Assembly: GCA_043821645.1 (NCBI GenBank)
Contig: JBDRCO010000053.1
Span: 1-64,000 of the forward strand
Source: Pseudomonadota bacterium
GTDB lineage: Bacteria; Myxococcota; JACRCW01; JAFGSX01
DNA length: 64,000 bases
Direction of reading: 5' to 3'
Part shown: positions 1 to 64,000 of the stretch, piece by piece
How positions within the stretch are numbered: position 1 is the first letter of the stretch
Layout: each line of letters begins with the position of its first letter
Program-made: the position numbers and the translations under genes
Notes under the pieces: generated by a model
What the model saw: only the letters and a program-made list of their open reading frames with translations
Told to the model about the DNA's origin: nothing
Databases searched by the model: none

Positions 1-2
1 TG

Positions 3-275
3 ACCGCAGAGATCCAGGGCAAGAACTGCGTGCAGACCAAGGAGTACATGCGGGCCTATCACATGGACCTGTTGAACAACTGGCGCGACGAGGCGGTGCG
101 CGAGGGCCTGCGGGTGCACACGGCGCACGACGGTCAGACCTACGACAAGAGCCTGACCAACACCTGCCTCAAGTGCCACTCCAATCAGCAGGACTTCTGC
201 GACGCGTGTCACAACTACCTCGGCGTCAAGCCGTACTGCTGGGACTGCCACATCGACGCGAAGGGAACGAAGTGA
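3..275 (+). CDS. dsrJ: DsrJ periplasmic triheme cytochrome c (5'-truncated by window edge)
   Basis: Frame is open from the window start. CV..KEYMRAYHMDLLNNWRD..VR motif plus CLKCH, CDACH and CWDCH; lies directly before dsrO and dsrP. Confidence 0.9.
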   Translation, partial: TAEIQGKNCVQTKEYMRAYHMDLLNNWRDEAVREGLRVHTAHDGQTYDKSLTNTCLKCHSNQQDFCDACHNYLGVKPYCWDCHIDAKGTK

Positions 276-1048
276 TGGACGACAAAGGTCGGAGACGTTT
301 CCTCAAGATCGCGGGGTGCACGGCCCTGGGGCTCGGCAGCGCGCCGCTGTGGAGCGCGGTCGCCGGTGGTTGGCCGCGCGGCACGAAGAACCCGCAGGCG
401 CTCAAGGGCGGGCGCTGGGCCATGGTGATCGACCTGAAGAAGTGCCAGGAGCAGCAGGGCTGCACCGACTGCATCGAGACCTGCCACCGGATTCACAACG
501 TGCCGCACTTCGACGATCCCAACCGCGAGGTCAAGTGGATCTGGAAAGAAGACTTCAACGGCGCCTTCCCCGATCAGGGACAGGACTTCCTCGAGTCCGG
601 CGTGAACCAGAAGCCCGCGCTGATCACCTGCAACCACTGCGACCGCGCGCCCTGCGTCCGCGTCTGCCCGACCAAGGCGACGTGGAGGCGGGAAGACGGC
701 GTGGTGATGATGGACATGCACCGCTGCATCGGCTGCCGCTACTGCATGGTGGCCTGTCCGTACGGCGCGCGCAGCTTCAACTGGTCGGATCCGCGCAAGG
801 CGCTCAAGTCTCAGGACAAGGGCTTCCCCACGCGGATGAAAGGTGTGGTGGAGAAGTGCAACTTCTGCGCCGAGCGCCTGGCCAAGGGCCAACTGCCGGG
901 CTGCGTCGAAGTCTGCAAGTACGGCGCGATGAGCTTCGGCGATCTGCAGGATCCCAACTCCGAGGTGCGGCGGATCCTGCGCTCGAGCTTCGCGATCCGT
1001 CGAAAGATCGGCCTGGGGACGCAGCCCAGCGTGTTCTACCTGGTTTAG
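275..1048 (+). CDS. dsrO: DsrO periplasmic 4Fe-4S dicluster protein
   Basis: TGATG overlap with dsrJ stop; Tat signal RRRFLK; CNHCDRAPCVRVCP, CIGCRYCMVACPY and KCNFC motifs. Confidence 0.9.
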   Translation: MDDKGRRRFLKIAGCTALGLGSAPLWSAVAGGWPRGTKNPQALKGGRWAMVIDLKKCQEQQGCTDCIETCHRIHNVPHFDDPNREVKWIWKEDFNGAFPDQGQDFLESGVNQKPALITCNHCDRAPCVRVCPTKATWRREDGVVMMDMHRCIGCRYCMVACPYGARSFNWSDPRKALKSQDKGFPTRMKGVVEKCNFCAERLAKGQLPGCVEVCKYGAMSFGDLQDPNSEVRRILRSSFAIRRKIGLGTQPSVFYLV

Positions 1049-1061
1049 GGAGAGGTGGGCC

Positions 1062-2222
1062 ATGGTTGAGAACGTACTCAAGGGAAGCAAGACCTACTGG
1101 GCCTGGGTCGCCTTTCTCCTCGCGCTGATCGCCAGCGGCGTCGGGTTCGGTGTGTACCAGTGGTTCGAGGGCCTGGGCATCACCGGGATGAGCCGCGACG
1201 TGCCCTGGGGCTTCTACATCGGACAGTTCACCTTCCTTGTCGGCGTGGCCGCGTCGGCGGTGATGGTGGTGCTGCCCTACTACCTTCACCACTACAAGGC
1301 CTTTGGCAAGCTGGCGGTGCTCGGCGAGTTCGTCGCGGTGAGCGCTGTCATCATGTGCATGCTGTTCATCTTCGTCGACATGGGCCAGCCCACACGCATC
1401 CTCAACGTGTTCCTGCACCCCACGGTCAACTCGCTGATGTTCTGGGACACGGTGTCGCTGTTCGGCTACTTCGGCCTCAACGTACTCATCACCTGGGTCA
1501 CCTTCGGTGCCGAGCGCAAGGGCCTGCCGCCCCCGGGCTGGATCAAGCCCGTCATCTACCTGTCCATACCCTGGGCCGTGTCCATCCACACCGTGACCGC
1601 CTTTCTGTACTCCGGTCTGGGTGCGCGGCCGTTCTGGATGACGGCGGTGCTAGCGCCGCGCTTCTTGGCCTCGGCCTTCGCGGTGGGCCCCTCGCTGCTC
1701 ATCCTGTTCGTGCTGATCCTGCGCAAGGTCACCACCTTTGACGCCGGCGACGAGGCGGTCAAGCTGCTGAGCAAGATCGTGACCTACGCCATGGTGGTCA
1801 ACGTGTTCTTGCTGTTCATGGAGTTCTTCACCGCGGGCTACTCGGGCATCCCCGAGCACCTGGAGCATTTCGAGTACCTGTTCTTCGGCCTCGAGGGCAA
1901 GGGCGTGCTGGTGCCCTGGATGTGGACCAGCCTCATTCTCGCCGGGGTGGCCCTGGTGCTGCTCATCGTGCCCAGCCTGCGCAGCGATCCCACCGCGCTG
2001 GTGGTGGCCTGTGTCGCCGTGATCGCTTCGCTGTGGATAGACAAGGGCCTGGGCCTGATCATCGTGGGCTTCATCCCCTCGCCCTTGCACAGCGTCACCG
2101 AATACTGGCCGACAATCCCCGAGGCCATGATCACGCTCGGTATCTACGGCATTGGCGCGCTGCTCATCACCGGCTTCTACAAGATCGCCACCAGCGTGCG
2201 CGCCGAGGTGCGGGGGGTCTAG
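1062..2222 (+). CDS. dsrP: DsrP, NrfD/PsrC-family membrane subunit
   Basis: GMSRDVPWGFYIGQFTFLVGVAASAV, SIHTVTAFLY and APRFLASAF motifs; polytopic; follows dsrJO. Confidence 0.92.
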   Translation: MVENVLKGSKTYWAWVAFLLALIASGVGFGVYQWFEGLGITGMSRDVPWGFYIGQFTFLVGVAASAVMVVLPYYLHHYKAFGKLAVLGEFVAVSAVIMCMLFIFVDMGQPTRILNVFLHPTVNSLMFWDTVSLFGYFGLNVLITWVTFGAERKGLPPPGWIKPVIYLSIPWAVSIHTVTAFLYSGLGARPFWMTAVLAPRFLASAFAVGPSLLILFVLILRKVTTFDAGDEAVKLLSKIVTYAMVVNVFLLFMEFFTAGYSGIPEHLEHFEYLFFGLEGKGVLVPWMWTSLILAGVALVLLIVPSLRSDPTALVVACVAVIASLWIDKGLGLIIVGFIPSPLHSVTEYWPTIPEAMITLGIYGIGALLITGFYKIATSVRAEVRGV

Positions 2223-2341
2223 CCACCCTCGGCCTTCGAAGTTCTCTTTGCTCCCGCGTTCATAAAATAAGCACCCGCTTGTTCCCGACCTGGCACGATG
2301 CGGTACTTGGACCGGGCGGTCTCCCGAGGTCGGAGTCTGGC

Positions 2342-2890
2342 GTGCCGCAGGTCAAGGGTTCCATGCTCACCGAGTGGGTGAGGACGGTCCGCGCCGACCG
2401 CAGCGGCGAGCTCGCCGCCCGCCTTCCACCACAGCTGCGCGCCATGCTCGACACGCGCGTGCTGCCCTCGCTGTGGTATCCCTTCGAGTTCTACAAGGCC
2501 TGTTTTCTGATCGTGTTCGAGCTGCGCGGTGGCGGCGACCTGCGGCTCGCGCGCAGCTGGGGTCTGGACTACGGCCAGCAGATACTCGACAGGGTGTACC
2601 CGGCAACGATCCGCCCGGGGGATCCCCTGGCTGGCCTGTGCGCCTACGAGAGGCTGTTCTCGAGCTTCTTCGACTTTGGCAGCGTCCAGGTCGAAGCCGT
2701 GGGTGAGCGGGAGGTGAGGCTCACGGTGCGGGACTTCGACCGCGACTTCGAGCCCTTTTACCACCTGCTGGGTGGCTGGATGGAGCGGGTGGTGCAGCTG
2801 TGTCGTGGTGAGCAGGCCAGCGTTCAGTTCGAGCAGCGGAGCTGGGACGGCGCAACCGCCACCGGCTACCTTGTGCGCTGGTCTACCTGA
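2342..2890 (+). CDS. DUF2378/TIGR02265-like (V4R-like) hypothetical protein
   Basis: GTG start after GGAG; VKGSML..VLPSLWYP..SFFDFG..GWMERVVQLC..VRW pattern resembles the family common in myxobacteria. Confidence 0.55.
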   Translation: MPQVKGSMLTEWVRTVRADRSGELAARLPPQLRAMLDTRVLPSLWYPFEFYKACFLIVFELRGGGDLRLARSWGLDYGQQILDRVYPATIRPGDPLAGLCAYERLFSSFFDFGSVQVEAVGEREVRLTVRDFDRDFEPFYHLLGGWMERVVQLCRGEQASVQFEQRSWDGATATGYLVRWST

Positions 2891-3016
2891 CGCGACTGGC
2901 GCAGGCCGTGCACTGTGGCGCTCTGCCCTGCACTTGTTCCCCCGGAAGCGGCGGGTAAGATCGCGTCAGCGACGCCGCCGACTGCACATCCATCGGGGCT
3001 CGACCGAGGGTCCACC

Positions 3017-3403
3017 ATGCGACTTTGGATTCTGCACCAGGGCCTGCGAGGTGCTGGCCTCGTCCTCGTTGCCGGCCTTCTCGCCGTGACCGCCTGCCGC
3101 AGCACCGACCAGCTCGGCGCGGACTTCGACGCCTACGTCGAGGAGAACGCCAGCTGCCAGAGTGCCGACGCGTGCGCTGTGATCTTCACCGAGTGCCCCC
3201 TGGGCTGCTTTCATGCCGTGCGCACGGACAGGGTCGAGCAGGTGCGGCAGCGCGCCGACGAGCTGGTCGCCGAGTACGAGATGTGGGGACAGGCCTGCGC
3301 CTACGACTGCGTCATGGCCGGCGAGCCGAGCTGCCAGGATGGCCTGTGCCACGTCGAGAGCCTGGAGCCAGGAGTCGACGCCGGGATCGAGGACGGGGGC
3401 TGA
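3017..3403 (+). CDS. Cys-rich putative lipoprotein
   Basis: Hydrophobic signal ending LAVTAC; paired cysteines (CPLGC, CAYDC). Confidence 0.6.
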   Translation: MRLWILHQGLRGAGLVLVAGLLAVTACRSTDQLGADFDAYVEENASCQSADACAVIFTECPLGCFHAVRTDRVEQVRQRADELVAEYEMWGQACAYDCVMAGEPSCQDGLCHVESLEPGVDAGIEDGG

Positions 3404-3455
3404 GGCGATCGCGGTGCTCGGCCGAGGCCGAGAAGCGACCCCGCAGGGAGGCAGG

Positions 3456-5777
3456 ATGACGATGCGCGCAACCGGCCTGCTGTGGTCGATCACGGTACCC
3501 GCGCTGGTGCTGGCCAGCGGCAGCGCTCCTCGCGCCAAGCCTGATTCCAGCTTTGCGGCCAAGCAGGTCAGACCTCCGTCGTGTATTCAGCTGGCCCAGG
3601 CCTTTTCGGATCCCGACCTCGACCTCGACGAGGAGGCGCTCCCCGCACTCGTCCTCGGCGTCGACCTCGAGTCCCGGCGCGCGCGGCGGTCTCGACGCTG
3701 TGCCGACGACGAGGCGAAGCAACAGGACCTCCGTCGCCGCGCCCTGCACACGGTACATGGCTGCGCCGTCGGGGCTCGCGCGAAGAAAGACACCGCAGCG
3801 TGGCGCGCGCTGTCCAGCGCCCTGGGCGTGCTCAATCTGTGGACGGAGGAGCCGGAGCGCCTGCGGTGGCTCGACACGCTCGACGTGGTCGCACCGCGAG
3901 ACCTCGCCCTGTACTGGCGCGCCCAGGGTATCCTCGACGACAAGCTCGCCGGTCTCGACGAGACCAATACACCAGGGTCAGCGGCGGCCTCGGCGACCCG
4001 GCTGCACCTGCTGCGGCAAGCCGTGGCAACCAAGCCGGACCTGCAGGGCGCGCGCCTGGCTGCGGCTCTGGAGCTGGTGCCCGAGCAGCACCCCGCCGAC
4101 GTGCTCGAGCTGCTCAGGCCCGTGCCAGACAGCTTCGCACCGCCGGCCGTGGCAACCTGGCGCGGGCGGGCGCTGCTGGCCACGGGGGCGACCGAGCAGG
4201 CCATCGCGTTGTTTCGCCTGGCTCTGGCCCAGGAACAGGACGAGAAGAAGGCCCGCCGCCAGGCCCGCCGTGCGCGGCGCGATCCCCGGGCCCTGGTCGA
4301 CAGGCCAGCGCCAGCGAAGCCGGACGCGGACAATCTGGTCACGCGCTTTGCCACGCGGCACGGCAGCCCCCTTGATGTCGAGCGGTGGCAGGGGGAGGCG
4401 CTGGCGGTCAGCGGCGACCTCGACGGCGCGCTGCAAGCCCTGCTCGAGGGGCACAGCTATGAGCCCCTGGCCAGGTTGGCCCTGGCACATGGCCGGCTGT
4501 TCGAGGCGGCGCTGGCCATGCAGCTGGGTCACAGCGACGACCATGAGCAGCAGGTCGCCACCCTGGAGCGGCTTGGCGCCTGGAGCGCGGCTCTCTCCAG
4601 GGTGCGCTGGCTCAAGAAGCGGCGCTGCGGCGAGCGGGGCGACGCGGACCCGTGCGAGCTCTGGACGCGGCGGGAGCAGCAGCTCCTGCCCAAGGTGCGG
4701 CCTCTGCAGGTGGACCCGTCGCGCGCGTTTCCTGGTCTGGCCCAGCGCCTGGCTCGACCTCGGATCCAGATCTGGACCGAGAAACCCGTCCCCCCACAGA
4801 TCGGCACCAGTTCCGCCAGACCACTCTCCATCGACGTGCTGCAAGGCGACGCCGTGGTCTTCGCCGCTGCCCAGGGCGAACGCGCGGTGGCGGTGGTGCT
4901 GTCGCGCGCCATCGACCCGCGTGGCGAGGTGTCGCGCGGGGGCTACTTCGCCTACCTGCGCCAGGGTGACGAGCGCGAGCCCTGGCAGGGGCCATACTAC
5001 CTCGGCTTCGCCGAGAACTACCCCTACGTGGTGCAGAACACCTCGCGCGTCCCGGTCTTCGACCAGCAACGTCTGCAGCTCGAGGTGGAGCTGCGCGAGC
5101 TCGACGACGACAGCATCACCTTGCCGCCGGTGCGCCTGCGCGCCAAGCGGCAGCAAAAGGATCTGGTCATCTCCTGCGCCCTGGACGAGCTGACCCGGGA
5201 CCGCGACGGCGACGGACTCACCGACCTGTACGAGGAGAAGATCGCCACCGACCCCGCGCGCGCGGACAGCGATGGCGATGGCCTGCGCGACGACGAGGAC
5301 ATGCTGCCCCTGACGCCAGAACAGCGCCGTGCGGACGCCGAGCAGGAGATCCTGGCCCAGGCCTTGCTCCGGCTGCTGGGTCAACGCGAGGGCGCCATCG
5401 TGCACGCGCCGTCCTCGCAGCCCGCGGACCTCGACGCCAGCTTGCAGGCCATGCAGCGCAGCGCCGCCGAATCGGCTCGCCGCGACGCACAGGCGCGCAG
5501 CACCAGCGTGCAGGCTCGCTTCATCGAGACCGAGCAGCCCCTGTTCTCGGGCACCCTGGTGCCGGTGCGCACCGTGCTGCTGCCACCCGCGCTGGCCACT
5601 GCCTACGACCGCAAGTTCGGCCGCACCTTCATGCTGCACTTTGGCGATCTCGTGTTCAGCCCGGATCGCCGGCGGGTGTTCTTCACATACAGCTTCGGCT
5701 GGCGCGGCGGCACCTTTGTGGGCGATTTCGACGGTCAGCACTGGACGCTGCGCGAGGTCGGCTCCTGGGTGACATGA
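3456..5777 (+). CDS. Secreted protein with TPR-like helices and Ca-binding DxDGDG (TSP3-like) repeats
   Basis: GGAGG RBS; N-terminal signal; helical repeats; DRDGDGLTD and DSDGDGLRD motifs. Confidence 0.65.
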   Translation: MTMRATGLLWSITVPALVLASGSAPRAKPDSSFAAKQVRPPSCIQLAQAFSDPDLDLDEEALPALVLGVDLESRRARRSRRCADDEAKQQDLRRRALHTVHGCAVGARAKKDTAAWRALSSALGVLNLWTEEPERLRWLDTLDVVAPRDLALYWRAQGILDDKLAGLDETNTPGSAAASATRLHLLRQAVATKPDLQGARLAAALELVPEQHPADVLELLRPVPDSFAPPAVATWRGRALLATGATEQAIALFRLALAQEQDEKKARRQARRARRDPRALVDRPAPAKPDADNLVTRFATRHGSPLDVERWQGEALAVSGDLDGALQALLEGHSYEPLARLALAHGRLFEAALAMQLGHSDDHEQQVATLERLGAWSAALSRVRWLKKRRCGERGDADPCELWTRREQQLLPKVRPLQVDPSRAFPGLAQRLARPRIQIWTEKPVPPQIGTSSARPLSIDVLQGDAVVFAAAQGERAVAVVLSRAIDPRGEVSRGGYFAYLRQGDEREPWQGPYYLGFAENYPYVVQNTSRVPVFDQQRLQLEVELRELDDDSITLPPVRLRAKRQQKDLVISCALDELTRDRDGDGLTDLYEEKIATDPARADSDGDGLRDDEDMLPLTPEQRRADAEQEILAQALLRLLGQREGAIVHAPSSQPADLDASLQAMQRSAAESARRDAQARSTSVQARFIETEQPLFSGTLVPVRTVLLPPALATAYDRKFGRTFMLHFGDLVFSPDRRRVFFTYSFGWRGGTFVGDFDGQHWTLREVGSWVT

Positions 5778-5896
5778 GACAGCCCACGCAATTCCGAGCA
5801 TGCTTGTCGGCAAATAGCGAACAAACCCGCCGTGACGACGTGGACAAGCCTTGCCAGGCCGGCCTCGCGTGCTCAGATCGCGCTGCGAGGTGAGAC

Positions 5897-7564
5897 ATGC
5901 CATCCAAGCACATCGTCGTCGTGGGAGCCTCGGCCGCAGGCCTGCGCTGCGCGGCCAGACTGAGGCGCCGACAGCCCGGCTGGAACATCACCGTGGTCGA
6001 TGCGCGCCAGGAGATCTCGGTGGCCGCCTGCGGTCTACCCTACGTGTTGTCTGGCGACATCCAGCGCGCCGAGGCCCTGCGCGAGACCGCGGACGGAACC
6101 CTGCGCGACGCCGCCTACTTCTCCGACGTCAAGGGGGTGACCGTTCGCTGCGGGCTGCGTGCCACGCGCCTCGACGTCCAGGCTCGCACGCTGCATGTCG
6201 AGGGTGCCGGGGGCGCAGAGGCGCTGCCCTATGACGAGCTGGTGCTGGCCACCGGCTCCAGCGCGAAGAGGCTTGCGGGGCTGAAACCGCATGCACGCGT
6301 TCACGTGTTTCACACCCTGGACGATCTGCGGCCGCTGACCCAGGGGCTGCAAAAAGGGCAGCTCTCGAGCGTCGCCATCGTCGGCGCCGGGCTGGTCGGG
6401 GTGGAGCTGAGCGAGGCCTTCGGCGCGCTGTGGGGAGCCGAGGTGCACCTGTTCGAGCACGCCGCGCAACCTTTGCCCCAGATTCTCGACGACGAGGTGG
6501 GCGCGCTGGTGCGCGCGGTGCTGGTGGCCAACGACGTCCAGGTGCACACCGGCGCCGCCGTGCAGGCCATCGAGCCCGGTGACACGTCGGTGCGGCTCCA
6601 GGCGGGCAGTGTCGAGGTCGAGGTCGACGCCGTGGTGCTGGCCCTGGGAGTGCTACCCCTGGTCGAGCTGGCGCGTGAGGCTGGCGCGGATATCGGACCC
6701 ACAGGGGCCCTGGTCGTCGACCAGCGCCTGCATACCACGCTCGATGGCGTGTGGGCGGCCGGGGACTGCATCGAGGTCCACCACGCGGTCACAGGCGCTC
6801 CCTGCCATCTGCCCCTGGGCTCTCTGGCCAACCGCCAGGGTCGCGTCCTGGCCGACATCCTGGCCGGTGACGACGAGAGCTTTGGACCCGTGGTGGGGTC
6901 GGTGGCGTGCAAGGTCTTCGATCGTAACCTGGCCTGCGCAGGCATCACCCTGGCGCAGGCCCGCGCGCTGGGGCTGCAGGCGCGGGCGGTGTGGACCTCG
7001 GCGCCGGATCGCGCGGACTACTGGCCCGAGAGCAAGGAGATCCACCTGCAGCTGAGCTACGAGGTGGGTACCGAGCGGCTGCTCGGCGTGCAGATCTTTG
7101 GCGAGGGCGAGGTGGCCAAGCGCGTCGATGTCGCCACCACCTACCTGACGCGCAAGGCGACGCTGCGTGAACTCGAAGCGCTGGAGCACGCCTATGCACC
7201 ACCCTACGCGCCCGCCCTGGATCCGCTGGCGGTGGCAGCCATGGTGGCGCGAGATCAGGAACGCGGCTGCGTCGCCTGCTCGCCGCTGGCGTCCGTCGAG
7301 GGTGCGGTGCTCGACGTCCGACGCGAAGACGAGCAGCAGGCGCGAGGCTCGGGTTTCGAGTCCCTGGCCATACCCCTGGCCTCCCTGCGTTCCCGGCATG
7401 CCGAGCTGCGGGACAGGACCTGGACCGTCCTGTGCGAGCGCGGCACCCGCTCGGCCGAGGCCGTACGCCAGCTTGCTGACGACGGGATACAGGCGCGCTA
7501 CGTGGGTGGCGGCTTGCACTGGCTGCTCGCCTCGGGCAGGGTGAGCGCGAATCCGGGGGACTGA
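5897..7564 (+). CDS. FAD-dependent CoA-disulfide/persulfide reductase with C-terminal rhodanese domain (Npsr-like)
   Basis: VVGASAAG FAD motif, redox-active SVAACGLPY, GAGLVG, WAAGDC, YAPPYAP; rhodanese tail DVR..LCERGTRS..GG. Confidence 0.85.
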   Translation: MPSKHIVVVGASAAGLRCAARLRRRQPGWNITVVDARQEISVAACGLPYVLSGDIQRAEALRETADGTLRDAAYFSDVKGVTVRCGLRATRLDVQARTLHVEGAGGAEALPYDELVLATGSSAKRLAGLKPHARVHVFHTLDDLRPLTQGLQKGQLSSVAIVGAGLVGVELSEAFGALWGAEVHLFEHAAQPLPQILDDEVGALVRAVLVANDVQVHTGAAVQAIEPGDTSVRLQAGSVEVEVDAVVLALGVLPLVELAREAGADIGPTGALVVDQRLHTTLDGVWAAGDCIEVHHAVTGAPCHLPLGSLANRQGRVLADILAGDDESFGPVVGSVACKVFDRNLACAGITLAQARALGLQARAVWTSAPDRADYWPESKEIHLQLSYEVGTERLLGVQIFGEGEVAKRVDVATTYLTRKATLRELEALEHAYAPPYAPALDPLAVAAMVARDQERGCVACSPLASVEGAVLDVRREDEQQARGSGFESLAIPLASLRSRHAELRDRTWTVLCERGTRSAEAVRQLADDGIQARYVGGGLHWLLASGRVSANPGD

Positions 7565-7573
7565 GAGGTCTCG

Positions 7574-9328
7574 ATGTATCCGGTGATGTTGAACCTGCGC
7601 GACAAGCGCTGCCTGGTCATCGGCGGTGGCGGCGTGGCCCTGCGCAAGGTCGAGGGCCTGCTCGCTGATGGTGCCGTCGTCGACGTGGTGGCCCGCGAGC
7701 CACACCAGGCGCTGCGCGAGCTGGCACAGGCGAAGACGATCTCCCTGGCCGAGCGCGCCTATGCCCGAGACGACATCGCGGGCCATGTCCTGGTGTTCGC
7801 GGCCACCGACGACAACCGCGTCAACCGCGCGGTGTTCGACGACGCCGAGGCCGCAGGGATCTGGGTCAACGTCGCCGACGTGCCCGAGATCTGCTCCTTC
7901 CACTTGCCTGCGCGGGTGCGTCGCGGCCACTTCCAGCTCGCCATCGCCTCGGCCGGTGAGGCGCCCTTCGTGGTGCGCCGTCTGCGCCAGCTCCTCGAGC
8001 GCCGCTTTGGCCAGGAGTGGGCCGAGTGGATAGAGGCTGCCGCGCGTTTTCGTACCGAGGTGCGCGCCCTGAACCTGGACAGCGCGGCCAGTGAGCGTCG
8101 CTACGACCGTTTTTTCGCCGCCACCGTCGACGAGCCGGGCCTTCATGCTCGGGTGCCCACGGCTGACGAGGAGAAAACCTGGCTCGCCGGTGAGAAGGGA
8201 AAGGTGAGCGCCGACGCCGTGCAGTCCGTCGTCGATCACAGCGCAGCACCTGTCCCGTCGACGATGGTGGGGCTGGTGTCCCTGGTGGGCGCTGGCCCCG
8301 GCGATCCCGGCCTGCTCACGGTGCGCGCCCTGCGGCGCCTGCATGCGGCCCAGGTCATCGTCTACGACAGGCTGGCCGAGAGCGCGCTGCCCCCGGATCT
8401 CGACGCCAGCGTCGAGCTGCACACCGTGGGCAAGGAGGCTGGCCGTCATCCCGTGCCGCAGGAGGAGATCAACGCCCTGCTGGTGCGCCTGGGCCGTGAA
8501 GGCAAGCGCGTGGTGCGGCTCAAGGGCGGCGATCCCTACGTGTTCGGCCGCGGCGGCGAGGAGGCCGAGGATCTGGCGAGAGCCGGGGTGCCCTTCGAGG
8601 TGGTGCCGGGCGTGACCTCGGGCGTGGTCGTGCCCGCCTATGCGGGTATCCCGGTCACCCACCGCGCCGATGCCTCGCGCCTGGCCATGGTCACGGCGCA
8701 CGAGAGTGCCAAGGAGGGCGGGTCCCAGGTGCGCTGGGATCTGCTGGCCCAGGACGCGCACACCACCATCGTCGGCTACATGGGCGTCAGCGCGCTGCCG
8801 CGGGTGGCCGAGAAGCTGATCGCAGGCGGCATGGATCCTCAGACACCAGCCGCCCTGATCGAGCGCGGCACCACCTCATCACAGCGCAGCGTGGTCAGCA
8901 CCCTGCGCGACCTGCACGCGGACGTCGAGAAGGCGGGTCTGCAACCACCAGCACTGTTCGTCATCGGCCAGGCGGTGCGCCACGCCCCCGACCTGAACTG
9001 GTTTGCCTCGCGGCCGCTGTTCGGACAGCGCATTGCCGTGCTTCCTGGCGCGCGTGCCCAGGTCGACATGCTGGAGCTTGCGGGCGCCGAGGTGCTCGAG
9101 TTGCCACTGCCGGTGACGCCGGTGGCGCGCATCCTGCTCGCGGCCCAGCCCCTGGCGGGCGTGGTGTTCTCGAACCCCGACGAGGTCGAGGCGCTGGAGG
9201 ACGAGCGCGGCAACGCCGGCTTCACGGCGTCAACCACGGCCTGGTGTCTGGACGTAGCGACCGAGAAGCGAGCGCGGGAGCGGCGCTGGGGGCGGGTGCG
9301 AGCTGGTGTTCCGGACGTCGGCGACTGA
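7574..9328 (+). CDS. cysG: Siroheme synthase (precorrin-2 dehydrogenase/ferrochelatase + uroporphyrinogen-III methyltransferase, short HemD-like tail)
   Basis: YPVMLNL..GGGGVALRK, NVADVPE, VGAGPGDPGLLT, RLKGGDPYVFGRGGEE, WFASRPLFG. Confidence 0.9.
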   Translation: MYPVMLNLRDKRCLVIGGGGVALRKVEGLLADGAVVDVVAREPHQALRELAQAKTISLAERAYARDDIAGHVLVFAATDDNRVNRAVFDDAEAAGIWVNVADVPEICSFHLPARVRRGHFQLAIASAGEAPFVVRRLRQLLERRFGQEWAEWIEAAARFRTEVRALNLDSAASERRYDRFFAATVDEPGLHARVPTADEEKTWLAGEKGKVSADAVQSVVDHSAAPVPSTMVGLVSLVGAGPGDPGLLTVRALRRLHAAQVIVYDRLAESALPPDLDASVELHTVGKEAGRHPVPQEEINALLVRLGREGKRVVRLKGGDPYVFGRGGEEAEDLARAGVPFEVVPGVTSGVVVPAYAGIPVTHRADASRLAMVTAHESAKEGGSQVRWDLLAQDAHTTIVGYMGVSALPRVAEKLIAGGMDPQTPAALIERGTTSSQRSVVSTLRDLHADVEKAGLQPPALFVIGQAVRHAPDLNWFASRPLFGQRIAVLPGARAQVDMLELAGAEVLELPLPVTPVARILLAAQPLAGVVFSNPDEVEALEDERGNAGFTASTTAWCLDVATEKRARERRWGRVRAGVPDVGD

Positions 9329-9344
9329 GACGCCCCTGTCTGGC

Positions 9345-12251
9345 TCAGATGGGGCACTCCGGCGGCTTGTTGTGCACCAGGACGTCTGCCGCGAAGTAGT
9401 TGTGCACGCCGTCGACTTCGAGGTTGTAGACCGGCGCTCCCGGCTCCAGCACCTCGATTCCCAGCACCGGCTCCTCGACCAGCAAGCCCGCGGGCGTCAG
9501 CTGCAGCAGGGTATCTCCCGGCACCAGGTCTCGAGCCGGGATCCAGCGACCCCGCGTGAACAGGGGATGGTCGGCGGTCAGTTCCAGTCTGCCGTTGATC
9601 CTCAACAGCGACGAACTGGTCGGGTGCGACATCACCTCCAGCACCACGGCCACGACGACGCTCGCGTTGTGCTCATCGTAGCCCAGCACCTGGTCTCCCG
9701 GCTTGACCTCCTCGATGGCGCGCAGGGATCCATCGGCCATGCGGACGGGGGTGCGCGCAACCAGGCACGATGGTGGTACGCATTCGCCAAGCGTGCAGGT
9801 CGTGCCAGGGAACAGTTCACCACACGAGACGTAGCAGCTTCCGCAGTTGAAGCAGTTTGATCGCGTGTCGACGCAGCCGCCGCCACAACACCTCTCGTCC
9901 AGATCGCCGCAGATCTCGTTGTCACCACAGCCAACGGTCTGGGATTCCGTCTCCACCGCGGCATCGGCACAGTACGCGCCACCGCAGGCTGGCGCCGGAT
10001 TGGTACAGCTCCGAGAACGGCTGTGTTGCTGTTGCTTCGTGCAGTTGCTGCCGCAGCTCCCCACGTCGGTCCAGGAACTCCAGCTGCTCCACGCGGTCCA
10101 GCCGCCGTCGACAAGACCGCAGGCGGTCACATGCCGCACCTCGTTGGTGGTGTTCGAGGCGTCCGAGCAGGGATCTCCCCCGCAGGCCGGTGCTGGGTTC
10201 GTGCAGTAGCGCGTGCCGGTGCGGGTCTCGCTCTGGATACAGGCGTAGTACTGCTCGCAGACTCCCAGAGCGGACCAGTCTGTATAGCTGTAGTCGCTCC
10301 ACTCTCCGTCGACCCTGCCACAGTCCAGGGTGTCGCGGATCTCGGTGGTGACGGTGGAGCCCGAGCAGGTCGCGCCTCCACAGGCCGGGACAGGGTTGGT
10401 GCAGCTTCGCGTGCCGGTGCGGGTCTCGCGCTGCTTGCAGGTCACGTACTGGCCGCAGCTGCCCGTGGTGGACCACCCGGTGTACGTGTAGGCACTCCAG
10501 CCTCCGGCGACCGCGCCGCAGTCCAGGGTGTCGCGGGTCTCGATGGTAGTCGCGGAGCCCGAGCAGGTCGCACCGCCACAGGCCGGGGCAGGGTTGGTGC
10601 AGCTTCGCGTGCCTGTGCGGGTCTCGCGCTGCTTGCAGTTCACGTACTGCCCGCAGCTGCCGTCCGCAGACCAGCCCGTGTACACGTAGTCCGTCCACCC
10701 ACCCGCGATGGCGACGTCACCGGAGCACACCACCGCCTCGGTGCCCTGACACTGGTAGGAGCCGCAGGTGCCGCAGGCCTCGCCTGGCGGGTGCGCCAGC
10801 GTCGAGCAGCCGCCGCACAGGTTGGGGTTGTCGCAGCACGCGCCCGAGGCGTAGCAGTGGCCAGCGCAGTCGAGGCCATCGCAGGAACAGGCATTGTCCG
10901 TCGTCGAGCACTCCCAGCTACCGCTGCCACACTGGCTGGCGAGGCAGCAGCCCTGGCAGGCCGCGGGAGTGCCGCAGCAGTAGCCCGCGCACTGCTCCGA
11001 GCCATCCGCGGTGGCCCCATCGCAGTCGTTGTTCTTGCCGTCGCAGACCTCGAGCTCACCCGGATTAATCTCGGCATCGCCGTCGTTGCAGTCGCCGTCC
11101 ACGCAGTCGCCGCTGTGACCGCTGCTGGCGTCGTTGCAGCCCGGGGCGCAGAAGCCGTCATGGTCCGCGTCCAGGGTGTGGTGCTCGCAGCGGCCGCTCA
11201 GGCAGCTGTCCTCGGTGCAGGCGTCCCCGTCGTCGCAGGTGACCGAGCAGGCGCAGCCCGTGCCCCCGCACACCTCGCCAGGACGGCACTGCTCGCCGCA
11301 CGCGCCGCAGTTTTGCAGGTCACTGGCCAGGTTCGCGCAGTAGGCGCTGTTGCAGCACACGAGCGTGCCGCCGCAGTCGCCATTGTCGGTGCACTGGCAC
11401 AGTCCATCGACGCAGGGCAGGGTCCCCGGGCATACAAAGGCACAGCCCACGCCTGTCCCGAGCGGTCCGCAATGCTGCACGTCGCCGAGCACGTCGGTGC
11501 ACACGCCGCTGCAGCAGTCCTGGGTGGCCGGGTCGCAGCTTCCACCACCGCCGCAGGCACACTGCGCCTGCACGCACAGCTCGCCGTAGGCACAGGCATT
11601 GCCGCAGCCTCCGCAGTTGCTCTCGTCGTCAAGGACACTCTTGCACACGCCGCCGCAGTTGAGCTGTGACGGATTGCAGCAGCGCGCCGGCGACGCTGGC
11701 CCGCTGGCATCGGGCGGCCGGCAGGCCTCGCCGTCCTGGCACTCGCGGTCGCCGCACTGGCACAGGTAGCCACCGCCGAACAGCGCGATGCAGGTGGTGT
11801 ACTGCGGGCAGACGACTGCGGAGCAGGGATCCGCTGCGTCGGCCGCGCTGGACTGATCCCGGCCCTGCAGGTCGAAGGCGGCCACGTCGAGAGAACTCGC
11901 GAGATCCCGTGTTGTCGCATCGCCCGCACTGGTCTGATCGCGCACCTCGCCGTCGAGTGGGCTTGTCAGATCGGAGCCTGATCTGTCCGGCGCCGGGAGA
12001 TCCATGACCAGCACATCGCGAGCTGACGCGTCCACCGCGGAGCCCGCATCGCGCCGGGGGCGACAGACGCCCTCGCGGCACTCCTGACCGGCGCTGCACT
12101 CGCTCGAAGCGTTGCAGACCGCAAGGCACTGTCTGTCCACGCAGAGCTGATCACCCGCGCAGTCATCGTTGGATTCGCAGGGAGAAACCGCCGGCGGGCA
12201 GGAACTCAGCAACAGCGTCGTCCCCAGTGCCAGGCCCAAGAGGGTTGGCAT
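9345..12251 (-). CDS. Cys-rich lipoprotein with TSP1-like repeats and C-terminal Hint (intein-like) domain
   Basis: Lipobox LLLSSC; Cys-rich repeats; four GGW..W..C..R.R.CTNP.PACGG..C repeats; C-terminal CLVARTPV..TADHP..VYNLEV..HNYFA..LVHN. Confidence 0.82.
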   Translation of the reverse strand: MPTLLGLALGTTLLLSSCPPAVSPCESNDDCAGDQLCVDRQCLAVCNASSECSAGQECREGVCRPRRDAGSAVDASARDVLVMDLPAPDRSGSDLTSPLDGEVRDQTSAGDATTRDLASSLDVAAFDLQGRDQSSAADAADPCSAVVCPQYTTCIALFGGGYLCQCGDRECQDGEACRPPDASGPASPARCCNPSQLNCGGVCKSVLDDESNCGGCGNACAYGELCVQAQCACGGGGSCDPATQDCCSGVCTDVLGDVQHCGPLGTGVGCAFVCPGTLPCVDGLCQCTDNGDCGGTLVCCNSAYCANLASDLQNCGACGEQCRPGEVCGGTGCACSVTCDDGDACTEDSCLSGRCEHHTLDADHDGFCAPGCNDASSGHSGDCVDGDCNDGDAEINPGELEVCDGKNNDCDGATADGSEQCAGYCCGTPAACQGCCLASQCGSGSWECSTTDNACSCDGLDCAGHCYASGACCDNPNLCGGCSTLAHPPGEACGTCGSYQCQGTEAVVCSGDVAIAGGWTDYVYTGWSADGSCGQYVNCKQRETRTGTRSCTNPAPACGGATCSGSATTIETRDTLDCGAVAGGWSAYTYTGWSTTGSCGQYVTCKQRETRTGTRSCTNPVPACGGATCSGSTVTTEIRDTLDCGRVDGEWSDYSYTDWSALGVCEQYYACIQSETRTGTRYCTNPAPACGGDPCSDASNTTNEVRHVTACGLVDGGWTAWSSWSSWTDVGSCGSNCTKQQQHSRSRSCTNPAPACGGAYCADAAVETESQTVGCGDNEICGDLDERCCGGGCVDTRSNCFNCGSCYVSCGELFPGTTCTLGECVPPSCLVARTPVRMADGSLRAIEEVKPGDQVLGYDEHNASVVVAVVLEVMSHPTSSSLLRINGRLELTADHPLFTRGRWIPARDLVPGDTLLQLTPAGLLVEEPVLGIEVLEPGAPVYNLEVDGVHNYFAADVLVHNKPPECPI

Positions 12252-12494
12252 CCTGAAAGCGGAACCTCTCCTATGAACCAACATGTCGACCTCGCAGGCG
12301 CAGCGGGAACGGCAACACAAGAGATCGGTGGCAGCAAAATTATACCCCACCCGGGACCTGCGGCCCCCCACCAGATCCAAGCGCGCTTAAAAAACCGGTT
12401 CTTCATCGCGCAGGGGCTGTGCACTAGAATGTCGCCTCGAACAGTCCTCGCGGGTCAGCGGCACGCTCGCACGAGCGGCCAGGCGGAGGCGCCC

Positions 12495-13937
12495 ATGTCC
12501 ACTCGTCCGTCGTGGCTGCGCAGCGAGGACTGGATGTCGCTGTGCCTGGGTCTGTTCATCTTCGCACTGTCGACGGGAGCGTGGTTCGGCGTGGACCTGC
12601 TGGGCTGGGCCGCCAAGACCAGCGTGTGGGTCGAACTCGGCCAGGCTGTGGCGCCGGTGTCCAAGGGCGCCCTCGGCACACCGGCGTCCATCCTCCTCAC
12701 CTTCAGCTTCTTCCTGGGGCTGTTGACCCTCGCGGGCTGGGGACTGGGTGCGAAGCTCGCGCGCTTCGTGCCAGCCTTCGTCGCCATCTATGTCGTCAGC
12801 AGCCTGTGCTGGCTCGCCGGCCACTACGCCTACATCGCGGCCACACCCGACAAGCTCGCGGGTCTGGGCATCCCCTGGTCGCTCAACCTGACCGGTGAGG
12901 CCGGCTACATCCTGGCGCTGCTGGCGGGACTCGTCGTCGGCAACTTCTTCCCGCGCGGCAGCGCGGCGCTCAAGGAGGCCACGCGGCCCGAGCTCTTCAT
13001 CAAGACCGCCATCGTGGTGATGGGCGCGGGGCTCGGCGTCAAGGCCACCGAGGCCCTCGGTCTGGCCTCGGCCGTGATCTTTCGTGGCCTGTGCGCCATC
13101 GTCGAGGCCTACCTGATCTACTGGGCCGTGGTCTACTTCGTGGCGCGCAAGTTCTTCAAGTTCGACCGCGAGTGGGCTGCCCCGCTGGCGTCGGGCATCT
13201 CCATCTGTGGCGTGTCCGCGGCCATCGCCACCGGCGCCGCCATTCGCGCGCGGCCCATCGTCCCCATCATGGTGTCGTCGCTGGTGGTGATCTTTGCCGT
13301 GGTCGAGCTCATCGTGCTGCCCTTCGCGGCGCAGACCTTCTTGTACCAGGAACCCCTGGTCGCCGGCGCGTGGATGGGGCTGGCGGTCAAGACCGATGGT
13401 GCGGCCGTGGCCGCGGGCGCCATCACCGATGCCCTGATCCGCGCCAGGGCCTTGAGCGAGCTGGGCGTGCAATGGCGAGAAGGCTGGATCCTGATGACCA
13501 CCACCACGGTCAAGGTGTTCATCGATGTGTTCATCGGCGTGTGGGCCTTCGTGCTGGCCATCATCTGGTGCACGGTCATCGAGCGCAAGCCGGGTGACAA
13601 GGTGCGCCTCGGCGAGATCTGGGAGCGCTTTCCAAAATTCGTACTGGGCTACATCGGCACCTTCGTGTTGACCCTGGTCGCCTGCATCGTGTTGCCACAG
13701 CTCATCCCCGACGCCAAGGCGGCGGCCAATGAGGCCAACGTCTTTCGCCAGCTGTTCTTCGCCATGACCTTCTTCACCATCGGGGTGGTCAGCAACTTCC
13801 GCAAGCTGTGGGAGGAGGGCATAGGTCGGCTGGCCGCGGTGTACGTGCTGTGCCTGTTCGGCTTCATCATCTGGGTCGGGCTGTTCATCTCGTGGATCTT
13901 TTTTGGCGGCGTCATGCCGCCGGTGGTGACGTCGTGA
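12495..13937 (+). CDS. YeiH/UPF0324-family putative sulfate exporter
   Basis: GGAGG RBS; SEDW N-terminus; ASGISICGVSAAIATG motif; many TM helices. Confidence 0.85.
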   Translation: MSTRPSWLRSEDWMSLCLGLFIFALSTGAWFGVDLLGWAAKTSVWVELGQAVAPVSKGALGTPASILLTFSFFLGLLTLAGWGLGAKLARFVPAFVAIYVVSSLCWLAGHYAYIAATPDKLAGLGIPWSLNLTGEAGYILALLAGLVVGNFFPRGSAALKEATRPELFIKTAIVVMGAGLGVKATEALGLASAVIFRGLCAIVEAYLIYWAVVYFVARKFFKFDREWAAPLASGISICGVSAAIATGAAIRARPIVPIMVSSLVVIFAVVELIVLPFAAQTFLYQEPLVAGAWMGLAVKTDGAAVAAGAITDALIRARALSELGVQWREGWILMTTTTVKVFIDVFIGVWAFVLAIIWCTVIERKPGDKVRLGEIWERFPKFVLGYIGTFVLTLVACIVLPQLIPDAKAAANEANVFRQLFFAMTFFTIGVVSNFRKLWEEGIGRLAAVYVLCLFGFIIWVGLFISWIFFGGVMPPVVTS

Positions 13938-14119
13938 GTGATAAACCTGCCCCGCCGTCTGCCCCTGCCGCGCCTCGCCTCGCCGACGAGATGCGTGCGA
14001 TGCAGGCGCAGCCGCTGCTGCCCATCGAGAAGAAACTCATCCTGTGGAGCATCTCGCTCGGGGTGGTGCTGCTGGTGGTGCTGGCCTGGGTGAGCAAGAC
14101 CTTCTTCGCGGCGCCCTGA
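13934..14119 (+). CDS. Small single-TM protein coupled to the exporter
   Basis: GTGA overlap with upstream stop; PLLPIEKKLILWSISLGVVLL helix. Confidence 0.7.
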   Translation: MSDKPAPPSAPAAPRLADEMRAMQAQPLLPIEKKLILWSISLGVVLLVVLAWVSKTFFAAP

Positions 14120-14262
14120 AGCGTCATCCCGACCCTCCTGGCGATTAATGTTTTTTATCGGAAGGCCTCCCTGATCACCGCTTTGACCATTTGACGTGGC
14201 GCGGCATGCGCAAGCGCGCTATGCTCCTGCCGGGTCGGGGGAGCACCACGAGGAGGCTCGCC

Positions 14263-14721
14263 ATGAGACTCTCTACCCGAGCACGCTACGCCCTGCGCAT
14301 GCTGCTTGAGATCGCCAAGCAAGCGCCGGACACCACAGTCAGTCTAGGCACCGTATCGCGCAACACCGACATCTCCCGTCGCTATCTCGACCAGCTGGCC
14401 ATCGCCCTCAAGAGTGCGGGTCTGGTGGTGGCGACGAGCGGTCGCGGTGGCGGCTACCGGCTGGCGCGCCCGGCCGAGGAGATCAATCTGGGGGAGATCG
14501 TCGAGGCCAGCATTGGCCCCATCAACATCGTCGAGTGCGTGGGCAATCCTGAGACCTGCGAGCGCCACGACGGCTGCATGCCACGCGAGGTGTATCGGCT
14601 GATCAACAGCCGCATCACGGGCGTCTTTCGCCAGCTCTCGCTGGCCGAGTTGACCGATCCGGATACCCTGAGCGCGCTCGTCGAGAATGAAAAGAAGACC
14701 AACACTCGCGTCCGCGCCTAG
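14263..14721 (+). CDS. Rrf2-family transcriptional regulator (Fe-S type)
   Basis: AGGAGG RBS; MRLSTRARYALR, GRGGGYRLARP; three Cys (ECVGNPETCERHDGC). Confidence 0.9.
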   Translation: MRLSTRARYALRMLLEIAKQAPDTTVSLGTVSRNTDISRRYLDQLAIALKSAGLVVATSGRGGGYRLARPAEEINLGEIVEASIGPINIVECVGNPETCERHDGCMPREVYRLINSRITGVFRQLSLAELTDPDTLSALVENEKKTNTRVRA

Positions 14722-14869
14722 ACCAGGACCCTTCTCCAGCCAGGCACCCGGGCACACGGTGCAAAGTGCCTCCTGCTATCGCGAGCCGTGCCCGCGAGCT
14801 GTCCCGGCTCACCCGGCGATCGCCTGCACTCCGCCCGCCAGAACCCGTGCAGTGTGCCAGATGGGTCTT

Positions 14870-15135
14870 CTAATTCCCCATCGCCGCCGTGTTGAATTGA
14901 TAACTGTTTAAATTAATTAATCAATATTAGTCTCTGTGGACGCCTGTGAATTCACCAGTTTGATGGTGAGCATCACAAATTTTTATCAATAAATATTACC
15001 TAGTAAATTTGTATAGTTAATAAGCGGACTTGAATACTCAGCATTTATTACCCGGCAGACCACTAGGCGAAAACCTGAATAATCACGGACGGTCATTATT
15101 TTTCACTCAGAAAGTATTTTACTTAAAAAATCCAT
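14870..15135. promoter_or_regulatory. AT-rich regulatory region with palindromes; candidate Rrf2 operator at 14995-15019
   Basis: Sharp AT island in GC-rich DNA; imperfect inverted repeats TATTACCTA..TAGTTAATA and TGTGA..TCACCA/TGGTGA..TCACA. Confidence 0.55.
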
Positions 15136-15174
15136 CGTTCTACCAGGTGAAAACTCGGACCTCGTGGGGGAAGC

Positions 15175-15639
15175 ATGCTCCGCCTCAGCGCAGCCGCTCG
15201 ATACGGACTGAGCTTGGCCATCGAGGTCGGGCGTCAAGGCCAGGACAGCGTGCTGAGCCTGGGCGAGGTGTCGCGGCGCACGGGCATCTCACGCCGTTAC
15301 CTGGACAAGCTGGCGGCGGCCATGCGCGAGCACGCGCTCATCGTCGGCCACAATGGCCGAAGAGGTGGCTACAAGCTGGCGCGCGCCGCGACGGGCATCA
15401 CCCTGGCGGACATCATCGAGGCGACCTCGGGGCCCGTCAACATCGTCGAGTGTGTGCTCCACCCCGGGTGCTGCAAGCGTTCGGCGGACTGTCCCTGCCG
15501 TGCGGTGTACCAGGTCGCCAACGCGCGCGTGCTCGAGACCCTGAACAGCATACGGCTGAGCGACCTGGTGGAGTCCGCGCGGCAGGTGCCACACCAGGTC
15601 TGGGCCTGTCCACCGGGGATGGTCGCCAGCGTGGTGTGA
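15175..15639 (+). CDS. Rrf2-family transcriptional regulator (second paralog)
   Basis: RLSAAARYGL, ISRRYLDKL, GRRGGYKLAR; Cys cluster ECVLHPGCCKRSADCPC. Confidence 0.88.
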   Translation: MLRLSAAARYGLSLAIEVGRQGQDSVLSLGEVSRRTGISRRYLDKLAAAMREHALIVGHNGRRGGYKLARAATGITLADIIEATSGPVNIVECVLHPGCCKRSADCPCRAVYQVANARVLETLNSIRLSDLVESARQVPHQVWACPPGMVASVV

Positions 15640-15751
15640 AGGGCAGGACGGTCGAGCGCCAGGTGCTCGACGACGACGACAGGCAGGGGCTGGTGCGTCT
15701 GGACCTACCAGGTGACCCGGCACATTTTCAACGAGCGGAACAGGAGGCAGC

Positions 15752-16282
15752 ATGCGCGAGAAGAAGATCAAGAACACGACCCTGCGCATTATTCGCGATG
15801 ACATCACCCTCCTCGACGTCGATGCCTTTGTGTTCTACGCCCAGTCCGACCTCGAGTTGGGCTCCGGCGTGGGCAATGCGATTGCCCAGCGCGGGGGGCC
15901 AGCGGTCAAGGATGCACTCAAGGGCAAGGGACCTCTGTCGACGGGCCAGGCCATCGCCACCACCGCCGGCGATCTCAAGGCCTCGTTCATCGTGCACGCC
16001 ATGGGGCCGCGCTTCCAGGAAGCGAACATGGAGTCCAAGCTCGAGGCGACGATGCGCAGCGTGCTCAGCTGCGCACAAAAAAAAGGCGTCAAGCGCCTGG
16101 CGCTGCCCCCTTTAGGCCACGGCTTCTATGGTGTCCCCCTCGAGCTGAGCGCGCGTGTCACCCTGCGCGCCCTCGGCGAACACCTCAAGAACGGCAGCGC
16201 CCTGAACGAGGTCGTGCTGTGCATGACCGATGAGCGGCAGGCGCCGCCCTTCGAGAAACAGCTCGACGCACTGGTGGGATGA
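15752..16282 (+). CDS. Macro domain protein
   Basis: AGGAGG RBS; DITLLDVDA, GSGVGNAI..RGG, TTAGDL..IVHAMGP, LALPPLGHGFYG. Confidence 0.85.
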   Translation: MREKKIKNTTLRIIRDDITLLDVDAFVFYAQSDLELGSGVGNAIAQRGGPAVKDALKGKGPLSTGQAIATTAGDLKASFIVHAMGPRFQEANMESKLEATMRSVLSCAQKKGVKRLALPPLGHGFYGVPLELSARVTLRALGEHLKNGSALNEVVLCMTDERQAPPFEKQLDALVG

Positions 16283-16322
16283 CCCGACCTGGACCTCGCT
16301 GACGACGACGAAAGGCACTCCC

Positions 16323-17000
16323 ATGACCGACACCCTGCACTTTGCCCAGCACCGTCTGCAAGAAGGCGCGCTGATCTTCATGGCCCTGGTCTACTGCGCT
16401 CGCCTGTACTGGCTGACCCGCTTCAAGGCGGGCAAGGACAGGCAGCCGCGCACGGGCCGCCACAGCACAGATCCCCGCAAGGGCTGGATGTACTCGATGG
16501 CGATGATCGCCATGCCCTGGGCGATGGAGAGTTCCCGTCGTCACTGGCTCATTTACCTGCAGTTCGTGCTGTTCCACCTGGGCGTGGTGGCGGCCATCGG
16601 TCTCAGCTTCGTGATCCCCTACGGTCCGGGTGTGCTCACGCCTTCGGTGGTGATGGGAGTGCAGGCCCTGACAGGCGCGGCCTTCGTCATCGGTGTGCTG
16701 CGCCTCCTGCGCCGCGTGGGCTCTCCGGTGATGCGCAGGATCAGCTCCCCCGACGACTATTTCTCGCTCAGCCTGCTCACGGTGTGGTTCCTGTTCGCGA
16801 CCCTGGCCGCCCCCAACAATCTGAGCGGTGGTGAGACCACATCGCTCGTCTACTTCGTGCTCACGGCGTTCTTCTTGATCTACGTGCCCTTCAGTAAGAT
16901 CTCGCACTACCTGTACTACCCTTTCACCCGCTTCTACCTGGGGCGCAGTCTCGGCCATCGGGGCGTGTATCCCTTCGAGCGCGGTCGGCAGACCACCTGA
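16323..17000 (+). CDS. NarI/HdrE/HmcE-like membrane b-type cytochrome subunit
   Basis: Several TM helices; LFHLG, RRISSPDDY, VPFSKISHY motifs; adjacent to a CCG enzyme. Confidence 0.75.
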   Translation: MTDTLHFAQHRLQEGALIFMALVYCARLYWLTRFKAGKDRQPRTGRHSTDPRKGWMYSMAMIAMPWAMESSRRHWLIYLQFVLFHLGVVAAIGLSFVIPYGPGVLTPSVVMGVQALTGAAFVIGVLRLLRRVGSPVMRRISSPDDYFSLSLLTVWFLFATLAAPNNLSGGETTSLVYFVLTAFFLIYVPFSKISHYLYYPFTRFYLGRSLGHRGVYPFERGRQTT

Positions 17001-17039
17001 CACACGCGCTGGCGAAGCCAATTCTCGACGGAGAAGGTC

Positions 17040-18782
17040 ATGCAAAGCACCATCCGATCCCACAAGGCCCAGAAGGTCATCGAGCGCATGGGCCAGAAGC
17101 TCAACCGGCAGATCGTCGGCTCGCTGGTGGCCTGCGTGCACTGCGGCAACTGCACCCAGTCCTGCCACTACGTGCTGGCCAACCCTGACGATCCCAGCTA
17201 CGCACCGGCGGCCAAGGCCGACAAGATCCGCAAGCTGTTCAAGCATCACTACGACTGGACGGGCCGCGTGTTCCCGTGGTGGGTCAAGGGCGGCAGCGTC
17301 TACACCGACGCCGACCTCGAGGAACTCAAGGACACGGTGTTTGGCAAGTGCACCAATTGCCGGCGCTGCTCGCTCAACTGCCCCATGGGTGTGGACTACG
17401 CGACCTTCAATCGCATGGCGCGCGGCTTGCTGGTGTCCGTCGGGGTGATGCCCGAGGGCGTGGCCGTGGTGAGCAAGGACCAGTGGGAACTCGGCAACCA
17501 GATGGGGGTGCTCAAGGAGGACTACCTCGACACCCTGCAGTGGATGAGCGAGGAGCTGGTCGACGAGGTGGGAGACCCTGCCGCAGCGATCCCCATCGAC
17601 AAGAAGGGCGCGGAGATCATGTACACGATCAATCCGCGCGAGGCGAAATACGACCCCCGCTCCATTGCCGACGCGGCCAAGATCTTCTGGGCCGCGGGCG
17701 CCAGCTGGACCATGCCCAGCGAGGGCTGGGACATGACCAACTTCGGTCTGTTCTCGGGTGACGACGAGCTCGGAGGCACCGTCGCGCGGCGCGTGTACGA
17801 GAAGGCCGAGGAGCTGGGCGTCAAGAAGGTGGTGGTCAGCGAGTGCGGCCACGGCTACCGCTCGACCCGTTGCGAGGGCCCCAACTGGGCCGGCTACGAC
17901 ATGACCAGGTTCGAGATGGAGAGCTCGGTCATCACCATGCTGCGCTACATCAAGGACGGCATCATCAAGGTCGACCGCAGCAAGAACACCGAGCGCTACA
18001 CCTTTCACGACTCGTGCAACAACGCCCGCTCCTGCGGCCTGACCGAGGAACCGCGCGAGCTGCTGCGCTTGGTGACGACGGATTTTCAAGAAATGTTCCC
18101 CAACCGTGCCGAGAACTACTGCTGCACGGGCGGCGGCGGCGCCATGTCCATGGGCGAGTACACACCGCGGCGGCTCAAGTCCGGCGAGGTCAAGGCCAAG
18201 CAGCTCAGGGACACGGGGGCCGGATCGGTGGTCACCTCGTGCCATAACTGCGTCGATGGGCTGGGTGATGTGATCAAGCACTACAAGCTGGACATGAAGG
18301 TCACCCAGCTCGTCAACCTGGTGGCCGAGGCTCTGGTGCTCGAGGACAAAATCCAGGCACAGGTGCCGGCTGCCGTCGCAGTCGACAGACCGCTGGCGGG
18401 TCGAACCATCCTGGTCGTCGACGACGAGGCCGACGTGCGCACCTTCCTGCAGGCGGTGTTCGAGGACCACGGAGCCCGCGTCCTGGTGGCTGAGAACGGC
18501 AGTCGTGCCCTGGAGCTCGCGCGGCGGGAGCAGCCCGATCTGGTGACCCTGGACCTGTCGATGCCGGGTCAGGACGGCGGCAAAGTCTACCATGCGCTCA
18601 AGTCCGAGGTCGCCACGCGCGCGCTCAAGGTGTGCATCGTCACCGGCAAGCCCGAGCTGCGCAAGCTCATCTATGATCGCGAGGTGCCACCACCCGAGGG
18701 ATATCTCGACAAGCCGGTGGCCGAGGACACGCTGATCCTCAATGCGCGCAGGATCCTGGAGCTCGCGGACGAAGAGGCCTGA
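17040..18782 (+). CDS. HmcF/HdrD-like Fe-S CCG-domain protein fused to a C-terminal response-regulator receiver domain
   Basis: CVHCGNCTQSC, CTNCRRCSLNCP, ECGHG, HDSCN, YCCTGGGG, SCHNC; then ILVVDDE..PDLVTLDLSMP..LDKP. Confidence 0.88.
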   Translation: MQSTIRSHKAQKVIERMGQKLNRQIVGSLVACVHCGNCTQSCHYVLANPDDPSYAPAAKADKIRKLFKHHYDWTGRVFPWWVKGGSVYTDADLEELKDTVFGKCTNCRRCSLNCPMGVDYATFNRMARGLLVSVGVMPEGVAVVSKDQWELGNQMGVLKEDYLDTLQWMSEELVDEVGDPAAAIPIDKKGAEIMYTINPREAKYDPRSIADAAKIFWAAGASWTMPSEGWDMTNFGLFSGDDELGGTVARRVYEKAEELGVKKVVVSECGHGYRSTRCEGPNWAGYDMTRFEMESSVITMLRYIKDGIIKVDRSKNTERYTFHDSCNNARSCGLTEEPRELLRLVTTDFQEMFPNRAENYCCTGGGGAMSMGEYTPRRLKSGEVKAKQLRDTGAGSVVTSCHNCVDGLGDVIKHYKLDMKVTQLVNLVAEALVLEDKIQAQVPAAVAVDRPLAGRTILVVDDEADVRTFLQAVFEDHGARVLVAENGSRALELARREQPDLVTLDLSMPGQDGGKVYHALKSEVATRALKVCIVTGKPELRKLIYDREVPPPEGYLDKPVAEDTLILNARRILELADEEA

Positions 18783-18856
18783 GCAGCGCCACAGCTCGGC
18801 GAATGTGGGACCGCGCCGGGGGGAGCGCCGCGTGTGAGGAGAACAAGGGGGGGACG

Positions 18857-20281
18857 ATGCCACTCGACTACGCAGCCCTGTTCGAGCAGATGCCCTGTTA
18901 CCTCACTGTTCAGGACAAGTCGCACGCCCTGCTCGCGGCCAACACGCGCTTCGTGCAGGATTTCGGCTCCATCGAGGGACGCACCTGCTACCAGGTGTAC
19001 AAGCAGCGCTCGGAGCCCTGCGAGCAGTGTCCGGTGCAGCGCAGCTTCGACGACGGGCGCCCGCATCGCTCGGAGCAGCAGGTCATCGCCCTCGACGGCC
19101 AGCCCCGGACCATGATCGTGTTCACCCAGCCCATCCGCAACGGCACTCCGGAGGTCGCGCAGGTGCTGGAGCTGAGTGCCGATATCACCGAGATCAAGGC
19201 CCTGGAATTACAGCTGCGCGACAGCAAGCAGCGCCTGCGCGCCCTGTTTGACGAGGTGCCCTGCTACGTGTCGATCCAGGATCCCGAGCTGAACGTGGTC
19301 GAGGCCAACCAGCGCTTCAAGACCGCCTTCGGATCCTGCCTCGGGCTCAAGTGCTTCGAGGTCTACAAACACCGCGACGAGGAATGCATGAGCTGCCCGG
19401 TGCAGCAGACCTTTGTCGACGGCCGGTTGCACCACAGCGAGGAGGTGGTGACCTCGCAGCAGGGCGAGCAGATCCACACCCTGGTCACCACGGCCCCTCT
19501 TCTCGACGAGGCCGGCCACATCGTGCAGGTGATGGAGATGAGTGCCGACATCACGCCCATCCGCCGCCTGCAGTCGCAGCTCGAGTCCATCGGTCTGCTC
19601 ATCAGCAGCATCTCCCACGGCATCAAGGGCTTGCTCACCGGCCTCGACGGCGGCATCTACATGGTCAACAGCGCCCTCAACAACAACAAGCCCGAGCGCA
19701 TGCAGCAGGGCTGGCAGATGGTGCTGCGCAACGTCGACCGTATCCGCAGCATGGTGCTCAACATCCTGTACTACGCTCGGGAACGTGAGCCGCAGTACGA
19801 GGCGGTGGATCTGAAGGGGCTGCTCGACGAGGTGGCCGAGGTCATGCATCCCAAGGCATGCGAGCACAACACAACATTCCAGATCGAGGTGGCGTCGTCG
19901 TCGGGAGCGCTGCTGGCTGACCCGCGCGCGTTGCGGGCGCTGATCGTGAACCTCGCCGAGAACTCCGTGGATGCCTGCCGCGTGGACAGCAAAAAGGACA
20001 GCCACGTGGTGCAAGTACGCGCCCAGGGCACCTCGTCCGAAGTGCAGATCGTCGTCGAAGACAACGGCATAGGTATGGATCGCGAGACGCGCGAGAAGGC
20101 CTTCAGCCTGTTCTTCTCGTCCAAGGGTCACGAGGGTACGGGGCTGGGCCTGTTCATCAGCAACACCATCGCTCGAGCCCACGGAGGCCGCATCGAGGTC
20201 GATTCCGAACCGGAACGTGGCACCTGCTTCCGGGTGCTCCTGCCCCGCGCGCATGCGGCCGTTGCAAAGGGGGGAGCATGA
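18857..20281 (+). CDS. Cytoplasmic sensor histidine kinase with two Cys-containing PAS domains
   Basis: Two PCY..C-x10-C-x2-CP PAS units; H-box SHGIKG; NSVDA, DNGIGM, GTGLGL. Confidence 0.9.
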   Translation: MPLDYAALFEQMPCYLTVQDKSHALLAANTRFVQDFGSIEGRTCYQVYKQRSEPCEQCPVQRSFDDGRPHRSEQQVIALDGQPRTMIVFTQPIRNGTPEVAQVLELSADITEIKALELQLRDSKQRLRALFDEVPCYVSIQDPELNVVEANQRFKTAFGSCLGLKCFEVYKHRDEECMSCPVQQTFVDGRLHHSEEVVTSQQGEQIHTLVTTAPLLDEAGHIVQVMEMSADITPIRRLQSQLESIGLLISSISHGIKGLLTGLDGGIYMVNSALNNNKPERMQQGWQMVLRNVDRIRSMVLNILYYAREREPQYEAVDLKGLLDEVAEVMHPKACEHNTTFQIEVASSSGALLADPRALRALIVNLAENSVDACRVDSKKDSHVVQVRAQGTSSEVQIVVEDNGIGMDRETREKAFSLFFSSKGHEGTGLGLFISNTIARAHGGRIEVDSEPERGTCFRVLLPRAHAAVAKGGA

Positions 20282-20655
20282 GCCTCACCATCCTGGTCGT
20301 TGACGACGAACCCGATATTCGGGCCTTCCTGAGCATGCTGTTCGAGGACCACGGCTACACCGTGCACAGCGTCGAGAATGGCAAGCTGGCGTGGCAGCAC
20401 GTACAGCGGCAGCGACCTGACCTCATCACCCTCGACGTGGCCATGCCCGAGCAGAGCGGCGTGCGCTTCTTCCGGGACATGAAAGAGAGCGAGAGCTTTC
20501 GCGACATCCCCATCATCCTGGTGACGGGTGTCGACGACAAGTTCGAGAGCTTCATCTCCAGCCGGCGCCAGGTTCCTCCTCCCGAGGGCTACCACCGCAA
20601 GCCCATCGTGCGCGAGCACCTGCTCGAACAGGTGCGCCAGCTCCTCGGTGCTTGA
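20278..20655 (+). CDS. Single-domain response regulator
   Basis: ILVVDDE, PDLITLDVAMP, RKP; ATGA overlap with the kinase. Confidence 0.9.
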   Translation: MSLTILVVDDEPDIRAFLSMLFEDHGYTVHSVENGKLAWQHVQRQRPDLITLDVAMPEQSGVRFFRDMKESESFRDIPIILVTGVDDKFESFISSRRQVPPPEGYHRKPIVREHLLEQVRQLLGA

Positions 20656-20777
20656 CCGCGCCACGGCCCTGACCTGCTAGGCGCCTCCCCCGGGCGCATC
20701 CTCCACTTTTCCTCGTGCGCCGACCTTTGCTGCGGCATCCTGCACGCTGGGTGACCATCACGCCGTCGAGGTGAACC

Positions 20778-23540
20778 ATGCCAGAAACCAGCGCGCTGCC
20801 AGACTGGGTGTCCTGGCTCGTCGTGCTTGTGGCCATCGTGCTCGGCCTGTGGCTGCTGCGGCTGGTGCTGGTGTTGCTGAACCTGCTGCGTCACCTGCTG
20901 CAGCGGCCCGCCTACCGGAAGGTCCACGAGGGGAGCTGTCCGCCCTGGGTGCTCGAGGGCCTGCAGCCTGTGATCGCGGAACTGCAGGAGCGGGGCTTCG
21001 AGCTGCAAGGCTGGCTGGGGGTGCGCCGCCTGTTCGCGGTGGCGCGCGACGAGGTGGTGCGGGCGCTGCTGCGCGCCCCCGATGGTGTCACCTGGTGCAC
21101 CGTGGGCTTTGCGGACCTGCCCGACCCCCTGCACCTGTTCCACGTGGTGTTCACCAGCTTTCTCGACGACGGAACGGCCCTGTTCACGGTCAACGGCACG
21201 CGCCACACCGTGGTGGGCGAGATCCCCGACGTGCGGCTCGAGGACCCCATGGCCCTGGATGCCACGGCGCAGTGGCAACATCACGCACGCACCCTGGCTG
21301 CGATGCCGGAGCGTCGGGCACAGCGCGCGGATAGCGTCGACGCTCTGCTGGGGGCCTTGCTGCGCGCCGAGAACCGCTACCTCGACGAGATGCTCAAGCG
21401 GGGCTGGCTGGTGCCCGCAACGCAGCCCGATCGCTTTCGCTTCAGCCTGGTGGCGGCGAGTGCCGGTGCCTGGCGCATCCTGCGCGGGCAGGGTGCGCTG
21501 ACCAAACTGCGGCAGCAGCGGGCCGCGGCGCTGCGCGCGCGCACGCAGGCTCCGCTCCGGGTCCCGGTTGAAGAAGAGGCCGGCGCCTTCGCCGACATCG
21601 AAGTCATCCGGCACACGCCCTCGCCCCGCAGCTTCTGGCTGGCGCTGTTCGGCTCCAGCCTGATCCTGTTCATGCTCGCGGCCACGCGCTGGCTTGATCC
21701 GAACCTGGTGTGGATGGTGGCGGCTGCAGTGCTGCTGCACGAGCTGGGGCACTACTCGGCCATGCGCGCGTTTGACTACAACAACACCGCCATCTTCTTC
21801 GTGCCCTTCTTTGGCGCCGCAACCTCGGGCAGCAAGCGCGACGCTCCTCTGTGGCAGGAGCTGCTGGTGCTGCTGGCGGGGCCGGTGCCGGGCCTGGTCC
21901 TGGCTGCGGCCGTCCTCGGATTGCACAGGCCCGAGGCGGGAAGCAGCCTGCACGAGCTGCTGTCCATTCTCATCGTGCTCAACCTGTTCAACCTGCTCCC
22001 CATCTTCCCCCTCGACGGGGGACGGGTGGTGCACCGCTTGCTGTTTGCCCACAACCGGGTGCTCGACGCCGGGTTCAAGTTGCTGGCCGCGGGGGCTTTT
22101 CTGGGGCTGGGGCTGGCGAGCAACGACGGTCTGATGATCGCGCTGGGCGTGTTCGTGGTGATCGGAATCCCGACCAGCCTGCGCCTGGCGGGTCTGCAGA
22201 GGCGTCTGGGGCGGCGACGCCAGGACGATGGTGAGGCTTCGCTGACGCCACGCCTGGTGTTCGAGGTGATGCAGGAGGCCGGGCAGGGCAGCATGCCCTT
22301 CGCCGTCCGGGTCCAGCAGGCGCGCGCTTTGCTGGAGCAGGGGGGCGGGCGCGAGCGGCCCGGTTGCCTGCCGGCCCTGGGCTGGCTGCTGGTGTACGGG
22401 CTGAGCGTGCTTGGAGCGGGGGCGCTGCTGCTGTGGCTGTTCCTCGGCAGTGGCGCAGGCAGCTCCACGCCGTCGTCGAGCATCCCGGCGCTGGACACAC
22501 CACCCGTCGCCATCGCCTGTCCGGCGGACGCCGAGGTGGCCTGGGGCTTCTGGCGTCACCGCCCCGTCGAGGAGGCCGTCTCCCGGAGCACTGTCCACCT
22601 GTGGATGATCGCAGGCTTCGACAGCGCCGCAGTGGCCGAGGCAGGCGGGCGCGCGATGACCGCGGAAGCCCCCCCGCGAGGTCTGCTGCGTTTCGAGAAC
22701 CTCTTGCTGTGGCAAAGGAACGAGGCCCCCGGCCCCACCGACCTGCCGCTCGGCCTGCTGGAGCCCGGGCTCGAGTCTCTGGGCGCGCGAGTGATGACGC
22801 AGAGCGTCTCCGACGACGAGGGGAGCCTGGTCGAGCTGCGATGCACGCCGCGTTCCGCCGCGCAGCGGGAACAGCTTGTGCGCGAGCTGCAGGATCACTT
22901 CGCGGGCCCCCCGGGCGGCTTCCTGCGCCCGCCCTGGTGGCCCCGCGAGGGCCAGGAGACATTGCCCCGGGCGCAGCAGGATGCGCGTCGCGCCTATCGC
23001 GAGCTGAACGAGGCCACCACCGCGGCCCTGATGGAGTCCACCACAGGCCTCACCTCCTGGCGCGGGACCGTGTCGCTGTGCCTGGCGAGCGACGACGCCG
23101 CGCGCCAGGAACAGATGCTGCAGTGGATGGAGGAGCACAGGCAGCGCAGGCTTCGCGCGGCAGAGCAGTACCTTCAGGCGCACCAGGACGAACCAGGTTT
23201 CGACGCTGGCACCGTGGAAATCTACATGCGCGCGCTGCGCGTCCCGCCGGGTGACGTCGGGGCCCAGCAACAGCTCCAGCGCGAGCTCGCCGAGCGCATG
23301 GGCGCCCTCGCGCTGGTGACCACGGGCGAGGGGCCGCCACAACCCGCGGCCGAAGCCATGGCGCGGTTGATCTGGGCCATGCCCGTCGACACCGAGGGAG
23401 GGACCCTGCGCCTGACGGCGCTGAGCATGGCCAATCCGCAGGCTGCCTTGCCCTCCCTGCTGTCCTACCTGTGCGCCCGTGGTTGCCACGATCTCGAGCT
23501 CCGCCACAGCGGGGACGCGCTGCAGGGGGAGGATCCCTGA
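20778..23540 (+). CDS. Site-2 protease (M50) family protein with N- and C-terminal extensions
   Basis: HELGH zinc motif, LAGP, NLFNLLPIFPLDGG. Confidence 0.8.
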   Translation: MPETSALPDWVSWLVVLVAIVLGLWLLRLVLVLLNLLRHLLQRPAYRKVHEGSCPPWVLEGLQPVIAELQERGFELQGWLGVRRLFAVARDEVVRALLRAPDGVTWCTVGFADLPDPLHLFHVVFTSFLDDGTALFTVNGTRHTVVGEIPDVRLEDPMALDATAQWQHHARTLAAMPERRAQRADSVDALLGALLRAENRYLDEMLKRGWLVPATQPDRFRFSLVAASAGAWRILRGQGALTKLRQQRAAALRARTQAPLRVPVEEEAGAFADIEVIRHTPSPRSFWLALFGSSLILFMLAATRWLDPNLVWMVAAAVLLHELGHYSAMRAFDYNNTAIFFVPFFGAATSGSKRDAPLWQELLVLLAGPVPGLVLAAAVLGLHRPEAGSSLHELLSILIVLNLFNLLPIFPLDGGRVVHRLLFAHNRVLDAGFKLLAAGAFLGLGLASNDGLMIALGVFVVIGIPTSLRLAGLQRRLGRRRQDDGEASLTPRLVFEVMQEAGQGSMPFAVRVQQARALLEQGGGRERPGCLPALGWLLVYGLSVLGAGALLLWLFLGSGAGSSTPSSSIPALDTPPVAIACPADAEVAWGFWRHRPVEEAVSRSTVHLWMIAGFDSAAVAEAGGRAMTAEAPPRGLLRFENLLLWQRNEAPGPTDLPLGLLEPGLESLGARVMTQSVSDDEGSLVELRCTPRSAAQREQLVRELQDHFAGPPGGFLRPPWWPREGQETLPRAQQDARRAYRELNEATTAALMESTTGLTSWRGTVSLCLASDDAARQEQMLQWMEEHRQRRLRAAEQYLQAHQDEPGFDAGTVEIYMRALRVPPGDVGAQQQLQRELAERMGALALVTTGEGPPQPAAEAMARLIWAMPVDTEGGTLRLTALSMANPQAALPSLLSYLCARGCHDLELRHSGDALQGEDP

Positions 23541-23576
23541 ACTGGGCTGGCACTGGACTCTGAACCCCTGTGCGGT

Positions 23577-25640
23577 ATGGATCCCGTCGTGGCACCGCTG
23601 ATTCCTGTTCGCCTTCGCGACAGCCTCTTCGTCGCGGCCAGTGCATTTCTGGCCCTGGTCCTGGCTCTGCGCCTGCACGGCCTCACCACGGCGCTGCCTT
23701 ACTACTTCGCCTACGACATGGACTTCGTGACCTCGCTGGACGCGTTGTTCCTGCACTCGCAGCTGCTGCCCGACCACCTGTGCCACCCTGGCTTCGGCAT
23801 GAATCTCATTCTGTGGCAGGGCACGCGCTGGCTGCACGCGCTCGGCCAGCTCAGCGCCCTGTCCCTCAGCGACGTCGAGCAAAGCCTGAATCCGCTGGCG
23901 CTGATGGCCGAGCACGCCGAGGCGGTGCGGCTGTTCGGGCCGGCAGCGGTGTTTGCGACGGCGGTGTTGCTCAGCCTGGCGCTGTGGCGCCTGCTCGACC
24001 TCGAGCGCTGGTGGGTGCTGGCGATCTTCGTCCTGGTGGGCTGGCAGGCCTCGTCGTCCTTCCACGCAGCCATGCTGCGCACCGAGTGCTTCGCAGTGCT
24101 GTGGTGGAGCGCGGCGCTGTGGGTCGCGGTGGAGGCGGGGCGCGCCCGTCGACGCGGGTGGGCGGTGGGCGGGTTGCTGCTGACGGGGCTGCTGCTCGGG
24201 GTCAGCTTCTTGACCAAGGTGCAGGGCGTGTTCTTTCTGGCCGCGGTGCCTGCCTGGCTGGCCCTGGCCACGCTTCGGCACCAGCGCTGGGATGCGGCCT
24301 GGTTCGAGCTTCTACGTCGTCGCAGCGCGCTCGTGGCGACGGGGGTCACCGCGCTGCTGTCCATCGGCTTCGTGGGTTTGACCCATGCGGCCCAGCGCGC
24401 TGAGGTGCCGAAGGGCATCCTGACCTGGGCCACGAGCTGGGGGCGCACACCGCTGTGGTGGGCGTGCGCCGCTGTGTGTGGTGCGCTGGTGCTCGCCGGG
24501 GCCGTGGCCGCGGTTTGGCCGCGCGCTCGTCGCACGCTGCTGCCTGTGCAGGTGGTCGGCGCCCTGCTGGCGTCGGGCGTGTGCCTGAGCCTGCTGCTGC
24601 ACCTGGTGATCTACGACGAGCTGGCCCTGGGCTGGCGCTACCTGCTGCTCGACTTCAAGTTTGCACTGCTGCGCCACAGCGATCTGGTGCGGGTTCCGAC
24701 GTGGACCGGGGCCTGGGCCACCCTGTCCTCGGTGGTGAAGGCCAGTCCTGGCCCCTTCGTGCTGCATGCCGTCGCCCTGCTGGTGCTGATCGCAACGCGC
24801 TGGCGGCGCTGGTCCACGACAGCCTGGGCGGCGCTGGGGATCGTGATCGCACTGATCGCACTGGCCCTGCTGCAGATCGCCATCGCCACCAGGGTGTCGA
24901 GCAAGGACCTGGTGTGGCAAGAGACACTGCTCAACCTGGGCACGCTGCTCGCGCTGGGAATGCTGTGGAGCGATCTCGTGGTTGCGTCCCGACGACCGCG
25001 GCTGGTCGTGGCCTGCACCCTGGGTCTGCTGGTGCTCCTCAACGTCCGCGCCGGGCAGGCGAGTGCCGCCAGCGTGCAGCGAGCCGGGCCCTACTACTGG
25101 CAGGAGTGGGTGTGGCTCCGCGGGATAGGAAAGTACGAGGGCAATCAGCGCAGGTACAAGAAGCTGATGGGTCGTCGCTACCCCGATGCTGCGGACCGCG
25201 TGCTTAAGGATACGGCTCGCGAGCACGCCTTTCGCTTGCAGCTGGCGCGCGCCACACTGCCAGACCTGGCGCTGGACCAGCGCTCGCTCGGCGTCCTGGC
25301 CACCTCGCAGCCAGCCCTGCGCAGCGATCTGGCGCTGCAGCAGATCGAGGGCCCGCGTGGCTGGCGTGGCAGCGTGCTCATCGACGTGTCGGACCTGCTG
25401 GACACCCGCGGCGCACGACGGCTGCGCGTGACGGCGCGGGCGGACGCTGACGTGATGCTGCTCGTCGACGACACAGCCTGGTCTGCCGCGACTTCGCGGG
25501 ACGTGGAGCCCAGCCCGGAGCGGCTCGTCCTCGGGGACGGGCCCCGAGGTCACGAGCTGAAGGGACTGTGGGTCACAAAATCCTGCACGGTCCAGCTGGC
25601 AGGCAGTGGACCCGTGCTGGTCGCGGTGCGGAGACGCTGA
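23577..25640 (+). CDS. Polytopic membrane protein (possibly GT-C glycosyltransferase-like)
   Basis: Many TM helices; YDMD..HPG loop, LRTE and LTK motifs typical of GT-C folds. Confidence 0.55.
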   Translation: MDPVVAPLIPVRLRDSLFVAASAFLALVLALRLHGLTTALPYYFAYDMDFVTSLDALFLHSQLLPDHLCHPGFGMNLILWQGTRWLHALGQLSALSLSDVEQSLNPLALMAEHAEAVRLFGPAAVFATAVLLSLALWRLLDLERWWVLAIFVLVGWQASSSFHAAMLRTECFAVLWWSAALWVAVEAGRARRRGWAVGGLLLTGLLLGVSFLTKVQGVFFLAAVPAWLALATLRHQRWDAAWFELLRRRSALVATGVTALLSIGFVGLTHAAQRAEVPKGILTWATSWGRTPLWWACAAVCGALVLAGAVAAVWPRARRTLLPVQVVGALLASGVCLSLLLHLVIYDELALGWRYLLLDFKFALLRHSDLVRVPTWTGAWATLSSVVKASPGPFVLHAVALLVLIATRWRRWSTTAWAALGIVIALIALALLQIAIATRVSSKDLVWQETLLNLGTLLALGMLWSDLVVASRRPRLVVACTLGLLVLLNVRAGQASAASVQRAGPYYWQEWVWLRGIGKYEGNQRRYKKLMGRRYPDAADRVLKDTAREHAFRLQLARATLPDLALDQRSLGVLATSQPALRSDLALQQIEGPRGWRGSVLIDVSDLLDTRGARRLRVTARADADVMLLVDDTAWSAATSRDVEPSPERLVLGDGPRGHELKGLWVTKSCTVQLAGSGPVLVAVRRR

Positions 25641-25655
25641 GCCGGGCGCGCAGCC

Positions 25656-26033
25656 TCAGTCCTTGAGCAGCGCCTCGAGCTTCTTGAGGAGCTCGTTCTT
25701 GTCGACGGGCTTGGAGAAATAAGCATCGGGAGGCGGCACCTGGCGGCGGCTGGAGATGAACTGCTGGAACTCCTCCATCACGCCGGTGACCATGACCACG
25801 GGGATGTCCTTGGTCTGGGCGTTCTCGCGCACGTCGCGGTAGAAGCGCACGCCGGACTTCTCGGGCATGGTGATGTCCAGCATGATGAGGTCAGGCTTCT
25901 CGCTGAGGACCTTGTGCAGACCCTCGACGCCATCATGGGCTGACGCGGTGGAGTAGCCATTGTCCTCGAGCAGGGACACGAAGTAGGTCACCAGGTCCTT
26001 GTCGTCGTCAATGACGAGAATCTTCTTTGCCAT
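25656..26033 (-). CDS. Single-domain response regulator
   Basis: AGGAG RBS; KKILVIDDD, PDLIMLDITMP, FSKP. Confidence 0.9.
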   Translation of the reverse strand: MAKKILVIDDDKDLVTYFVSLLEDNGYSTASAHDGVEGLHKVLSEKPDLIMLDITMPEKSGVRFYRDVRENAQTKDIPVVMVTGVMEEFQQFISSRRQVPPPDAYFSKPVDKNELLKKLEALLKD

Positions 26034-26069
26034 GGCCGCTCTCCTTTCAGGGGGCGTTGGGGGCCCCGC

Positions 26070-26153
26070 GTCGCCGGGAGTGCATCCCGTCGACATCACC
26101 CCGCCAGCACCTGTCGCCGGGAGTGCATCCTTTCGAGGTCACCCCGCCAACAC
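26070..26153. repeat. Intergenic tandem duplication (2 x ~41 bp, period 43)
   Basis: gtcgccgggagtgcatcc-N-tcaccccgcca(g/a)cac at 26070-26110 and 26113-26153. Confidence 0.85.
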
Positions 26154-26170
26154 AGGTTCGAAAACCGAAC

Positions 26171-27772
26171 TCAGTGCCACTCCCAGTCGACGTAGTTCGG
26201 CTTGGCGTCGACCATGGCGTTGACCATGAGCTCGACCAGGCCGCCGTACAGGATGCCCGCGGTCTCCCAGGCGTTGTAGTAGGACAGGATGTCGCGGATC
26301 TGGCCCTTGCAGTTGGAGCAGGGTGCACACACGTACTTCGGATGCTCCTTGTCCATGGGCTCGTTGCCGAAGGCGTCGAGGATCTGGCGGAACTTGCGGC
26401 GCCCGGTCAGGTGGTGGCGCCAGTCCTTGAAGTTGTGGCCGCTCATGATGGCAAAGCCCGAGCCGCCGCCGCAGCAGTAGTTGTGCACGCCGTGGGGCGT
26501 CATCTCGCGGAAGCGATGCTCGGGTACAATGGCGCGCAGGATCTCGCGCTGCGGCTCAACGATGCCCATGAGCCGCACCATGTTGCAGGGATCGTGCAGG
26601 GTCACCGGGAAGTCGTTGCGGCTCTTGTCGAACTTGATCTTGCCCGAGCGCACGATCTCGAGCAGCACGGTCAGGGCGCTCTCGCGGGGGATGTTGAGGT
26701 CGCCGGTGATCACCTTGTCGGCGATGACCGTGAGCGCCTTGTGGGCATGGCCGCATTCGCCGATGACCACGCGCTTGACGCCCAGCTTCTTGGCCGCCTG
26801 CATGTGCTTGAGCGCCACGCGCGCGAACTGCACGTCGTCGTACCACACGCCGTAGTTGATGCCGTCGTAGGCCGCGAGCTCGCTCGACAGGGTCCACGAC
26901 AGGCCGGCCTTCTCGAACAGCAGCGCGAAGGCGCCGGGGTTCTCGGGCCAGGCCATGATCTCGCCGGCGTTGTGGATGAGCAGGATGTCCGCGCCCTCGA
27001 CGTCCCAGGGGGTATGGATCTCGATGCCGGTCTTGTCTGTGGTGTCCTCGTCGATGAAGTCCATGTTGTCCTTGACGACGAGGGAATTCATACCGGTCGA
27101 GGACCCGACCTTGATCTGCAGCACCGAGCCGTTGTCGTGGCACTCGCGCGACGAGATGCCCAGGTTCATGCTGGCGATCTTGCGGATCTCCCGCGCCAGC
27201 AGCGCGTTGTCGACGCCGATGGGGCAGGTCTGGGCGCAGCGCCGGCACACGTTGCAGCGGTACGCCAGCTCGATGAGCCGGGCCACGGTCTTCCAGTTGA
27301 GGTCGATGTCGCCGTGCACCCAGGTCGAGGCACCCTTGACGTACTTCCAGTAGATGCGGCGAAAGATCTCGGAGCGGAAGGACGGCCGGTACAGCTCGTT
27401 GTGACCGCTCTCCTCGAAGATGGGGCAGGCCTCGGAGCAGGTCTGGCAGTGGGCGCAGTGCTCGGTGGACATCACCAGGGGCTGCAAGAAGGCCCAGTTG
27501 TCGTTCTCGGTGAAGCACTTGCGCATGCCATCGAGGAAGCCGTTGACCAGCCGCTCCTCGTCTTCTTTGGTCGCGGGCTTGGGCAGATTGAGCGCGATGG
27601 TGTCGTCGAGCACCACGTACTTGCTGGTGGCGGCCTCGCTCAGGGGCGGGACGGCCGGCTCCTCGTCGAGCTTGTCAAAGGGCGGTGGCAGCGGGATCTG
27701 GTCGCGGATCTCGACATGGGTCAGGGGGCCATCCTTGGCCGAGAAGTCCTTGAAGCTGACCTGCTTGCTCAT
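26171..27772 (-). CDS. dsrK: DsrK-like catalytic subunit (Firmicutes-type DsrK2); alternative start 27811
   Basis: CAHCQTCSEACP, ELAYRCNVCRRCAQTCP, HNAGE..WPENP, ECGHAHK, HDPCN, NYCCGGGSG, CAPCSNCKG; AGGAGA RBS. Confidence 0.85.
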   Translation of the reverse strand: MSKQVSFKDFSAKDGPLTHVEIRDQIPLPPPFDKLDEEPAVPPLSEAATSKYVVLDDTIALNLPKPATKEDEERLVNGFLDGMRKCFTENDNWAFLQPLVMSTEHCAHCQTCSEACPIFEESGHNELYRPSFRSEIFRRIYWKYVKGASTWVHGDIDLNWKTVARLIELAYRCNVCRRCAQTCPIGVDNALLAREIRKIASMNLGISSRECHDNGSVLQIKVGSSTGMNSLVVKDNMDFIDEDTTDKTGIEIHTPWDVEGADILLIHNAGEIMAWPENPGAFALLFEKAGLSWTLSSELAAYDGINYGVWYDDVQFARVALKHMQAAKKLGVKRVVIGECGHAHKALTVIADKVITGDLNIPRESALTVLLEIVRSGKIKFDKSRNDFPVTLHDPCNMVRLMGIVEPQREILRAIVPEHRFREMTPHGVHNYCCGGGSGFAIMSGHNFKDWRHHLTGRRKFRQILDAFGNEPMDKEHPKYVCAPCSNCKGQIRDILSYYNAWETAGILYGGLVELMVNAMVDAKPNYVDWEWH

Positions 27773-27807
27773 GGGCGTCTTCTCCTGCGGGTGTAGCGTC
27801 GACGTGC

Positions 27808-28767
27808 TCATGGGGTGACCACCTTGGCGGTGTCCTCGGTGGCGGCCTCGGCCCAGGTCTTTTTGCCGTCGCCACCGATGTGGGCGGCGGCCCAGGACAG
27901 GGGCCTGTTGAGCGCTGCGCCGATGATGGCTTCCTCGGGGCCGCCCTGCAGGTTGGGCGTGTCGTTCCAGCGGATCGCGTGGTAGGCGAAGTACTTGCCC
28001 ACGAAGTGCGACATGTGTGTCAGCGGGATGTAAGCCAGCATCGCGGCCCACAGCATCATCGTCGCCGCAGGCAGCACAGCCTGGGTGGTGGCAAGGGGCA
28101 GGTCGACCAGATGGAAGGTCACCAGCGACCCCACCAGCGTCGACACCAGCGCAAAATCACGGTCCACCGCCACGAAGGTGACGAGGGACAGCCCAAAGGC
28201 CGCGATGAACAGGATCAGGTTCATGAAGTCGGCTGGCGTCGAGAAGTTGCGCAGCGCCGGCGTGTTCAGGCGGCGGCTCAGCAAACCGATGGAGCCCAGC
28301 AAGCCGAGCACGATGCCGCTCGCGCCCGAGGCCAGCACCAGGTAGTGCAGCAGCGTGCCCAGGCCGCCCGCGGCGAGCCCCGGCGCGATGGCGCCCAGCA
28401 CGCCGCCCAGCATCATCAGCGCGGTGCAGCCCGCCACCAGGTACAGGCCAAAGTGGAAGGGGAACGAGCGCAGCCACAGCTTGGGGTGGTGCTCTCTGAG
28501 GGCGTCCAGGAACAGCATCTCGGGCACCATCACGCTGAGCTCGCCGGCCAGCGAGGTCTCGCGCTTCTGCGTCCACCACTTCGGCATCTCGTAGTAGGAG
28601 CCGCCGTACTTGGCGCGCGAGGGCGCCTCATGGGCCACCGGGTACAGCTCCCAGCGCAGGTGCATGGGCATGCGCTGCCACATCAGAAAGCGAGCAACCA
28701 CGGCGATGACGAACACCGCGATGGCCACGTAGCTCAGGACCAGGGCGAGCAAGGGCAAGCTCATCAT
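27808..28767 (-). CDS. dsrM: DsrM-like membrane cytochrome b (NarI family, DsrM2)
   Basis: MPMHLRWELYPVAHE, SFPFHFGLY, YIPLTHMSHF..YHAIRW; directly upstream of dsrK. Confidence 0.85.
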   Translation of the reverse strand: MMSLPLLALVLSYVAIAVFVIAVVARFLMWQRMPMHLRWELYPVAHEAPSRAKYGGSYYEMPKWWTQKRETSLAGELSVMVPEMLFLDALREHHPKLWLRSFPFHFGLYLVAGCTALMMLGGVLGAIAPGLAAGGLGTLLHYLVLASGASGIVLGLLGSIGLLSRRLNTPALRNFSTPADFMNLILFIAAFGLSLVTFVAVDRDFALVSTLVGSLVTFHLVDLPLATTQAVLPAATMMLWAAMLAYIPLTHMSHFVGKYFAYHAIRWNDTPNLQGGPEEAIIGAALNRPLSWAAAHIGGDGKKTWAEAATEDTAKVVTP

Positions 28768-28869
28768 CTGCCTCCAGGGGGCGGGGTATGCGGGGGCGAA
28801 CCGCAGCTGAGCCCCGATTAGTCTGCTAGCCTACTGCTCGGGCCTGCGCAAGGGTGGCACCTGAGATGG

Positions 28870-29090
28870 CAAGTTGAGGCAAAACATCACCTGTTCGGTA
28901 GTCAATAGGATGAATAATTGTTGAGTGAAAAGATAAAATATAAAAAAGCCAATGCTGCACAAACACTCACCCGTACCCAGCTTGCCAGTATCTGCAGATC
29001 TTACTAGACAGCAATAGTGCTATATAACTTGAAGAGCAGTGATATTTTATTTTTTTAGCGTCTCTAATCAAATCTCTTTATAGCCATGGT
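28870..29090. promoter_or_regulatory. AT-rich divergent promoter region; IscR/Rrf2-like site at 29001-29025
   Basis: AT island between divergent dsrM2 and kinase; TTACTAGACAGCAATAGTGCTATAT resembles the IscR type-1 consensus. Confidence 0.5.
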
Positions 29091-29229
29091 TTCTTCTTCT
29101 GGGGGGGGGCATGACCCACTTTCGGTGCGGCAAACCTGTCCTATCGAGGCGCGGCGGCGCCGTCCGCACCCTGCTGGCTGGTCAGCGCCGGCCACGCGGG
29201 GCATGCTAGAAATGGGGAACGGGGACGTG

Positions 29230-30846
29230 ATGGCCAAAGAAGGGTGGGGGGGGATGCGCGCGCTGCGCGAGTTGCAGATCCTGGGCGTCGCAGGTGCTGG
29301 CCTGCTGGTGGCCGCGCTGTGGGCCGCGCCGTCGCTGTTGCTGGTGGTGGCGCTGGCCTTTGTCGGTGTTCTCGTCGTGGTGGGGCTGCGCCTGCAGCGC
29401 CAGCTGAGCACGGACGAGCGCTGGCGCGACGTCATGCCCGGCTATCTGTCGATTCAAGATCGCGACCTGCGCATCCTCGAGACCAACACCTCGTTTCGAC
29501 GCGACCTGGGCGAGGACTCGGTGGGCCGGCACTGCCACGACGTGTACAAGAAGGCCAGCCACCCCTGCCCCCACTGTCCGGTGCTCAAGACCTTCGAGGA
29601 CGGCAAGGTGCACGTCAGCGAGGAGTGCATCACCCTGCGCGACGGCAGCCAGGCTCAGGTGGTGGTCACCTCCGCGCCGCTGCGCGACAGCCGCGGCAGG
29701 GTGGCGGCGGTGATGGAGATGTCGACCAACATCACCGAGGCGATCGCCCTGCGCGGCGAGCTCGACCGCACCCGCGAGGACTACCGACAGCTGTTCGACA
29801 TCGTGCCCTGCTACATCTCCATCCAGGACCGCGACTACCGGGTGGTGCAGTCCAACGCCCTGTTCAAGCAGGACTTCGGCGACGCCTCCGGCGAGCAGTG
29901 CTACCGCGTCTACAAGGGTCGCGACTCCATCTGTCCTGGCTGTCCGGTGGAGCAGACCTTTGCCGACGGCGAGGTGCACTCGAGCGAGGAGAAGGTACGC
30001 ACCCGCGACGGCCGCGAAGCCGCCATGATCGTGTACTCGATGCCGGTGCTCGACGCGCGCGGCGAGGTGGCGCAGGTGATGGAGGTGTCCACCAACATCA
30101 CCCGGGTCAAGCAACTGCAGCGGCAGCTGGCCATGGTGGGGCTGGCGGTGAGTGGCATGGCCCACCGCATCAAGAACGTGATGACGGGCCTCGAGGGCGG
30201 CATCTTCGTCGTCAACAGCGGCTTCGAGCTGGGCGAGCAGGACACGGTGACCGAGGGCTGGCAGATGGTGCAGCGCAACGCCGGCAAGATCGCCCAGATC
30301 GCCCGCGACCTGCTGTTCTGCTCCAAGGAGCGGCAGCCCGAGCTGCGTCCGGGGGTGGTGCCGGCGGCCATCGCGCGCGAGGTTCACGAGCTGTACCGCG
30401 CGCGCATCGAGCAGGAGGGCATGACCTTCGTGCTCGAGCTCAGTGACGAGGAACGCAGCGGGACCTTTGACACCGAGGCCCTGCATACGCTGATGAACAA
30501 CCTGGTGGCCAACGCCCTGGACGCCTGTCGCTTTGACCCGCGCCACGACGAGAAGCAGATGCGCATCGTGCTCGCCTGCCGCTGGCCAGACGAGCACTCG
30601 CTGGAGATCGAGGTGGCCGACTCGGGCATGGGCCTGGCGCCCGAGGACAGGGATCGCATGTTCGAAAGCTTCTTCTCGACCAAGGGCAGCGAGGGCACGG
30701 GGCTGGGCCTGTTCGTGGTGCAGAAGGTGGTGCAGGAGCACGGGGGCGAGATCCGCTTCGCGTCGACGCCGGGCGAGGGTACCACCTTCACCGCGGTGCT
30801 GCCGGCCGAGGGTGCGCCCACGGCGCAGGACCGTTTGGCGAATTGA
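29230..30846 (+). CDS. Membrane-anchored sensor histidine kinase with two Cys-PAS domains (start uncertain; alternative 29254)
   Basis: N-terminal hydrophobic helices; CHDVYK..CPHCP and CYRVYK..CPGCP; AHRIKN H-box; NALDA, DSGMG, GTGLGL. Confidence 0.88.
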   Translation: MAKEGWGGMRALRELQILGVAGAGLLVAALWAAPSLLLVVALAFVGVLVVVGLRLQRQLSTDERWRDVMPGYLSIQDRDLRILETNTSFRRDLGEDSVGRHCHDVYKKASHPCPHCPVLKTFEDGKVHVSEECITLRDGSQAQVVVTSAPLRDSRGRVAAVMEMSTNITEAIALRGELDRTREDYRQLFDIVPCYISIQDRDYRVVQSNALFKQDFGDASGEQCYRVYKGRDSICPGCPVEQTFADGEVHSSEEKVRTRDGREAAMIVYSMPVLDARGEVAQVMEVSTNITRVKQLQRQLAMVGLAVSGMAHRIKNVMTGLEGGIFVVNSGFELGEQDTVTEGWQMVQRNAGKIAQIARDLLFCSKERQPELRPGVVPAAIAREVHELYRARIEQEGMTFVLELSDEERSGTFDTEALHTLMNNLVANALDACRFDPRHDEKQMRIVLACRWPDEHSLEIEVADSGMGLAPEDRDRMFESFFSTKGSEGTGLGLFVVQKVVQEHGGEIRFASTPGEGTTFTAVLPAEGAPTAQDRLAN

Positions 30847-30849
30847 GGC

Positions 30850-31218
30850 TCAGTCCGCGTCGGCCTCGCCGATGGCGCGCTCGACGGTGTCGATGAACTC
30901 TTTGGGGTCGATGGGCTTGTCGAACACCGCGAAGGGCTCGGGTACGGCCAGGTGGCGACCCGAAAGACCGCTGATCACGATCACCGGGATCTTCTTCAGC
31001 GCCGCGTCTTTTTGCAGGTGGCGGTAGAAGTCGGTGCCCGACTGCTTGGGCATCATCAAGTCCAGGGTGATGAGGTCGGGCTTCTCGGCCTGGGCGATGC
31101 CGAGCGCCTCGGCGCCGTTCTCGGCCAGCACCACCTGGTAGCCGGCCTTGCGCAGCGCGGTCTTGAGAAAGGTGCGAATGTCGGCCTCGTCGTCGACCAC
31201 CAGGATCTTCTTGCTCAT
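30850..31218 (-). CDS. Single-domain response regulator (Rrf1-like position)
   Basis: MSKKILVVDDE, PDLITLDLMMP, FDKP; GGAGA RBS. Confidence 0.9.
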   Translation of the reverse strand: MSKKILVVDDEADIRTFLKTALRKAGYQVVLAENGAEALGIAQAEKPDLITLDLMMPKQSGTDFYRHLQKDAALKKIPVIVISGLSGRHLAVPEPFAVFDKPIDPKEFIDTVERAIGEADAD

Positions 31219-32339
31219 GTTGTCTCCCCTATCTTGGCGCCCCTGCCCTCGCGCCATGCTAGCTCGTTTTCGGGGGGCAGCTCGATGCGAAAGACCGTGC
31301 CCCGGCCCTGGGTCGAGGTGAAGGAAATGCGCCCGCCGTGTTCCTCGACGGTCTTCTTGGTCAGCAGCAGGCCCAGGCCCGTGCCGCGCAGACCCTTGCT
31401 GGTGTGGTAGGTGCGCAGGATGCGCGGCTGGTCCTCGGCGGCGATGCCCATGCCGCTGTCCTCGACCTCGATGGCCAGCCCGCCGTCGTCCAGCGGGTGG
31501 GCGCGCACGGCGATGCGCTGGGCTTTGTCGGTGTCGGGATCCCAGGTGCAGGCGTCCACGGCATTGGCCACCAGGTTGCTCAGAGCCGCGTGCATGGCCT
31601 CGCGGTCCAGCACCCGCGCTGCCACGCCGTCGGCGATCTCGGCCACCAGGGCAATGCCGGCCTGGCTGGCCTTGGGCGTGAACAGGCTCACCACGTCGCG
31701 CAGCAGCGCGGCCACGTCGACGCGGTCGCGCACGTGGGGGCGGGCCCGGGCGAAGCTGAGCAGGTTGCGGGTCAAAGTGTTGAGCTGGTCGAGGTAACCC
31801 TTGACCATCTCCCAGCCACTGCGCAGGCGCCCGCTGTCGTCCTTTTGCAGGCCGGTGTCGACGAGGTAGCTGCCACCCTCGAGGCCGGCCAGGATGTTCT
31901 TGATGGTGTGGGCCAGGCCCGCGGCGGTGAGGCCCACGGTGGCCAGGCGCTCGGCCTGCTGCAACCCCTTCTCCAGCTCGACCAGCCGCGTGTCGTCGTG
32001 GGAGATCAGCATGACGCGAGAGATCTGTGCCCCGCGACCGGGCACCGGGATGGCCTGCACGGCGTAGCTCAGGTACTGGTCGCCGGCAGAGCGTCCCTCC
32101 TCGCGCCCGCCGTGTGTGGCACCGTCGGCGAAGCAGGCTGCGGCCGGGCAGCTCTCGCAGGGGGCATCGCGCCCCTTGTAAACGCGAAAGCAAGGCTCGC
32201 CCGCGCGGGCACCGAAGGCGCGCTCGAAACTGGGGTTATGAATCAGGATGTGAAACTGGCGATCGATGACCGCGACGTGGCAGGGCACGTGCTGCAGCGC
32301 GAGCAGGCCCAGGGGGCCGGTGGCCCTGCCGTCACTCAT
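31215..32339 (-). CDS. Sensor histidine kinase with one Cys-PAS domain
   Basis: VPCH..CFRVYKGRDAPCESCP; AHTIKN; NAVDA, DSGMG, GTGLGL. Confidence 0.88.
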   Translation of the reverse strand: MSDGRATGPLGLLALQHVPCHVAVIDRQFHILIHNPSFERAFGARAGEPCFRVYKGRDAPCESCPAAACFADGATHGGREEGRSAGDQYLSYAVQAIPVPGRGAQISRVMLISHDDTRLVELEKGLQQAERLATVGLTAAGLAHTIKNILAGLEGGSYLVDTGLQKDDSGRLRSGWEMVKGYLDQLNTLTRNLLSFARARPHVRDRVDVAALLRDVVSLFTPKASQAGIALVAEIADGVAARVLDREAMHAALSNLVANAVDACTWDPDTDKAQRIAVRAHPLDDGGLAIEVEDSGMGIAAEDQPRILRTYHTSKGLRGTGLGLLLTKKTVEEHGGRISFTSTQGRGTVFRIELPPENELAWREGRGAKIGETT

Positions 32340-32345
32340 GACGTG

Positions 32346-32474
32346 TCACTCGCGATTTCCTCGCTCGCGATCGGTCAGGTACAGGTAGAAGGGGATGAAG
32401 GCGACGAGCAGCGAGAAGGCTGCCACGTAGCCCCAGCCCTTGGTGACGGTCAAGAAGTCCCACATCGTTTCCAT
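32346..32474 (-). CDS. hmcD: HmcD-like small membrane subunit (42 aa; absent from the ORF track)
   Basis: Translated by hand: METMWDFLTVTKGWGYVAAFSLLVAFIPFYLYLTDRERGNRE; AGGAG RBS; lies directly after hmcC. Confidence 0.75.
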   Translation of the reverse strand: METMWDFLTVTKGWGYVAAFSLLVAFIPFYLYLTDRERGNRE

Positions 32475-32483
32475 CGCGATCTC

Positions 32484-33653
32484 CTAGTGTTGTCCCTTCC
32501 ACTCGGGGTGCTCGCGCACGATGGGCATGTGCTCGGCGATCCACTTGAACGCCACCACGCCCGCCGTCACCAGGGCGACGGTGACGACGATCTCCATCCA
32601 GTGGGGCCAGTAGCGCTGGTCGGCGGGCAGCTCGTAGTGAAAGGCGAAGAAGGCCACGTTGAGGCGGTTGAACACGATGCCCACGACGGTGAGCACGCCG
32701 GTGGCGCGCACCAGACCCGGCCGCTTCTCGCGGTAGCCGACCATGTACAGGATGCAGGGCAGCAGCACGAAGCCCAGCATCTCGACCCCGAACAGAGCGC
32801 CGTAGCCCGTGCCCAGATAGTGCAGATCGTCCTCGATGACCAGGCTCACCACCTTGGTCGAGAAGTAGATCGCCAGCGCGATGGCGCCGGCCTTGCCCAG
32901 GCCCAGGGTGATGCGGTCGAACTGCTCGCGCGAGATCTCGATCTGATCGTGAAAGGCGCGGTGCGAGATCATGCTCTCGACGATGACCATCGAGATGCCC
33001 GCGACCACCGCCGAGACAAAGAAGTGCACCGGGATCAGGCTGGAGTACCACAGCGGGTGCAGCTTGGTGGGCATGATGGCGAACAGCGCGCCCAGCGAGG
33101 ACTGGTGCAGCGTCGACAGCAGCAGGCCAAAGATGGTGAGGGCGATGGTGAGCCGCCCCACCAGCTTGCGCCAGCGCTTGAAGCCCAGCCACTCGAAGGC
33201 GGCGGGGGTGCTCTCGACGAACAGGGTGGTCAGGTACAGGGCCACGCACAGGGCGACCTCGAACAGCGCCGAGGTGGGACCCGAGCGCACCACGAAGGCG
33301 TAGGGCAGGCGCCAGGGCCGGCCCAGGTCCGCCAGCAGGCCGACCACCACCAGGGAGTAGCCCAGAAACGCGGTCAGGATGGCCGGTCGTACGATGGACC
33401 GGTATTCCTTGAGCCCGAACAGGTACACCGCCGACGACACCACGAAGCCACCCGCGGCCAGAGCCACACCGGACATGACGTCGAAGCCTATCCACAGGCC
33501 CCAGGGGAAGTTGTGGCTCAGGTTGGTGGTGGCGCCCAGTCCCTTGACGAAGCGCAGCAGCATCACGGCTGCGCCCGCGACCAGGATGGCGCCGGAGATC
33601 CAGGTGAAGGGCGTCCACCCCTTGCGGGGGATCGCGCTGGCCTCGCTGCTCAT
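32484..33653 (-). CDS. hmcC: HmcC (NrfD/HybB family) membrane subunit
   Basis: GLGATTNL..PWGLWIGFDV..GVALAAGG, DLGRPWRL, LSTLHQSSLG, KLHPLWY. Confidence 0.88.
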   Translation of the reverse strand: MSSEASAIPRKGWTPFTWISGAILVAGAAVMLLRFVKGLGATTNLSHNFPWGLWIGFDVMSGVALAAGGFVVSSAVYLFGLKEYRSIVRPAILTAFLGYSLVVVGLLADLGRPWRLPYAFVVRSGPTSALFEVALCVALYLTTLFVESTPAAFEWLGFKRWRKLVGRLTIALTIFGLLLSTLHQSSLGALFAIMPTKLHPLWYSSLIPVHFFVSAVVAGISMVIVESMISHRAFHDQIEISREQFDRITLGLGKAGAIALAIYFSTKVVSLVIEDDLHYLGTGYGALFGVEMLGFVLLPCILYMVGYREKRPGLVRATGVLTVVGIVFNRLNVAFFAFHYELPADQRYWPHWMEIVVTVALVTAGVVAFKWIAEHMPIVREHPEWKGQH

Positions 33654-34702
33654 TGGCCCGCCTCCTTGGCCTTCGCGGCGGCCTCCTCGAGAGCCTTCTT
33701 CACCGCCGTGGCAATGGCCTTGTCCTTGTCCTTGCCGGCGCGCGTCGCGGCCTCGGCCAGCTTCTTCTTGGTGTCTTCGTCGGCCTGCATCAGGGCCTCG
33801 GTCACCGCGGCGGTGACCTCCTTGTGGCTCAGCTGCTCCTTGCGCTTGCTGAAGGCGTAGAAGCCGGCGAGCAGGCCCGGGTAGATGGTGATGACGAGGG
33901 GAACGACCTGCAAGAAGGCCGTGCCGATCTCGGGCAGCGAGGTCCAGGTGGCGTCCTCGTGCAGGCCGAGCACGCCCGGTCGCACGCCGGCCAGGGTCAG
34001 CCAGCTGGTGCCGCCGAACTCGAGCTCGCCAAACACGTGGTCGAAGTAGGTGCCGGGGTTCTTGCGCATGCGCTCGGCTGCCACCCTGAGCAGCTCGTCA
34101 CGACGGCCGAAGGTGATGGCGCCGGTGGGGCAGGCCTCGGCACAGCCGGGCTGCTTGTTGTCCCGGATGCGGTCGTAGCACATGGTGCAGCGCCGCACGC
34201 GCGGCGTCAGCGGCTCGTCGTACTCGTAGCTGAGCGCGTCGTAGGGGCAGGCCGTCACGCAGTAGCGGCAGCCCATGCACACCTCGGGGTCGTACAGCAC
34301 CGGGCCCTCGGGGGTCTTGGTGAAGGCGCGCACCAGGCACACCGAGGCGCAGCAGGGCTCGTTGCAGTGCATGCACTGGTGCTTGCGAAACACCTGCTGG
34401 CCACTGCCCGGGTCGGTGTAGCGATTGACCACGGTGAGCGCGTCCGGCGTCACCCGCCGCACCTGGTCGAACACGGCCTTGTCGCCCACCGGCGCGGCCG
34501 GAGGCTTGAGCTGGTTGACCTCGGTGCAGGCGAACTCGCAGGAGCGGCAGCCCACGCACAGGGTGGTGTCGTGCAGCAGACCGTAGCGTCCGGCGTGACC
34601 GGCAAAGTGCCTGGCGCTACCCGCGCTGGCCGAACCCGCCACCGCCGTGCCTGCCGCGCCCGCGGCCAGCGATGCCAGAAATCCTCGACGGGACACGCTC
34701 AT
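33650..34702 (-). CDS. hmcB: HmcB periplasmic 4Fe-4S protein with C-terminal TM helix
   Basis: Tat signal SRRGFL; LHDTTLCVGCRSC, QCMHCNEPCCASVC, CMGCRYCVTACP, CTMC; C-terminal helix. Confidence 0.88.
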   Translation of the reverse strand: MSVSRRGFLASLAAGAAGTAVAGSASAGSARHFAGHAGRYGLLHDTTLCVGCRSCEFACTEVNQLKPPAAPVGDKAVFDQVRRVTPDALTVVNRYTDPGSGQQVFRKHQCMHCNEPCCASVCLVRAFTKTPEGPVLYDPEVCMGCRYCVTACPYDALSYEYDEPLTPRVRRCTMCYDRIRDNKQPGCAEACPTGAITFGRRDELLRVAAERMRKNPGTYFDHVFGELEFGGTSWLTLAGVRPGVLGLHEDATWTSLPEIGTAFLQVVPLVITIYPGLLAGFYAFSKRKEQLSHKEVTAAVTEALMQADEDTKKKLAEAATRAGKDKDKAIATAVKKALEEAAAKAKEAGQ

Positions 34703-36465
34703 GGCGTCACCTCCGCGCTGGCCTTCTTGTGGCAGTCCTCGCAGCCCACCGCCTTGAGCTGCATGGCCTGGTGGCAGCCCAGGCACTGCCGGTGATACGC
34801 GGCCTTGAGCCCTGGTCGGTCGCGGGTCGCGTCGGCCGTCAACGTGTGGCAGGAGCGACAGGACGGCGGTCGCTCACCCAGGGGGCTGTGGTGGTGGCAG
34901 CCGGCGCACAGGGTCTCGACCCGCTGGTGAAAGCGCAGGGCCAGCGGCTGGTCGGCGGTGCCCGTGAGCAGGGCACCGACGATCTTGCCGTGGGGCAGGG
35001 GCGAGCCCTGGTAGTCCTTCTTCATCCCGTCGAGGACCAGCTTCTGTGGAAAGGCGTCGCCAAAGGCGGGCAGCGCCGGCGGCGTCAGGGTGGGCAGGTG
35101 CGGGGCCGTGCCCGACACCGCCACGCCGATGAGCGCGGCCTGGTGGCACACCGCGCAGGCCGACAGCGCGGGCCTCTCGCTCAGGCTGCGGTGGCAGCCG
35201 ACGCAGGCCTGGACCTCGGTTCGCTGGCGGTGGCACCCCACGCAGGCATGGCTCGAGCCGTCGTCGTGGGCGGCCTGGGCGCGGGTGACGCCCTTGCCCT
35301 TGGTGTCGCCGCTCAGGGTGTGGCAGCTGTCGCAGCGGGCCAGGGTCTGGTGGTGGCAGGCCGAGCAGGTGGCGACGGCGTTCTCGTGCGCCAGGTGCGG
35401 GAAGTTGACCGGCCCGCTGCGGCTGTCGGGCTGGGCCATCCAGGCCTGGTCGGGCTGGTTGCGCTTGAGCCGCGGCACCGGGTCCAGGCGCTTGACCGCG
35501 GCCAGCTGCGCCGCGTCGTGGCAGCCCTCGCAGCGGGTGGGGCCGTGCGCGACCTTCGCCGCCTCGCGCGCCAGGTGGCAGTTCACGCACTGCGCATGCG
35601 CCGCGTCGCGCAGGCTCGGAGCCTTGTTTCCCAGGGGGCGTCGGCCGCCCTCACCCCGTCGCGCGTCAAGCTCGTCGGGATCCCTGCCCGGCAGCACATT
35701 CTCGGCGTCGGCCAGGTGGCAGGCGCTGCAGGCCTCCTCGGTGTTCTTCTTGTAGACCAGCGTGCGCTGCTGCTCGTCGTAGCTGTGGTGGCAGGCCTCG
35801 CACTTGTCCTTTTCGGCCTGCACGTGGCGGGCGTGCAGCGAGCGATCCAGGCGCGGGGTGACGCGCAGAGAGCGCGCGGCGGGTTGCTCGACGTGGCAGC
35901 TACCGCAGAGCACGGGGCCCGTCTTCTGGCCCGCGCGAACGCGTTCCTGGTGGCAGCCCAGGCACAGGGCGTGGACCTGCTCGGCGGTGGTCTCGGCGTC
36001 GGCCCGGGGATCCACCCCGCGCAGCACGAAGTCCAGGGGCTGCACCTTGTCGCTGCCCGGGGCGCAGGCGGCGGCCTCGGCGCTCTCGCCCTCGGCGCTC
36101 GACGCGGCGCGCGCGCAGGGGTGGCAGGCCTGGCAGCCCTGGCTGGGCTTGGCGTCGACGTGCTTCTTGTGGTCGAACTCCACGGCGGGCCGCTCGGCCC
36201 GGCCCCTGGCCGCGAGCTGCTCGAGGCGCAGGACCGCGGGCTCGGTGGTCCGCGCGGTGGGGTGCTCGGCTTCGCCGCAGGCCGCGGCGAGCGCGAGCGC
36301 TCCGACCAGGGAGAACAGGGACGCGCGTCCGGGGGCGAATCCTGTTGATTCGAAGACGTCGTGGGGCCCCGCCTTCACCGGCGAGTCTTTTTGTCCTCTC
36401 AGGTTCGGAAAAAAGCCTCGCCTGGGCCCCCCACAAGAAGACGAATCAACAGGATTTCGTGTCAT
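34699..36465 (-). CDS. hmcA: HmcA high-molecular-weight 16-heme cytochrome c (alternative start 36498)
   Basis: 16 CxxCH motifs counted; c3-type V.FDH and FPHLAH; lipobox-like ALAAAC; ATGA overlap with hmcB. Confidence 0.88.
   Translation of the reverse strand: MTRNPVDSSSCGGPRRGFFPNLRGQKDSPVKAGPHDVFESTGFAPGRASLFSLVGALALAAACGEAEHPTARTTEPAVLRLEQLAARGRAERPAVEFDHKKHVDAKPSQGCQACHPCARAASSAEGESAEAAACAPGSDKVQPLDFVLRGVDPRADAETTAEQVHALCLGCHQERVRAGQKTGPVLCGSCHVEQPAARSLRVTPRLDRSLHARHVQAEKDKCEACHHSYDEQQRTLVYKKNTEEACSACHLADAENVLPGRDPDELDARRGEGGRRPLGNKAPSLRDAAHAQCVNCHLAREAAKVAHGPTRCEGCHDAAQLAAVKRLDPVPRLKRNQPDQAWMAQPDSRSGPVNFPHLAHENAVATCSACHHQTLARCDSCHTLSGDTKGKGVTRAQAAHDDGSSHACVGCHRQRTEVQACVGCHRSLSERPALSACAVCHQAALIGVAVSGTAPHLPTLTPPALPAFGDAFPQKLVLDGMKKDYQGSPLPHGKIVGALLTGTADQPLALRFHQRVETLCAGCHHHSPLGERPPSCRSCHTLTADATRDRPGLKAAYHRQCLGCHQAMQLKAVGCEDCHKKASAEVTP
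36337..36456. mobile_element. 120-bp MITE/REP-like palindromic element inside the 5' end of hmcA
   Basis: Perfect 15-bp terminal inverted repeat AATCCTGTTGATTCG (36338-36352 / 36442-36456); related sequence near 54887-54921. Confidence 0.65.
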
Positions 36466-36494
36466 GTCATGGCCTTTCGCTGGTTCGAACGCCC

Positions 36495-37810
36495 TCATGA
36501 CGGGCGCTCGATGGCCTTGACCAGCAGCTCGCTGATGAAGCTGATCTTCATGCCCAGCTTGTAGTGATGAATGATGTCCTCGATGCCGCTGTGGCAGTTG
36601 TGGCAGGGCGTGATGATGAGCTTGGCGCCGGTGTCCGCCATCTGCTCGGCCTTGACCCGGATCGACTTCATGCGCGACAGCTTCCACGGGGGACCGCAGT
36701 TGATGACCCCGCCGCCCGCGGCACAGCAGTAGTTGTGCTCGTAGCGCGGATCCATGTCGCGGAAGTCCTCGCACAGGGCGTTGACGACGTAGCGAAGCTT
36801 CTCGTGCAGGCCGCTGCCGCGGACGATGTTGCAGGGGTCCTGCACCGTCACCGGGGTGGTGATCTTGTTCTTGATCTTGAGCCGGCCCGTCGACAGCAGC
36901 TCGTGGTAGTAGTCGACGGCGTGCACCATGGGGATGGGCGGGTGCTTCCAGCCCAGCCACTTGGGCCCGTCGTACACGGCGCCGCGGTAGGCGTGGCCGC
37001 ACTCGCCCATGACCACGCGCTTGACCCGCAGCGCGGCAGCGCGCTCCCAGTGCGCGCGCTCGACCCGGCCCATGACCTCGAAGTCGCCCGAGTACATGGC
37101 CATGTTGCTGTTGTCCCAGCCGTCGAGGCTGGGCATGGTCCAGTCGGCGTTCGCGGCCTTGAAGATCACCGCCATGTTGCCCAGGAGCTGGGCCAGGATC
37201 TTGGGCTCGGGCGCGATCACCGAGTACATGATGTCGGCGCCGACCCTGTCGAGGGGGATGCGCAGGCCCTCCAGCTCGTCGCGCGCCTCCTCCTCCTGCC
37301 ACAGCAGCGTGTCTATCCACTCGTCGGGCTGCACCCACATCTGGTTGGAGGTCACCGAGTGGCTGTTGGTGGTGTCCTGCAGGTACTGCGGCACGATGCC
37401 CAGCAGGTTGCAGATGCGGCGCACGGTCATGATCTCGTAGGCGATGTCGATGCCGAAGGGGCAGTACATGCTGCAGCGCCGGCAGGCCCCGCACTCGGTG
37501 AAGGCGATGCGCGCGGCGTCGGCCAGGAGGCCTTGCTGACGTCGCCCTTGCGCTGGACCATCTGCCACAGCGTCGCCTGCACCTTGGCCACCGGCGCGTA
37601 GTCCGGGTCCTTGTCGCGCGACAGGTAGGTGTGGCAGGCCTCGGCGCACAGGCCGCAGTGCACGCAGGTCTCCATGTAGACCTGCAAGCGCGCCGCGCTC
37701 TCCTTGTCGAGCACGTGCTGGATCACGTCCTGGATGCGCTGCGGGGTGAGCCTTTCCAGGCCCTTGCGGATTCCCTCGTCGACGACAGCGCGGTCTGCGG
37801 GATCGGACAT
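36495..37810 (-). pseudogene. tmcB: TmcB (HdrD-like CCG subunit) with a 1-nt frameshift near 37528 (real or sequencing error)
   Basis: N-half (LTPQRIQ..ETCVHCGLCAEAC) and C-half (IAFTECGACRRC..NQMWV..YSVIAPEPK..CCAAGGG..PCHNC) are in different frames; adding one base restores K-A-F-L-A-D. Confidence 0.85.
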
Positions 37811-37837
37811 CGGGTTCTCCTCGCGTGGTGTGCGGGC

Positions 37838-38482
37838 CTACCAGTCCCTGGCGTGGCGCACGGCTCCGAACTCGCTGCCCATGTAGGCGCGCGTGAACAC
37901 GAACCACAGCATGTGCGACAGCCAGGTGAGCGGGATGGCCACCAGCCACAGCACGCCACACACCACATGCAGGACGATCATCGCCTCGTAGGGCAGCCAC
38001 TGCTGGTGCGCGAAAAAGCCCGTCAGGTAGGGCGACATCACCAGCAGCACCAGGGCGAACTCGCGCACCCCGGATACCTTGCGCACCTCGGGAGCCACCA
38101 GGCGCCGGGTCAGAAAGAACAGGCAGGCGAAGACCACGGTCAGGGTCAGGCCGTCGACCAGGGCCGCCGGCAGGCTGAACCAGCTCAGGCCCCACCTCTG
38201 CTCCAGCAGCACGCTGTGGCCGCGGGTGAACAGCGGCGTGACGACGAGGCAGCCGTGAAACAGCCACGACACCAGGGTCATCACCGGCCGCTGCTGCATG
38301 GTGCGACCGCCGAAGGGCAGCAGCCAGTGACCGAGCGAGCGCAGGCCGTACTTGAGGCTCAGGGTGGGGAACACCGTCTTCTCGCGCCGGGCCAGCAGCG
38401 CCACCGAGACGAGCTTGTACAGGCCGCCGCCGAACAGGCCGATGAAGCCGAGCCACACCGGGATGCGAAGGTACTCAGGCAT
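37838..38482 (-). CDS. tmcC: TmcC membrane cytochrome b subunit
   Basis: WLLPFG, LFHGCL, LHVVCG, WLSHML..TRAYMGSEFGAVRHARDW C-terminus. Confidence 0.87.
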   Translation of the reverse strand: MPEYLRIPVWLGFIGLFGGGLYKLVSVALLARREKTVFPTLSLKYGLRSLGHWLLPFGGRTMQQRPVMTLVSWLFHGCLVVTPLFTRGHSVLLEQRWGLSWFSLPAALVDGLTLTVVFACLFFLTRRLVAPEVRKVSGVREFALVLLVMSPYLTGFFAHQQWLPYEAMIVLHVVCGVLWLVAIPLTWLSHMLWFVFTRAYMGSEFGAVRHARDW

Positions 38483-38497
38483 GGGTCCTCACCTCTT

Positions 38498-39757
38498 TCA
38501 GCGCACCAGGTCCGCGACCGCGACCACCTCGCGCACGACCTGCGTGCCCTCGACACCGCACAGCGCCAGGGCCGAACCGTCGGCGCTGAACATGGGATCA
38601 AAAAGCTGCGCGAAAGACCGCCGGGCCAGTTTGCCGTCGACGCACAGGGTGTGCGTGCCGCCTTGCTCGACGTGACAGGCCAGGTGCGTGCCGTCGCGGC
38701 TGAACACCGGTTGCCACACCATGTCAAAGCCGGGGCCCCAGGCCTGGCCATCCAGCGCCACGTTCCAGCGCTCCTGGTCGCGCACCACGGCGGCCACCCG
38801 CGCGCCGTCGGGCGAGAACAGCGGCTGCAGCACCAGGTCCGAGAACTCGGTGACCCAGGGCTGGTCGTCGACGGCCACGGTCCAGCGGCCGTAGCCCGTG
38901 GCCACCACCGCCGCCACCCGCTTGCCGTCGGGGCCAGGCGTGGTGTGCCACAGCTGCATGTAGGTGTTCTTCCACAGCGGCTGGCCGTCCTGGGCCAGGC
39001 TCCAGGCACCGCCCGCGCGCACCGGCACCAGCAGGTGCTGGCCGTTGTAGCGGGGCTCCCACACGCAGCCGTAGCGCGCGTCCCAGGTCTTGCCGTCGAT
39101 GGCCAGGGAGTACACGCAGGTGTCGAGCCTGACCTCGGCCGCCACGCTGCTGCCGTCGGGGCTGAACACGGGGGCGTAGGTGTTGATGAAGTGCTGCTCC
39201 CAGGCCTGGCCGTCCACCGCCACGCCCCAGGTGCCCTCGGCAAAGGTCCAGATGTCGGCCTCGCCGAGCTTGCTCACCTGCACCGTGGCGGCTGCGTGGG
39301 CGCCGTCGGCGCTCAGGGCGAAGTCGCGCAGGGACAGAAAGCCTTTGTCCCAGGCCTTGCCGTCGATGGCCACGCCGTACTCGCCGTCGCGCTTGATCTG
39401 CACGCCGATGTGCTGGCCGTCGCCGCTCAGCTTGGGGTTCCACGCGAACTCGAAGCGCTCGTCCCAGGGCGCACCGTCGACGGCCACGGTCCACTCGTCG
39501 TCGATGCGCACCAGGGCCATGAGGCGGCCGTCGGGCAGGTAGCGCAGGCTCAGCACCTTCTCGAAGCTGTCGGCCCAGGCGCCCTGGCTGGTCCACACAC
39601 TCAGGGTTCCGTCGGCGTTCTCCACCGGCGCCGCCACGCAGCTGCCGTCGGGGCTGGCCACCAGCTCGTGCATCACGGGGTGTTCACCGACCAGCGCGCT
39701 CAGGTCGGCCAGCGTGGTTCGGCCCATGTTCCATGGGGTGCTTGGCGCGGATGTCAT
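38498..39757 (-). CDS. tmcD: TmcD Trp-rich beta-propeller-like subunit
   Basis: Repeated FSPDG..AA..W.VAVDG..W units; upstream of tmcC and tmcB. Confidence 0.85.
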   Translation of the reverse strand: MTSAPSTPWNMGRTTLADLSALVGEHPVMHELVASPDGSCVAAPVENADGTLSVWTSQGAWADSFEKVLSLRYLPDGRLMALVRIDDEWTVAVDGAPWDERFEFAWNPKLSGDGQHIGVQIKRDGEYGVAIDGKAWDKGFLSLRDFALSADGAHAAATVQVSKLGEADIWTFAEGTWGVAVDGQAWEQHFINTYAPVFSPDGSSVAAEVRLDTCVYSLAIDGKTWDARYGCVWEPRYNGQHLLVPVRAGGAWSLAQDGQPLWKNTYMQLWHTTPGPDGKRVAAVVATGYGRWTVAVDDQPWVTEFSDLVLQPLFSPDGARVAAVVRDQERWNVALDGQAWGPGFDMVWQPVFSRDGTHLACHVEQGGTHTLCVDGKLARRSFAQLFDPMFSADGSALALCGVEGTQVVREVVAVADLVR

Positions 39758-39840
39758 GCGCTCTCCGTCGAGAAAACCGGGGTTCATGTCTCATGCGTGC
39801 CCATGCACGCCACGCATCCGGTTTCTCCGCGAACGCGCAG

Positions 39841-39856
39841 TGCAAGGGTGCGGCCA
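39841..39856 (-). promoter_or_regulatory. Sigma54 (-24/-12) promoter of the tmcDCB-hmcABCD operon
   Basis: Minus strand TGGCCGCACCCTTGCA = GG-N10-GC. Confidence 0.75.
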
Positions 39857-39910
39857 CCTTGATCTGCGGCATGGCATCGCATGATGGTGGGCGAGGCGCC
39901 TGCTCTTCGA

Positions 39911-39956
39911 GTTGCAGAAGCGCGACGCTGCACGTTGCATGTTGCGGCAACGCAAC
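39911..39956. promoter_or_regulatory. Paired bEBP enhancer palindromes
   Basis: GTTGCA-N4-CGCGAC (39911-39926) and GTTGCG-N4-CGCAAC (39941-39956). Confidence 0.6.
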
Positions 39957-39989
39957 GCGCGACAGCGTTCGATTTTCGAAAAGCCGCGT

Positions 39990-41219
39990 TCAGCTCTCGA
40001 TGCCCAGCCGCCGCATGGCGCGCCACAGGGTGCTGCGGTGCACGCCGAGCTGCTGGGCCGCGCGTCTCACGTTGCCGCCCGCCTCGGCCAGCACCCGCTG
40101 CACCTCGCCGGCGTCGAGCACACCGCTGCGCGGGGGCTGCTGCGACGGCAGGTGCAGGTCCTCGACCGCGATCAGGGGGCCGGGGCTGCGGGTGTGGGCC
40201 GCCTCCAGGATCTGCCGCAGCTGGCGCACGTTACCCACCAGCGCCTCGGCGCCGAGCCGCTGCATGGCCGCGGGGCTGATCCCGCGCACCGGCCCACCGT
40301 GGCGCTGCTGCAGATCCTCGATGAACTCCTGGACCAGCAGCGGCAGGTCATCGCGGCGCTGCGCCAGCGACGGCAGGCGCACCTGCAGCACGGCCAGGCG
40401 GTGGTACAGATCGCGGCGGAACTCTCCGCGCTGCAGGCGCTCGCGCAGCAGACCGGTGGCGGTGGACAGCAGGCGCGGGGTGTCGCGGTCGCTGCGCTCC
40501 TCGAGCCAGCCCAGCAGGCGCTGCTGCGTCTCGAGGCTGGCCGCACCCAGGTCCTCGAGCAGCACGCTGCCCAGGACGTTGCCCTCGCTGGCGATGGCCG
40601 TCGACACCTGCTGCAGCTGCGCCAGGGCGCGCGCGCCCGAGCACAGCACGCGGCGCAGCGGCGCGCCGGCGCGCTCGGGGTCCAGCCCGTGGACGATCTC
40701 CACCAGGGCCGCGCGACCCGAGCCGCGCTCGCCCTCGACCAGCAGCGGCGCGGGGCTGGCGGCCAGGCGCGGCAGCTCGTCGAACAGCCGGCGCATCGCC
40801 GGGGTGCGGCTGACGAACAGGCGGCGGCCGTAGCAGCGCAGCTCGCCGGTGTCGGCGCGGGCGTCGCGCAGCAGCGCCACGGCACCGCAGGCCTCGCCCG
40901 CGGCGTCGAGCAGCACGCTGGCGGTGAGCTCGACCAGGGCGGTGGTCTGCTCGGCGACGCGCACCACCGCCGTGCCCTGGCGCGCCGTGGTGCGGGTGGC
41001 CATGGCCGCGCGCAGCGGACAGCCCTCGCCGCACAGGCTGGTGTCCATCACCTGGTGGCAGACGCGGCCCAGCACCTGCGCGGCGGGAAGCCCCAGCAGG
41101 GCCTCGGCCTGGGGGTTGAAGCGCTGGATGCGCCCCTCGCGGTCGACGGCGAGCAGGGCCACGCCCAGGGCATCGAGGATGCGTCCGTCGTCGTCCAGGG
41201 TCGCTGCTGTAACCTTCAT
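39990..41219 (-). CDS. Degenerate PAS-AAA+-Fis sigma54 activator homolog (no GAFTGA loop)
   Basis: PAS CHQVMDTSLCGEGC; Walker A GERGSGR; FRRDLYHRL; GNVRQL; HTH; ESELFG/GAFTGA segment absent. Start uncertain. Confidence 0.75.
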   Translation of the reverse strand: MKVTAATLDDDGRILDALGVALLAVDREGRIQRFNPQAEALLGLPAAQVLGRVCHQVMDTSLCGEGCPLRAAMATRTTARQGTAVVRVAEQTTALVELTASVLLDAAGEACGAVALLRDARADTGELRCYGRRLFVSRTPAMRRLFDELPRLAASPAPLLVEGERGSGRAALVEIVHGLDPERAGAPLRRVLCSGARALAQLQQVSTAIASEGNVLGSVLLEDLGAASLETQQRLLGWLEERSDRDTPRLLSTATGLLRERLQRGEFRRDLYHRLAVLQVRLPSLAQRRDDLPLLVQEFIEDLQQRHGGPVRGISPAAMQRLGAEALVGNVRQLRQILEAAHTRSPGPLIAVEDLHLPSQQPPRSGVLDAGEVQRVLAEAGGNVRRAAQQLGVHRSTLWRAMRRLGIES

Positions 41220-41382
41220 GTGCTGCACGTTGCCCGACGGGCGCCGCTTGCGGGCGGCGCCGAGCGCGCACTTGTTCACGATGCGTGCCACGCCAGGCGC
41301 GACGCAGGTGCTCACATGGAGTTGTGTGGATCCGTCCCGCTGTGGGCGGGCCCGGGTCGTCCGCGCGCGGCGGCGGCCTGGC

Positions 41383-42759
41383 TCAGGCCAGGCCCAGCTT
41401 GCGCATCTTGCGCCACAGGGTGGTGCGGTGCAGGCCCAGCTCCTGGGCCACCTGGGCGCGGTTGCCGCCCGAGCGCGCCAGGGCCGCGCGGATCGCGTTG
41501 GCCTCGACCTGATCCAGCGGTCCCATGTCCCGCGGCGGGGCGCTGGCCTCGCCGGCGGGCTGTCGGTCGCGGATGGAGGCGGGCAGATGGCGCGGCTCGA
41601 TGGTCTGCCCCTGGCTCAGCACCAGGGCGTGCTCGAGGGCGTTCTCCAGCTCGCGCACGTTGCCGGGGTAGTCGTGCTCGAGCAGGCGGGCCAGGGCCTC
41701 GTCAGAGACCTGGGCGGAGGCTCGACCCATGCGCTCGACCTGTCGCTTCAGGACATGATCGATGAGTCCCGGGATGTCGTCGCGGCGCTCGCACAGGGCA
41801 GGCAGCTGCACGCTGACGATGTTGAGGCGGTAGTACAGGTCCTCGCGGAACAGACCCTCGCGCATGCGCTGCACCAGGTCGCGGTTGGTGGCGGCAATGA
41901 TGCGCACATCGGCACGCTTGGTTTCGGAGGAGCCCAGGGCCTCGTACTCGCGCTCCTGCACCACGCGCAGCAGCTTGACCTGCACCGAGGGAGGCACGTC
42001 GCCAATCTCGTCCAGGAACAGCGTCCCGCCCTCGGCCACGGCGATGCGGCCTGGCTTGTTCTGGCGCGCGTCGGTGAAGGCGCCGCGCACGTAGCCAAAC
42101 AGCTCGCTCTCGAGCAGGGTCTCGGGCAGGGCCGCACAGTTGACCTTGACGAAGGGCTTGTCGTGGCGCGCGCTGAGTTCGTGCAGGGTGCGTGCGACCA
42201 GGCCCTTGCCGGTCCCGCTGGGGCCGAGCACCAGCACCGTGGCCTCGCTCTGGGCCACCACTGGCAGCAGGTCCAGCACCTCGCGCATGCGCGGATTGCG
42301 GCCCACGATGACGTCGAGGGCGTCGCGTTGATCCAGCTGCCGCTTCAGCTCGTGCAGGTCGGACAGGTCGCGGAAGGTCTCGACGCCCCCCACGCGCTGG
42401 CCCTGGCGATCGAACAGCACCGCGGTGCTGATGCTGATGGGCACGCTGCGGCCGCGGGCGTCGTGGATCTCCACCGGAACGTCGATCAGACGCTGCCCGC
42501 TGCGCACGGTGCGGGCCAGGGCGCAGTCGCTGTGGCAGATGCTGGCCCGGAACACGTCGCGGCAGGGCCGACCCAGGGCCTCGTCGCGCGAGATGCCGGT
42601 GATCTCCTCGGCGGCGCGATTGAAGCTGGTGATGCGCCAGTCCGCGTCGACGGTGAACACGCCGTCGGCGATGCAGTCGAGAATGGGGTGTCCCTCGGCC
42701 GGAACGAACACGCCCCCTGCCGCGGGTGGGTTCTGCTCCAGGATACGGGGGTCGGCCAT
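41383..42759 (-). CDS. PAS-containing sigma54-dependent activator (OrpR-like)
   Basis: PAS CRDVFRASICHSDC; GPSGTGK, ESELFG..GAFTDA, LFLDEIGD, YPGNVREL, Fis HTH. Confidence 0.9.
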   Translation of the reverse strand: MADPRILEQNPPAAGGVFVPAEGHPILDCIADGVFTVDADWRITSFNRAAEEITGISRDEALGRPCRDVFRASICHSDCALARTVRSGQRLIDVPVEIHDARGRSVPISISTAVLFDRQGQRVGGVETFRDLSDLHELKRQLDQRDALDVIVGRNPRMREVLDLLPVVAQSEATVLVLGPSGTGKGLVARTLHELSARHDKPFVKVNCAALPETLLESELFGYVRGAFTDARQNKPGRIAVAEGGTLFLDEIGDVPPSVQVKLLRVVQEREYEALGSSETKRADVRIIAATNRDLVQRMREGLFREDLYYRLNIVSVQLPALCERRDDIPGLIDHVLKRQVERMGRASAQVSDEALARLLEHDYPGNVRELENALEHALVLSQGQTIEPRHLPASIRDRQPAGEASAPPRDMGPLDQVEANAIRAALARSGGNRAQVAQELGLHRTTLWRKMRKLGLA

Positions 42760-42819
42760 GAGATCCCGCCAGTCCCCCCGCCAGGTACCCCCCATCATTC
42801 CCTCAGCATAACGCAACGC

Positions 42820-42906
42820 GCTGCAAAAATGCAACGCGCGCAACCAGAAATAAATCCTCATGCAAAGACAAGGAGTTAGGCATGCAACGCGATGCAATCG
42901 TGCAAC
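42820..42906. promoter_or_regulatory. bEBP-type palindromes upstream of the activator (possible autoregulation)
   Basis: GCTGCA-N4-TGCAAC (42820-42835) and GATGCA-N4-TGCAAC (42891-42906), among further GCAAC half-sites. Confidence 0.6.
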
Positions 42907-42976
42907 GTGCTGCAATCACTGGGTGTTTGACGCATTGCGGCGACCGCTGCCAGCTCGCCAGGCCATGGTCTACCGT

Positions 42977-43591
42977 TCAGGGCGGATCCGGCCTGGTCAG
43001 CACCAGCAGCTCGTGCAGCTGGCCGGTTCTTCGCAGCGTTTCTTCGAATCCGGCACGCACCATCTGTCGCAGCGCAGCCTCCACCGTCGCCGTCGACCTC
43101 GGATGCACGCGACCCTCGGCGCCATGCACGCGGGACACCAGCTCGAAGCCGTGCTCGTCAAAGTCCGCGATGACGACGATGCCACCGGGTCCGACCAGCC
43201 GCCCCATCTCTCCGAGCACGGGCCCGGGATCGGTCAGGTGGTGCAGCACGTCCATCATGGCGACGCAGCCGAAGTGGCCGTCAGGGTAGGGCAGATGGGC
43301 GGCGTCGGCCTGGACAAAGGAGATGCGCCGCTCAAGCCCCGCCTCCTCGGCCAGCAGCCTGGCCAGCGCCTGCTCTTCGCTGTCGATGTCGACCGAGACC
43401 ACGTGCCCAGCCCTCCGCGCCAGCGCCATGGCGAGCAGGCCCTTGCCCGTGCCCACGTCGAGCGCAGGCCCGCTCAGCGCGCCGGCTCCCTCGACCACGA
43501 AGTGCGCCGCCGCCACCCTGTCGTGGCCGAGCGCACGGTACTCGGCACAACGCGCGTGAAAGGCACCCACCCGCGGATCGACCTCGCTCAT
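42977..43591 (-). CDS. Class I SAM-dependent methyltransferase
   Basis: ALDVGTGKG, VDID, ADAAHLPY, LHHL..P, PGG. Confidence 0.85.
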   Translation of the reverse strand: MSEVDPRVGAFHARCAEYRALGHDRVAAAHFVVEGAGALSGPALDVGTGKGLLAMALARRAGHVVSVDIDSEEQALARLLAEEAGLERRISFVQADAAHLPYPDGHFGCVAMMDVLHHLTDPGPVLGEMGRLVGPGGIVVIADFDEHGFELVSRVHGAEGRVHPRSTATVEAALRQMVRAGFEETLRRTGQLHELLVLTRPDPP

Positions 43592-43821
43592 GCGCCGCAC
43601 GGCGGCTTGTCGCAGCGGGTCTCCCGGCCGCAACAAGGGGTCTCGCGATCGCAGTGGGGCGACGGACCGCTGTGGCCCTTCATGATGAAGCTGGTGCCAC
43701 CGGCGATCAGGCGCTGCACCTGGCCCCCGCACTGCGGGCACCGCTCTAGCGCCGGCGCCAAAATGGACTGCTGCTGCTCGAACTCGCCACAGCTGGCGCA
43801 CTGGTACACGTAGGTCGGCAT
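43588..43821 (-). CDS. FmdB-family zinc-ribbon protein
   Basis: MPTYVYQCASCG..CPQCGG..RLI; Cys-rich tail. Confidence 0.85.
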   Translation of the reverse strand: MPTYVYQCASCGEFEQQQSILAPALERCPQCGGQVQRLIAGGTSFIMKGHSGPSPHCDRETPCCGRETRCDKPPCGA

Positions 43822-43830
43822 GCGGATCTC

Positions 43831-44745
43831 CTAGCTGTCGCTGGCGGCGGCTGCGGTCCCGGCGTGCACGTCGAGCAGACCGGCCACGATGCGCTCGAAA
43901 GCCATGGCGGTCGCGGACTCCGGCCTCGACTGCACCATGGGCATGCCGCTGTCGCCGGACAGCACGACCTCGGGCTCGATGGGGATGGCGCCCAGAAAGG
44001 GCACACCCATCTCGTCGGCCATGGTGCGCCCGCCGTCGCCTCCGAAGATGGGGACGTGCTCGCCGCACCTGGGGCAGGTGAAGCCGCTCATGTTCTCGAC
44101 CACGCCGAGCACGGGCAGCTGCACCTGGCGGCAGAACACGATGCAGCGGCGCACGTCGGCCACCGCCACATCCTGCGGCGTGGTCACCACCACCGCGCCG
44201 TCGGCGTTTTCGATCAGCTCGGCCACTGCCATGGGCTCGTCTCCGGTCCCCGGCGGCGAATCCACCACCAGGTAGTCGAGCGCGCCCCACTCGACGTCGG
44301 TGAGAAACTGCTTGATGACCCCGTACTTGCGCGGGCCGCGCCACATCACCGCGTCATCCCGCTTGGGCAGCAAAAAGCCGATGGACATCACGCTGAGCAG
44401 GCCCTTGCCCTGGCGGATCCGGATCGGATCCAGGGAGTGGTCGCCGGCACTCAGGGGCGTGCCCTCGAGGTGCAGCAGCTTGGGCACGCTGGGCCCGTGG
44501 ATGTCCACGTCCAGCAGGCCCACGCGCTTGCCCCGCAGGGCCAGGGCGGTGGCCAGGTTGACCGCGACCGTGCTCTTGCCGACGCCACCCTTGCCCGAGA
44601 GCACCAGGATCTTGTGCTGAATCTGGCACATCCTGGCCTGCAAGGTCTGGCGATCCAAAAAATCCCTGTCGTGCTCTCCCGGACGTCTCTGCTGTGCCGA
44701 GCACTGGGCATCGTCGCAGCTGCTGCAGGTCTTGCCGGCTGTCAT
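43831..44745 (-). CDS. Mrp/NBP35 Fe-S carrier ATPase
   Basis: SGKGGVGKST, DVDIHGPS, DSPPGTGD, VENMSGFTCPRC. Confidence 0.92.
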   Translation of the reverse strand: MTAGKTCSSCDDAQCSAQQRRPGEHDRDFLDRQTLQARMCQIQHKILVLSGKGGVGKSTVAVNLATALALRGKRVGLLDVDIHGPSVPKLLHLEGTPLSAGDHSLDPIRIRQGKGLLSVMSIGFLLPKRDDAVMWRGPRKYGVIKQFLTDVEWGALDYLVVDSPPGTGDEPMAVAELIENADGAVVVTTPQDVAVADVRRCIVFCRQVQLPVLGVVENMSGFTCPRCGEHVPIFGGDGGRTMADEMGVPFLGAIPIEPEVVLSGDSGMPMVQSRPESATAMAFERIVAGLLDVHAGTAAAASDS

Positions 44746-44797
44746 GTTGTCATCCTCAGGGGCCCCCGTGGTCGAGTAATGAGCACGCGATCTTGTT

Positions 44798-45151
44798 TCA
44801 ATAGTTGTGAGTGCCCAGCACCACCCGCGCACCGAACTTGTTCTCCAAGGTGACCTTGAGCGCGTCAAAATCGATGGGGCACTGGGCTGTCTCCATGGCC
44901 AGCTTGACGCAGGTCCCCAGGTGAATCACGTCGATGGGGCGGCCGAGGTTCTTGGTGACCTCGCTGAGCAGCTTGACCCGCGGCACGGTCAGCCCGGGGC
45001 AGTCGCCGCAGTCCGTCATGGCGACCAGCTCGATGCTGTCGTGCTGCGCGTACTCGCCGTTCTTCTCGGCCATGGCCTTGTAGCACTTCGCGCAGGCGAT
45101 GCAGGAGTAGTCCTTGATGCGCTTGCAGTAGAGCACGGCGATCTTGGCCAT
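44798..45151 (-). CDS. CGGC-domain protein
   Basis: C..CIACAKC, CGDCPG, IHLGTC, CP, GTH. Confidence 0.8.
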   Translation of the reverse strand: MAKIAVLYCKRIKDYSCIACAKCYKAMAEKNGEYAQHDSIELVAMTDCGDCPGLTVPRVKLLSEVTKNLGRPIDVIHLGTCVKLAMETAQCPIDFDALKVTLENKFGARVVLGTHNY

Positions 45152-45200
45152 CGTGTTCAACCTTTCTGGCCCCGGCTGCGGGGCGGAGATGCGTCGTCGT

Positions 45201-45551
45201 TCAGCGCGGGCTGTCCGGCTGCGGCGCTGCGTCCTGCTGCAGTCTGTCCTCGATGCTGGCGAGCTGCTGGCGCAGCAACTCGGCCTGGCGTTGCAGCAAC
45301 TCGCGTTCGTCCTCGCCGGTCTGCGCGTCCAGTCTGCCCGGCCCTGTATTGGCGTCGAGGCCGTGGCGCCAGCGATGTCTGCTTCCGGCTCCAGCGCCGC
45401 CCTGCCAGCCCCGTTTGCGACCGCGCCCGCGGCCGACGCCCGGCCCCCCGCAGGGGGCATCCGCGAGCGCCGCGGTGTCCCTGCACCAGCCCTGGCGTCG
45501 TCCCGTCATCGGTCCCTGCCCCTGTGGTCCTGTGCGATTTCCTCCTGGCAT
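45201..45551 (-). CDS. DUF5320-like protein
   Basis: MPGGNRTGPQGQGPMTGR..G.C; Gly/Arg-rich; C-terminal coiled coil. Confidence 0.8.
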   Translation of the reverse strand: MPGGNRTGPQGQGPMTGRRQGWCRDTAALADAPCGGPGVGRGRGRKRGWQGGAGAGSRHRWRHGLDANTGPGRLDAQTGEDERELLQRQAELLRQQLASIEDRLQQDAAPQPDSPR

Positions 45552-45591
45552 CGGCGTCTCCTTGGGTTCGGCCTGCGAACCTGTGCTGTGA

Positions 45592-46008
45592 TCACTCACT
45601 CTTTGCGCGCCGCCCTTGTCCCTGCCCCTGCTGGCGCCCCTGGCCTCGCCCACCCCGGAACCTGCGCTGGTGGCCCTGGCAGCCCGGCATGGCGAAGTCC
45701 GGGCCGGGCAGTTCACCGGCGATGAAGGCCCGCACCACCTCGTCTATCTCACCGGCCACGAAGCCGAGCACCTGCACCCCGCGACCGCTCAGCGCCCCGT
45801 GCAGAGGCTCGGAGATGGCACCGCAGATCAAGGTCTCGGCGCCCAGGTCCACCAGCTGCTCGATCTTGAACAGGGCGTTGGACTGGGCCACGGCCAGGGT
45901 CGTCCGCGCGACGATCTGTCCGCTCTCGATGTCGAGCAGCAGCAGCTCCCGGCACACATCGAAGACCGGCGAGATGCGGCCATCCCAGACCGTCAGGACG
46001 AGCTTCAT
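45592..46008 (-). CDS. NifB/NifX (MTH1175)-family protein
   Basis: RISPVFD, LICGAIS, FAMPGC, Gly/Arg tail. Confidence 0.85.
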   Translation of the reverse strand: MKLVLTVWDGRISPVFDVCRELLLLDIESGQIVARTTLAVAQSNALFKIEQLVDLGAETLICGAISEPLHGALSGRGVQVLGFVAGEIDEVVRAFIAGELPGPDFAMPGCQGHQRRFRGGRGQGRQQGQGQGRRAKSE

Positions 46009-46040
46009 GGGTCGGCGTCCTCCTTGCGGGGAAGGAGCAG

Positions 46041-46056
46041 AGCAGCAAGCGGGCCA
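46041..46056 (-). promoter_or_regulatory. Sigma54 promoter of the NifX-DUF5320-CGGC-Mrp operon
   Basis: Minus strand TGGCCCGCTTGCTGCT = GG-N10-GC; AT tract (IHF-like) at ~46075-46110; palindromes at 46145-46160 and 46177-46192. Confidence 0.7.
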
Positions 46057-46160
46057 GCGTGCAGTGAAGGCCGAGAATATAAAAAAATACCTTTTATTTT
46101 AATAGGTTACCGGTCTTGCTTTGGAGCTCGGCGCGAATCCTACAGTCGCGACTTGGCGAC

Positions 46161-46721
46161 TCAAGCGTTGCTTTCAGTCGCGGTGGCGAGACTGCGGTCC
46201 AGCTCCACCATGGCCCCGCCGAGGTAGCGCGCGGCCAGGTCCACGTACAGGTCCTTGGCCCAGTGGGTCATGTCGTGGTGGTGGGCGGTGATCTCGCCGA
46301 TGATCCGGGCCGGAGCGCCCACGGCGACCGTGCGCGGTGGGATCTTCTGCCTGTTCTTGACCAGGCTCATCTCGCCCACCAGGGCGCCCTCGCCGACCTC
46401 CGAAAAGTCGCTGATCACCGCGCGCATGCCGATCACGGCGCCGTCCTGGATGGTGGCGTTGTGGATCATGGCGCCGTGGCCCAGGGTGACCCGCTTGCCG
46501 ATGCGCGTCCAGTCGTCGGGGCGGGCGTGGATCAACACCCCCTCCTCGACCGCGGTTTCGTCGCCAATGGCGATGGAGCCGTAGTCGCCGCGCAGGATGG
46601 CGCCGTGGCCGATGTAGCAGCGCGCGCCGATGTGCACGTCGCCGATGACCTGCGCCGTCGGCGAGATGTAGGCGCTGCTGGCGATGCGGGGGCGCCGGCC
46701 CTCGAAGCTGTAGATGGTCAT
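46161..46721 (-). CDS. Gamma carbonic anhydrase-family (PaaY/CaiE-like) hexapeptide-repeat protein
   Basis: AQVIGDVHIG, ILRGDYG, IHA..TLGHGAMIH. Confidence 0.88.
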   Translation of the reverse strand: MTIYSFEGRRPRIASSAYISPTAQVIGDVHIGARCYIGHGAILRGDYGSIAIGDETAVEEGVLIHARPDDWTRIGKRVTLGHGAMIHNATIQDGAVIGMRAVISDFSEVGEGALVGEMSLVKNRQKIPPRTVAVGAPARIIGEITAHHHDMTHWAKDLYVDLAARYLGGAMVELDRSLATATESNA

Positions 46722-46769
46722 CTTCTCTCCTTGCCTGCTCGAGCTGCCGGTGGACAGCTCGCGCGGTGG

Positions 46770-47540
46770 TCAGGCCTGAGCACAGGGACAGAGCCTCGGC
46801 AGCGCCAGCACGTGGCAGGCGGCGGCCGCGGTGACACCGAAGACGAGGAACTGCTTGTGGGCTGTGTCGGCGGCCTCGCGCAGAGCATCGAAGGTGCCGT
46901 TGACCAGCGTGGTTCCGGTCACCAGCAGGGTGTCCGAGACCTCGACCAGCTCTGGCCAGCGGCTGCGGCCGTCCCACACCTCGACGCCGAAGCGCGTGGT
47001 CCCGATGCTGGCCGGGTTCAGATCCGTGATGTGCACGGCCGCGGCTGAGAACTCCTTGACCAGGGCCTCGGCGATGGCCGGGTTGAGGCCGACCAGCCCC
47101 ACGCTGCGGGGGTGGGTCGCCTGCCGCAGCTGGGTCGCAATCTGCGGGCCACACAGCTCGGGCGCATCGTCGCGGCAGTGCACGGTCTGCTGCACCAGGC
47201 CCAGCTGGCGGGCGAGGGCGTTGAGGGTGGCGACGAACAGGGCCCGGTTCTGGTTGCTGGTCAGGGGCAGCGACAGCACCTCGTGCACCTGGCCGCTGAA
47301 CTCGCGGGGGCTGTCGGTGAAGGCCTGGCCCCGCGCGCCCAGCACCACGGCCTCGATCACGCGCTCCTTGCCCACCAGGATGGGAAAATCGCGGCGTCCC
47401 GGCGTGCCTATGGCCTCCTCCGGGGTCAGCGGCCTGGCCAGCACGCTGACCGCCGCGGCATCCAGCTGGTGGTCGCGAACCAGGGAGGCAAACACCCGCC
47501 GACACTGCTCCAGGGACCCGGATCCGGACTGCGCGGTCAT
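46770..47540 (-). CDS. DUF364/Rossmann-like domain protein
   Basis: LTPEEAIGTPGRRDFPI..GQAFTD, TVHC..PELC, VTGTTLVNGT, LCPC. Confidence 0.78.
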   Translation of the reverse strand: MTAQSGSGSLEQCRRVFASLVRDHQLDAAAVSVLARPLTPEEAIGTPGRRDFPILVGKERVIEAVVLGARGQAFTDSPREFSGQVHEVLSLPLTSNQNRALFVATLNALARQLGLVQQTVHCRDDAPELCGPQIATQLRQATHPRSVGLVGLNPAIAEALVKEFSAAAVHITDLNPASIGTTRFGVEVWDGRSRWPELVEVSDTLLVTGTTLVNGTFDALREAADTAHKQFLVFGVTAAAACHVLALPRLCPCAQA

Positions 47541-48331
47541 GACATTCCCTCTATGGCGGTGGTAAAAAAACGGTACGACACCCACGAGAAGACAAGTCCA
47601 AACAGCAGCTTGAGCGCCGCCGCCGAGAACCGGCGGCCGAGCCTGGCGCCGAGCTGCGAGCCGGCCAGGGTGCCCAGGCAGATGGGCAGCGCCGCGGACA
47701 GCACCAGGTAGCCCTGGGCCAGCTTGAACAGGGTGCTGAGCAGCGCGCTCAGGGCAAAGCAGGTCAGGGCCGAGCCAATGGCCACGGGCATCGAGGTTCG
47801 CAGCAGGTAGGTGAAGCCCGGCACCAGGATCGCGCCGGTGCCTATGCCGAACAGCCCGGGCAGCACGCCGGACACGACGCCCAGGCCTATCTTGCGCGCC
47901 GTGTACTGGCCCGCGATGGGCACCTGGTCCGGGGTCGGGGGCTGCGGCCGCGCGCGCAGGTGCCAGGCGCCGTCGAAGATCATGCGCGCGGAAACCAGGG
48001 TGAACACACCGGCGATGCCGAGATCCAGCCACTGGCTCCTGGGGCTCAGGACGACAAAGAGAAGCGAGCACAGCGTGACCGAGACCGCCGCGGTGACGAA
48101 CACCGGCACGATGAAGCGAACCGGCACGTTGCCCAGGCGGTGGTGCGCCCAGGAGCCGCCCAGGGTGGTGCAGAACACGGCCGCCACGCAGGTGCCAATG
48201 GCCTGGGGAGCGGTCAGCCCGATGCCAAAGCGCAGCATGGGCATCAACAGCACGCCGCCGCCGACCCCCAGCAGTCCGCCCAGCGTGCCTGCCAGCAGGC
48301 CGGTCGCAGTCAACAGCAGCAGTTCGTGCAT
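47537..48331 (-). CDS. TauE/SafE sulfite-exporter family protein
   Basis: GLLGVGGG..P and GLFGIGTG..VP duplicated motifs; multiple TM helices. Confidence 0.85.
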   Translation of the reverse strand: MHELLLLTATGLLAGTLGGLLGVGGGVLLMPMLRFGIGLTAPQAIGTCVAAVFCTTLGGSWAHHRLGNVPVRFIVPVFVTAAVSVTLCSLLFVVLSPRSQWLDLGIAGVFTLVSARMIFDGAWHLRARPQPPTPDQVPIAGQYTARKIGLGVVSGVLPGLFGIGTGAILVPGFTYLLRTSMPVAIGSALTCFALSALLSTLFKLAQGYLVLSAALPICLGTLAGSQLGARLGRRFSAAALKLLFGLVFSWVSYRFFTTAIEGMS

Positions 48332-48371
48332 CCAGGCCCCTTGTCCTGCGCCCCAGGTCCGCCACGGCCCG

Positions 48372-49769
<1,398 letters not shown>

Positions 49770-49905
49770 GCTGGCTGGACCGCCTCGCTGCGCACGCGGC
49801 CTCCGTGGCAGCGGTTGCGCATGGCCCGCTGCGTCGCTGCTGGGCGACCTGGTGCCGCCCGGGTCTCCGTGCGCGCCTGACACGCCCCACGAGCTCCGGG
49901 GTTCA

Positions 49906-50061
49906 TTGTTGACATATGCACATAACTGTCAATCCTTGACTCCTTGGCCCTGCGGTAGGACTTGCCGCGGGCGGACCTGGCAGCTGCTGCCAGCGGACTT
50001 GCAAGACCCTGGCCCCGGCGAGCGCGCTTGCCAGATCGCTATTATGTGTATATGCTCATAA
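49906..50061. promoter_or_regulatory. Two 20-bp palindromic operators in the divergent promoter
   Basis: TTGTTGACATATGCACATAA (49906-49925) and TTATGTGTATATGCTCATAA (50042-50061). Confidence 0.65.
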
Positions 50062-50073
50062 CAGGAGTCGAGG

Positions 50074-50394
50074 ATGGCCAGGCCGCGCAAACCCAAGCAA
50101 TGCCAGTTTGCACCCCTGGATACGGTGTTCAAGCCGCGCTCCATCCCGATGTACGAGCTGGAACAGGTCGTGCTTCCAGTCGAGCTGATGGAGGCGGTGC
50201 GCCTGTGCGACCTCGAGGGGCTGGACCAGCTCGAGGCGGGCCGGCGCATGGGCGTCTCCCGCGGGACCGTGCAACGTTACGTCAAGGACGCGCGCCGGCG
50301 CATCGCCGATGCGCTCGTTCACGCCAAGGCCCTGGTGCTCGAGTCCCCGCCCGCGGGTGAGGCGCGGCACCCGGCCAAGAAAAGGAGTCCGTGA
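50074..50394 (+). CDS. DUF134 DNA-binding protein
   Basis: MARPRK, FKP, EAVRLCDLEGLDQ..MGVSRGT..ARRRIADAL. Confidence 0.9.
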   Translation: MARPRKPKQCQFAPLDTVFKPRSIPMYELEQVVLPVELMEAVRLCDLEGLDQLEAGRRMGVSRGTVQRYVKDARRRIADALVHAKALVLESPPAGEARHPAKKRSP

Positions 50395-50819
50395 TGCGTT
50401 ACTGCTTTCCCATCGCCAAGGATCAGGGTCTGGCCTCCAAGATATTTGGCCACTTCGGCTCGGCGCCGCTGTTTCTGATCGTCGACGCGGACACCGGAGC
50501 CACCGAGCTGGTCGAGGGCCCCGAGCACAGCGAGCACCACGGTGGTTGCCGGCCGGTCGAGCGCCTGGCCGGGCACGCCTTTGACACCCTGATCGTGGGT
50601 GGCATAGGCGCCGGCGCCATCGCCAAGTTCCACGCCATAGGCAAGCGGGTGTACCTGGCCCAGGCCAACACCATCCAGGACAACCTGGACCTGCTCAAGA
50701 GCAACAGCTTGCCCGAGTGCGATCCCGCGGGTGCCTGCAGCGACCCCGGCCACGCTCACGGCGGTGGTGGCTGCGGCCACGGGCATGCGCACAAGGCAGG
50801 CCAGGTGTTCAAGAACTAG
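50394..50819 (+). CDS. NifB/NifX-family protein with His/Cys-rich tail
   Basis: GHFGSAPLF, HHGGC.P, GGIGAGA; TGATG overlap with DUF134. Confidence 0.87.
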   Translation: MRYCFPIAKDQGLASKIFGHFGSAPLFLIVDADTGATELVEGPEHSEHHGGCRPVERLAGHAFDTLIVGGIGAGAIAKFHAIGKRVYLAQANTIQDNLDLLKSNSLPECDPAGACSDPGHAHGGGGCGHGHAHKAGQVFKN

Positions 50820-50951
50820 GGCCTCGCTTCGTGCTCGGCGGGTGCGCGGGCGATCGCCGCGTCGTCATCAGGATGACTTGAACGCGCGGGCGCGCTAGGG
50901 TGCGCCGCATCCAGCTACCAGCATCGCCACTCGGCGAGGACGAGGGATCGC

Positions 50952-52973
50952 ATGGACAGGACCCGCGAACGCCCGAGCACGCCCCCTGACAAGCGCGCGG
51001 CGCCCGGCAGCGACAGACCACCCGAGCCTGTGGCCGAGGTCGTGGCGGGCAAGGACGGCCGGCCCGAGCTCGAGCAGCCCAGCCTGCTGAGCGACTACGA
51101 CCTGTACCTGTTCAACGAGGGAGCGCACTTCGCGCTGCATCACAAGCTCGGCGCGCACCTGGCGCGGGTGCAGGGGGTGGACGGCACGCTGTTCGCGGTG
51201 TGGGCCCCCGACGCTGGCTACGTCTCTGTCATCGGCGACTTCAACGGCTGGGACAAGGGCTCACACCCCATGCACGGCCGCGCCTCGTCGGGGATCTGGG
51301 AAACCTTCGTGCCCGGCGCGCGTGCCGGACAGCGCTACAAGTACCACGTCACCAACCGCTCGAGCGGGTACAGCGTCGACAAGGCCGACCCCCTGGCCTT
51401 TGCCGCCGAACCGCCACCGCTGCGCGGCTCCGTCATCGCCGACCTGCGCCACGACTGGGACGACGCCGAGTGGATGCGCACGCGCGGCGGACGACAGCAC
51501 ATGGGCTCGCCGATCAGCATCTACGAGGTGCACCTGGGCTCGTTCAAGCGCTCGCCCGACGACCCGGACGGATTCCTGAGCTATCGCGATCTGGCCGAGC
51601 CGCTGGCCCTGCACGCCGCCGGCATGGGCTTCACCCACGTCGAGCTGCTGCCCATCATGGAGCATCCCTTTTACGGCTCCTGGGGCTACCAGACCACGGG
51701 CTACTTCGCTCCTACCAGCCGCCATGGTTCGCCTGCAGACTTCATGTTCCTCGTCGACACCTTGCACCAGCACGGGCTGGGAGTGATCCTGGACTGGGTG
51801 CCCTCGCACTTCCCCAGCGACGAGCATGGCCTGGCCTACTTCGACGGCAATCACCTGTACGAGCACAGCGATCCGCGGCAGGGCTTTCACCCGGACTGGC
51901 TGAGCTACATCTTCAACTACGGTCGCCACGAGGTGCGGGCCTTCTTGATCTCGAGCGCCTTGTTCTGGCTCGAGCGCTATCACATCGACGGCCTGCGGGT
52001 CGACGCGGTGGCGTCCATGCTCTACCTCGACTACTCGCGCAAGCCCGGCGAGTGGATCCCCAACGTGTTTGGCGGCAACGAGAACCTCGACGCCATCGCC
52101 TTTTTGCGCCGCTTCAACGAGGAGGTCTACAAGGCCTTCCCCGACGTGCAGACCTATGCCGAGGAGAGCACCTCGTGGCCCTCGGTGTCGCGGCCGACCT
52201 ACGTCGGTGGCCTCGGCTTCGGCTTCAAGTGGGACATGGGCTGGATGCACGACACGCTGAACTACATGAGCAAGGAAGCGGTGCACCGCTCCTACCACCA
52301 CAACAACCTGACCTTCCGCTCGCTGTACGCGCAGCACGAGAACTTCGTGCTGCCCCTGAGCCACGATGAGTCGGTGCACGGCAAGGGCTCGCTCATCGGC
52401 AAGATGCCCGGCGACGAGTGGCAGCACTTTGCCAACCTGCGCGTGTTGTTTGCGTACATGTTCGCCATGCCGGGCAAGAAGCTGCTGTTCCAGGGCGCCG
52501 AGTTCGGTCAGCGCGCCGAGTGGAACCACGACAAGAGCCTGGACTGGCACCTGCTCGAGTTCCCGCCCCACGCCTCGCTGTCGCACTTCGTCGCCGACCT
52601 CAACCGCCTGTACCGCTCCGAGGCCGCCCTGCACGAGCGCGACTGCGATCCCAACCAGGGCTTTCGCTGGGTCGACGCCAACGATGCCAGCCAGAGCTGC
52701 TACACCTTCCTGCGCTTTGCCGAGACCGCGCCGCCGGTGCTGGTGGCGCTCAACTTCACCCCGGTGCCGCGCCATGCGTACCGCGTGGGCGTGCCCCTCG
52801 GCGGCCTGTGGCGCGAGATCCTCAACAGCGATGCGCGCGAGTACGCCGGTTCGGGCGTGGGCAACATGGGTGGCGTCGAGGCCCAGCCCTGGCCCTGTCA
52901 CGGTCTGCCCTTCAGCGTCGAGATCACCATGCCGCCGCTGGGAGCGGTGTATCTCAAGCACGAAGCGGAATAG
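50952..52973 (+). CDS. glgB: 1,4-alpha-glucan branching enzyme
   Basis: FAVWAP, IYEVHLGS, EHPFYGSWGYQ, DWVPSHFP, GLRVDAVASM, AEESTSWP, LPLSHDE. Confidence 0.96.
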   Translation: MDRTRERPSTPPDKRAAPGSDRPPEPVAEVVAGKDGRPELEQPSLLSDYDLYLFNEGAHFALHHKLGAHLARVQGVDGTLFAVWAPDAGYVSVIGDFNGWDKGSHPMHGRASSGIWETFVPGARAGQRYKYHVTNRSSGYSVDKADPLAFAAEPPPLRGSVIADLRHDWDDAEWMRTRGGRQHMGSPISIYEVHLGSFKRSPDDPDGFLSYRDLAEPLALHAAGMGFTHVELLPIMEHPFYGSWGYQTTGYFAPTSRHGSPADFMFLVDTLHQHGLGVILDWVPSHFPSDEHGLAYFDGNHLYEHSDPRQGFHPDWLSYIFNYGRHEVRAFLISSALFWLERYHIDGLRVDAVASMLYLDYSRKPGEWIPNVFGGNENLDAIAFLRRFNEEVYKAFPDVQTYAEESTSWPSVSRPTYVGGLGFGFKWDMGWMHDTLNYMSKEAVHRSYHHNNLTFRSLYAQHENFVLPLSHDESVHGKGSLIGKMPGDEWQHFANLRVLFAYMFAMPGKKLLFQGAEFGQRAEWNHDKSLDWHLLEFPPHASLSHFVADLNRLYRSEAALHERDCDPNQGFRWVDANDASQSCYTFLRFAETAPPVLVALNFTPVPRHAYRVGVPLGGLWREILNSDAREYAGSGVGNMGGVEAQPWPCHGLPFSVEITMPPLGAVYLKHEAE

Positions 52974-52997
52974 AGGCGGAGCGGAGTTCCCGTTACG

Positions 52998-53129
52998 GGT
53001 TCCCGGTTCCCGGTTCCCGGTTCCCAGTTTCTGATGCCCGCCCCCTTTTCTTCGCAGTGGCCTTACATTCGACACTGGAACGCAGCACGGGATCGAAAAC
53101 CGGGAACCGGGAACCGGGAACCTGGAACC
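52998..53129. repeat. Inverted heptamer arrays (GGTTCCC)4 and (GGGAACC)~4
   Basis: 52998-53025 and 53102-53129 are reverse complements of each other (one mismatch). Confidence 0.88.
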
Positions 53130-53209
53130 GACAACAAGCCTCTGCCCCCTTTACACCCCGCCCCGCCTGTGAACATGTGAAGCCCTGACGTCGTCACGCC
53201 GGAGGTTCC

Positions 53210-54790
53210 ATGTCGCGCCTGATCACGCCCCTGCGCTGGATGCTCCTGCTCGCGCTGCTGGCTCCGGGCTGCGACTGCGGGGGCAGCGAGGAGCTGTGCG
53301 TCCCTGGTCAGACCACCTGCATCGACCTGCCCGAGTACGTGCTGGTGTGCGCGGTCGACGGCCAGGGCTGGGAATCGCGGCTGTGCCCGGGCACCGAGGT
53401 GTGTTTCCGCGGCAACTGCCACGACCTGGCCTGCTCGCCGGGCAGCCTGCGCTGCGAAGGGCACGCGGTGGCGACGTGCAAGGACGACGGCAGCGGCTTC
53501 GATCCCGCGGTGGACTGCGAGGCGGGCCTGGTGTGCGACCGTGGCAGCTGTGTGGCCACGGTCTGCGACACCGGCGACAGGCGCTGTGCCGGCAATGGCT
53601 CGGTCGAGCAGTGCGCACCACCGGGCCTGGAGTGGGTGTTCGAACGTCGCTGCGGTGACGACGAGAGCTGTGCCGATGGCGCCTGCCTGCCAGGCAGTTG
53701 CAGCGACGGCGACACCGAGTGCGGCCCCGCCACCCGCTACCTGTGCAGCGGCGGTAGCTGGCAGGCCGAGCCCTGCGTTGCCGGCCGGGCCTGCCTGTTT
53801 GGCACCTGCGTCGAGTGTGTGGCCGACGACAACTGCGCGGATGGCGGCCAGTGCCGCGATGGCTCCTGCCAGGAGGGCGCACCCTCCGTCGTCACCACGG
53901 CCCTGCCACCGGCCACCGTGGGCCAGGCCTACATGACCAACCTGCAGGCCCAGGGCGGAGCGCCGCCGTATTCCTGGTCGGTGACCGTCGGGTCCTTGCC
54001 CGCGGGTCTGACCCTGTCGCCCTCGGGCACGCTGCTGGGCACCCCGACAGCAGCGGGCAGCTTTGCCTTCAGCGTCGAGGTTGCGGACAGCCAGGCCCAC
54101 ACCGGCAGCGCCGCGCTGGGCGTCGAGGTCTATGCCGAGGGGCCACTCTCCGTCGTCACCACCAGCCTGCCCGCGGCGGAGCACGGCCTGGACTACTCGG
54201 CGACCCTGCAAGCGTCGGGCGGCGTCACGCCCTACGGCTGGCAGTTGCTCAGCGGTCCGCTGCCGCAGGGACTGGGACTGTGGAGCCACGGCGAGATCAC
54301 CGGGGTACCCGCGGAGATCGGCGACTTCCCGCTGACCCTGCGGGTGTTCGACGCCAGCACGCCGGCGGCCTACGCCACGGTGGACCTCACGCTCACCGTC
54401 GAGATCGCGCCCCTCGCCATCACCGGCGACAACACGATCAACCTGCTGCTCACCCGCGTGGTGATCCTGCCGACGCTGGTGCAACTCATCCCCTACCTGA
54501 CCAACCTGCAGGTCCTGGGTGGACTGCCTCCCTACGCCTGGAGCGAGCAGGATCCGCCCACCGGCCTGGGCTGGTTGATCTCGAGCTGGGGACTCCCCGA
54601 CGGGCTCACGCTGTCCGCCGAGGGCCGTCTCTCGGGCTGGGTCACCGACGTCAGCGACGCCCTCACCATCAGCATCCCCTTCGGTCCGACGCTGACCGGC
54701 TACTTCATCTACGTGCGGGTTGAGGACAGCCAGAACCCGGCGGACAGCGACGAGGCCATCTTCCTGTTGCCGACGGTGCCCATTCCCTGA
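53210..54790 (+). CDS. Cys-rich lipoprotein with putative Ig (He_PIG) domains
   Basis: LAPGC lipobox; Cys-rich N-half; repeated TT.LP.A..G..Y...L.A.GG..PY.W..G.LP.GL.L. Confidence 0.8.
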   Translation: MSRLITPLRWMLLLALLAPGCDCGGSEELCVPGQTTCIDLPEYVLVCAVDGQGWESRLCPGTEVCFRGNCHDLACSPGSLRCEGHAVATCKDDGSGFDPAVDCEAGLVCDRGSCVATVCDTGDRRCAGNGSVEQCAPPGLEWVFERRCGDDESCADGACLPGSCSDGDTECGPATRYLCSGGSWQAEPCVAGRACLFGTCVECVADDNCADGGQCRDGSCQEGAPSVVTTALPPATVGQAYMTNLQAQGGAPPYSWSVTVGSLPAGLTLSPSGTLLGTPTAAGSFAFSVEVADSQAHTGSAALGVEVYAEGPLSVVTTSLPAAEHGLDYSATLQASGGVTPYGWQLLSGPLPQGLGLWSHGEITGVPAEIGDFPLTLRVFDASTPAAYATVDLTLTVEIAPLAITGDNTINLLLTRVVILPTLVQLIPYLTNLQVLGGLPPYAWSEQDPPTGLGWLISSWGLPDGLTLSAEGRLSGWVTDVSDALTISIPFGPTLTGYFIYVRVEDSQNPADSDEAIFLLPTVPIP

Positions 54791-54948
54791 GGCTGACGCC
54801 GGATCCCTGTTCCGCCTCCACGATCCAGGGGATGGGCCCTGTGGTTCGCGGGAGGTCGTGTCCTTGATCTCGTCCTGTTCGCCGAGATCGTGTTGATTCG
54901 ACGTGTTGTGGGGCCCCCCACATCAAGACCGATCCGTTCGATTCCGTC

Positions 54949-55626
54949 TTACAGCTTGACCAGGTCCAGGTAGATGCCGATGTAAAAGCAGGCGCTGCCG
55001 GCGAGCACGAACAGGTGCCACAGGGTGTGGTTGAAGGGAATGGAGCGCACCAAAAAGAAGATCGTCCCCACGCTATAGGCCAGCCCGCCGGCCACGGCCC
55101 AGGCGATGAGCCGGTCTGGCAGCAGCGGCAAGAAGGGCTTGTAGGCGATCAGGATCATCCAGCCCATCAGCAAATAGAACACCACGTGCAAGATCTCGAA
55201 GCGGCCCCAGAACAGGAACTTGAGCCCCACGCCCAGCGCCGCGATGGTCCAGATCGCTGCGAACAGGCCCCAGCCCCAGGGCCCTCCCACACCCAGGCAG
55301 ATGGGTGTGTAGGTGCCGGCGATGAGCAGGTAGATGGAGACGTGGTCGAACACCAGCAGCCTGTGCTTGCGCCGGGGCTCGGTGCTGCCGTGGTAGAGCG
55401 TCGAGGCGCTGAACAGCATGATCAGGGACAGGCCGTAGAGCACCGCGCTGACGACGTCGATGGGTGTTCCCTGGCGCAGGGCCTTGAGGACCAGGGCGAC
55501 CGTGCCCGCGATGCTCAGGATCACTCCCAGGCCGTGGGTGAGTGTGCTGACCCGCTCGTCGACGCTGAGCTGAGGGCTGAGACCGCGCACGCTGACCTCT
55601 AAAGAAGGGGTTCTGGACCTCGTCAA
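54949..55626 (-). CDS. Hemolysin III/PAQR-family membrane protein (start uncertain)
   Basis: E..STLTHGLG, ASTLYH, FDHVSIYLLIAGTYTP, HTLWHLFVL. Confidence 0.9.
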   Translation of the reverse strand: MTRSRTPSLEVSVRGLSPQLSVDERVSTLTHGLGVILSIAGTVALVLKALRQGTPIDVVSAVLYGLSLIMLFSASTLYHGSTEPRRKHRLLVFDHVSIYLLIAGTYTPICLGVGGPWGWGLFAAIWTIAALGVGLKFLFWGRFEILHVVFYLLMGWMILIAYKPFLPLLPDRLIAWAVAGGLAYSVGTIFFLVRSIPFNHTLWHLFVLAGSACFYIGIYLDLVKL

Positions 55627-55730
55627 ACTCTGGATCAGGGTCCCCCAGGCCGTCGCGGAAGTCCAAGCCCGAACTTCAAAGCAGCAGAGGATCGGGGACG
55701 TGTCGGCGCGCGGCCGGCAAAAAAAAGGGG

Positions 55731-55865
55731 GGGGACTGGCACTTACTATTACAATTAAATATCAACAGGTACAGTGTGTTGCGCAAAACACCTCATCCGT
55801 TTTCCCGCTCGGTGTGTCGGTGAAATGAGGAGAGCGAAAAAAGGTAATTGTAAGTGCCAGTCCCC
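55731..55865. mobile_element. 135-bp element with 22-bp terminal inverted repeats (REPIN/MITE-like)
   Basis: GGGGACTGGCACTTACTATTAC versus reverse complement of GTAATTGTAAGTGCCAGTCCCC, 21/22 match; AT-rich core. Confidence 0.65.
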
Positions 55866-55872
55866 TGTGCCT

Positions 55873-55914
55873 CATGGCACATGGCACATGGCACATGGCA
55901 CGTGGCACGTGGCA
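55873..55914. repeat. Heptamer tandem repeat (CATGGCA)4(CGTGGCA)2
   Basis: Read directly from the sequence. Confidence 0.9.
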
Positions 55915-55930
55915 CGTGATAGGCATAGCC

Positions 55931-56659
55931 ATGCCCCCCACGATTTCCCTAATCATCCCTGCCCGCAACGAGGCCGAGCTGCTGCCTCGCCTGCTCGACA
56001 CGGTGCAGGTGGCGCGCCAGAACTTCGCCCGTGGCGCCGACCAGATCGAGGTGATCGTCGTCGACAACGTCTCCACCGACGACACCGCAGCCCGGGCAGA
56101 AGCAGGTGCCGCACGGGTGGTGCGCGAAGAAGTTCGGGTCATCGGCGAGGTGCGCAATGCCGGGGCTCGCGCGGCCCAGGGCGAGATCCTGTGTTTTGTC
56201 GACGCGGACGCGCGCATTCACCCGGACACATTCAACGCCGTGGCCAGGCGCATGGCAGACCCCCGCGTGGTGGCTGGAGCCACGGGTGTGCGACTCGAGC
56301 GCTGGTCGCTGGGCATCCTGATCACCTACCTCATCCTTGTGAGTCTGGTGTTGCTGCTGGGCATGGACACCGGCGTGGTGTTCTGTCGGCGCCGCGACTT
56401 CGAGGCCATTGGCGGCTACAGACGCGGGCTCAAGGTGGCCGAGGATGTTCAGTTTCTTGTCGATCTCAAGAAACACGGCAAGCGAAGCAGGCAGCACCTG
56501 TGTCGCGCCACCGAGGCCAAGGCCCTGTCCAGCATGCGCAAGTTCGATACCCACGGCGACTGGCACTACTTCGGATTGCTGTGGGGCGTGCTGATGTCCG
56601 TGCTCCGTCACAAGCCTTTCCCCGAGGACAAGGCGCAGCGCATCTGGTACGGGCGATAG
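55931..56659 (+). CDS. Glycosyltransferase family 2
   Basis: SLIIPARNE, VVDNVSTD, RNAG, FVDADA, AEDV. Confidence 0.88.
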   Translation: MPPTISLIIPARNEAELLPRLLDTVQVARQNFARGADQIEVIVVDNVSTDDTAARAEAGAARVVREEVRVIGEVRNAGARAAQGEILCFVDADARIHPDTFNAVARRMADPRVVAGATGVRLERWSLGILITYLILVSLVLLLGMDTGVVFCRRRDFEAIGGYRRGLKVAEDVQFLVDLKKHGKRSRQHLCRATEAKALSSMRKFDTHGDWHYFGLLWGVLMSVLRHKPFPEDKAQRIWYGR

Positions 56660-56701
56660 CTCGAAAGGTGCCTGATACCGTTTACTTTTGCGGGAAAGCA
56701 G

Positions 56702-57361
56702 ATGACCAGCGCAGCCGCCATGTCGACCTTGTTTCTTTTTTGTGCACAGCTCGAGCAAGGACAGCCGCCGCCGAGTCTCGGTCCCCTGGTGCCCCCCCCG
56801 ACAATGTTGGGAGGTATCACCAGGCACGAGATCCCTGAACATCTGACCGTGAGCGAGAAGAACTCAAAGCAGCTGGCCTCGAATGTCAGACAGTGCATGG
56901 AGGACAAGGGACTCCTCAATTCAGACCTGCCCGAGGAGTTGCAGGGTTATACCTCACAGACCAGGAAGAGCATCGTCTCCGGTGACAGCAAAGAAGCGAT
57001 GTACGTGCTCTACAATGTGCTCGCTTTTTGTGACAAGCGGATGATGTTCGCGGATCGCGTCCTGCACCATGCGAGAGAACAGGTTGTTTTGGAGAAGAAG
57101 AGGTACAATCCGCCCGAGGGTGGTGAGGCGGCAAAGAAATTCTCGCGGGCGAAACACCTGTACAACAGCCGGCAACGTGTCGAGGCCGCGATGGACCAGG
57201 CAGGCAAGGACGCCTATCTGTGTTCGGCCTTTCAGCTGAACACGTTCAACAAAGACCAGATCGAGACCATTGCGCGCCTGTACGGAAACAAGCGGTATGC
57301 GGAGGCGGGCTACTTGCTGGATGAGCTGTCAGCGCGGATCGCAGGTGCATGTGCGCGATAG
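56702..57361 (+). CDS. Hypothetical protein (visibly lower GC than flanks)
   Basis: 219-aa ORF filling the gap; no recognisable motif. Confidence 0.5.
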   Translation: MTSAAAMSTLFLFCAQLEQGQPPPSLGPLVPPPTMLGGITRHEIPEHLTVSEKNSKQLASNVRQCMEDKGLLNSDLPEELQGYTSQTRKSIVSGDSKEAMYVLYNVLAFCDKRMMFADRVLHHAREQVVLEKKRYNPPEGGEAAKKFSRAKHLYNSRQRVEAAMDQAGKDAYLCSAFQLNTFNKDQIETIARLYGNKRYAEAGYLLDELSARIAGACAR

Positions 57362-57492
57362 TGTGAGCCTTGCTTGCCGCGTTCGCGGGAAGTTCATTTT
57401 TGCTTTCGCATCCAAGGGGCATAAGCCACGCATTGCCAAAGGACGATCCCTCAACAGCAAGGATTTATGGTGAGGAGCAGACGCCTTGTCCG

Positions 57493-59313
57493 CTACGGCC
57501 GAGGCACCGCGGCTGTGCGTGAGTTGGGCACCTCGTAGCTGCTGAAGGCGGTGCTGTGGGGGCTGGCCCAGATCCCGACCGGGTTCCCATCGCCCAGACT
57601 CACCTCGTCGATGTAGTAGCCGTCGACGTCGTGGCCGGCGTACAGGGACGCATCCGAAGACCTCGTGATGAGTCCCTCGGTGAAGCTGGCGCTTCCGGTC
57701 GTGTTCCTGATCACCTCGGCGCGCGGGTAGGTGGTGCCGTCGAAGGGCAGGTCGCCCGGTGGGGAGGCGCCGGTGCGGGAGCCGCTGGCACGGCCGTAGA
57801 GCAGGTGGTCCATGTGCACGCCATCGATGATCAGCTCGATGCCGATCGCGAGATCGCTGACACCGCCCTCGGCGGTGGCCAGATCCAGGGCCACCTCGAG
57901 GTCGTGAATGCCGCCGAGCGCGTGCACCCCGCTCTCTGCGACGAGAAAAAAGCGGTGAGCGCCTATCGCTGCGCCGGTCAGATCCGGTGAGGCGTTGGCC
58001 AGCTGCCAGTCGATGTCGAGGCTGCCGTCACCCGGATCGGTGTCGGTGCGAACGATGATCTCGAGCTGCTCGAGGGAGATGGTGGTGTCGGTGGTGTTGA
58101 ACAGCAGGATGAACTCGCTGGAATTTGTTCCGCCCACGGTGTTGGTCGGTTGAATGGCAGACAGGATGACATCGCCTGCGACCAGCAGCGGCGGGGCGAC
58201 GCACTGGTCCTGCACGATGTCGCAGACCTGGCCACCGGTGCAGTTGTCAGGGAAGTGGCACAGCCCAGCCGCGCAATGGTCATGGGTGCAGGAGATGCCG
58301 TCGTTGCACAGCGGTGACGTCGCCGGCACACCGCCACTGCACGACCCCACCACGCAGGGATTTCCCGCGGCCGGCACGTCGCTGTCGTCGATCTGCTGGG
58401 CCGGCACGCACCCTGTTCCCTCGACGCAGCCGGGCGCATGGCAGTCGCCGTCCAGCTCCGAACCCGCGCAGTCAACAGGCGAACCGCCACAGGATCCACC
58501 GCTGCAGAGATCGCTGTCTGTACAGTCGAAACCGTCGTCGCACGGCTCACCAGGATCGAGGTCGCCGTCGCAGTCGCTACCACCGAGGGTGTATTCGCAC
58601 TGGCCACAGGCCTGGGGAGCACAGAACTTCACGGCGCACTGCGCATCGGCGCAGACACAGTGCTGTCCGCCACAGTCGCCATCATTCGAGCACGAGATAC
58701 GGGCGTCCGGGAGGCTGGTATCCGGGAGGCTGGTATCCGGGTGACTGGTATCCGGGAGACGGACGTCCGGGGTGTATCGATCCGGAGACCGGGTATCCGG
58801 GGTGTGGCTGTCCGAAGGGGGGGCGTCCGCAGGGGAGATGTCGGGCGCGCCGCTGTCCCAGGTGCCGTTGCTGTCGCCAGATGCATCCAGCCGCGGGACG
58901 TCTTCGAGCGCATCGCCTGCGCTCAGGTCCAGCGCCCCGCCGTCGCCCGGTCTGTCCTCGGCCCCGGCGTCGGAGCCCGACGCGTCGCCTGGCTTATCGT
59001 ATGCCGCTGTGTCCCCGGCCGCGTCGGTGGGGACGTGGTGAGGGTCGGGGACACAGTAGCCATTGCTGCAGATCGCAGCGGCGCCACAGCTGACGTCGGA
59101 GGTGCAGGTCTCGAGGGTGGACTCGTCCACGCAGCGGCCGCCGACACACTGGTACCCATCCGAACACAGATGGCTCTCGCTGCAGCGGTAGCCGGCCAGG
59201 CTGACGTCGAAGCAACCGAGCACGGCGCTCGCGCACAGAGCACCAGCAAGGACGGACAGGACGCGCCGCGGGCGATTCGGCGGGGTCCGCGTGGCCGAAA
59301 CACAAGTCCTCAT
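57493..59313 (-). CDS. Cys-rich lipoprotein with PD-rich linker and lamin-tail-like C-terminal domain
   Basis: AVLGC lipobox; PDTS repeats; CDDG..CT.D.C repeats; VILSAI..EFILLFNT..ISL motif. Confidence 0.7.
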   Translation of the reverse strand: MRTCVSATRTPPNRPRRVLSVLAGALCASAVLGCFDVSLAGYRCSESHLCSDGYQCVGGRCVDESTLETCTSDVSCGAAAICSNGYCVPDPHHVPTDAAGDTAAYDKPGDASGSDAGAEDRPGDGGALDLSAGDALEDVPRLDASGDSNGTWDSGAPDISPADAPPSDSHTPDTRSPDRYTPDVRLPDTSHPDTSLPDTSLPDARISCSNDGDCGGQHCVCADAQCAVKFCAPQACGQCEYTLGGSDCDGDLDPGEPCDDGFDCTDSDLCSGGSCGGSPVDCAGSELDGDCHAPGCVEGTGCVPAQQIDDSDVPAAGNPCVVGSCSGGVPATSPLCNDGISCTHDHCAAGLCHFPDNCTGGQVCDIVQDQCVAPPLLVAGDVILSAIQPTNTVGGTNSSEFILLFNTTDTTISLEQLEIIVRTDTDPGDGSLDIDWQLANASPDLTGAAIGAHRFFLVAESGVHALGGIHDLEVALDLATAEGGVSDLAIGIELIIDGVHMDHLLYGRASGSRTGASPPGDLPFDGTTYPRAEVIRNTTGSASFTEGLITRSSDASLYAGHDVDGYYIDEVSLGDGNPVGIWASPHSTAFSSYEVPNSRTAAVPRP

Positions 59314-59648
59314 TGTGCAAGGAGAATAGCACATCCCGGGGGAGATCCGCACAGCTCGTGGCACCGCAGCTCGAGGCTCCAGCGCTGTTGTCGCTGCGGA
59401 CGATGGGCCCGCGCGGAGACTGGTCTGGCCCCCCGCGAAGTGCCCGCATAGGGCTGCGGCGCGCCAGGCGTTGAAAAATTGACGCAACAGGATGCTCCAC
59501 GTGGCGGATATTTCCTTACAGTTGGTGATGCGGCTGGTACCGGGCGTCCCGATGCTGCGAACGCCGTGATCGTTGTCCAGGATGTCCGATTAGGCCAGAA
59601 TGGCCGAGGTCGCGGGGGACAGTCCGGGATCCTGAACTGGGAGGTCTC

Positions 59649-60746
59649 ATGTCCGTCCGTCGCGCTGGCTCGCCACCCGTCGTCGTCACACCACAAGACA
59701 GCAGCATCCCGTCCGGCTCGAGCTGGCGGCCCGCCCCCTCTCTCGACGATGTGCGGCAGGGGCGCGCGGTGCTCAAGAAGGGCCAGTCCGGTGAGTCGGT
59801 GCGGCAGCTGCAGCAGCTGCTCAACGCCGCCGGCGCCAGGCCTCGCCTCGACGAGGATGGCAAGCTCGGCAATGCCACCGATGGTGCGGTGCGCCGCTAC
59901 CAGACCCAGCACCAGCTGGACTCGGACGGCCTCGCTGGCACACAGACCCTGGGCGCGCTGGAGCGCGGTGGCAGCGTCGATCGCACGAGCTCTCGAGGGA
60001 GCAACACGGCCACGGGCGGTACCAACAACCTCAGCGCTGCAGCCGAGCGCGCCCCCAACCTGGGCGCCGAGACGCCGCCGACCCGCGCCGGTGTGCACGG
60101 CCTGCTCAACGGCAACGATCGCATCAGTCGCAACGACATCGACTGGAACCATCCCAGCGTCCGCCCACCCGGCGGCGTGGTCACCAAGCCCAGCGCCCAG
60201 GCTTTTGCGGCCGCGGTCAAGGCCTACGACCACGCCAAGAGCCAGGGCCAGGTGCGCAATCACAAGATGACCCTCATCGACTTCTCGCGGCCCTCCACCG
60301 AGGCGCGCATGTGGGTCATCGACATGGACAGCAAGCAGCTGCTGGCCCAGCACCGGGTGGCGCACGGCAGCGGCTCCGGGGATCCCCGGGACGCGCGCAT
60401 GGCCTCGCGCTTTTCCAACAGCAGTGGCAGTCACCAGAGCTCGCTGGGGACCTACATCACGGCCGAGACCTACCAGGGCTCGCACGGGCGATCGCTCAAG
60501 CTCGACGGCAAGGAGAGCGGCTTCAACAGCCAGGCCCGCGGTCGCGCCATCGTCATGCACGAGGCGGACTACGCCAGCGACGCCTTCGTCCGCCAGAATG
60601 GCTACCTGGGTCGCAGCCAGGGCTGCCCGGCCATGGATCCGGCGGTGGCCCAGCGGGTCATCGACCTGGTCAAGGGCGGCAGCGCCATGCTCATCTACTC
60701 GCCGCAACCGGACTACCTGCGGCGCAGCGCCTATCTCAACGACTGA
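59649..60746 (+). CDS. Peptidoglycan-binding domain plus L,D-transpeptidase catalytic (YkuD_2) protein
   Basis: GGAGG RBS; L..G..G..VRQLQ..DG..G..T; IDFSRPS, VAHGSGSG, SSLG, IVMH..GRSQGCPA. Confidence 0.88.
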   Translation: MSVRRAGSPPVVVTPQDSSIPSGSSWRPAPSLDDVRQGRAVLKKGQSGESVRQLQQLLNAAGARPRLDEDGKLGNATDGAVRRYQTQHQLDSDGLAGTQTLGALERGGSVDRTSSRGSNTATGGTNNLSAAAERAPNLGAETPPTRAGVHGLLNGNDRISRNDIDWNHPSVRPPGGVVTKPSAQAFAAAVKAYDHAKSQGQVRNHKMTLIDFSRPSTEARMWVIDMDSKQLLAQHRVAHGSGSGDPRDARMASRFSNSSGSHQSSLGTYITAETYQGSHGRSLKLDGKESGFNSQARGRAIVMHEADYASDAFVRQNGYLGRSQGCPAMDPAVAQRVIDLVKGGSAMLIYSPQPDYLRRSAYLND

Positions 60747-60783
60747 ATACGGTTTGCGCCACGCTGCGTCGCCTGGTCCTGGC

Positions 60784-61731
60784 ATGAGCGCGCCACCCGG
60801 CGGCCTGCGCCTCGAGATGGCGCCGATGCAGGGGCTGACAGGATACGTGTTCCGCGCGGTCTACCTGCGCCACTTCGCCGGCGTGGACCAGTGCTATTGC
60901 CCCTTTGTCAGGCTCAAGAATGGCGCGCTGCCGGGGCGGGATCAGCGCGAGCTGGAGGCGGGTCGCACCGCGGGGCCGGGCTTCACGCCGCAGATCATCG
61001 CGGCCAACCCGAGCGAGGCGCAGACGCTGGGCGCGCTGCTGGTCGACCTGGGATACGGTCGGGTGAATCTCAACCTGGGCTGTCCCTATCCGATGGAGAC
61101 CCGGCGACGGCGGGGCGCGGGTCTGCTGCCCTTTCCCGACGAGGTCGACCGCGTGCTCGAGACCCTGTGCCGTTTCACACCGGCGTTGCAGGTGTCGGTC
61201 AAGACCCGGCTCGGGCTCGTGCGCGGCGACGCGTTGGGCGCACTGCGCCCCGTGTTCGAGCGCTACCCGCTCAGCTCGCTGATCGTGCACCCGCGCACCG
61301 CCCGTCAGATGTACGAGGGTACGCCCGACTGGCAGGCCTTTGGCGAGCAGACCCGGGGACTGGGCATCCCCGTCGTCGCCAATGGCGACATCCTCACCGT
61401 CGACGACGCGCGGCGCCTGCAGCAGCGCTTTCCCTGGATCGCGGGTCTGATGATAGGTCGCGGCCTGCTGCGCGATCCCTTCTTGCCCGAGGCGATACAG
61501 GGGCAGGCTCTGCCGGGCGCGCGCCTGCAGCGACTGCGCCGCTTTCACGATGCGCTGCTCGAGGCCTACCAGCAGGCCGGTCTGACCGAGGCGCACGTGC
61601 TCGACAAGATGCGCCCGCTGTGGGCCTACCTGGCTCACAGCTTCGCCGAGCCCGAGCAGGTCGCCAAGAATTTCAAGCGGGCCCGTCGCATGCACCGCTA
61701 CCAGGATGCGATCGCCGCACTCTTTGGCTGA
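60784..61731 (+). CDS. tRNA-dihydrouridine synthase family protein
   Basis: APMQGLT, NLNLGCP, GAGLL, SVKTRLG, HPRT, NGDI, MIGRG. Confidence 0.9.
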   Translation: MSAPPGGLRLEMAPMQGLTGYVFRAVYLRHFAGVDQCYCPFVRLKNGALPGRDQRELEAGRTAGPGFTPQIIAANPSEAQTLGALLVDLGYGRVNLNLGCPYPMETRRRRGAGLLPFPDEVDRVLETLCRFTPALQVSVKTRLGLVRGDALGALRPVFERYPLSSLIVHPRTARQMYEGTPDWQAFGEQTRGLGIPVVANGDILTVDDARRLQQRFPWIAGLMIGRGLLRDPFLPEAIQGQALPGARLQRLRRFHDALLEAYQQAGLTEAHVLDKMRPLWAYLAHSFAEPEQVAKNFKRARRMHRYQDAIAALFG

Positions 61732-61758
61732 TCGCCGTCCCGGTGTGGCCGCCCAAGC

Positions 61759-62844
61759 TCAGGCCAGGGGCATGGAAGGTGCTGCGAGCGGCATCGCGGT
61801 CCGGCTCAGGGCCATGTCGACGATCTGCCTCAGCGTCTGCGAGAAGCTCAGGCCTGCTTCCTCGGCCGACTCCATGAAGGACACGCCCTCGGTGAGATCG
61901 GGGTTGGGGTTCACCTCGAGCACGTACACGCGGCCACTGGTGGACAGGCGCAGATCCACCCGCGCGTAGTCCCTGCACCGCGTGACACGATAGGCGGCCA
62001 GCGCCTGCTCGCGCACCTCGGTCTCGATGCGTCGGGGCAGCGCTGCCGGGCAGATCGTGTGGACCTGGTGGTACTCCTCGGTCAGGGGTCCCCACTTCAT
62101 GGCGTAGCTGATGATGTTGGGGAACTCCGGGGGCAGCTCGGAGAAGTCGTACTCGAGGATGGGGAGCACCGTCGGAGGGTCGTTGCCCAGGATCGCCACG
62201 TGCAGCTCGCGGCCATCGATGAACTCCTCGACCAGGATGGGAGGATCGGAGCGCGTGAAGGCCTCGTCGATGCGATGGCGAAGCTGCACCTGGTTGTAGA
62301 CCACCGAGGCCCGCTCGATGCCATTGCTGGCGTCCTCCCGCGCCGGCTTGACGATGAGCGGATAGTGCAGCCCGTGGCGGGCACGCAGCCGAGGCTTGCG
62401 CAGCAGGTGATAGCGCGGCGTGTGCACGCCGTTGGCGAACAGGAGCTGCTTGGTGAGGCCCTTGCGCAGGCACAGCGACAGCGCGAAGGGGGTCGCCCCG
62501 GTATAGGGGAGACCGTGCAGGTCATGCAGCCCCGCGACGGCGGACTCGAGGTTCGCCTCATCCTTGAAGTACTCGACGAGGTTGAAGATGACCTCCGGCC
62601 GACGCCTGCGCAGGAGCCGGTGGAGGCGCGACACATCATCCTCGACGTTGACCAGGTAGGCTCTGCAGCCCTGTTCCCGGAGCGCCTCTGCAATGGCCTC
62701 GTACTCCTCCAGGACAGTCGCCACGTGAATGGGGTACACGGGATCAAAACCCAGGCTCTCCGGGAGGACGTCCCGCATCTGCTCGAACTCGTCCTCTCCG
62801 ACGTGATTGAAGACGATGGCGACGCTGGGTTTGTGGTTCTTCAT
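61759..62844 (-). CDS. D-Ala-D-Ala ligase-like ATP-grasp protein
   Basis: IFNLVE, PYTG, IVKPAREDASNGI, EEFIDGRE, DYARVDLR, LEVNPNP. Confidence 0.85.
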   Translation of the reverse strand: MKNHKPSVAIVFNHVGEDEFEQMRDVLPESLGFDPVYPIHVATVLEEYEAIAEALREQGCRAYLVNVEDDVSRLHRLLRRRRPEVIFNLVEYFKDEANLESAVAGLHDLHGLPYTGATPFALSLCLRKGLTKQLLFANGVHTPRYHLLRKPRLRARHGLHYPLIVKPAREDASNGIERASVVYNQVQLRHRIDEAFTRSDPPILVEEFIDGRELHVAILGNDPPTVLPILEYDFSELPPEFPNIISYAMKWGPLTEEYHQVHTICPAALPRRIETEVREQALAAYRVTRCRDYARVDLRLSTSGRVYVLEVNPNPDLTEGVSFMESAEEAGLSFSQTLRQIVDMALSRTAMPLAAPSMPLA

Positions 62845-63213
62845 GCAGGCATTCCGCGCTGTGCCACGTGACAAGAACTCCGGCAAGAGACCGCGACCGC
62901 GCGACAAGGGTTCGCCCGCTTCGCATTGTCGACATCCGCACAGCCACCGAGCTGCGGACTGTGCCACAGCGATCCGTTTTCTTCACCTCGAACCTGCGCG
63001 CAACCGATATCCCTGCATGCGTCTGACCACAGCAGGACCTCGCGCCACCTTGGCTCGAAAAGCTCGACCTCCGGATACCGAATCGTCGGCGGAATCGCGT
63101 GGATCCGAGCCGGTTGCAGGCCCGCCACGTCAAGACCCATCGTCGATTGTGCGCCGGACCTGCTGCTGCCGTGACCTGGTCAGGTGGCGGGTGTACCTGC
63201 CTGCGGGGCCGCG

Positions 63214-63999
63214 CTATGCCGTTGTCGTGAAGACGGGTGCGATGCCGCCGCCCGGGGTTCGCAGGTTGGTGGTCTGCCCGCGGTACAGACGCGCCTGATG
63301 CAGCTGCACGGTGCCGTCGTAGACCACGCAGCGCAGGTCGAGCTTGAGCACCCTGTCCTCGCCCTCGATGAAGAAGCTGCGCTCGCTGGGAGCGACCTGC
63401 TGCTGGGCGACGTAGTCGGCCTCGAGGATCTGTTGCCACACCTTTCGCGTCAGCTTGCTGCCTCGATAGGTGCCCCTGCTGCCGTAGCCGGCCGCGGGCT
63501 TGAAGAACAGCTCGCGGCGGCTGGCCCACAGCGCGTCGGCGTTCTCGGCGGTGACCAGGACCGTCTTCGGAACCCCTCTGTGCAGCACCGCGATGACGTC
63601 CTCGTCGACACCAAGGGCGCGCAGGCGCAAGGGGTCGGACAGGATGGCGAGGTTCTTCTTGTTGGCATACAGCGTGTGCGCGCGGGGATGGGGGGTGAGC
63701 ACGGTGTGGCCGGACAGGTAGGCCTGCCGGATCGCCGCGTTCTCGGGGTGGTCCAAGGTGAAGTCCGTCAGACGGCAATAAACCAGATCGATCTCGAGCT
63801 CGTCGAGCCACAGCGCGTCGTGGTGGAAGCTGAGCTGCTGCGGATCGGCGATGACGGCGTCGACACCGTGACGTTGAAACAGCCGCTGAAACAACTGGAG
63901 CTCGGGGTACAGAAACTGCGTTTCCGGCGAACGATCGACGATGGCGATGCGGCGCAGCGCGCGATCCGCACCCTGCAGGCGCCATTCGCGGCGGAACAT
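63214..63999 (-). CDS. Circularly permuted ATP-grasp (type 2)-like protein (5'-truncated)
   Basis: IDLVYCRLTDF, YANKKNL, FFKP..GYGSRG, YVAQ, LDLR, ARLYRGQTTNLRTPGGG. Confidence 0.75.
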   Translation of the reverse strand: MFRREWRLQGADRALRRIAIVDRSPETQFLYPELQLFQRLFQRHGVDAVIADPQQLSFHHDALWLDELEIDLVYCRLTDFTLDHPENAAIRQAYLSGHTVLTPHPRAHTLYANKKNLAILSDPLRLRALGVDEDVIAVLHRGVPKTVLVTAENADALWASRRELFFKPAAGYGSRGTYRGSKLTRKVWQQILEADYVAQQQVAPSERSFFIEGEDRVLKLDLRCVVYDGTVQLHQARLYRGQTTNLRTPGGGIAPVFTTTA

Positions 64000-64000
64000 C

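Follow-up and report, generated by a model that had tools for sequence, protein, structure and literature searches.

The window, meaning the whole 64,000-nucleotide stretch of DNA that was analyzed, carried the following genes and features around an open reading frame (ORF) at 17040-18782:

12273..13937, forward strand: YeiH/PF03601-family membrane protein (putative sulfate-exporter family; Pfam PF03601, 77.5 bits)
14191..14721, forward strand: Rrf2-family regulator, copy 1 (PF02082, 111.9 bits; TIGR00738, 113.9 bits)
15175..15639, forward strand: Rrf2-family regulator, copy 2 (PF02082, 96 bits)
15752..16282, forward strand: macro-domain protein (PF01661, 83.6 bits), first gene of the subfamily A core
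16323..17000, forward strand: NarI-type (HmcE/TmcC-like) integral membrane subunit
17040..18782, forward strand: CCG::REC fusion, open, 580 aa
17040..18350, forward strand: HdrD-like catalytic part, aa 1-437 of the fused protein
18351..18401, forward strand: linker (aa 438-454) joining the CCG part to the receiver; both its length and its sequence vary
18402..18782, forward strand: C-terminal receiver, aa 455-580 (D461, D462, D505, T535, Y555, K558)
18803..20281, forward strand: soluble histidine kinase (Pfam PAS_4 twice, HATPase_c)
20278..20655, forward strand: REC2, a lone single-domain, DVU0259-like receiver (PF00072, 78.4 bits)

As judged by profile matches and motifs, the ORF was confirmed as an intact HdrD-like Fe-S/CCG protein of the DsrK/HmcF/TmcB type with an in-frame canonical receiver, in agreement with a preliminary description of a full HmcF/HdrD-like protein running into an intact receiver. 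Pfam matched Fer4_8 at aa 30-118, CCG at aa 320-404 (38 bits vs. a cutoff of 20.6), and Response_reg PF00072 at aa 457-566 (64.1 bits vs. a cutoff of 30.2). Residues 9-439 aligned end to end with the NCBIfam models TmcB (321.5 bits), HmcF (319 bits), and DsrK (252.8 bits), each score falling below the equivalog cutoff. The HdrD-like part contained two CX2CX2CX3C Fe-S motifs, the SECGH cysteine (C269), and one full CCG motif (C326, C332, C361, C362, C401, and C404); all 16 of its cysteines were invariant in 68/68 fused sequences and 9/9 shorter orthologues. The full-length alignment and the invariant cysteines favor a catalytically competent enzyme part. In PMC10861901, the xECGH cysteine is described as common to DsrK, HmcF, and TmcB and as probably essential for catalysis. 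CCG domains are also found in LutA, GlpC, and TfrB.

The receiver possessed the acidic pocket DDE (aa 461-463), the phospho-Asp D505 within TLDLSMP, T535, and K558-P559, as first described. D461, D462, D505, and K558 were invariant in 68/68 fused sequences, in which position 535 was T in 63 and S in 5, and position 555 was Y or F throughout (68/68). The AlphaFold2 model displayed a (beta-alpha)5 receiver fold, with a pLDDT of 91-98 in nearly all blocks and of 78-82 in two, and Foldseek matched the receiver to RR468, PhoB, and DivK. The linker had a pLDDT below 50 at aa 438-447, conservation of the fused protein was lowest (0.48) at aa 441-460, and fused proteins ranged from 571 to 616 aa in length. 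The full-length model (pTM 0.65) placed the receiver against the enzyme without confidence and, with the linker disordered, indicated no fixed interface between them. When a docking-surface scar was defined as a column with conservation of 90% or more among fused forms but altered in the majority of receiver-less forms, none was visible after receiver loss in the CCG part of seven receiver-less forms, a small sample. The receiver is N-terminal in CheB and PleD, whereas it is C-terminal in the fused protein, which is atypical for enzyme-controlling response regulators; hybrid kinases and CheV-type adaptors carry theirs at the C-terminus.

The frame was continuous across the junction (18340-18400), which was spanned with 0 differences and 0 indels by Logan contigs of two studies (X1 record 6, 18113-18779; X2 record 11, 18298-18458), of which X1 may be the source sample of the window. 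The fusion was not unique to this assembly: in other assemblies the orthologous ORF was complete in 76 cases and fused in frame in 67 of these, PF00072 was present in 120/120 among the database clusters listed, and fused genes also occurred in a sister clade at ~50% identity. In L039 (with N), L046, and L102, the receiver was encoded in a different frame or by an ORF of its own. The earlier statement that no description was known held for the literature searched, in which no receiver-fused CCG respiratory enzyme was found, but public databases already contain the proteins themselves, labeled generically (for example, "response regulator" and "Fe-S oxidoreductase/CheY-like").

The gene order was nearly fixed: macro, NarI-like, CCG::REC, Cys4-PAS kinase, and often a lone receiver. 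The NarI-like gene was directly upstream of the CCG gene in 75/75 loci, the macro gene preceded the NarI-like gene in 72 of the 73 subfamily A loci with enough sequence, the kinase was directly downstream of the fused gene in 60/62 subfamily A loci, and REC2 followed the kinase on the same strand in 39/53. The proposed synteny with NarI, kinase, and macro genes was thus conserved, and the two-subunit anatomy (NarI-like plus HdrD-like), the Cys-rich kinase with two PAS domains, and the lone receiver were all found as noted. Synteny with Rrf2 genes was borne out in part: two lay upstream in the window, but an upstream Rrf2 ORF cluster was present in just 21 of 81 sources (80 loci and the window). 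The true start of Rrf2 copy 1 is probably later than 14191, because the Pfam match opens at aa 27.

The NarI-type protein scored 48.2 bits against NCBIfam HmcE and 46.2 bits against TmcC, both below cutoff, and had no Pfam match. Its H85 and H195, each kept in 75/76 sequences, aligned with histidines of the window's true TmcC, and the subunit is presumed to be the heme-b quinol-oxidizing partner. The kinase contained two Cys4-PAS domains (C-x29-C-x10-C-x2-C in each) and the phospho-His H272; the PAS cysteines were kept in 53-54 of 58 sequences, with the exception of C32 (37/58). Its real start may be 18857, because conservation among orthologues begins at M19. A PAS domain with conserved cysteines in D. 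vulgaris OrpR binds a redox-sensing [4Fe-4S] cluster, according to PMC8359166. The start of REC2 overlapped the kinase stop, and REC2 scored 97 bits against NF045717, below the cutoff of 160.

Further modules of similar design were located downstream in the window:

25656..28767, reverse strand: second module of the same design, unfused
27808..28767, reverse strand: NarI-like protein of module 2 (Nitrate_red_gam, 29 bits)
26171 to ~27600, reverse strand: DsrK-like CCG protein of module 2 (DsrK, 322 bits; cutoff 400)
25656..26099, reverse strand: separate DVU0259-like receiver of module 2 (NF045717, 110.8 bits)
29086..30846, forward strand: second histidine kinase of the Cys4-PAS type, oriented divergently from module 2 (Cys motif at aa 242)
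30850..38482, reverse strand: Tmc/Hmc-like operon, including multiheme cytochrome c, Fe-S, and NrfD subunits
37838..38482, reverse strand: TmcC (247 bits; cutoff 240)
36495..37810, reverse strand: TmcB, split by one frameshift (pieces of 115 and 579 bits)
31215..32339, reverse strand: third Cys4-PAS kinase, within the Tmc/Hmc-like operon
30850..31230, reverse strand: DVU0259-like receiver of the same operon (135.4 bits)

An HdrD-like module with a Cys4-PAS kinase and a DVU0259-like receiver is therefore a recurring design in the window, where each of three HdrD-like modules had both. In the whole genome, strict matches to the Cys4-PAS motif were confined to this contig. The best 4 of 101 genomic receiver matches to the DVU0259 model were the window's four, the fused receiver, at 73.2 bits, being only just ahead of the next genomic receiver (70.6 bits), which weakens its place in this design; in a tree, the module-linked receivers were all separate from 10 background receivers (SH-aLRT 95).

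Among orthologues, the CCG::REC cassette is conserved and horizontally spread. The fused receivers of subfamily A (22) and 15/18 of those of subfamily B formed a single clade (SH-aLRT 98), so the fusion probably goes back to one old event. As read from gene content, receiver and kinase are co-inherited: subfamily B loci with a fused receiver had the kinase too, and 7/7 receiver-less subfamily A loci were without kinase and REC2 in ~6 kb downstream. Subfamily B combined fusion and kinase without any macro gene, and REC2 was mostly absent. Receiver-less forms were nested within the fused clade, with 6 changes needed on the tree; the nearest unfused clade, clade C, was wholly unfused, and the closest unfused relatives shared 58-63% identity. 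The receiver was lost at least six times within subfamily A and throughout clade C, so its control is dispensable. By the same phylogenetic reading, the core enzyme plainly works without a receiver in these lineages, which suggests that the two-component part was added to it as a layer of control.

The cassette accompanies dsr genes. A dsrA gene scored over the curated cutoff in 46/50 subfamily A carrier genomes and was present in 19/21 subfamily B genomes; none was found in the other 4 and 2, which are metagenome-assembled and may be incomplete. Among 41 relatives, dsrA was present in 5, and the cassette was detected in 4/5 dsrA-positive and 0/36 dsrA-negative genomes. Within the flanking sequence retrieved, 6 subfamily A and 2 subfamily B loci included dsrA or dsrB. 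The cassette was directly before dsrAB in L106 and L114. In L037 and L039 it separated dsrC or dsrB from the remainder of the locus, and a DsrC gene was just upstream of the macro gene. In clade C, 29/45 loci contained a DsrC gene whose C-x10-C-V arm was complete, and in 17 of the 29 this gene lay within 100 nt behind the CCG gene. The proposed link to DsrC chemistry was strengthened by this co-occurrence and adjacency, although 23 clade C genomes had DsrC but no dsrA, and a DsrC partner alone therefore does not mean sulfite respiration. The gene set recurs beside genes for sulfite reduction across many phyla of uncultured bacteria. The window's genome had a complete canonical dsrAB, dsrC, and dsrMKJOP cluster, all over cutoffs; the CCG::REC module would therefore be accessory, not primary.

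The reading that we favor, with somewhat more confidence than doubt, is a menaquinol:DsrC-trisulfide-type reductase in an accessory role, its cytoplasmic subunit being switched when the neighboring kinase transfers phosphate to it. The NarI-like and HdrD-like proteins (16323-17000 and 17040-18782) would form a two-subunit module of the DsrMK/HmcEF/TmcBC type, carrying electrons between the menaquinone pool and a thiol/trisulfide substrate in the cytoplasm, DsrC being the most probable; we infer both this substrate and the direction of electron flow. The Cys4 sites of the kinase PAS domains probably hold a metal or Fe-S cofactor, and the signal may be redox state, O2, or sulfide. The kinase would phosphorylate D505 of the fused receiver as well as REC2, and the phosphorylation state of the tethered receiver would turn CCG-site turnover, or partner coupling, up or down. 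An accessory electron route to DsrC could thereby be opened or closed within seconds, beside a constitutive DsrMKJOP. The architecture and the conservation of all catalytic and phospho-acceptor residues are observed, whereas the phosphotransfer and any effect on activity are what we infer. A phosphorylation switch domain built into a membrane-linked Fe-S enzyme of the type responsible for the last step of sulfite respiration, in a gene set that recurs beside sulfite-reduction genes, suggests direct control of this respiratory step by a signaling kinase.

Alternatively, the module may be mainly a sensor and not a regulated enzyme, a reading that we consider unlikely but worth serious attention. 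The NarI-like/CCG part would sense how oxidized or reduced the menaquinone pool or DsrC is and change how well its own receiver gains or loses phosphate; kinase, fused receiver, and REC2 would form a branched relay or phosphate-sink circuit, with output to transcription through upstream Rrf2, HTH-receiver, or sigma-54 regulators, or to another protein target. The hybrid-kinase or CheV-type layout fits this reading, and in Pfam searches neither the fused receiver nor REC2 had a DNA-binding output domain. Deletion of rrf1-rrf2 in D. vulgaris reportedly raises hmc expression, which we take as favoring a sensor. Transcription regulators were nearly always just upstream (the Rrf2 clusters above, HTH_17 with a weak receiver in 16 loci, and sigma-54/PAS activators in 9), but their kind varied by lineage and was not conserved. 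No Hpt domain or second kinase was found to pass the signal onward, and the catalytic cysteines showed the same strict conservation as those of the enzymes, whether or not a receiver was fused. Seven subfamily A loci and clade C also retained the core without signaling genes; in clade C it shared an operon with DsrC, as expected of a working enzyme.

It is also rather improbable that the module does not act on DsrC, instead passing electrons to the quinone pool from some other cytoplasmic donor, in the manner of EtfD, or reducing a different, perhaps nucleotide-bearing, disulfide recognized by the macro protein, with the dsr link reflecting shared habitat or a shared gene island only. The top structural match of the HdrD-like part was M. 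smegmatis EtfD (9ojn, E 2.1e-12), whose role is electron entry, not disulfide reduction, which counts against a DsrC substrate, as do the sub-cutoff equivalog scores, the occurrence of CCG domains in other enzymes, and the unexplained macro gene in subfamily A. Subfamily B, however, had fusion and kinase with no macro gene, complete two-cysteine-arm DsrC genes adjoined the closest unfused relatives, and the dsr-adjacent loci and the absence of the cassette from all 36 dsrA-negative relatives argue for DsrC.

There is a slim chance that the fused receiver serves as a tether, bringing the soluble kinase to the membrane complex, or as a sink that drains phosphate from REC2, the true output, with CCG catalysis unaffected. 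A single kinase would serve both receivers, the long linker is disordered, and REC2 is nearer the stand-alone module-linked receivers (DVU0259 model, 95.8 vs. 73.2 bits for the fused receiver). REC2 was nevertheless less constant than the kinase and mostly missing in subfamily B, whereas every switch residue of the fused receiver, the T/Y pair included, was kept across two subfamilies. An assembly or frameshift artifact joining two genes, which the few out-of-frame or separate receivers might suggest, has practically no likelihood given the in-frame orthologues of other assemblies, the database clusters, and the indel-free junction contigs.

The macro protein had conserved ligand loops, one conserved cysteine (C157, 67/73), and YAQS in place of the usual NAAN motif; its gene, invariant in subfamily A, has no place in the phosphoswitch-reductase model. 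The YeiH/PF03601 gene is a recurrent but loose neighbor, homologues adjoining the cassette in L011, L046, L060, L065, L079, and L069, and also in L155, L158, L159, L164, and L167.

Seven forward-strand genes were found between positions 14191 and 20655, and their assignments were confirmed by Pfam and NCBIfam:

14191-14721 and 15175-15639, + strand: two Rrf2 regulators (Pfam/NCBIfam)
15752-16282, + strand: macro-domain protein (PF01661, 83.6 bits)
16323-17000, + strand: NarI-type membrane protein (NCBIfam HmcE 48 bits, TmcC 46 bits)
17040-18782, + strand: CCG::REC, 580 aa (TmcB/HmcF/DsrK models and Response_reg)
18803-20281, + strand: soluble histidine kinase (Pfam/NCBIfam)
20278-20655, + strand: single-domain receiver REC2, whose start overlaps the kinase stop

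CCG::REC joins an HdrD-like Fe-S/CCG part (aa 1-437) to a receiver (aa 455-580), and its reading frame was open over the full 580 aa. The fusion junction was spanned, without any difference or indel, by Logan contigs of two different studies (18113-18779 in set X1, which may be the sample of origin of the window, and 18298-18458 in set X2), including the stretch at ~18340-18400 where the preliminary description had advised checking coverage. A search of 5.8 billion proteins listed PF00072 with Fe-S domains in all of the best 120 clusters (119 and the window's own protein) and PF02754 in 119 of these 120; the 119 other clusters had lengths of 562-610 aa and identities to the query of 72-83%. 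A scan of one genome per species yielded 342 relatives, the best 80 of which were used for the locus analysis of clade A, the clade of the window. The orthologous ORF was complete in 76 of these 80 loci and cut by a contig end in the other four. Sixty-seven of the 76 complete orthologues (571-616 aa) were fused in frame, two (L046 and the N-containing L039) encoded the receiver in a different frame, and seven had no receiver. The fusion is thus not unique to this assembly, and an assembly or frameshift artefact as its source was rejected because of the junction contigs of two studies and the 67/76 in-frame orthologues.

The catalytic part (aa 9-439) aligned to the full length of the NCBIfam models for TmcB (321.5 bits), HmcF (319 bits), and DsrK (252.8 bits). 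These scores lay below the equivalog cutoffs of 735, 750, and 400, the scores for TmcB and HmcF, the best-scoring models, being less than half of theirs; the genome's own DsrK, in contrast, scored 734.6 bits on the DsrK model. The CCG part formed its own clade, apart from the DsrK-like and TmcB paralogues of the window. CX2CX2CX3C motifs bind [4Fe-4S] clusters, and the CCG motif (C...CC...CXXC) binds a noncubane catalytic cluster. All 16 cysteines of the CCG part were conserved without exception in the 68 fused and the 9 shorter orthologues; they include two ferredoxin-type CX2CX2CX3C motifs (C32, C35, C38, C42 and C104, C107, C110, C114; Fer4_8, 41.5 bits), one full CCG motif (C326, C332, C361, C362, C401, C404; PF02754, 38 bits, aa 320-404), and C269 of an S-E-C-G-H motif. 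The cysteine of T/G-E-C-G-H is common to DsrK, HmcF, and TmcB and is described as probably essential for catalysis (partial text of PMC10861901).

An AlphaFold2 model of CCG::REC built from a 68-row alignment had a mean pLDDT of 81.2 and a pTM of 0.65, with pLDDT below 50 in the linker (aa 438-447). The best Foldseek match of the CCG part, and its closest solved structure, was EtfD of M. smegmatis (9ojn; E 2.1e-12 over 467 columns; sequence identity 18%), followed by LutA. A PDB sequence search (phmmer) with the CCG part returned 9ojn (E 6.6e-12), two marginal ferredoxin-motif matches, and nothing else. EtfD takes its electrons from ETF; unlike CCG::REC, it has its membrane domain fused in the same chain and no receiver.

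Residues 457-566 of CCG::REC matched Response_reg (PF00072) with 64.1 bits against a cutoff of 30.2. D461, D462, D505, and K558 were invariant in 68 of 68 fused sequences, in all of which position 535 was T or S and position 555 was Y or F, indicating a canonical receiver; a pseudo-receiver was ruled out because every phosphotransfer residue was present and invariant. The predicted (beta-alpha)5 fold had pLDDT values of 91-98 in nearly all blocks and 78-82 in two, and its Foldseek matches were RR468, PhoB, and DivK. Judged from sequence, both halves of CCG::REC look functional, and the initial claim of an HmcF/HdrD-like CCG protein running in frame into an intact receiver was borne out by the open frame, the profile matches, and the residues. 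Like CheB, PleD, CheV, and hybrid kinases, the protein joins a canonical receiver covalently to an effector that does not bind DNA; what sets it apart from those response regulators and adaptors is that the effector is a respiratory Fe-S enzyme. The receiver lies at the C-terminus, whereas in CheB and PleD it does not, and in contrast to CheV and hybrid kinases, the chain has no kinase or CheW domain.

In every one of the 75 loci (among the best 80) that had enough sequence, the CCG gene was immediately preceded by a NarI-like gene. Its product matched no Pfam model and the HmcE and TmcC models weakly; H85 and H195 were invariant and aligned with histidines of the genuine TmcC encoded elsewhere in the window. 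The NarI-like protein is therefore described here as a putative haem-b membrane subunit paired with the CCG subunit. The macro gene preceded the NarI-like gene in 72 of 73 loci. N-A-A-N and G-G-G-V-D are the catalytic motifs of MacroD-type hydrolase; the macro protein of the cassette had YAQS in place of the NAAN of TTHA0132, and the Asp of GGGVD was absent (GSGVGNAI). Its glycine ligand loops were conserved, and C157 was kept in 67 of 73 sequences. Longer proteins containing the macro protein were sought, and none was found at E <= 1e-10, which is weak evidence.

The kinase gene lay directly downstream of the fused gene in 60 of 62 fused loci; L019 and L021 were the exceptions, each with an additional small kinase and receiver inserted ahead of it. 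A lone receiver followed the kinase in 39 of 53 loci. All seven receiver-less loci were devoid of both the kinase and the lone receiver in ~6 kb downstream, and the adjacent kinase is, from this co-inheritance, a candidate phosphate donor to the fused receiver. Which regulator was encoded upstream depended on the lineage: 21 of 81 sources had Rrf2, 16 loci had an HTH_17 protein, and nine loci had sigma-54/PAS activators. The synteny that the preliminary description had advised testing thus held for the NarI-like, macro, and kinase genes, with Rrf2 varying by lineage. The HTH_17/MerR-like protein (~255 aa) replaced Rrf2 in its 16 loci, which include L017, L018, L020, L023, L055, L057, L063, L064, L072, L074, L082, and L085; it was encoded ~2.1 kb upstream of the CCG gene, had a weak receiver match of 22-24 bits (below the cutoff), and may bind DNA as a partner of the kinase.

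Each of the two PAS domains of the kinase carried four conserved cysteines (C-x29-C-x10-C-x2-C), which were kept in 53-54 of 58 sequences except for the first, kept in 37 of 58. A PDB sequence search with the PAS region yielded no match. Cytoplasmic PAS domains with conserved cysteines also occur in the Fe-S-binding sensors OrpR of D. vulgaris (partial text of PMC8359166) and NreB (partial text of PMC13478379), likewise regulators of anaerobes. The cysteines of OrpR are C52, C61, and C65 (partial text of PMC8359166), unlike the two four-cysteine domains of the cassette kinase, whose cofactor is putative.

A search with P0124, a fused protein 50% identical to CCG::REC, returned 79 further loci, and 110 relatives were found in a second one-genome-per-species scan. 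The pooled loci defined three clades:

Clade A (that of the window): macro, NarI, CCG::REC, and kinase genes; mostly fused
Clade B (21 loci): often Rrf2, then NarI, CCG::REC, and kinase, no macro gene; 18 fused and 3 short, split, or frameshifted
Clade C (45 loci): NarI and CCG; none fused

The CCG tree had the form (B,(A,C)), with supports of 96 for B, 100 for A, 100 for C, and 90 for A+C, and was rooted by two long paralogue branches. Receiver-less A forms were nested among fused A forms and required six changes. In the receiver tree, 63 module-linked receivers were separated from 10 other receivers of the genome (SH-aLRT 95), and the 22 fused receivers of A formed one clade with 15 of the 18 of B (SH-aLRT 98). 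The simplest history suggested by these trees is a single old fusion followed by repeated loss, with a confidence limited by the root and the short receiver alignment. Independent fusion of the receiver of a second, unfused module was rejected, since the two CCG+REC matches retrieved with that receiver, P0124 and P0125, were distant members of the same fused family, with 49-50% identity over the full length. Horizontal spread fits the data because phylum labels were strongly mixed on the tree (29 changes against a minimum of 14). With 342 and 110 relatives in the two scans of one genome per species, the fusion is conserved in hundreds of species; every carrier seen here was a MAG.

The cassette was linked to dsr genes. 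dsrA scored over its curated cutoff in 46 of 50 genomes with the A cassette and was present in 19 of 21 B genomes (18 over the cutoff and one in two pieces). Among 41 relatives of the window's genome, which are non-independent samples, dsrA was present in five; the cassette was found in four of these five and in none of the 36 others. The flanking sequence retrieved for six A loci (L037, L039, L060, L065, L079, and L083) contained dsrA or dsrB, and in the B loci L106 and L114 the kinase was directly followed by dsrAB. A DsrC gene was present in 29 of 45 clade C loci, in 17 of them at most 100 nt behind the CCG gene and in three immediately ahead of the NarI gene. The complete two-cysteine arm (C-x10-C-V) was seen in all 27 clade C DsrC tails read and in the two DsrC encoded upstream of the macro gene in L037 and L039. 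Gene order therefore connects the HdrD-like clade with DsrC, and co-occurrence connects the fused forms with dsrAB. The module would act on DsrC, as suggested by the co-occurrence with dsrA and by DsrC genes in L037, L039, and the nearest unfused clade; from these unfused relatives, the HmcF/TmcB-like clade appears to work with DsrC. A search of 29 clade C genomes for dsrA was positive in six and negative in 23 (Aminicenantes-type and others). The operon of NarI-like, CCG, and DsrC genes with a full DsrC arm in these dsrA-less MAGs (within L119-L172) is a putative DsrC-dependent module outside sulfite respiration.

The window's own genome carried a canonical cluster on another contig, comprising dsrA, dsrB, a DsrN-like amidase, dsrC, and dsrMKJOP; dsrA, dsrB, dsrC, and dsrMKJOP scored over their own family cutoffs. 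Because this cluster is complete, the cassette is considered accessory. A GltD-like NAD(P)-binding protein encoded between dsrB and the DsrN-like amidase (G000 contig C81:1-16000, L173) may be DsrL, in which case gene content by itself would not tell whether the pathway runs in the reductive or the oxidative direction.

DsrMK of the DsrMKJOP complex is a menaquinol:DsrC-trisulfide oxidoreductase (partial text of PMC10861901). Like DsrMK, the cassette combines a NarI-type membrane subunit (haem-b in DsrMK) with a cytoplasmic HdrD-like subunit that has two ferredoxin-type clusters, one CCG motif, and the xECGH cysteine, here read from motifs (partial text of PMC10861901), and it is linked in the genome to dsrAB and dsrC. 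The cassette differs from DsrMKJOP in having no DsrJOP and in carrying a macro gene, a kinase of its own, and a receiver at the C-terminus of the catalytic subunit. The neighbors of TmcABCD in Desulfovibrio are the regulators DVU0258-0260, and those of HmcABCDEF are rrf1/rrf2; hmc thus encodes a single-domain receiver (rrf1) and an Rrf2 regulator (rrf2) beside its redox genes, as does the cassette. Response regulator and kinase genes adjoin tmc and hmc in D. multivorans and D. vulgaris (partial text of PMC5109826). In contrast to Hmc and Tmc, the cassette is without a periplasmic cytochrome or other subunits, and its receiver lies within the catalytic polypeptide instead of in a separate gene.

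By analogy with DsrMK, we propose that the NarI-like and CCG pair would act as a menaquinol:DsrC-trisulfide-type oxidoreductase (partial text of PMC10861901), that the neighboring kinase would control the catalytic subunit via the receiver fused to it, and that a cofactor sensitive to redox or sulfide is plausibly bound by the Cys4-PAS domains of this kinase, as in OrpR (partial text of PMC8359166). An enzyme regulated in this manner was favored over a protein acting as a sensor because the catalytic residues were fully conserved, the core persisted without signalling genes, and the receiver and kinase were gained and lost together. Several points speak against such a regulated enzyme or leave it open: the receiver is C-terminal and dispensable, the modelled linker is floppy with uncertain domain placement, no docking-surface signature was detectable, and the macro gene has no role in the model. 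Complex prediction of the CCG part (aa 1-437) with the receiver (aa 450-580), run on 68-row alignments without controls, gave a score of 0.29 against a mark of 0.32, which is neither for nor against docking; a docking-surface scar was also sought, and no CCG-part column was conserved in fused yet changed in receiver-less forms. No RNA data set was listed for 17900-18900, and two metatranscriptome runs of the study behind X1 contained no contig over 16300-20700; both results were uninformative on expression.

Two further HdrD-like modules, a DsrMK-like pair and a Tmc/Hmc-like operon, were present in the window:

25656-28767, - strand: unfused twin of the cassette, with NarI-like and DsrK-like genes (322 bits, cutoff 400) and a receiver 72 nt downstream (profile matches)
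29086-30846, + strand: Cys4-PAS kinase divergent from the unfused twin
30850-38482, - strand: Tmc/Hmc-like operon (TmcC 247 bits, cutoff 240), ending in a kinase and a receiver

In addition to a true TmcC and to TmcB, the Tmc/Hmc-like operon encoded an NrfD protein, a Fer4_11 protein, and a large multihaem cytochrome c; its signalling genes were those of a Cys4-PAS kinase and of a DVU0259-like receiver, which scored 135 bits. Its TmcB gene (36495-37810, - strand) was split between two frames near 37500 (NCBIfam positions 2-87 and 86-429); one frameshift accounts for the split and marks either a pseudogene or a mistake in the assembly. Paralogue and receiver pairs also lay near the cassette elsewhere, e.g., in L019, L021, L035, L079, and L083. 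The kinases of all three modules shared the same Cys4-PAS motif, and strict matches to it were confined to this contig in the 7.07-Mb genome. On the DVU0259-family model NF045717 (cutoff 160 bits), the fused receiver (69-73 bits) and REC2 (96-97 bits) were both below the cutoff. The best four of 101 receiver matches in the genome were nevertheless the four of the window (134.8, 110.6, 95.8, and 73.2 bits), the next scoring 70.6.

We know of no explanation, over decades, for the role of the small stand-alone receivers beside tmc, hmc (rrf1), and dsrMK-like genes, and to our knowledge, little is known about the regulation of dissimilatory sulfite reduction. The cassette provides a clear example of a two-component receiver physically attached to a respiratory Fe-S enzyme, and it suggests a role for the orphan receivers beside hmc and tmc genes. 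In a tentative Rosetta-stone reading, which taken jointly is rather doubtful, the stand-alone receivers would be direct protein-level switches of HdrD-like catalytic subunits, Cys4-PAS kinases would sense redox or sulfide and choose by phosphorylation which membrane module feeds DsrC, and the macro-domain protein would add a nucleotide (ADP-ribose-type) input. If true, this would mean post-translational routing of respiratory electron flow in sulfite/sulfate reducers of more than a dozen phyla. The cassette was found in recently recognised dsrAB-bearing lineages (Zixibacteria, Ignavibacteria, Planctomycetota, Acidobacteriota, Gemmatimonadota, and Myxococcota) and may therefore affect the redox response of sulfur cycling in these uncultured organisms.

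A literature search, covering main texts mostly from outside subscription journals, returned no description of a receiver-fused CCG/HdrD-like protein or of the cassette, in line with the novelty first supposed; within the same scope, no macro gene linked to dsr genes and no DVU0259 was found. CCG::REC proteins are already in public databases, though under generic names. What appears new is a DsrK/HmcF/TmcB-type subunit with a built-in receiver in a conserved, dsr-linked signalling cassette.

The cassette was separated from the unfused twin by two membrane proteins, one of 920 aa with a Peptidase_M50 match of 51 bits (20778-23540, + strand) and one of 687 aa, multi-pass, with no Pfam match (23577-25640, + strand). 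Upstream of the cassette, a 1011-aa Cys-rich repetitive protein was encoded at 9345-12380 (- strand), the C-terminal stretch of which resembled, by eye from the translation, a Hint/intein-type domain.

Follow-up and report, generated by a model that had tools for sequence, protein, structure and literature searches.

Three paralogous kinase-receiver pairs with Cys-PAS sensors that may act on HdrD-like iron-sulfur reductases of respiratory modules

By its layout, a 64-kb stretch of DNA (the window) appears to encode three adjacent pairs of Cys-PAS histidine kinases and receivers, each with its own CCG iron-sulfur module. HK1 would work with REC2 and the fused receiver REC1, HK2 with REC3, and HK3 with REC4. 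This layout does not bear out the proposal of the first-pass annotation, in which one circuit selected among HdrD-like enzymes. Our preferred reading, to which we give a probability of about 0.45, is that the kinases are Fe-S redox sensors that gate HdrD-like reductases after translation, the three paralogous pairs targeting enzymes and not genes. A fusion and one predicted complex support the idea that the target of the receivers is the HdrD/DsrK-like CCG protein, the cytoplasmic subunit of a membrane redox module. The features are as follows.

14191..14721, + strand: first of two Rrf2-family regulators (PF02082 111.9 bits; TIGR00738 113.9 bits)
15175..15639, + strand: second Rrf2-family regulator (PF02082 96 bits; TIGR00738 99.2 bits)
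15752..16282, + strand: Macro-domain protein, the cassette's first conserved gene (PF01661 83.6 bits)
16230..17000, + strand: TmcC/HmcE-like membrane cytochrome b (NCBIfam HmcE 48 bits, TmcC 46 bits; the cut-offs are far higher)
17040..18782, + strand: CCG-REC1, HdrD/TmcB/HmcF-like Fe-S protein with a C-terminal receiver (Pfam Fer4_8, CCG, Response_reg)
18803..20281, + strand: HK1, soluble histidine kinase with two 4-Cys PAS domains (Pfam PAS_4 and HATPase_c)
20278..20655, + strand: REC2, stand-alone VPPP-type receiver (PF00072 78.4 bits)
25656..26033, - strand: REC3, stand-alone VPPP-type receiver downstream of DsrK2 (PF00072)
26171..27811, - strand: DsrK2, DsrK-like CCG Fe-S protein with GECGH and CCGGGSG (DsrK 322 bits, cut-off 400)
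27808..28767, - strand: DsrM2, NarI/DsrM-like membrane cytochrome b (Pfam Nitrate_red_gam 29 bits; DsrM 35.5 bits, cut-off 300)
29086..30846 (alternative start 29230), + strand: HK2, histidine kinase with an N-terminal hydrophobic hairpin and two Cys-PAS domains (Pfam PAS_4 and HATPase_c)
30850..31218, - strand: REC4, stand-alone receiver nearest to the DVU0259 family (NF045717 135.6 bits, cut-off 160)
31215..32339, - strand: HK3, soluble histidine kinase with one 4-Cys PAS domain (Pfam PAS_4 and HATPase_c)
32484-33653, - strand: HmcC (NCBIfam 528 bits, below the cut-off of 550)
33650-34786, - strand: HmcB (NCBIfam 386 bits, below the cut-off of 420)
34699 to about 36430, - strand: HmcA-like 16-haem cytochrome (NCBIfam 421 bits, above the cut-off of 400)
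36495-37810, - strand: TmcB, split in this assembly by a frameshift near 37527-37531
37838-38482, - strand: TmcC (247 bits, above the cut-off of 240)
38498-39787, - strand: TmcD (492 bits, above the cut-off of 440)
39990..42915, - strand: two sigma-54 activators with the OrpR Fe-S motif C-x8-C-x3-C in their PAS domains (Pfam and sequences)

The whole window encodes three sigma-54 activators with the OrpR motif. The TmcB-TmcC-TmcD gene order recurs in four other genomes (G005, G051, G086 and G110), and in G005, G051 and G110 an ortholog of one of the activators (s54b) lies directly upstream of tmcD. The top NCBIfam match of the Macro protein is O-acetyl-ADP-ribose deacetylase, at 106 bits and thus below the cut-off of 200. 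The cytochrome b reading frame at 16230 overlaps the Macro gene, and its true start is uncertain. Gene callers begin HK1 at 18857, giving a protein of 474 aa (P0009, 100% identical). The HK2 gene is divergent from dsrM2K2.

The CCG motif and the (G/T/S)ECGH cysteine define the HdrD-like class, the role of the motif being as given in PMC10861901. All CCG paralogues in our alignment have SECGH or GECGH together with CC(T/G/A)GGG, and the Pfam CCG domain (PF02754) scored 38.0 and 35.2 bits against a cut-off of 20.6. CCG-REC1 has two ferredoxin-type clusters, SECGH and one CCG motif, and scored 321 bits for TmcB, 319 for HmcF and 253 for DsrK. The three window paralogues that were scored, with the frameshifted TmcB entering as an N-terminal fragment only, all fall below the NCBIfam cut-offs for DsrK (NF045796, 400 bits), TmcB (NF045724, 735 bits) and HmcF (NF045711, 750 bits). 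Twenty orthologues of DsrK2 were recovered, at 53-77% identity. The 7.07-Mb genome has nine CCG genes, three of them in the window; its true DsrK is encoded elsewhere, on contig C81.

All four receivers of the window matched PF00072 (64-78 bits), and REC1 corresponds to residues 455-566 of the CCG protein. As first annotated, the receivers lack a DNA-binding domain, and three of the four share a VPPP-type loop: Pfam reported no further domain in REC2, REC3 or REC4, REC1 is fused only to the CCG enzyme, and the loops read DREVPPPEGY in REC1, RRQVPPPEGY in REC2 and RRQVPPPDAY in REC3, with AVPEPFAVF, which is not of the VPPP type, in REC4. The pattern VPPP[ED][GA][YF] has three matches among the six-frame ORFs of the genome, all in the window. 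As a general signature the loop holds less well: in other genomes only 18 of the 68 fused receivers have the full PPP, and their constant part is P(E/D)GY..KP. Residues D10, D53, T83 and K108 are invariant across 21 REC3 orthologues, and by eye the same active-site residues are found in REC1, REC2 and REC4. In the receiver tree, REC2 lies inside the free-receiver clade and REC4 in a separate clade with the G005 receivers (support 98/87).

Docking of a free receiver on DsrK2, as had been proposed, is supported by a predicted complex of DsrK2 and REC3, which reached ipSAE values of 0.81, 0.81 and 0.79, compared to 0.00 for the best of three controls; this was the one pair modelled, and the controls were unrelated proteins, not other receivers. 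Of solved complexes, 116 of 157 reached this mark, as did 2 of 215 mismatched pairs, counts that are rough because alignments made for this analysis were used. The runs gave 57-59 contacts at a partner pLDDT of 91-92, with at least 98% of contacts common to the runs. In the model, the interface comprises REC3 residues 54-63, 66, 84-92 and 95-98 and DsrK2 residues 235-259 and 283-289, among them the invariant V235, T239, G240, D248, F252, G283 and P289. The docking segment has counterparts in all CCG paralogues and is therefore not a special add-on of DsrK2. Because the contact of REC3 with DsrK2 would be made by helix alpha-4 and by the loop that follows the phospho-aspartate, phosphorylation would be expected to change it.

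It is also conceivable, if unlikely, that the receivers have no effect on the enzymes and serve as phosphate sinks, or as connectors to a DNA-binding or c-di-GMP partner, the linkage reflecting co-expression only, as is usual for two-component systems. Regulators often adjoin their targets, and all four receivers have as their top match DVU0259, which is a named family of single-domain receivers (NF045717; REC1 69.2, REC2 97.0, REC3 110.8 and REC4 135.6 bits, all below the cut-off of 160). However, the cassette already has separate transcription factors (Rrf2 or OrpR-like), the receiver-CCG fusion has been retained across more than 10 phyla, and the predicted REC3-DsrK2 interface is a confident one centred on the phosphorylation site.

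Enrichment of these kinases and receivers beside CCG genes in other genomes, a test named in the first-pass annotation, proved strong when we ran it. A core of Macro, cytochrome b, CCG-receiver, kinase and receiver genes is found nearly unchanged in all 80 loci that were fetched, which represent more than 10 phyla (Myxococcota, Planctomycetota, Acidobacteriota, Gemmatimonadota, Zixibacteria, Fibrobacterota, Ignavibacteria, Calditrichota, Thermodesulfobacteriota and others). The CCG-receiver gene lies directly upstream of HK1 in 77 of the 80 loci (65 of the 67 of those with room to see it) and a receiver directly downstream in 67 (64 of the 74 with room). Most loci have the Macro gene before the cytochrome b gene, whose orthologues score 240-330 bits (phmmer); in many other genomes the cassette begins with an Rrf2 gene, and about 22 of the 80 loci have DsrM2K2 in the flank that was fetched. 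For kinases of the rarer HK2/HK3 type, 11 of 13 stretches have a CCG gene alongside, and the remaining two have none nearby (L108 and L111). Where three respiratory operons with regulators had been described, the first is better seen as a self-contained, widely conserved cassette than as an hmc operon with added regulators. Our literature search returned no paper on the CCG-receiver cassette and no description of receivers targeting iron-sulfur oxidoreductases of membrane modules.

The three kinases are paralogous, as are the receivers, each other's closest relatives in both cases; HK2 is 40% and HK3 35% identical to HK1. Their H-boxes (SHGIKGLLTGLDGG, AHRIKNVMTGLEGG and AHTIKNILAGLEGG for HK1, HK2 and HK3, respectively) all have the His, and HATPase_c (PF02518) scored 85.8, 88.7 and 83.5 bits. 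Pfam reported no HisKA in any of the three; HK853 (4jas) matches residues 266-485 of HK1, H-box included, over its DHp and CA domains (E 1e-19). The motif C-x10-C-x2-C(P) was confirmed in all five PAS domains, with the upstream Cys in four: both domains of HK1 and the second of HK2 read PCY..C-x10-C-x2-CP, the first of HK2, without the upstream Cys, reads PGY..C-x10-C-x2-CP, and the single domain of HK3 reads PCH..C-x10-C-x2-CP. The final P is less constant, being kept in 10 of 16 domains elsewhere. Among 46,740 six-frame ORFs of the genome, the expression C.{10}C..CP matched 71 times, only five of these in a PAS context as judged by eye, and a profile of 16 Cys-PAS domains gave exactly five genome matches; in both searches all five lie in the window.

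Across 80 HK1 orthologues, found with a pattern that constrained only K48 and C54 of PAS-b, residues C13, C43, C54 and C57 of PAS-b are present in all 80, while in PAS-a the triad is present in all 80 and C13 in 74. The triad is therefore invariant in these orthologues, and the fourth Cys occurs in 154 of their 160 PAS domains. In all, 576 clusters (50% identity) score at E<=1e-30, and 140 of the best 150 library representatives carry the triad. The fourth Cys is absent from one of the five window domains, from 4 of 16 domains in a four-genome set and from long multi-PAS relatives. In the AlphaFold2 model (pLDDT 94.5), a helix begins at C43, and the loop that precedes F-alpha, on the side where PAS domains bind cofactors, contains C54 and C57. 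The nearest solved folds are the cofactor-binding PAS domains of NifL, DosP and LOV, which carry FAD, haem or FMN and not Fe-S; a sequence search of PDB chains gave no match to the PAS region. The earlier idea of an Fe-S cluster in these domains, as in NreB, is plausible in view of the Cys invariance and the positional likeness to OrpR and NreB, but NreB is not the closest model because its Cys motif differs.

These data also bear on a reversal of direction, which we consider improbable. Here the cytochrome b/CCG module would be the sensor input, reading the quinol/quinone ratio and reducing or oxidizing the CxxC pair of the Cys-PAS as a thiol switch, with the fused receiver tethering the kinase at the membrane or closing a feedback loop. 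Such a scheme would suit the CxxC pair itself, a soluble HK1 that has no other input domain and almost never occurs without CCG-REC, and CCG proteins whose targets are cysteine disulfides or trisulfides (PMC10861901) and in which the catalytic GECGH cysteine is retained. However, a metal cluster agrees better than a surface dithiol with four invariant Cys in the cofactor pocket and with the precedents of OrpR and NreB. A receiver on the CCG protein is normally a sign that phosphotransfer ends there, and no kinase is needed for the REC3-DsrK2 model. Rather unlikely, too, is a Cys site that holds structural zinc or another cofactor in a PAS domain sensing a non-redox cue such as a metabolite, with output as in our preferred reading: zinc sites, too, typically have three or four Cys that include a CxxC pair, and the nearest solved folds bind other cofactors, but an Fe-S cluster is present in both of the PAS domains with a Cys triad in this loop that have been studied by experiment, and Fe-S redox sensors abound in the genomic surroundings (two Rrf2 proteins and three OrpR-like activators).

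Under the preferred reading of enzyme-directed kinase-receiver pairs, each kinase would sense the cytoplasmic redox state, or sulfur or oxygen species, through a PAS iron-sulfur cluster held by the three invariant Cys and by the fourth, usually present, just before strand A-beta. Adjacency suggests that each kinase phosphorylates its neighbouring receiver. REC1, covalently joined to its CCG subunit, and REC3, docked on DsrK2, would then gate electron flow between the quinone/cytochrome side and a cytoplasmic disulfide or trisulfide acceptor. Transcription of these genes would be left to the separate Fe-S sensors encoded alongside, the Rrf2 proteins and OrpR-like sigma-54 activators. In its broadest form, which we put forward tentatively, the cassette and its DsrM2K2- and Tmc/Hmc-linked paralogues would be a post-translational governor of respiratory electron flow, in which an Fe-S PAS kinase reads the redox or sulfide state and switches HdrD-like disulfide/trisulfide reductases within seconds via fused or docked phospho-receivers.

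Two-component systems control genes, motors, proteases and nucleotide cyclases; to our knowledge, respiratory iron-sulfur enzymes are not among their targets. If the governor reading is true, this would be the first two-component system with an iron-sulfur oxidoreductase as its output, spread over more than 10 mostly uncultured phyla. Receivers that gate HdrD/DsrK-like reductases could let anaerobes re-route electrons between quinone-linked modules much faster than by transcription, and would provide a regulatory handle on, and a route to the substrates of, the poorly understood Tmc, Hmc and DsrMK-like paralogues. With the Cys-PAS, Fe-S sensors of the PAS class would gain a third type, and a very widespread one. 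The Cys triad and the interface between DsrK2 and REC3 offer concrete targets for mutation.

Among characterized sensors, OrpR of Desulfovibrio vulgaris Hildenborough is a sigma-54 activator whose PAS domain holds a redox-sensitive [4Fe-4S] cluster, with C52, C61 and C65 spaced C-x8-C-x3-C (PMC8359166). Like the window kinases, it has a cytoplasmic PAS with three fully conserved Cys in the loop/helix region before F-alpha, and hhalign matched the Cys-PAS profile to OrpR-like PAS domains with a probability of 97.9%; in that alignment the first Cys of each coincide and the remaining ones fall within one loop. The spacing differs, however, and the OrpR motif is absent from the kinase PAS domains, most of which have, unlike OrpR, a fourth Cys before A-beta; the output of OrpR is an AAA+ activator, whereas that of the window proteins is a histidine kinase. 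NreB of Staphylococcus and Bacillus licheniformis is a sensor kinase with an N-terminal PAS [2Fe-2S] cluster on C63, C66 and C78 (PMC13478379), a histidine kinase like those of the window, where metal in the Cys-PAS is predicted. Its three-Cys coordination with an open fourth position resembles the three-Cys variants seen here, but its spacing, C-x2-C-x11-C, with or without C-x2-C, is in the reverse order and not found here, and its partner NreC is a DNA-binding regulator, unlike the window receivers. On the enzyme side, DsrMK of DsrMKJOP, TmcBC and the HmcEF of Desulfovibrio, as outlined in PMC10861901, resemble the window modules in joining a membrane cytochrome b to a cytoplasmic HdrD-like partner with two ferredoxin-type clusters, one CCG motif and the (G/T/S)ECGH cysteine. 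What sets the window modules apart is the receiver domain in one of them and the link of every one to a Cys-PAS kinase. The DVU0259 family, nearest of the NCBIfam families to all four receivers, is of the stand-alone type, as are these receivers apart from the fused REC1. Presumably DVU0259 is encoded beside tmc in D. vulgaris, where we take DVU0258-0260 to adjoin tmcABCD and rrf1/rrf2 to follow the hmc operon. Single-domain receivers that work by binding other proteins (CheY on FliM, DivK, CpdR) and receiver-enzyme fusions (CheB, PleD) have outputs by protein contact or fused-enzyme control and no DNA binding, as we propose here; unlike their targets, that of the window receivers would be the iron-sulfur oxidoreductase of a membrane electron-transfer module.

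Because the G+C content of the window is 61-74%, genes were chosen by third-position G+C bias, and they were named with Pfam and NCBIfam. This gave the following layout around the three cysteine-PAS histidine kinases (HK1 to HK3) and the four receivers (REC1 to REC4).

14191-14721 and 15175-15639, + strand: two Rrf2 regulators (Pfam/NCBIfam)
15752-16282, + strand: Macro-domain protein (Pfam/NCBIfam)
16230-17000, + strand: cytochrome b, weakly TmcC/HmcE-like (NCBIfam)
17040-18782, + strand: CCG-REC1, a CCG iron-sulfur protein resembling TmcB, HmcF and DsrK, whose residues 455-566 form a fused receiver (REC1)
18803 or 18857 to 20281, + strand: HK1 kinase
20278-20655, + strand: REC2 receiver
25656-26033, - strand: REC3 receiver
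26171-27811, - strand: DsrK-like protein (DsrK2)
27808-28767, - strand: DsrM-like protein (DsrM2)
29086-30846, + strand: HK2 kinase, divergent from the DsrM2, DsrK2 and REC3 genes
30850-39787, - strand: single long operon of TmcD, TmcC, TmcB, HmcA, HmcB, HmcC, HK3 and REC4
30850-31218, - strand: REC4 receiver, last in the Tmc/Hmc operon
31215-32339, - strand: HK3 kinase, within the Tmc/Hmc operon
39990-42915, - strand: two sigma-54 activators ahead of the Tmc/Hmc operon

Between REC2 and REC3 (20778-25640, + strand) lie a 920-aa gene that partially matches peptidase M50 and a 687-aa gene lacking any family match. As DsrM2K2 directly follows the cassette (Macro, cytochrome b, CCG-REC, HK1, REC) in other genomes, these two large genes look like an insertion.

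The first-pass annotation had described five PAS domains with C-x10-C-x2-CP, four of them also carrying an upstream PC[YH], kinase H-boxes of the form H.IK...GL.GG, and a (DRE/RRQ)VPPP(E/D)(G/A)Y loop in three of the four receivers. All of these features were found, with REC4 reading AVPEPFAVF at the loop. Across the whole 7.07-Mb genome, the cysteine expression matched 71 times among 46,740 six-frame ORFs, and the five matches in the window were the only ones in a PAS context, as judged by eye. A profile built from 16 cysteine-PAS domains returned exactly five genome matches, all within the window, as were all three genome-wide matches to the receiver expression. This confinement to the window argues that the motif set is not a product of chance. 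The genome carries nine CCG genes, three of them in the window. It also carries a bona fide dsrA (562 bits) and, on contig C81, a separate DsrK-like gene, indicating that DsrK2 is an additional copy. The GECGH/SECGH and CCG motifs, whose meaning we take from PMC10861901, are present in the aligned CCG paralogues, and the catalytic and phospho-acceptor motifs are intact.

All four receivers retain the canonical active-site residues, and the best NCBIfam match of each is the DVU0259 family, with scores under its cut-off. Maximum-likelihood analysis of 59 receivers, for which the bootstrap had not fully settled, clusters the fused receivers together and unites the free receivers in one clade (support 93/97). 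This clade has two branches, a VPPP type containing REC2 and REC3 (92/91) and a REC4 type (98/87); four receivers of these loci that are unrelated to the rest were placed outside. This grouping indicates that the receivers of the window are a single paralogous family. We discarded the VPPP tripeptide as its defining mark: VPPP(E/D)G(Y/F) occurs in 42/67 free receivers and the full PPP in just 18/68 fused receivers, the majority of fused receivers reading V-x-x-P-E-G-Y. The constant portion of the alpha4-beta5 loop is P(E/D)GY..KP.

Full-length HK1 orthologues were present in only 3 of 41 related genomes (56-59% identity), which share the phylum of the window genome but represent other families, and were absent from its nearest kin among those 41. 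All three repeat the window order Rrf2, Macro, cytochrome b, CCG-REC, HK1, REC, and also contain DsrM2, DsrK2, REC, HK2, REC and sigma-54 activator, TmcD, TmcC, TmcB, HmcA, HmcB, HmcC. When a single genome per species was scanned with a pattern fixing only K48 and C54 of PAS-b (one of the two HK1 PAS domains, the other being PAS-a), 539 relatives of the double PAS region in HK1 were obtained. We surveyed the best 80 of these, using a close four-sequence alignment as query and thus covering HK1-type kinases only. The 80 loci come from metagenome-assembled genomes of Myxococcota, Planctomycetota, Acidobacteriota, Gemmatimonadota, Zixibacteria, Fibrobacterota, Ignavibacteria, Calditrichota, Thermodesulfobacteriota, Poribacteria and others. 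CCG-REC is the immediate upstream neighbour of the kinase in 77/80 loci (65/67 where the sequence suffices), and a receiver is the immediate downstream neighbour in 67/80 (64/74 with room for one). Macro and cytochrome b precede CCG-REC and the kinase in most loci, the cassette is headed by an Rrf2 gene or a sigma-54 activator, and DsrM2K2 lies within the fetched flank of about 22 of the 80. The Macro-domain gene (ADP-ribose binding or hydrolase type; 15752-16282, + strand, in the window) consistently stands first in the cassette across phyla. Source annotations (656 matches) are without exception generic names of the kind 'PAS domain-containing sensor histidine kinase', and we found no description of the cassette in openly accessible literature on DVU0259, TmcB, HmcF, DsrMK, HdrD-receiver or rrf1/hmc topics.

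HK2/HK3-type kinases, surveyed separately in 301 genomes of the phylum, are rarer than the HK1 type. The cysteine-PAS domain is carried by 17 of these genomes, several of which have three kinases, as in the window; the HK3 PAS domain, used as query in a word-based search, matched only itself. Thirteen stretches of 5 kb or more surrounding such kinases were counted, leaving out two weak matches (L115 and L116) and one 2-kb contig; a CCG gene was present in 11 of them and was not found in the other two (L108 and L111). The usual orders are CCG, TmcC-like, HmcB, HmcC, kinase, receiver, receiver, or DsrM2, DsrK2, receiver, kinase, receiver. Enrichment of these kinases and receivers beside CCG genes in other genomes, on which the originally proposed circuit depended, is therefore borne out by both surveys.

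Docking of a free receiver on DsrK2, also proposed at first pass, was recovered in a predicted complex of REC3 and DsrK2. With alignments of 21 orthologues of each protein as input, three runs gave ipSAE values of 0.81, 0.81 and 0.79. Of three controls, which were unrelated proteins rather than other receivers, the best scored 0.00. The ipSAE mark is reached by 116/157 solved complexes and 2/215 mismatched pairs, counts that are only rough with custom alignments. The models contain 57-59 contacts, at least 98% of them common to the runs, with a partner pLDDT of 91-92, and we are aware of no comparable solved complex that the predictor might have memorised. The predicted REC3 face comprises residues 54-63 after the phospho-aspartate, the beta4-alpha4 loop, helix alpha-4 and SRRQ (84-98), the part of a receiver that shifts upon phosphorylation. 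On DsrK2 the modelled face (235-259 and 283-289) falls in the stretch separating the ferredoxin domain from the CCG domain, and seven of its residues are invariant; the docking segment has counterparts in CCG-REC1, TmcB and true DsrK.

We infer that the cassette couples Fe-S sensing to phosphotransfer between neighbours and to reductase gating. The kinases would sense redox or sulfide via an Fe-S cluster and pass phosphate to the adjoining receivers, and the fused or docked receiver would gate the HdrD-like reductase, while transcription would be handled by the Rrf2 and OrpR-like proteins. As most genomes have a single kinase between the fused receiver and the free receiver adjoining DsrM2K2, the ancestral state was probably one kinase shared by two CCG modules. 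The window genome would then have split this arrangement into HK1 and HK2 pairs and added a third pair on the Tmc/Hmc hybrid operon. The three pairs may cross-talk, as the single circuit proposed at first pass would require.

In that operon (30850-39787, - strand), TmcD-TmcC-TmcB-HmcA-HmcB-HmcC is a conserved hybrid order, also seen at loci L015, L098, L106 and L110, and in the window and genome G110 it is followed by a cysteine-PAS kinase and a receiver. The Desulfovibrio orders, tmcABCD and hmcABCDEF, are unlike the hybrid. The window's TmcB (36495-37810, - strand) has a one-base frameshift near 37527-37531 that leaves an N-terminal 127-aa ORF and a C-terminal 353 aa in different frames; orthologues are intact in four comparison genomes (G005, G051, G086 and G110), and the frameshift could reflect a pseudogene or an assembly error. 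Three sigma-54 activators (39990-41315, 41383-42915 and 48372-49883, all - strand) have PAS domains with the OrpR motif C-x8-C-x3-C, bringing the window total to eight cysteine-triad PAS domains (three activator and five kinase). In other genomes, the motif is present in 13/13 such activators beside the cassette or Tmc operon. A scan for the sigma-54 promoter TGGCAC-N5-TTGC that tolerated one mismatch gave 7 matches versus 6.9 expected, and neither tmcD nor the Macro gene nor dsrM2 has one upstream; at this chance level, the scan lends sigma-54 control no support. Beside the third activator is an orp-like set (43831-46008, - strand; 50074-50819, + strand): an MrpORP-like P-loop ATPase (372 bits, cut-off 450), a CGGC-domain protein, two Nitro_FeMo-Co (orange-protein-like) proteins and a DUF134 protein. 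Other genes with redox or sulfur functions (173-2222 and 5897-9328, + strand; 47537-48331, - strand) encode an Fe-S/NrfD pair, a pyridine nucleotide-disulfide oxidoreductase, a sirohaem-synthase-like methylase and a TauE/SafE sulfite exporter, and a 1011-aa protein (9345-12380, - strand) has a C-terminal pretoxin HINT domain, a polymorphic toxin architecture.

In the kinase PAS domain, C43, C54 and C57 are among the residues invariant in 16 domains from four genomes, and the upstream C13 is present in 12 of them. Among the best 80 of the 539 loci, PAS-b of HK1 orthologues has all four cysteines in 80/80, and PAS-a has the triad in 80/80 and C13 in 74/80. A 140-domain profile retrieved 576 representatives at E<=1e-30 from 1.84 billion clusters (50% identity); the triad is present in 140 of the best 150, with up to five copies per protein, and C13 is absent from the long multi-PAS proteins. 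In a confident AlphaFold2 model (pLDDT 94.5), C13 immediately precedes A-beta and C43 is at the start of a short helix, with C54 and C57 in the loop ahead of F-alpha, on the PAS cofactor side. Foldseek with this model returned only generic cofactor PAS domains (NifL, DosP and LOV) and no Fe-S PAS domain, and a sequence comparison of the PAS region to solved chains gave zero matches.

The cysteines may, less probably, form a zinc site or a dithiol switch rather than hold an Fe-S cluster. Their invariance and OrpR-like loop position favour the cluster proposed at first pass, for which NreB had been the model. OrpR of Desulfovibrio vulgaris Hildenborough has a redox-sensitive [4Fe-4S] cluster on three conserved PAS cysteines (PMC8359166). 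According to PMC13478379, NreB of B. licheniformis is a sulfide sensor with a [2Fe-2S] cluster on C63, C66 and C78 and a labile sulfur ligand; its motif order is reversed, and we rejected it as the closest model. When the kinase PAS profile was aligned to the OrpR-motif activator PAS domains with hhalign (probability 97.9%), the first cysteine aligned and the remaining two shared the loop with different spacing. Cysteine conservation, the OrpR (PMC8359166) and NreB precedents, and this alignment together lead us to read the kinase cysteine-PAS domain as a putative third type of Fe-S PAS domain, one whose C-x10-C-x2-C motif would occupy the same loop as the C-x8-C-x3-C motif of OrpR.
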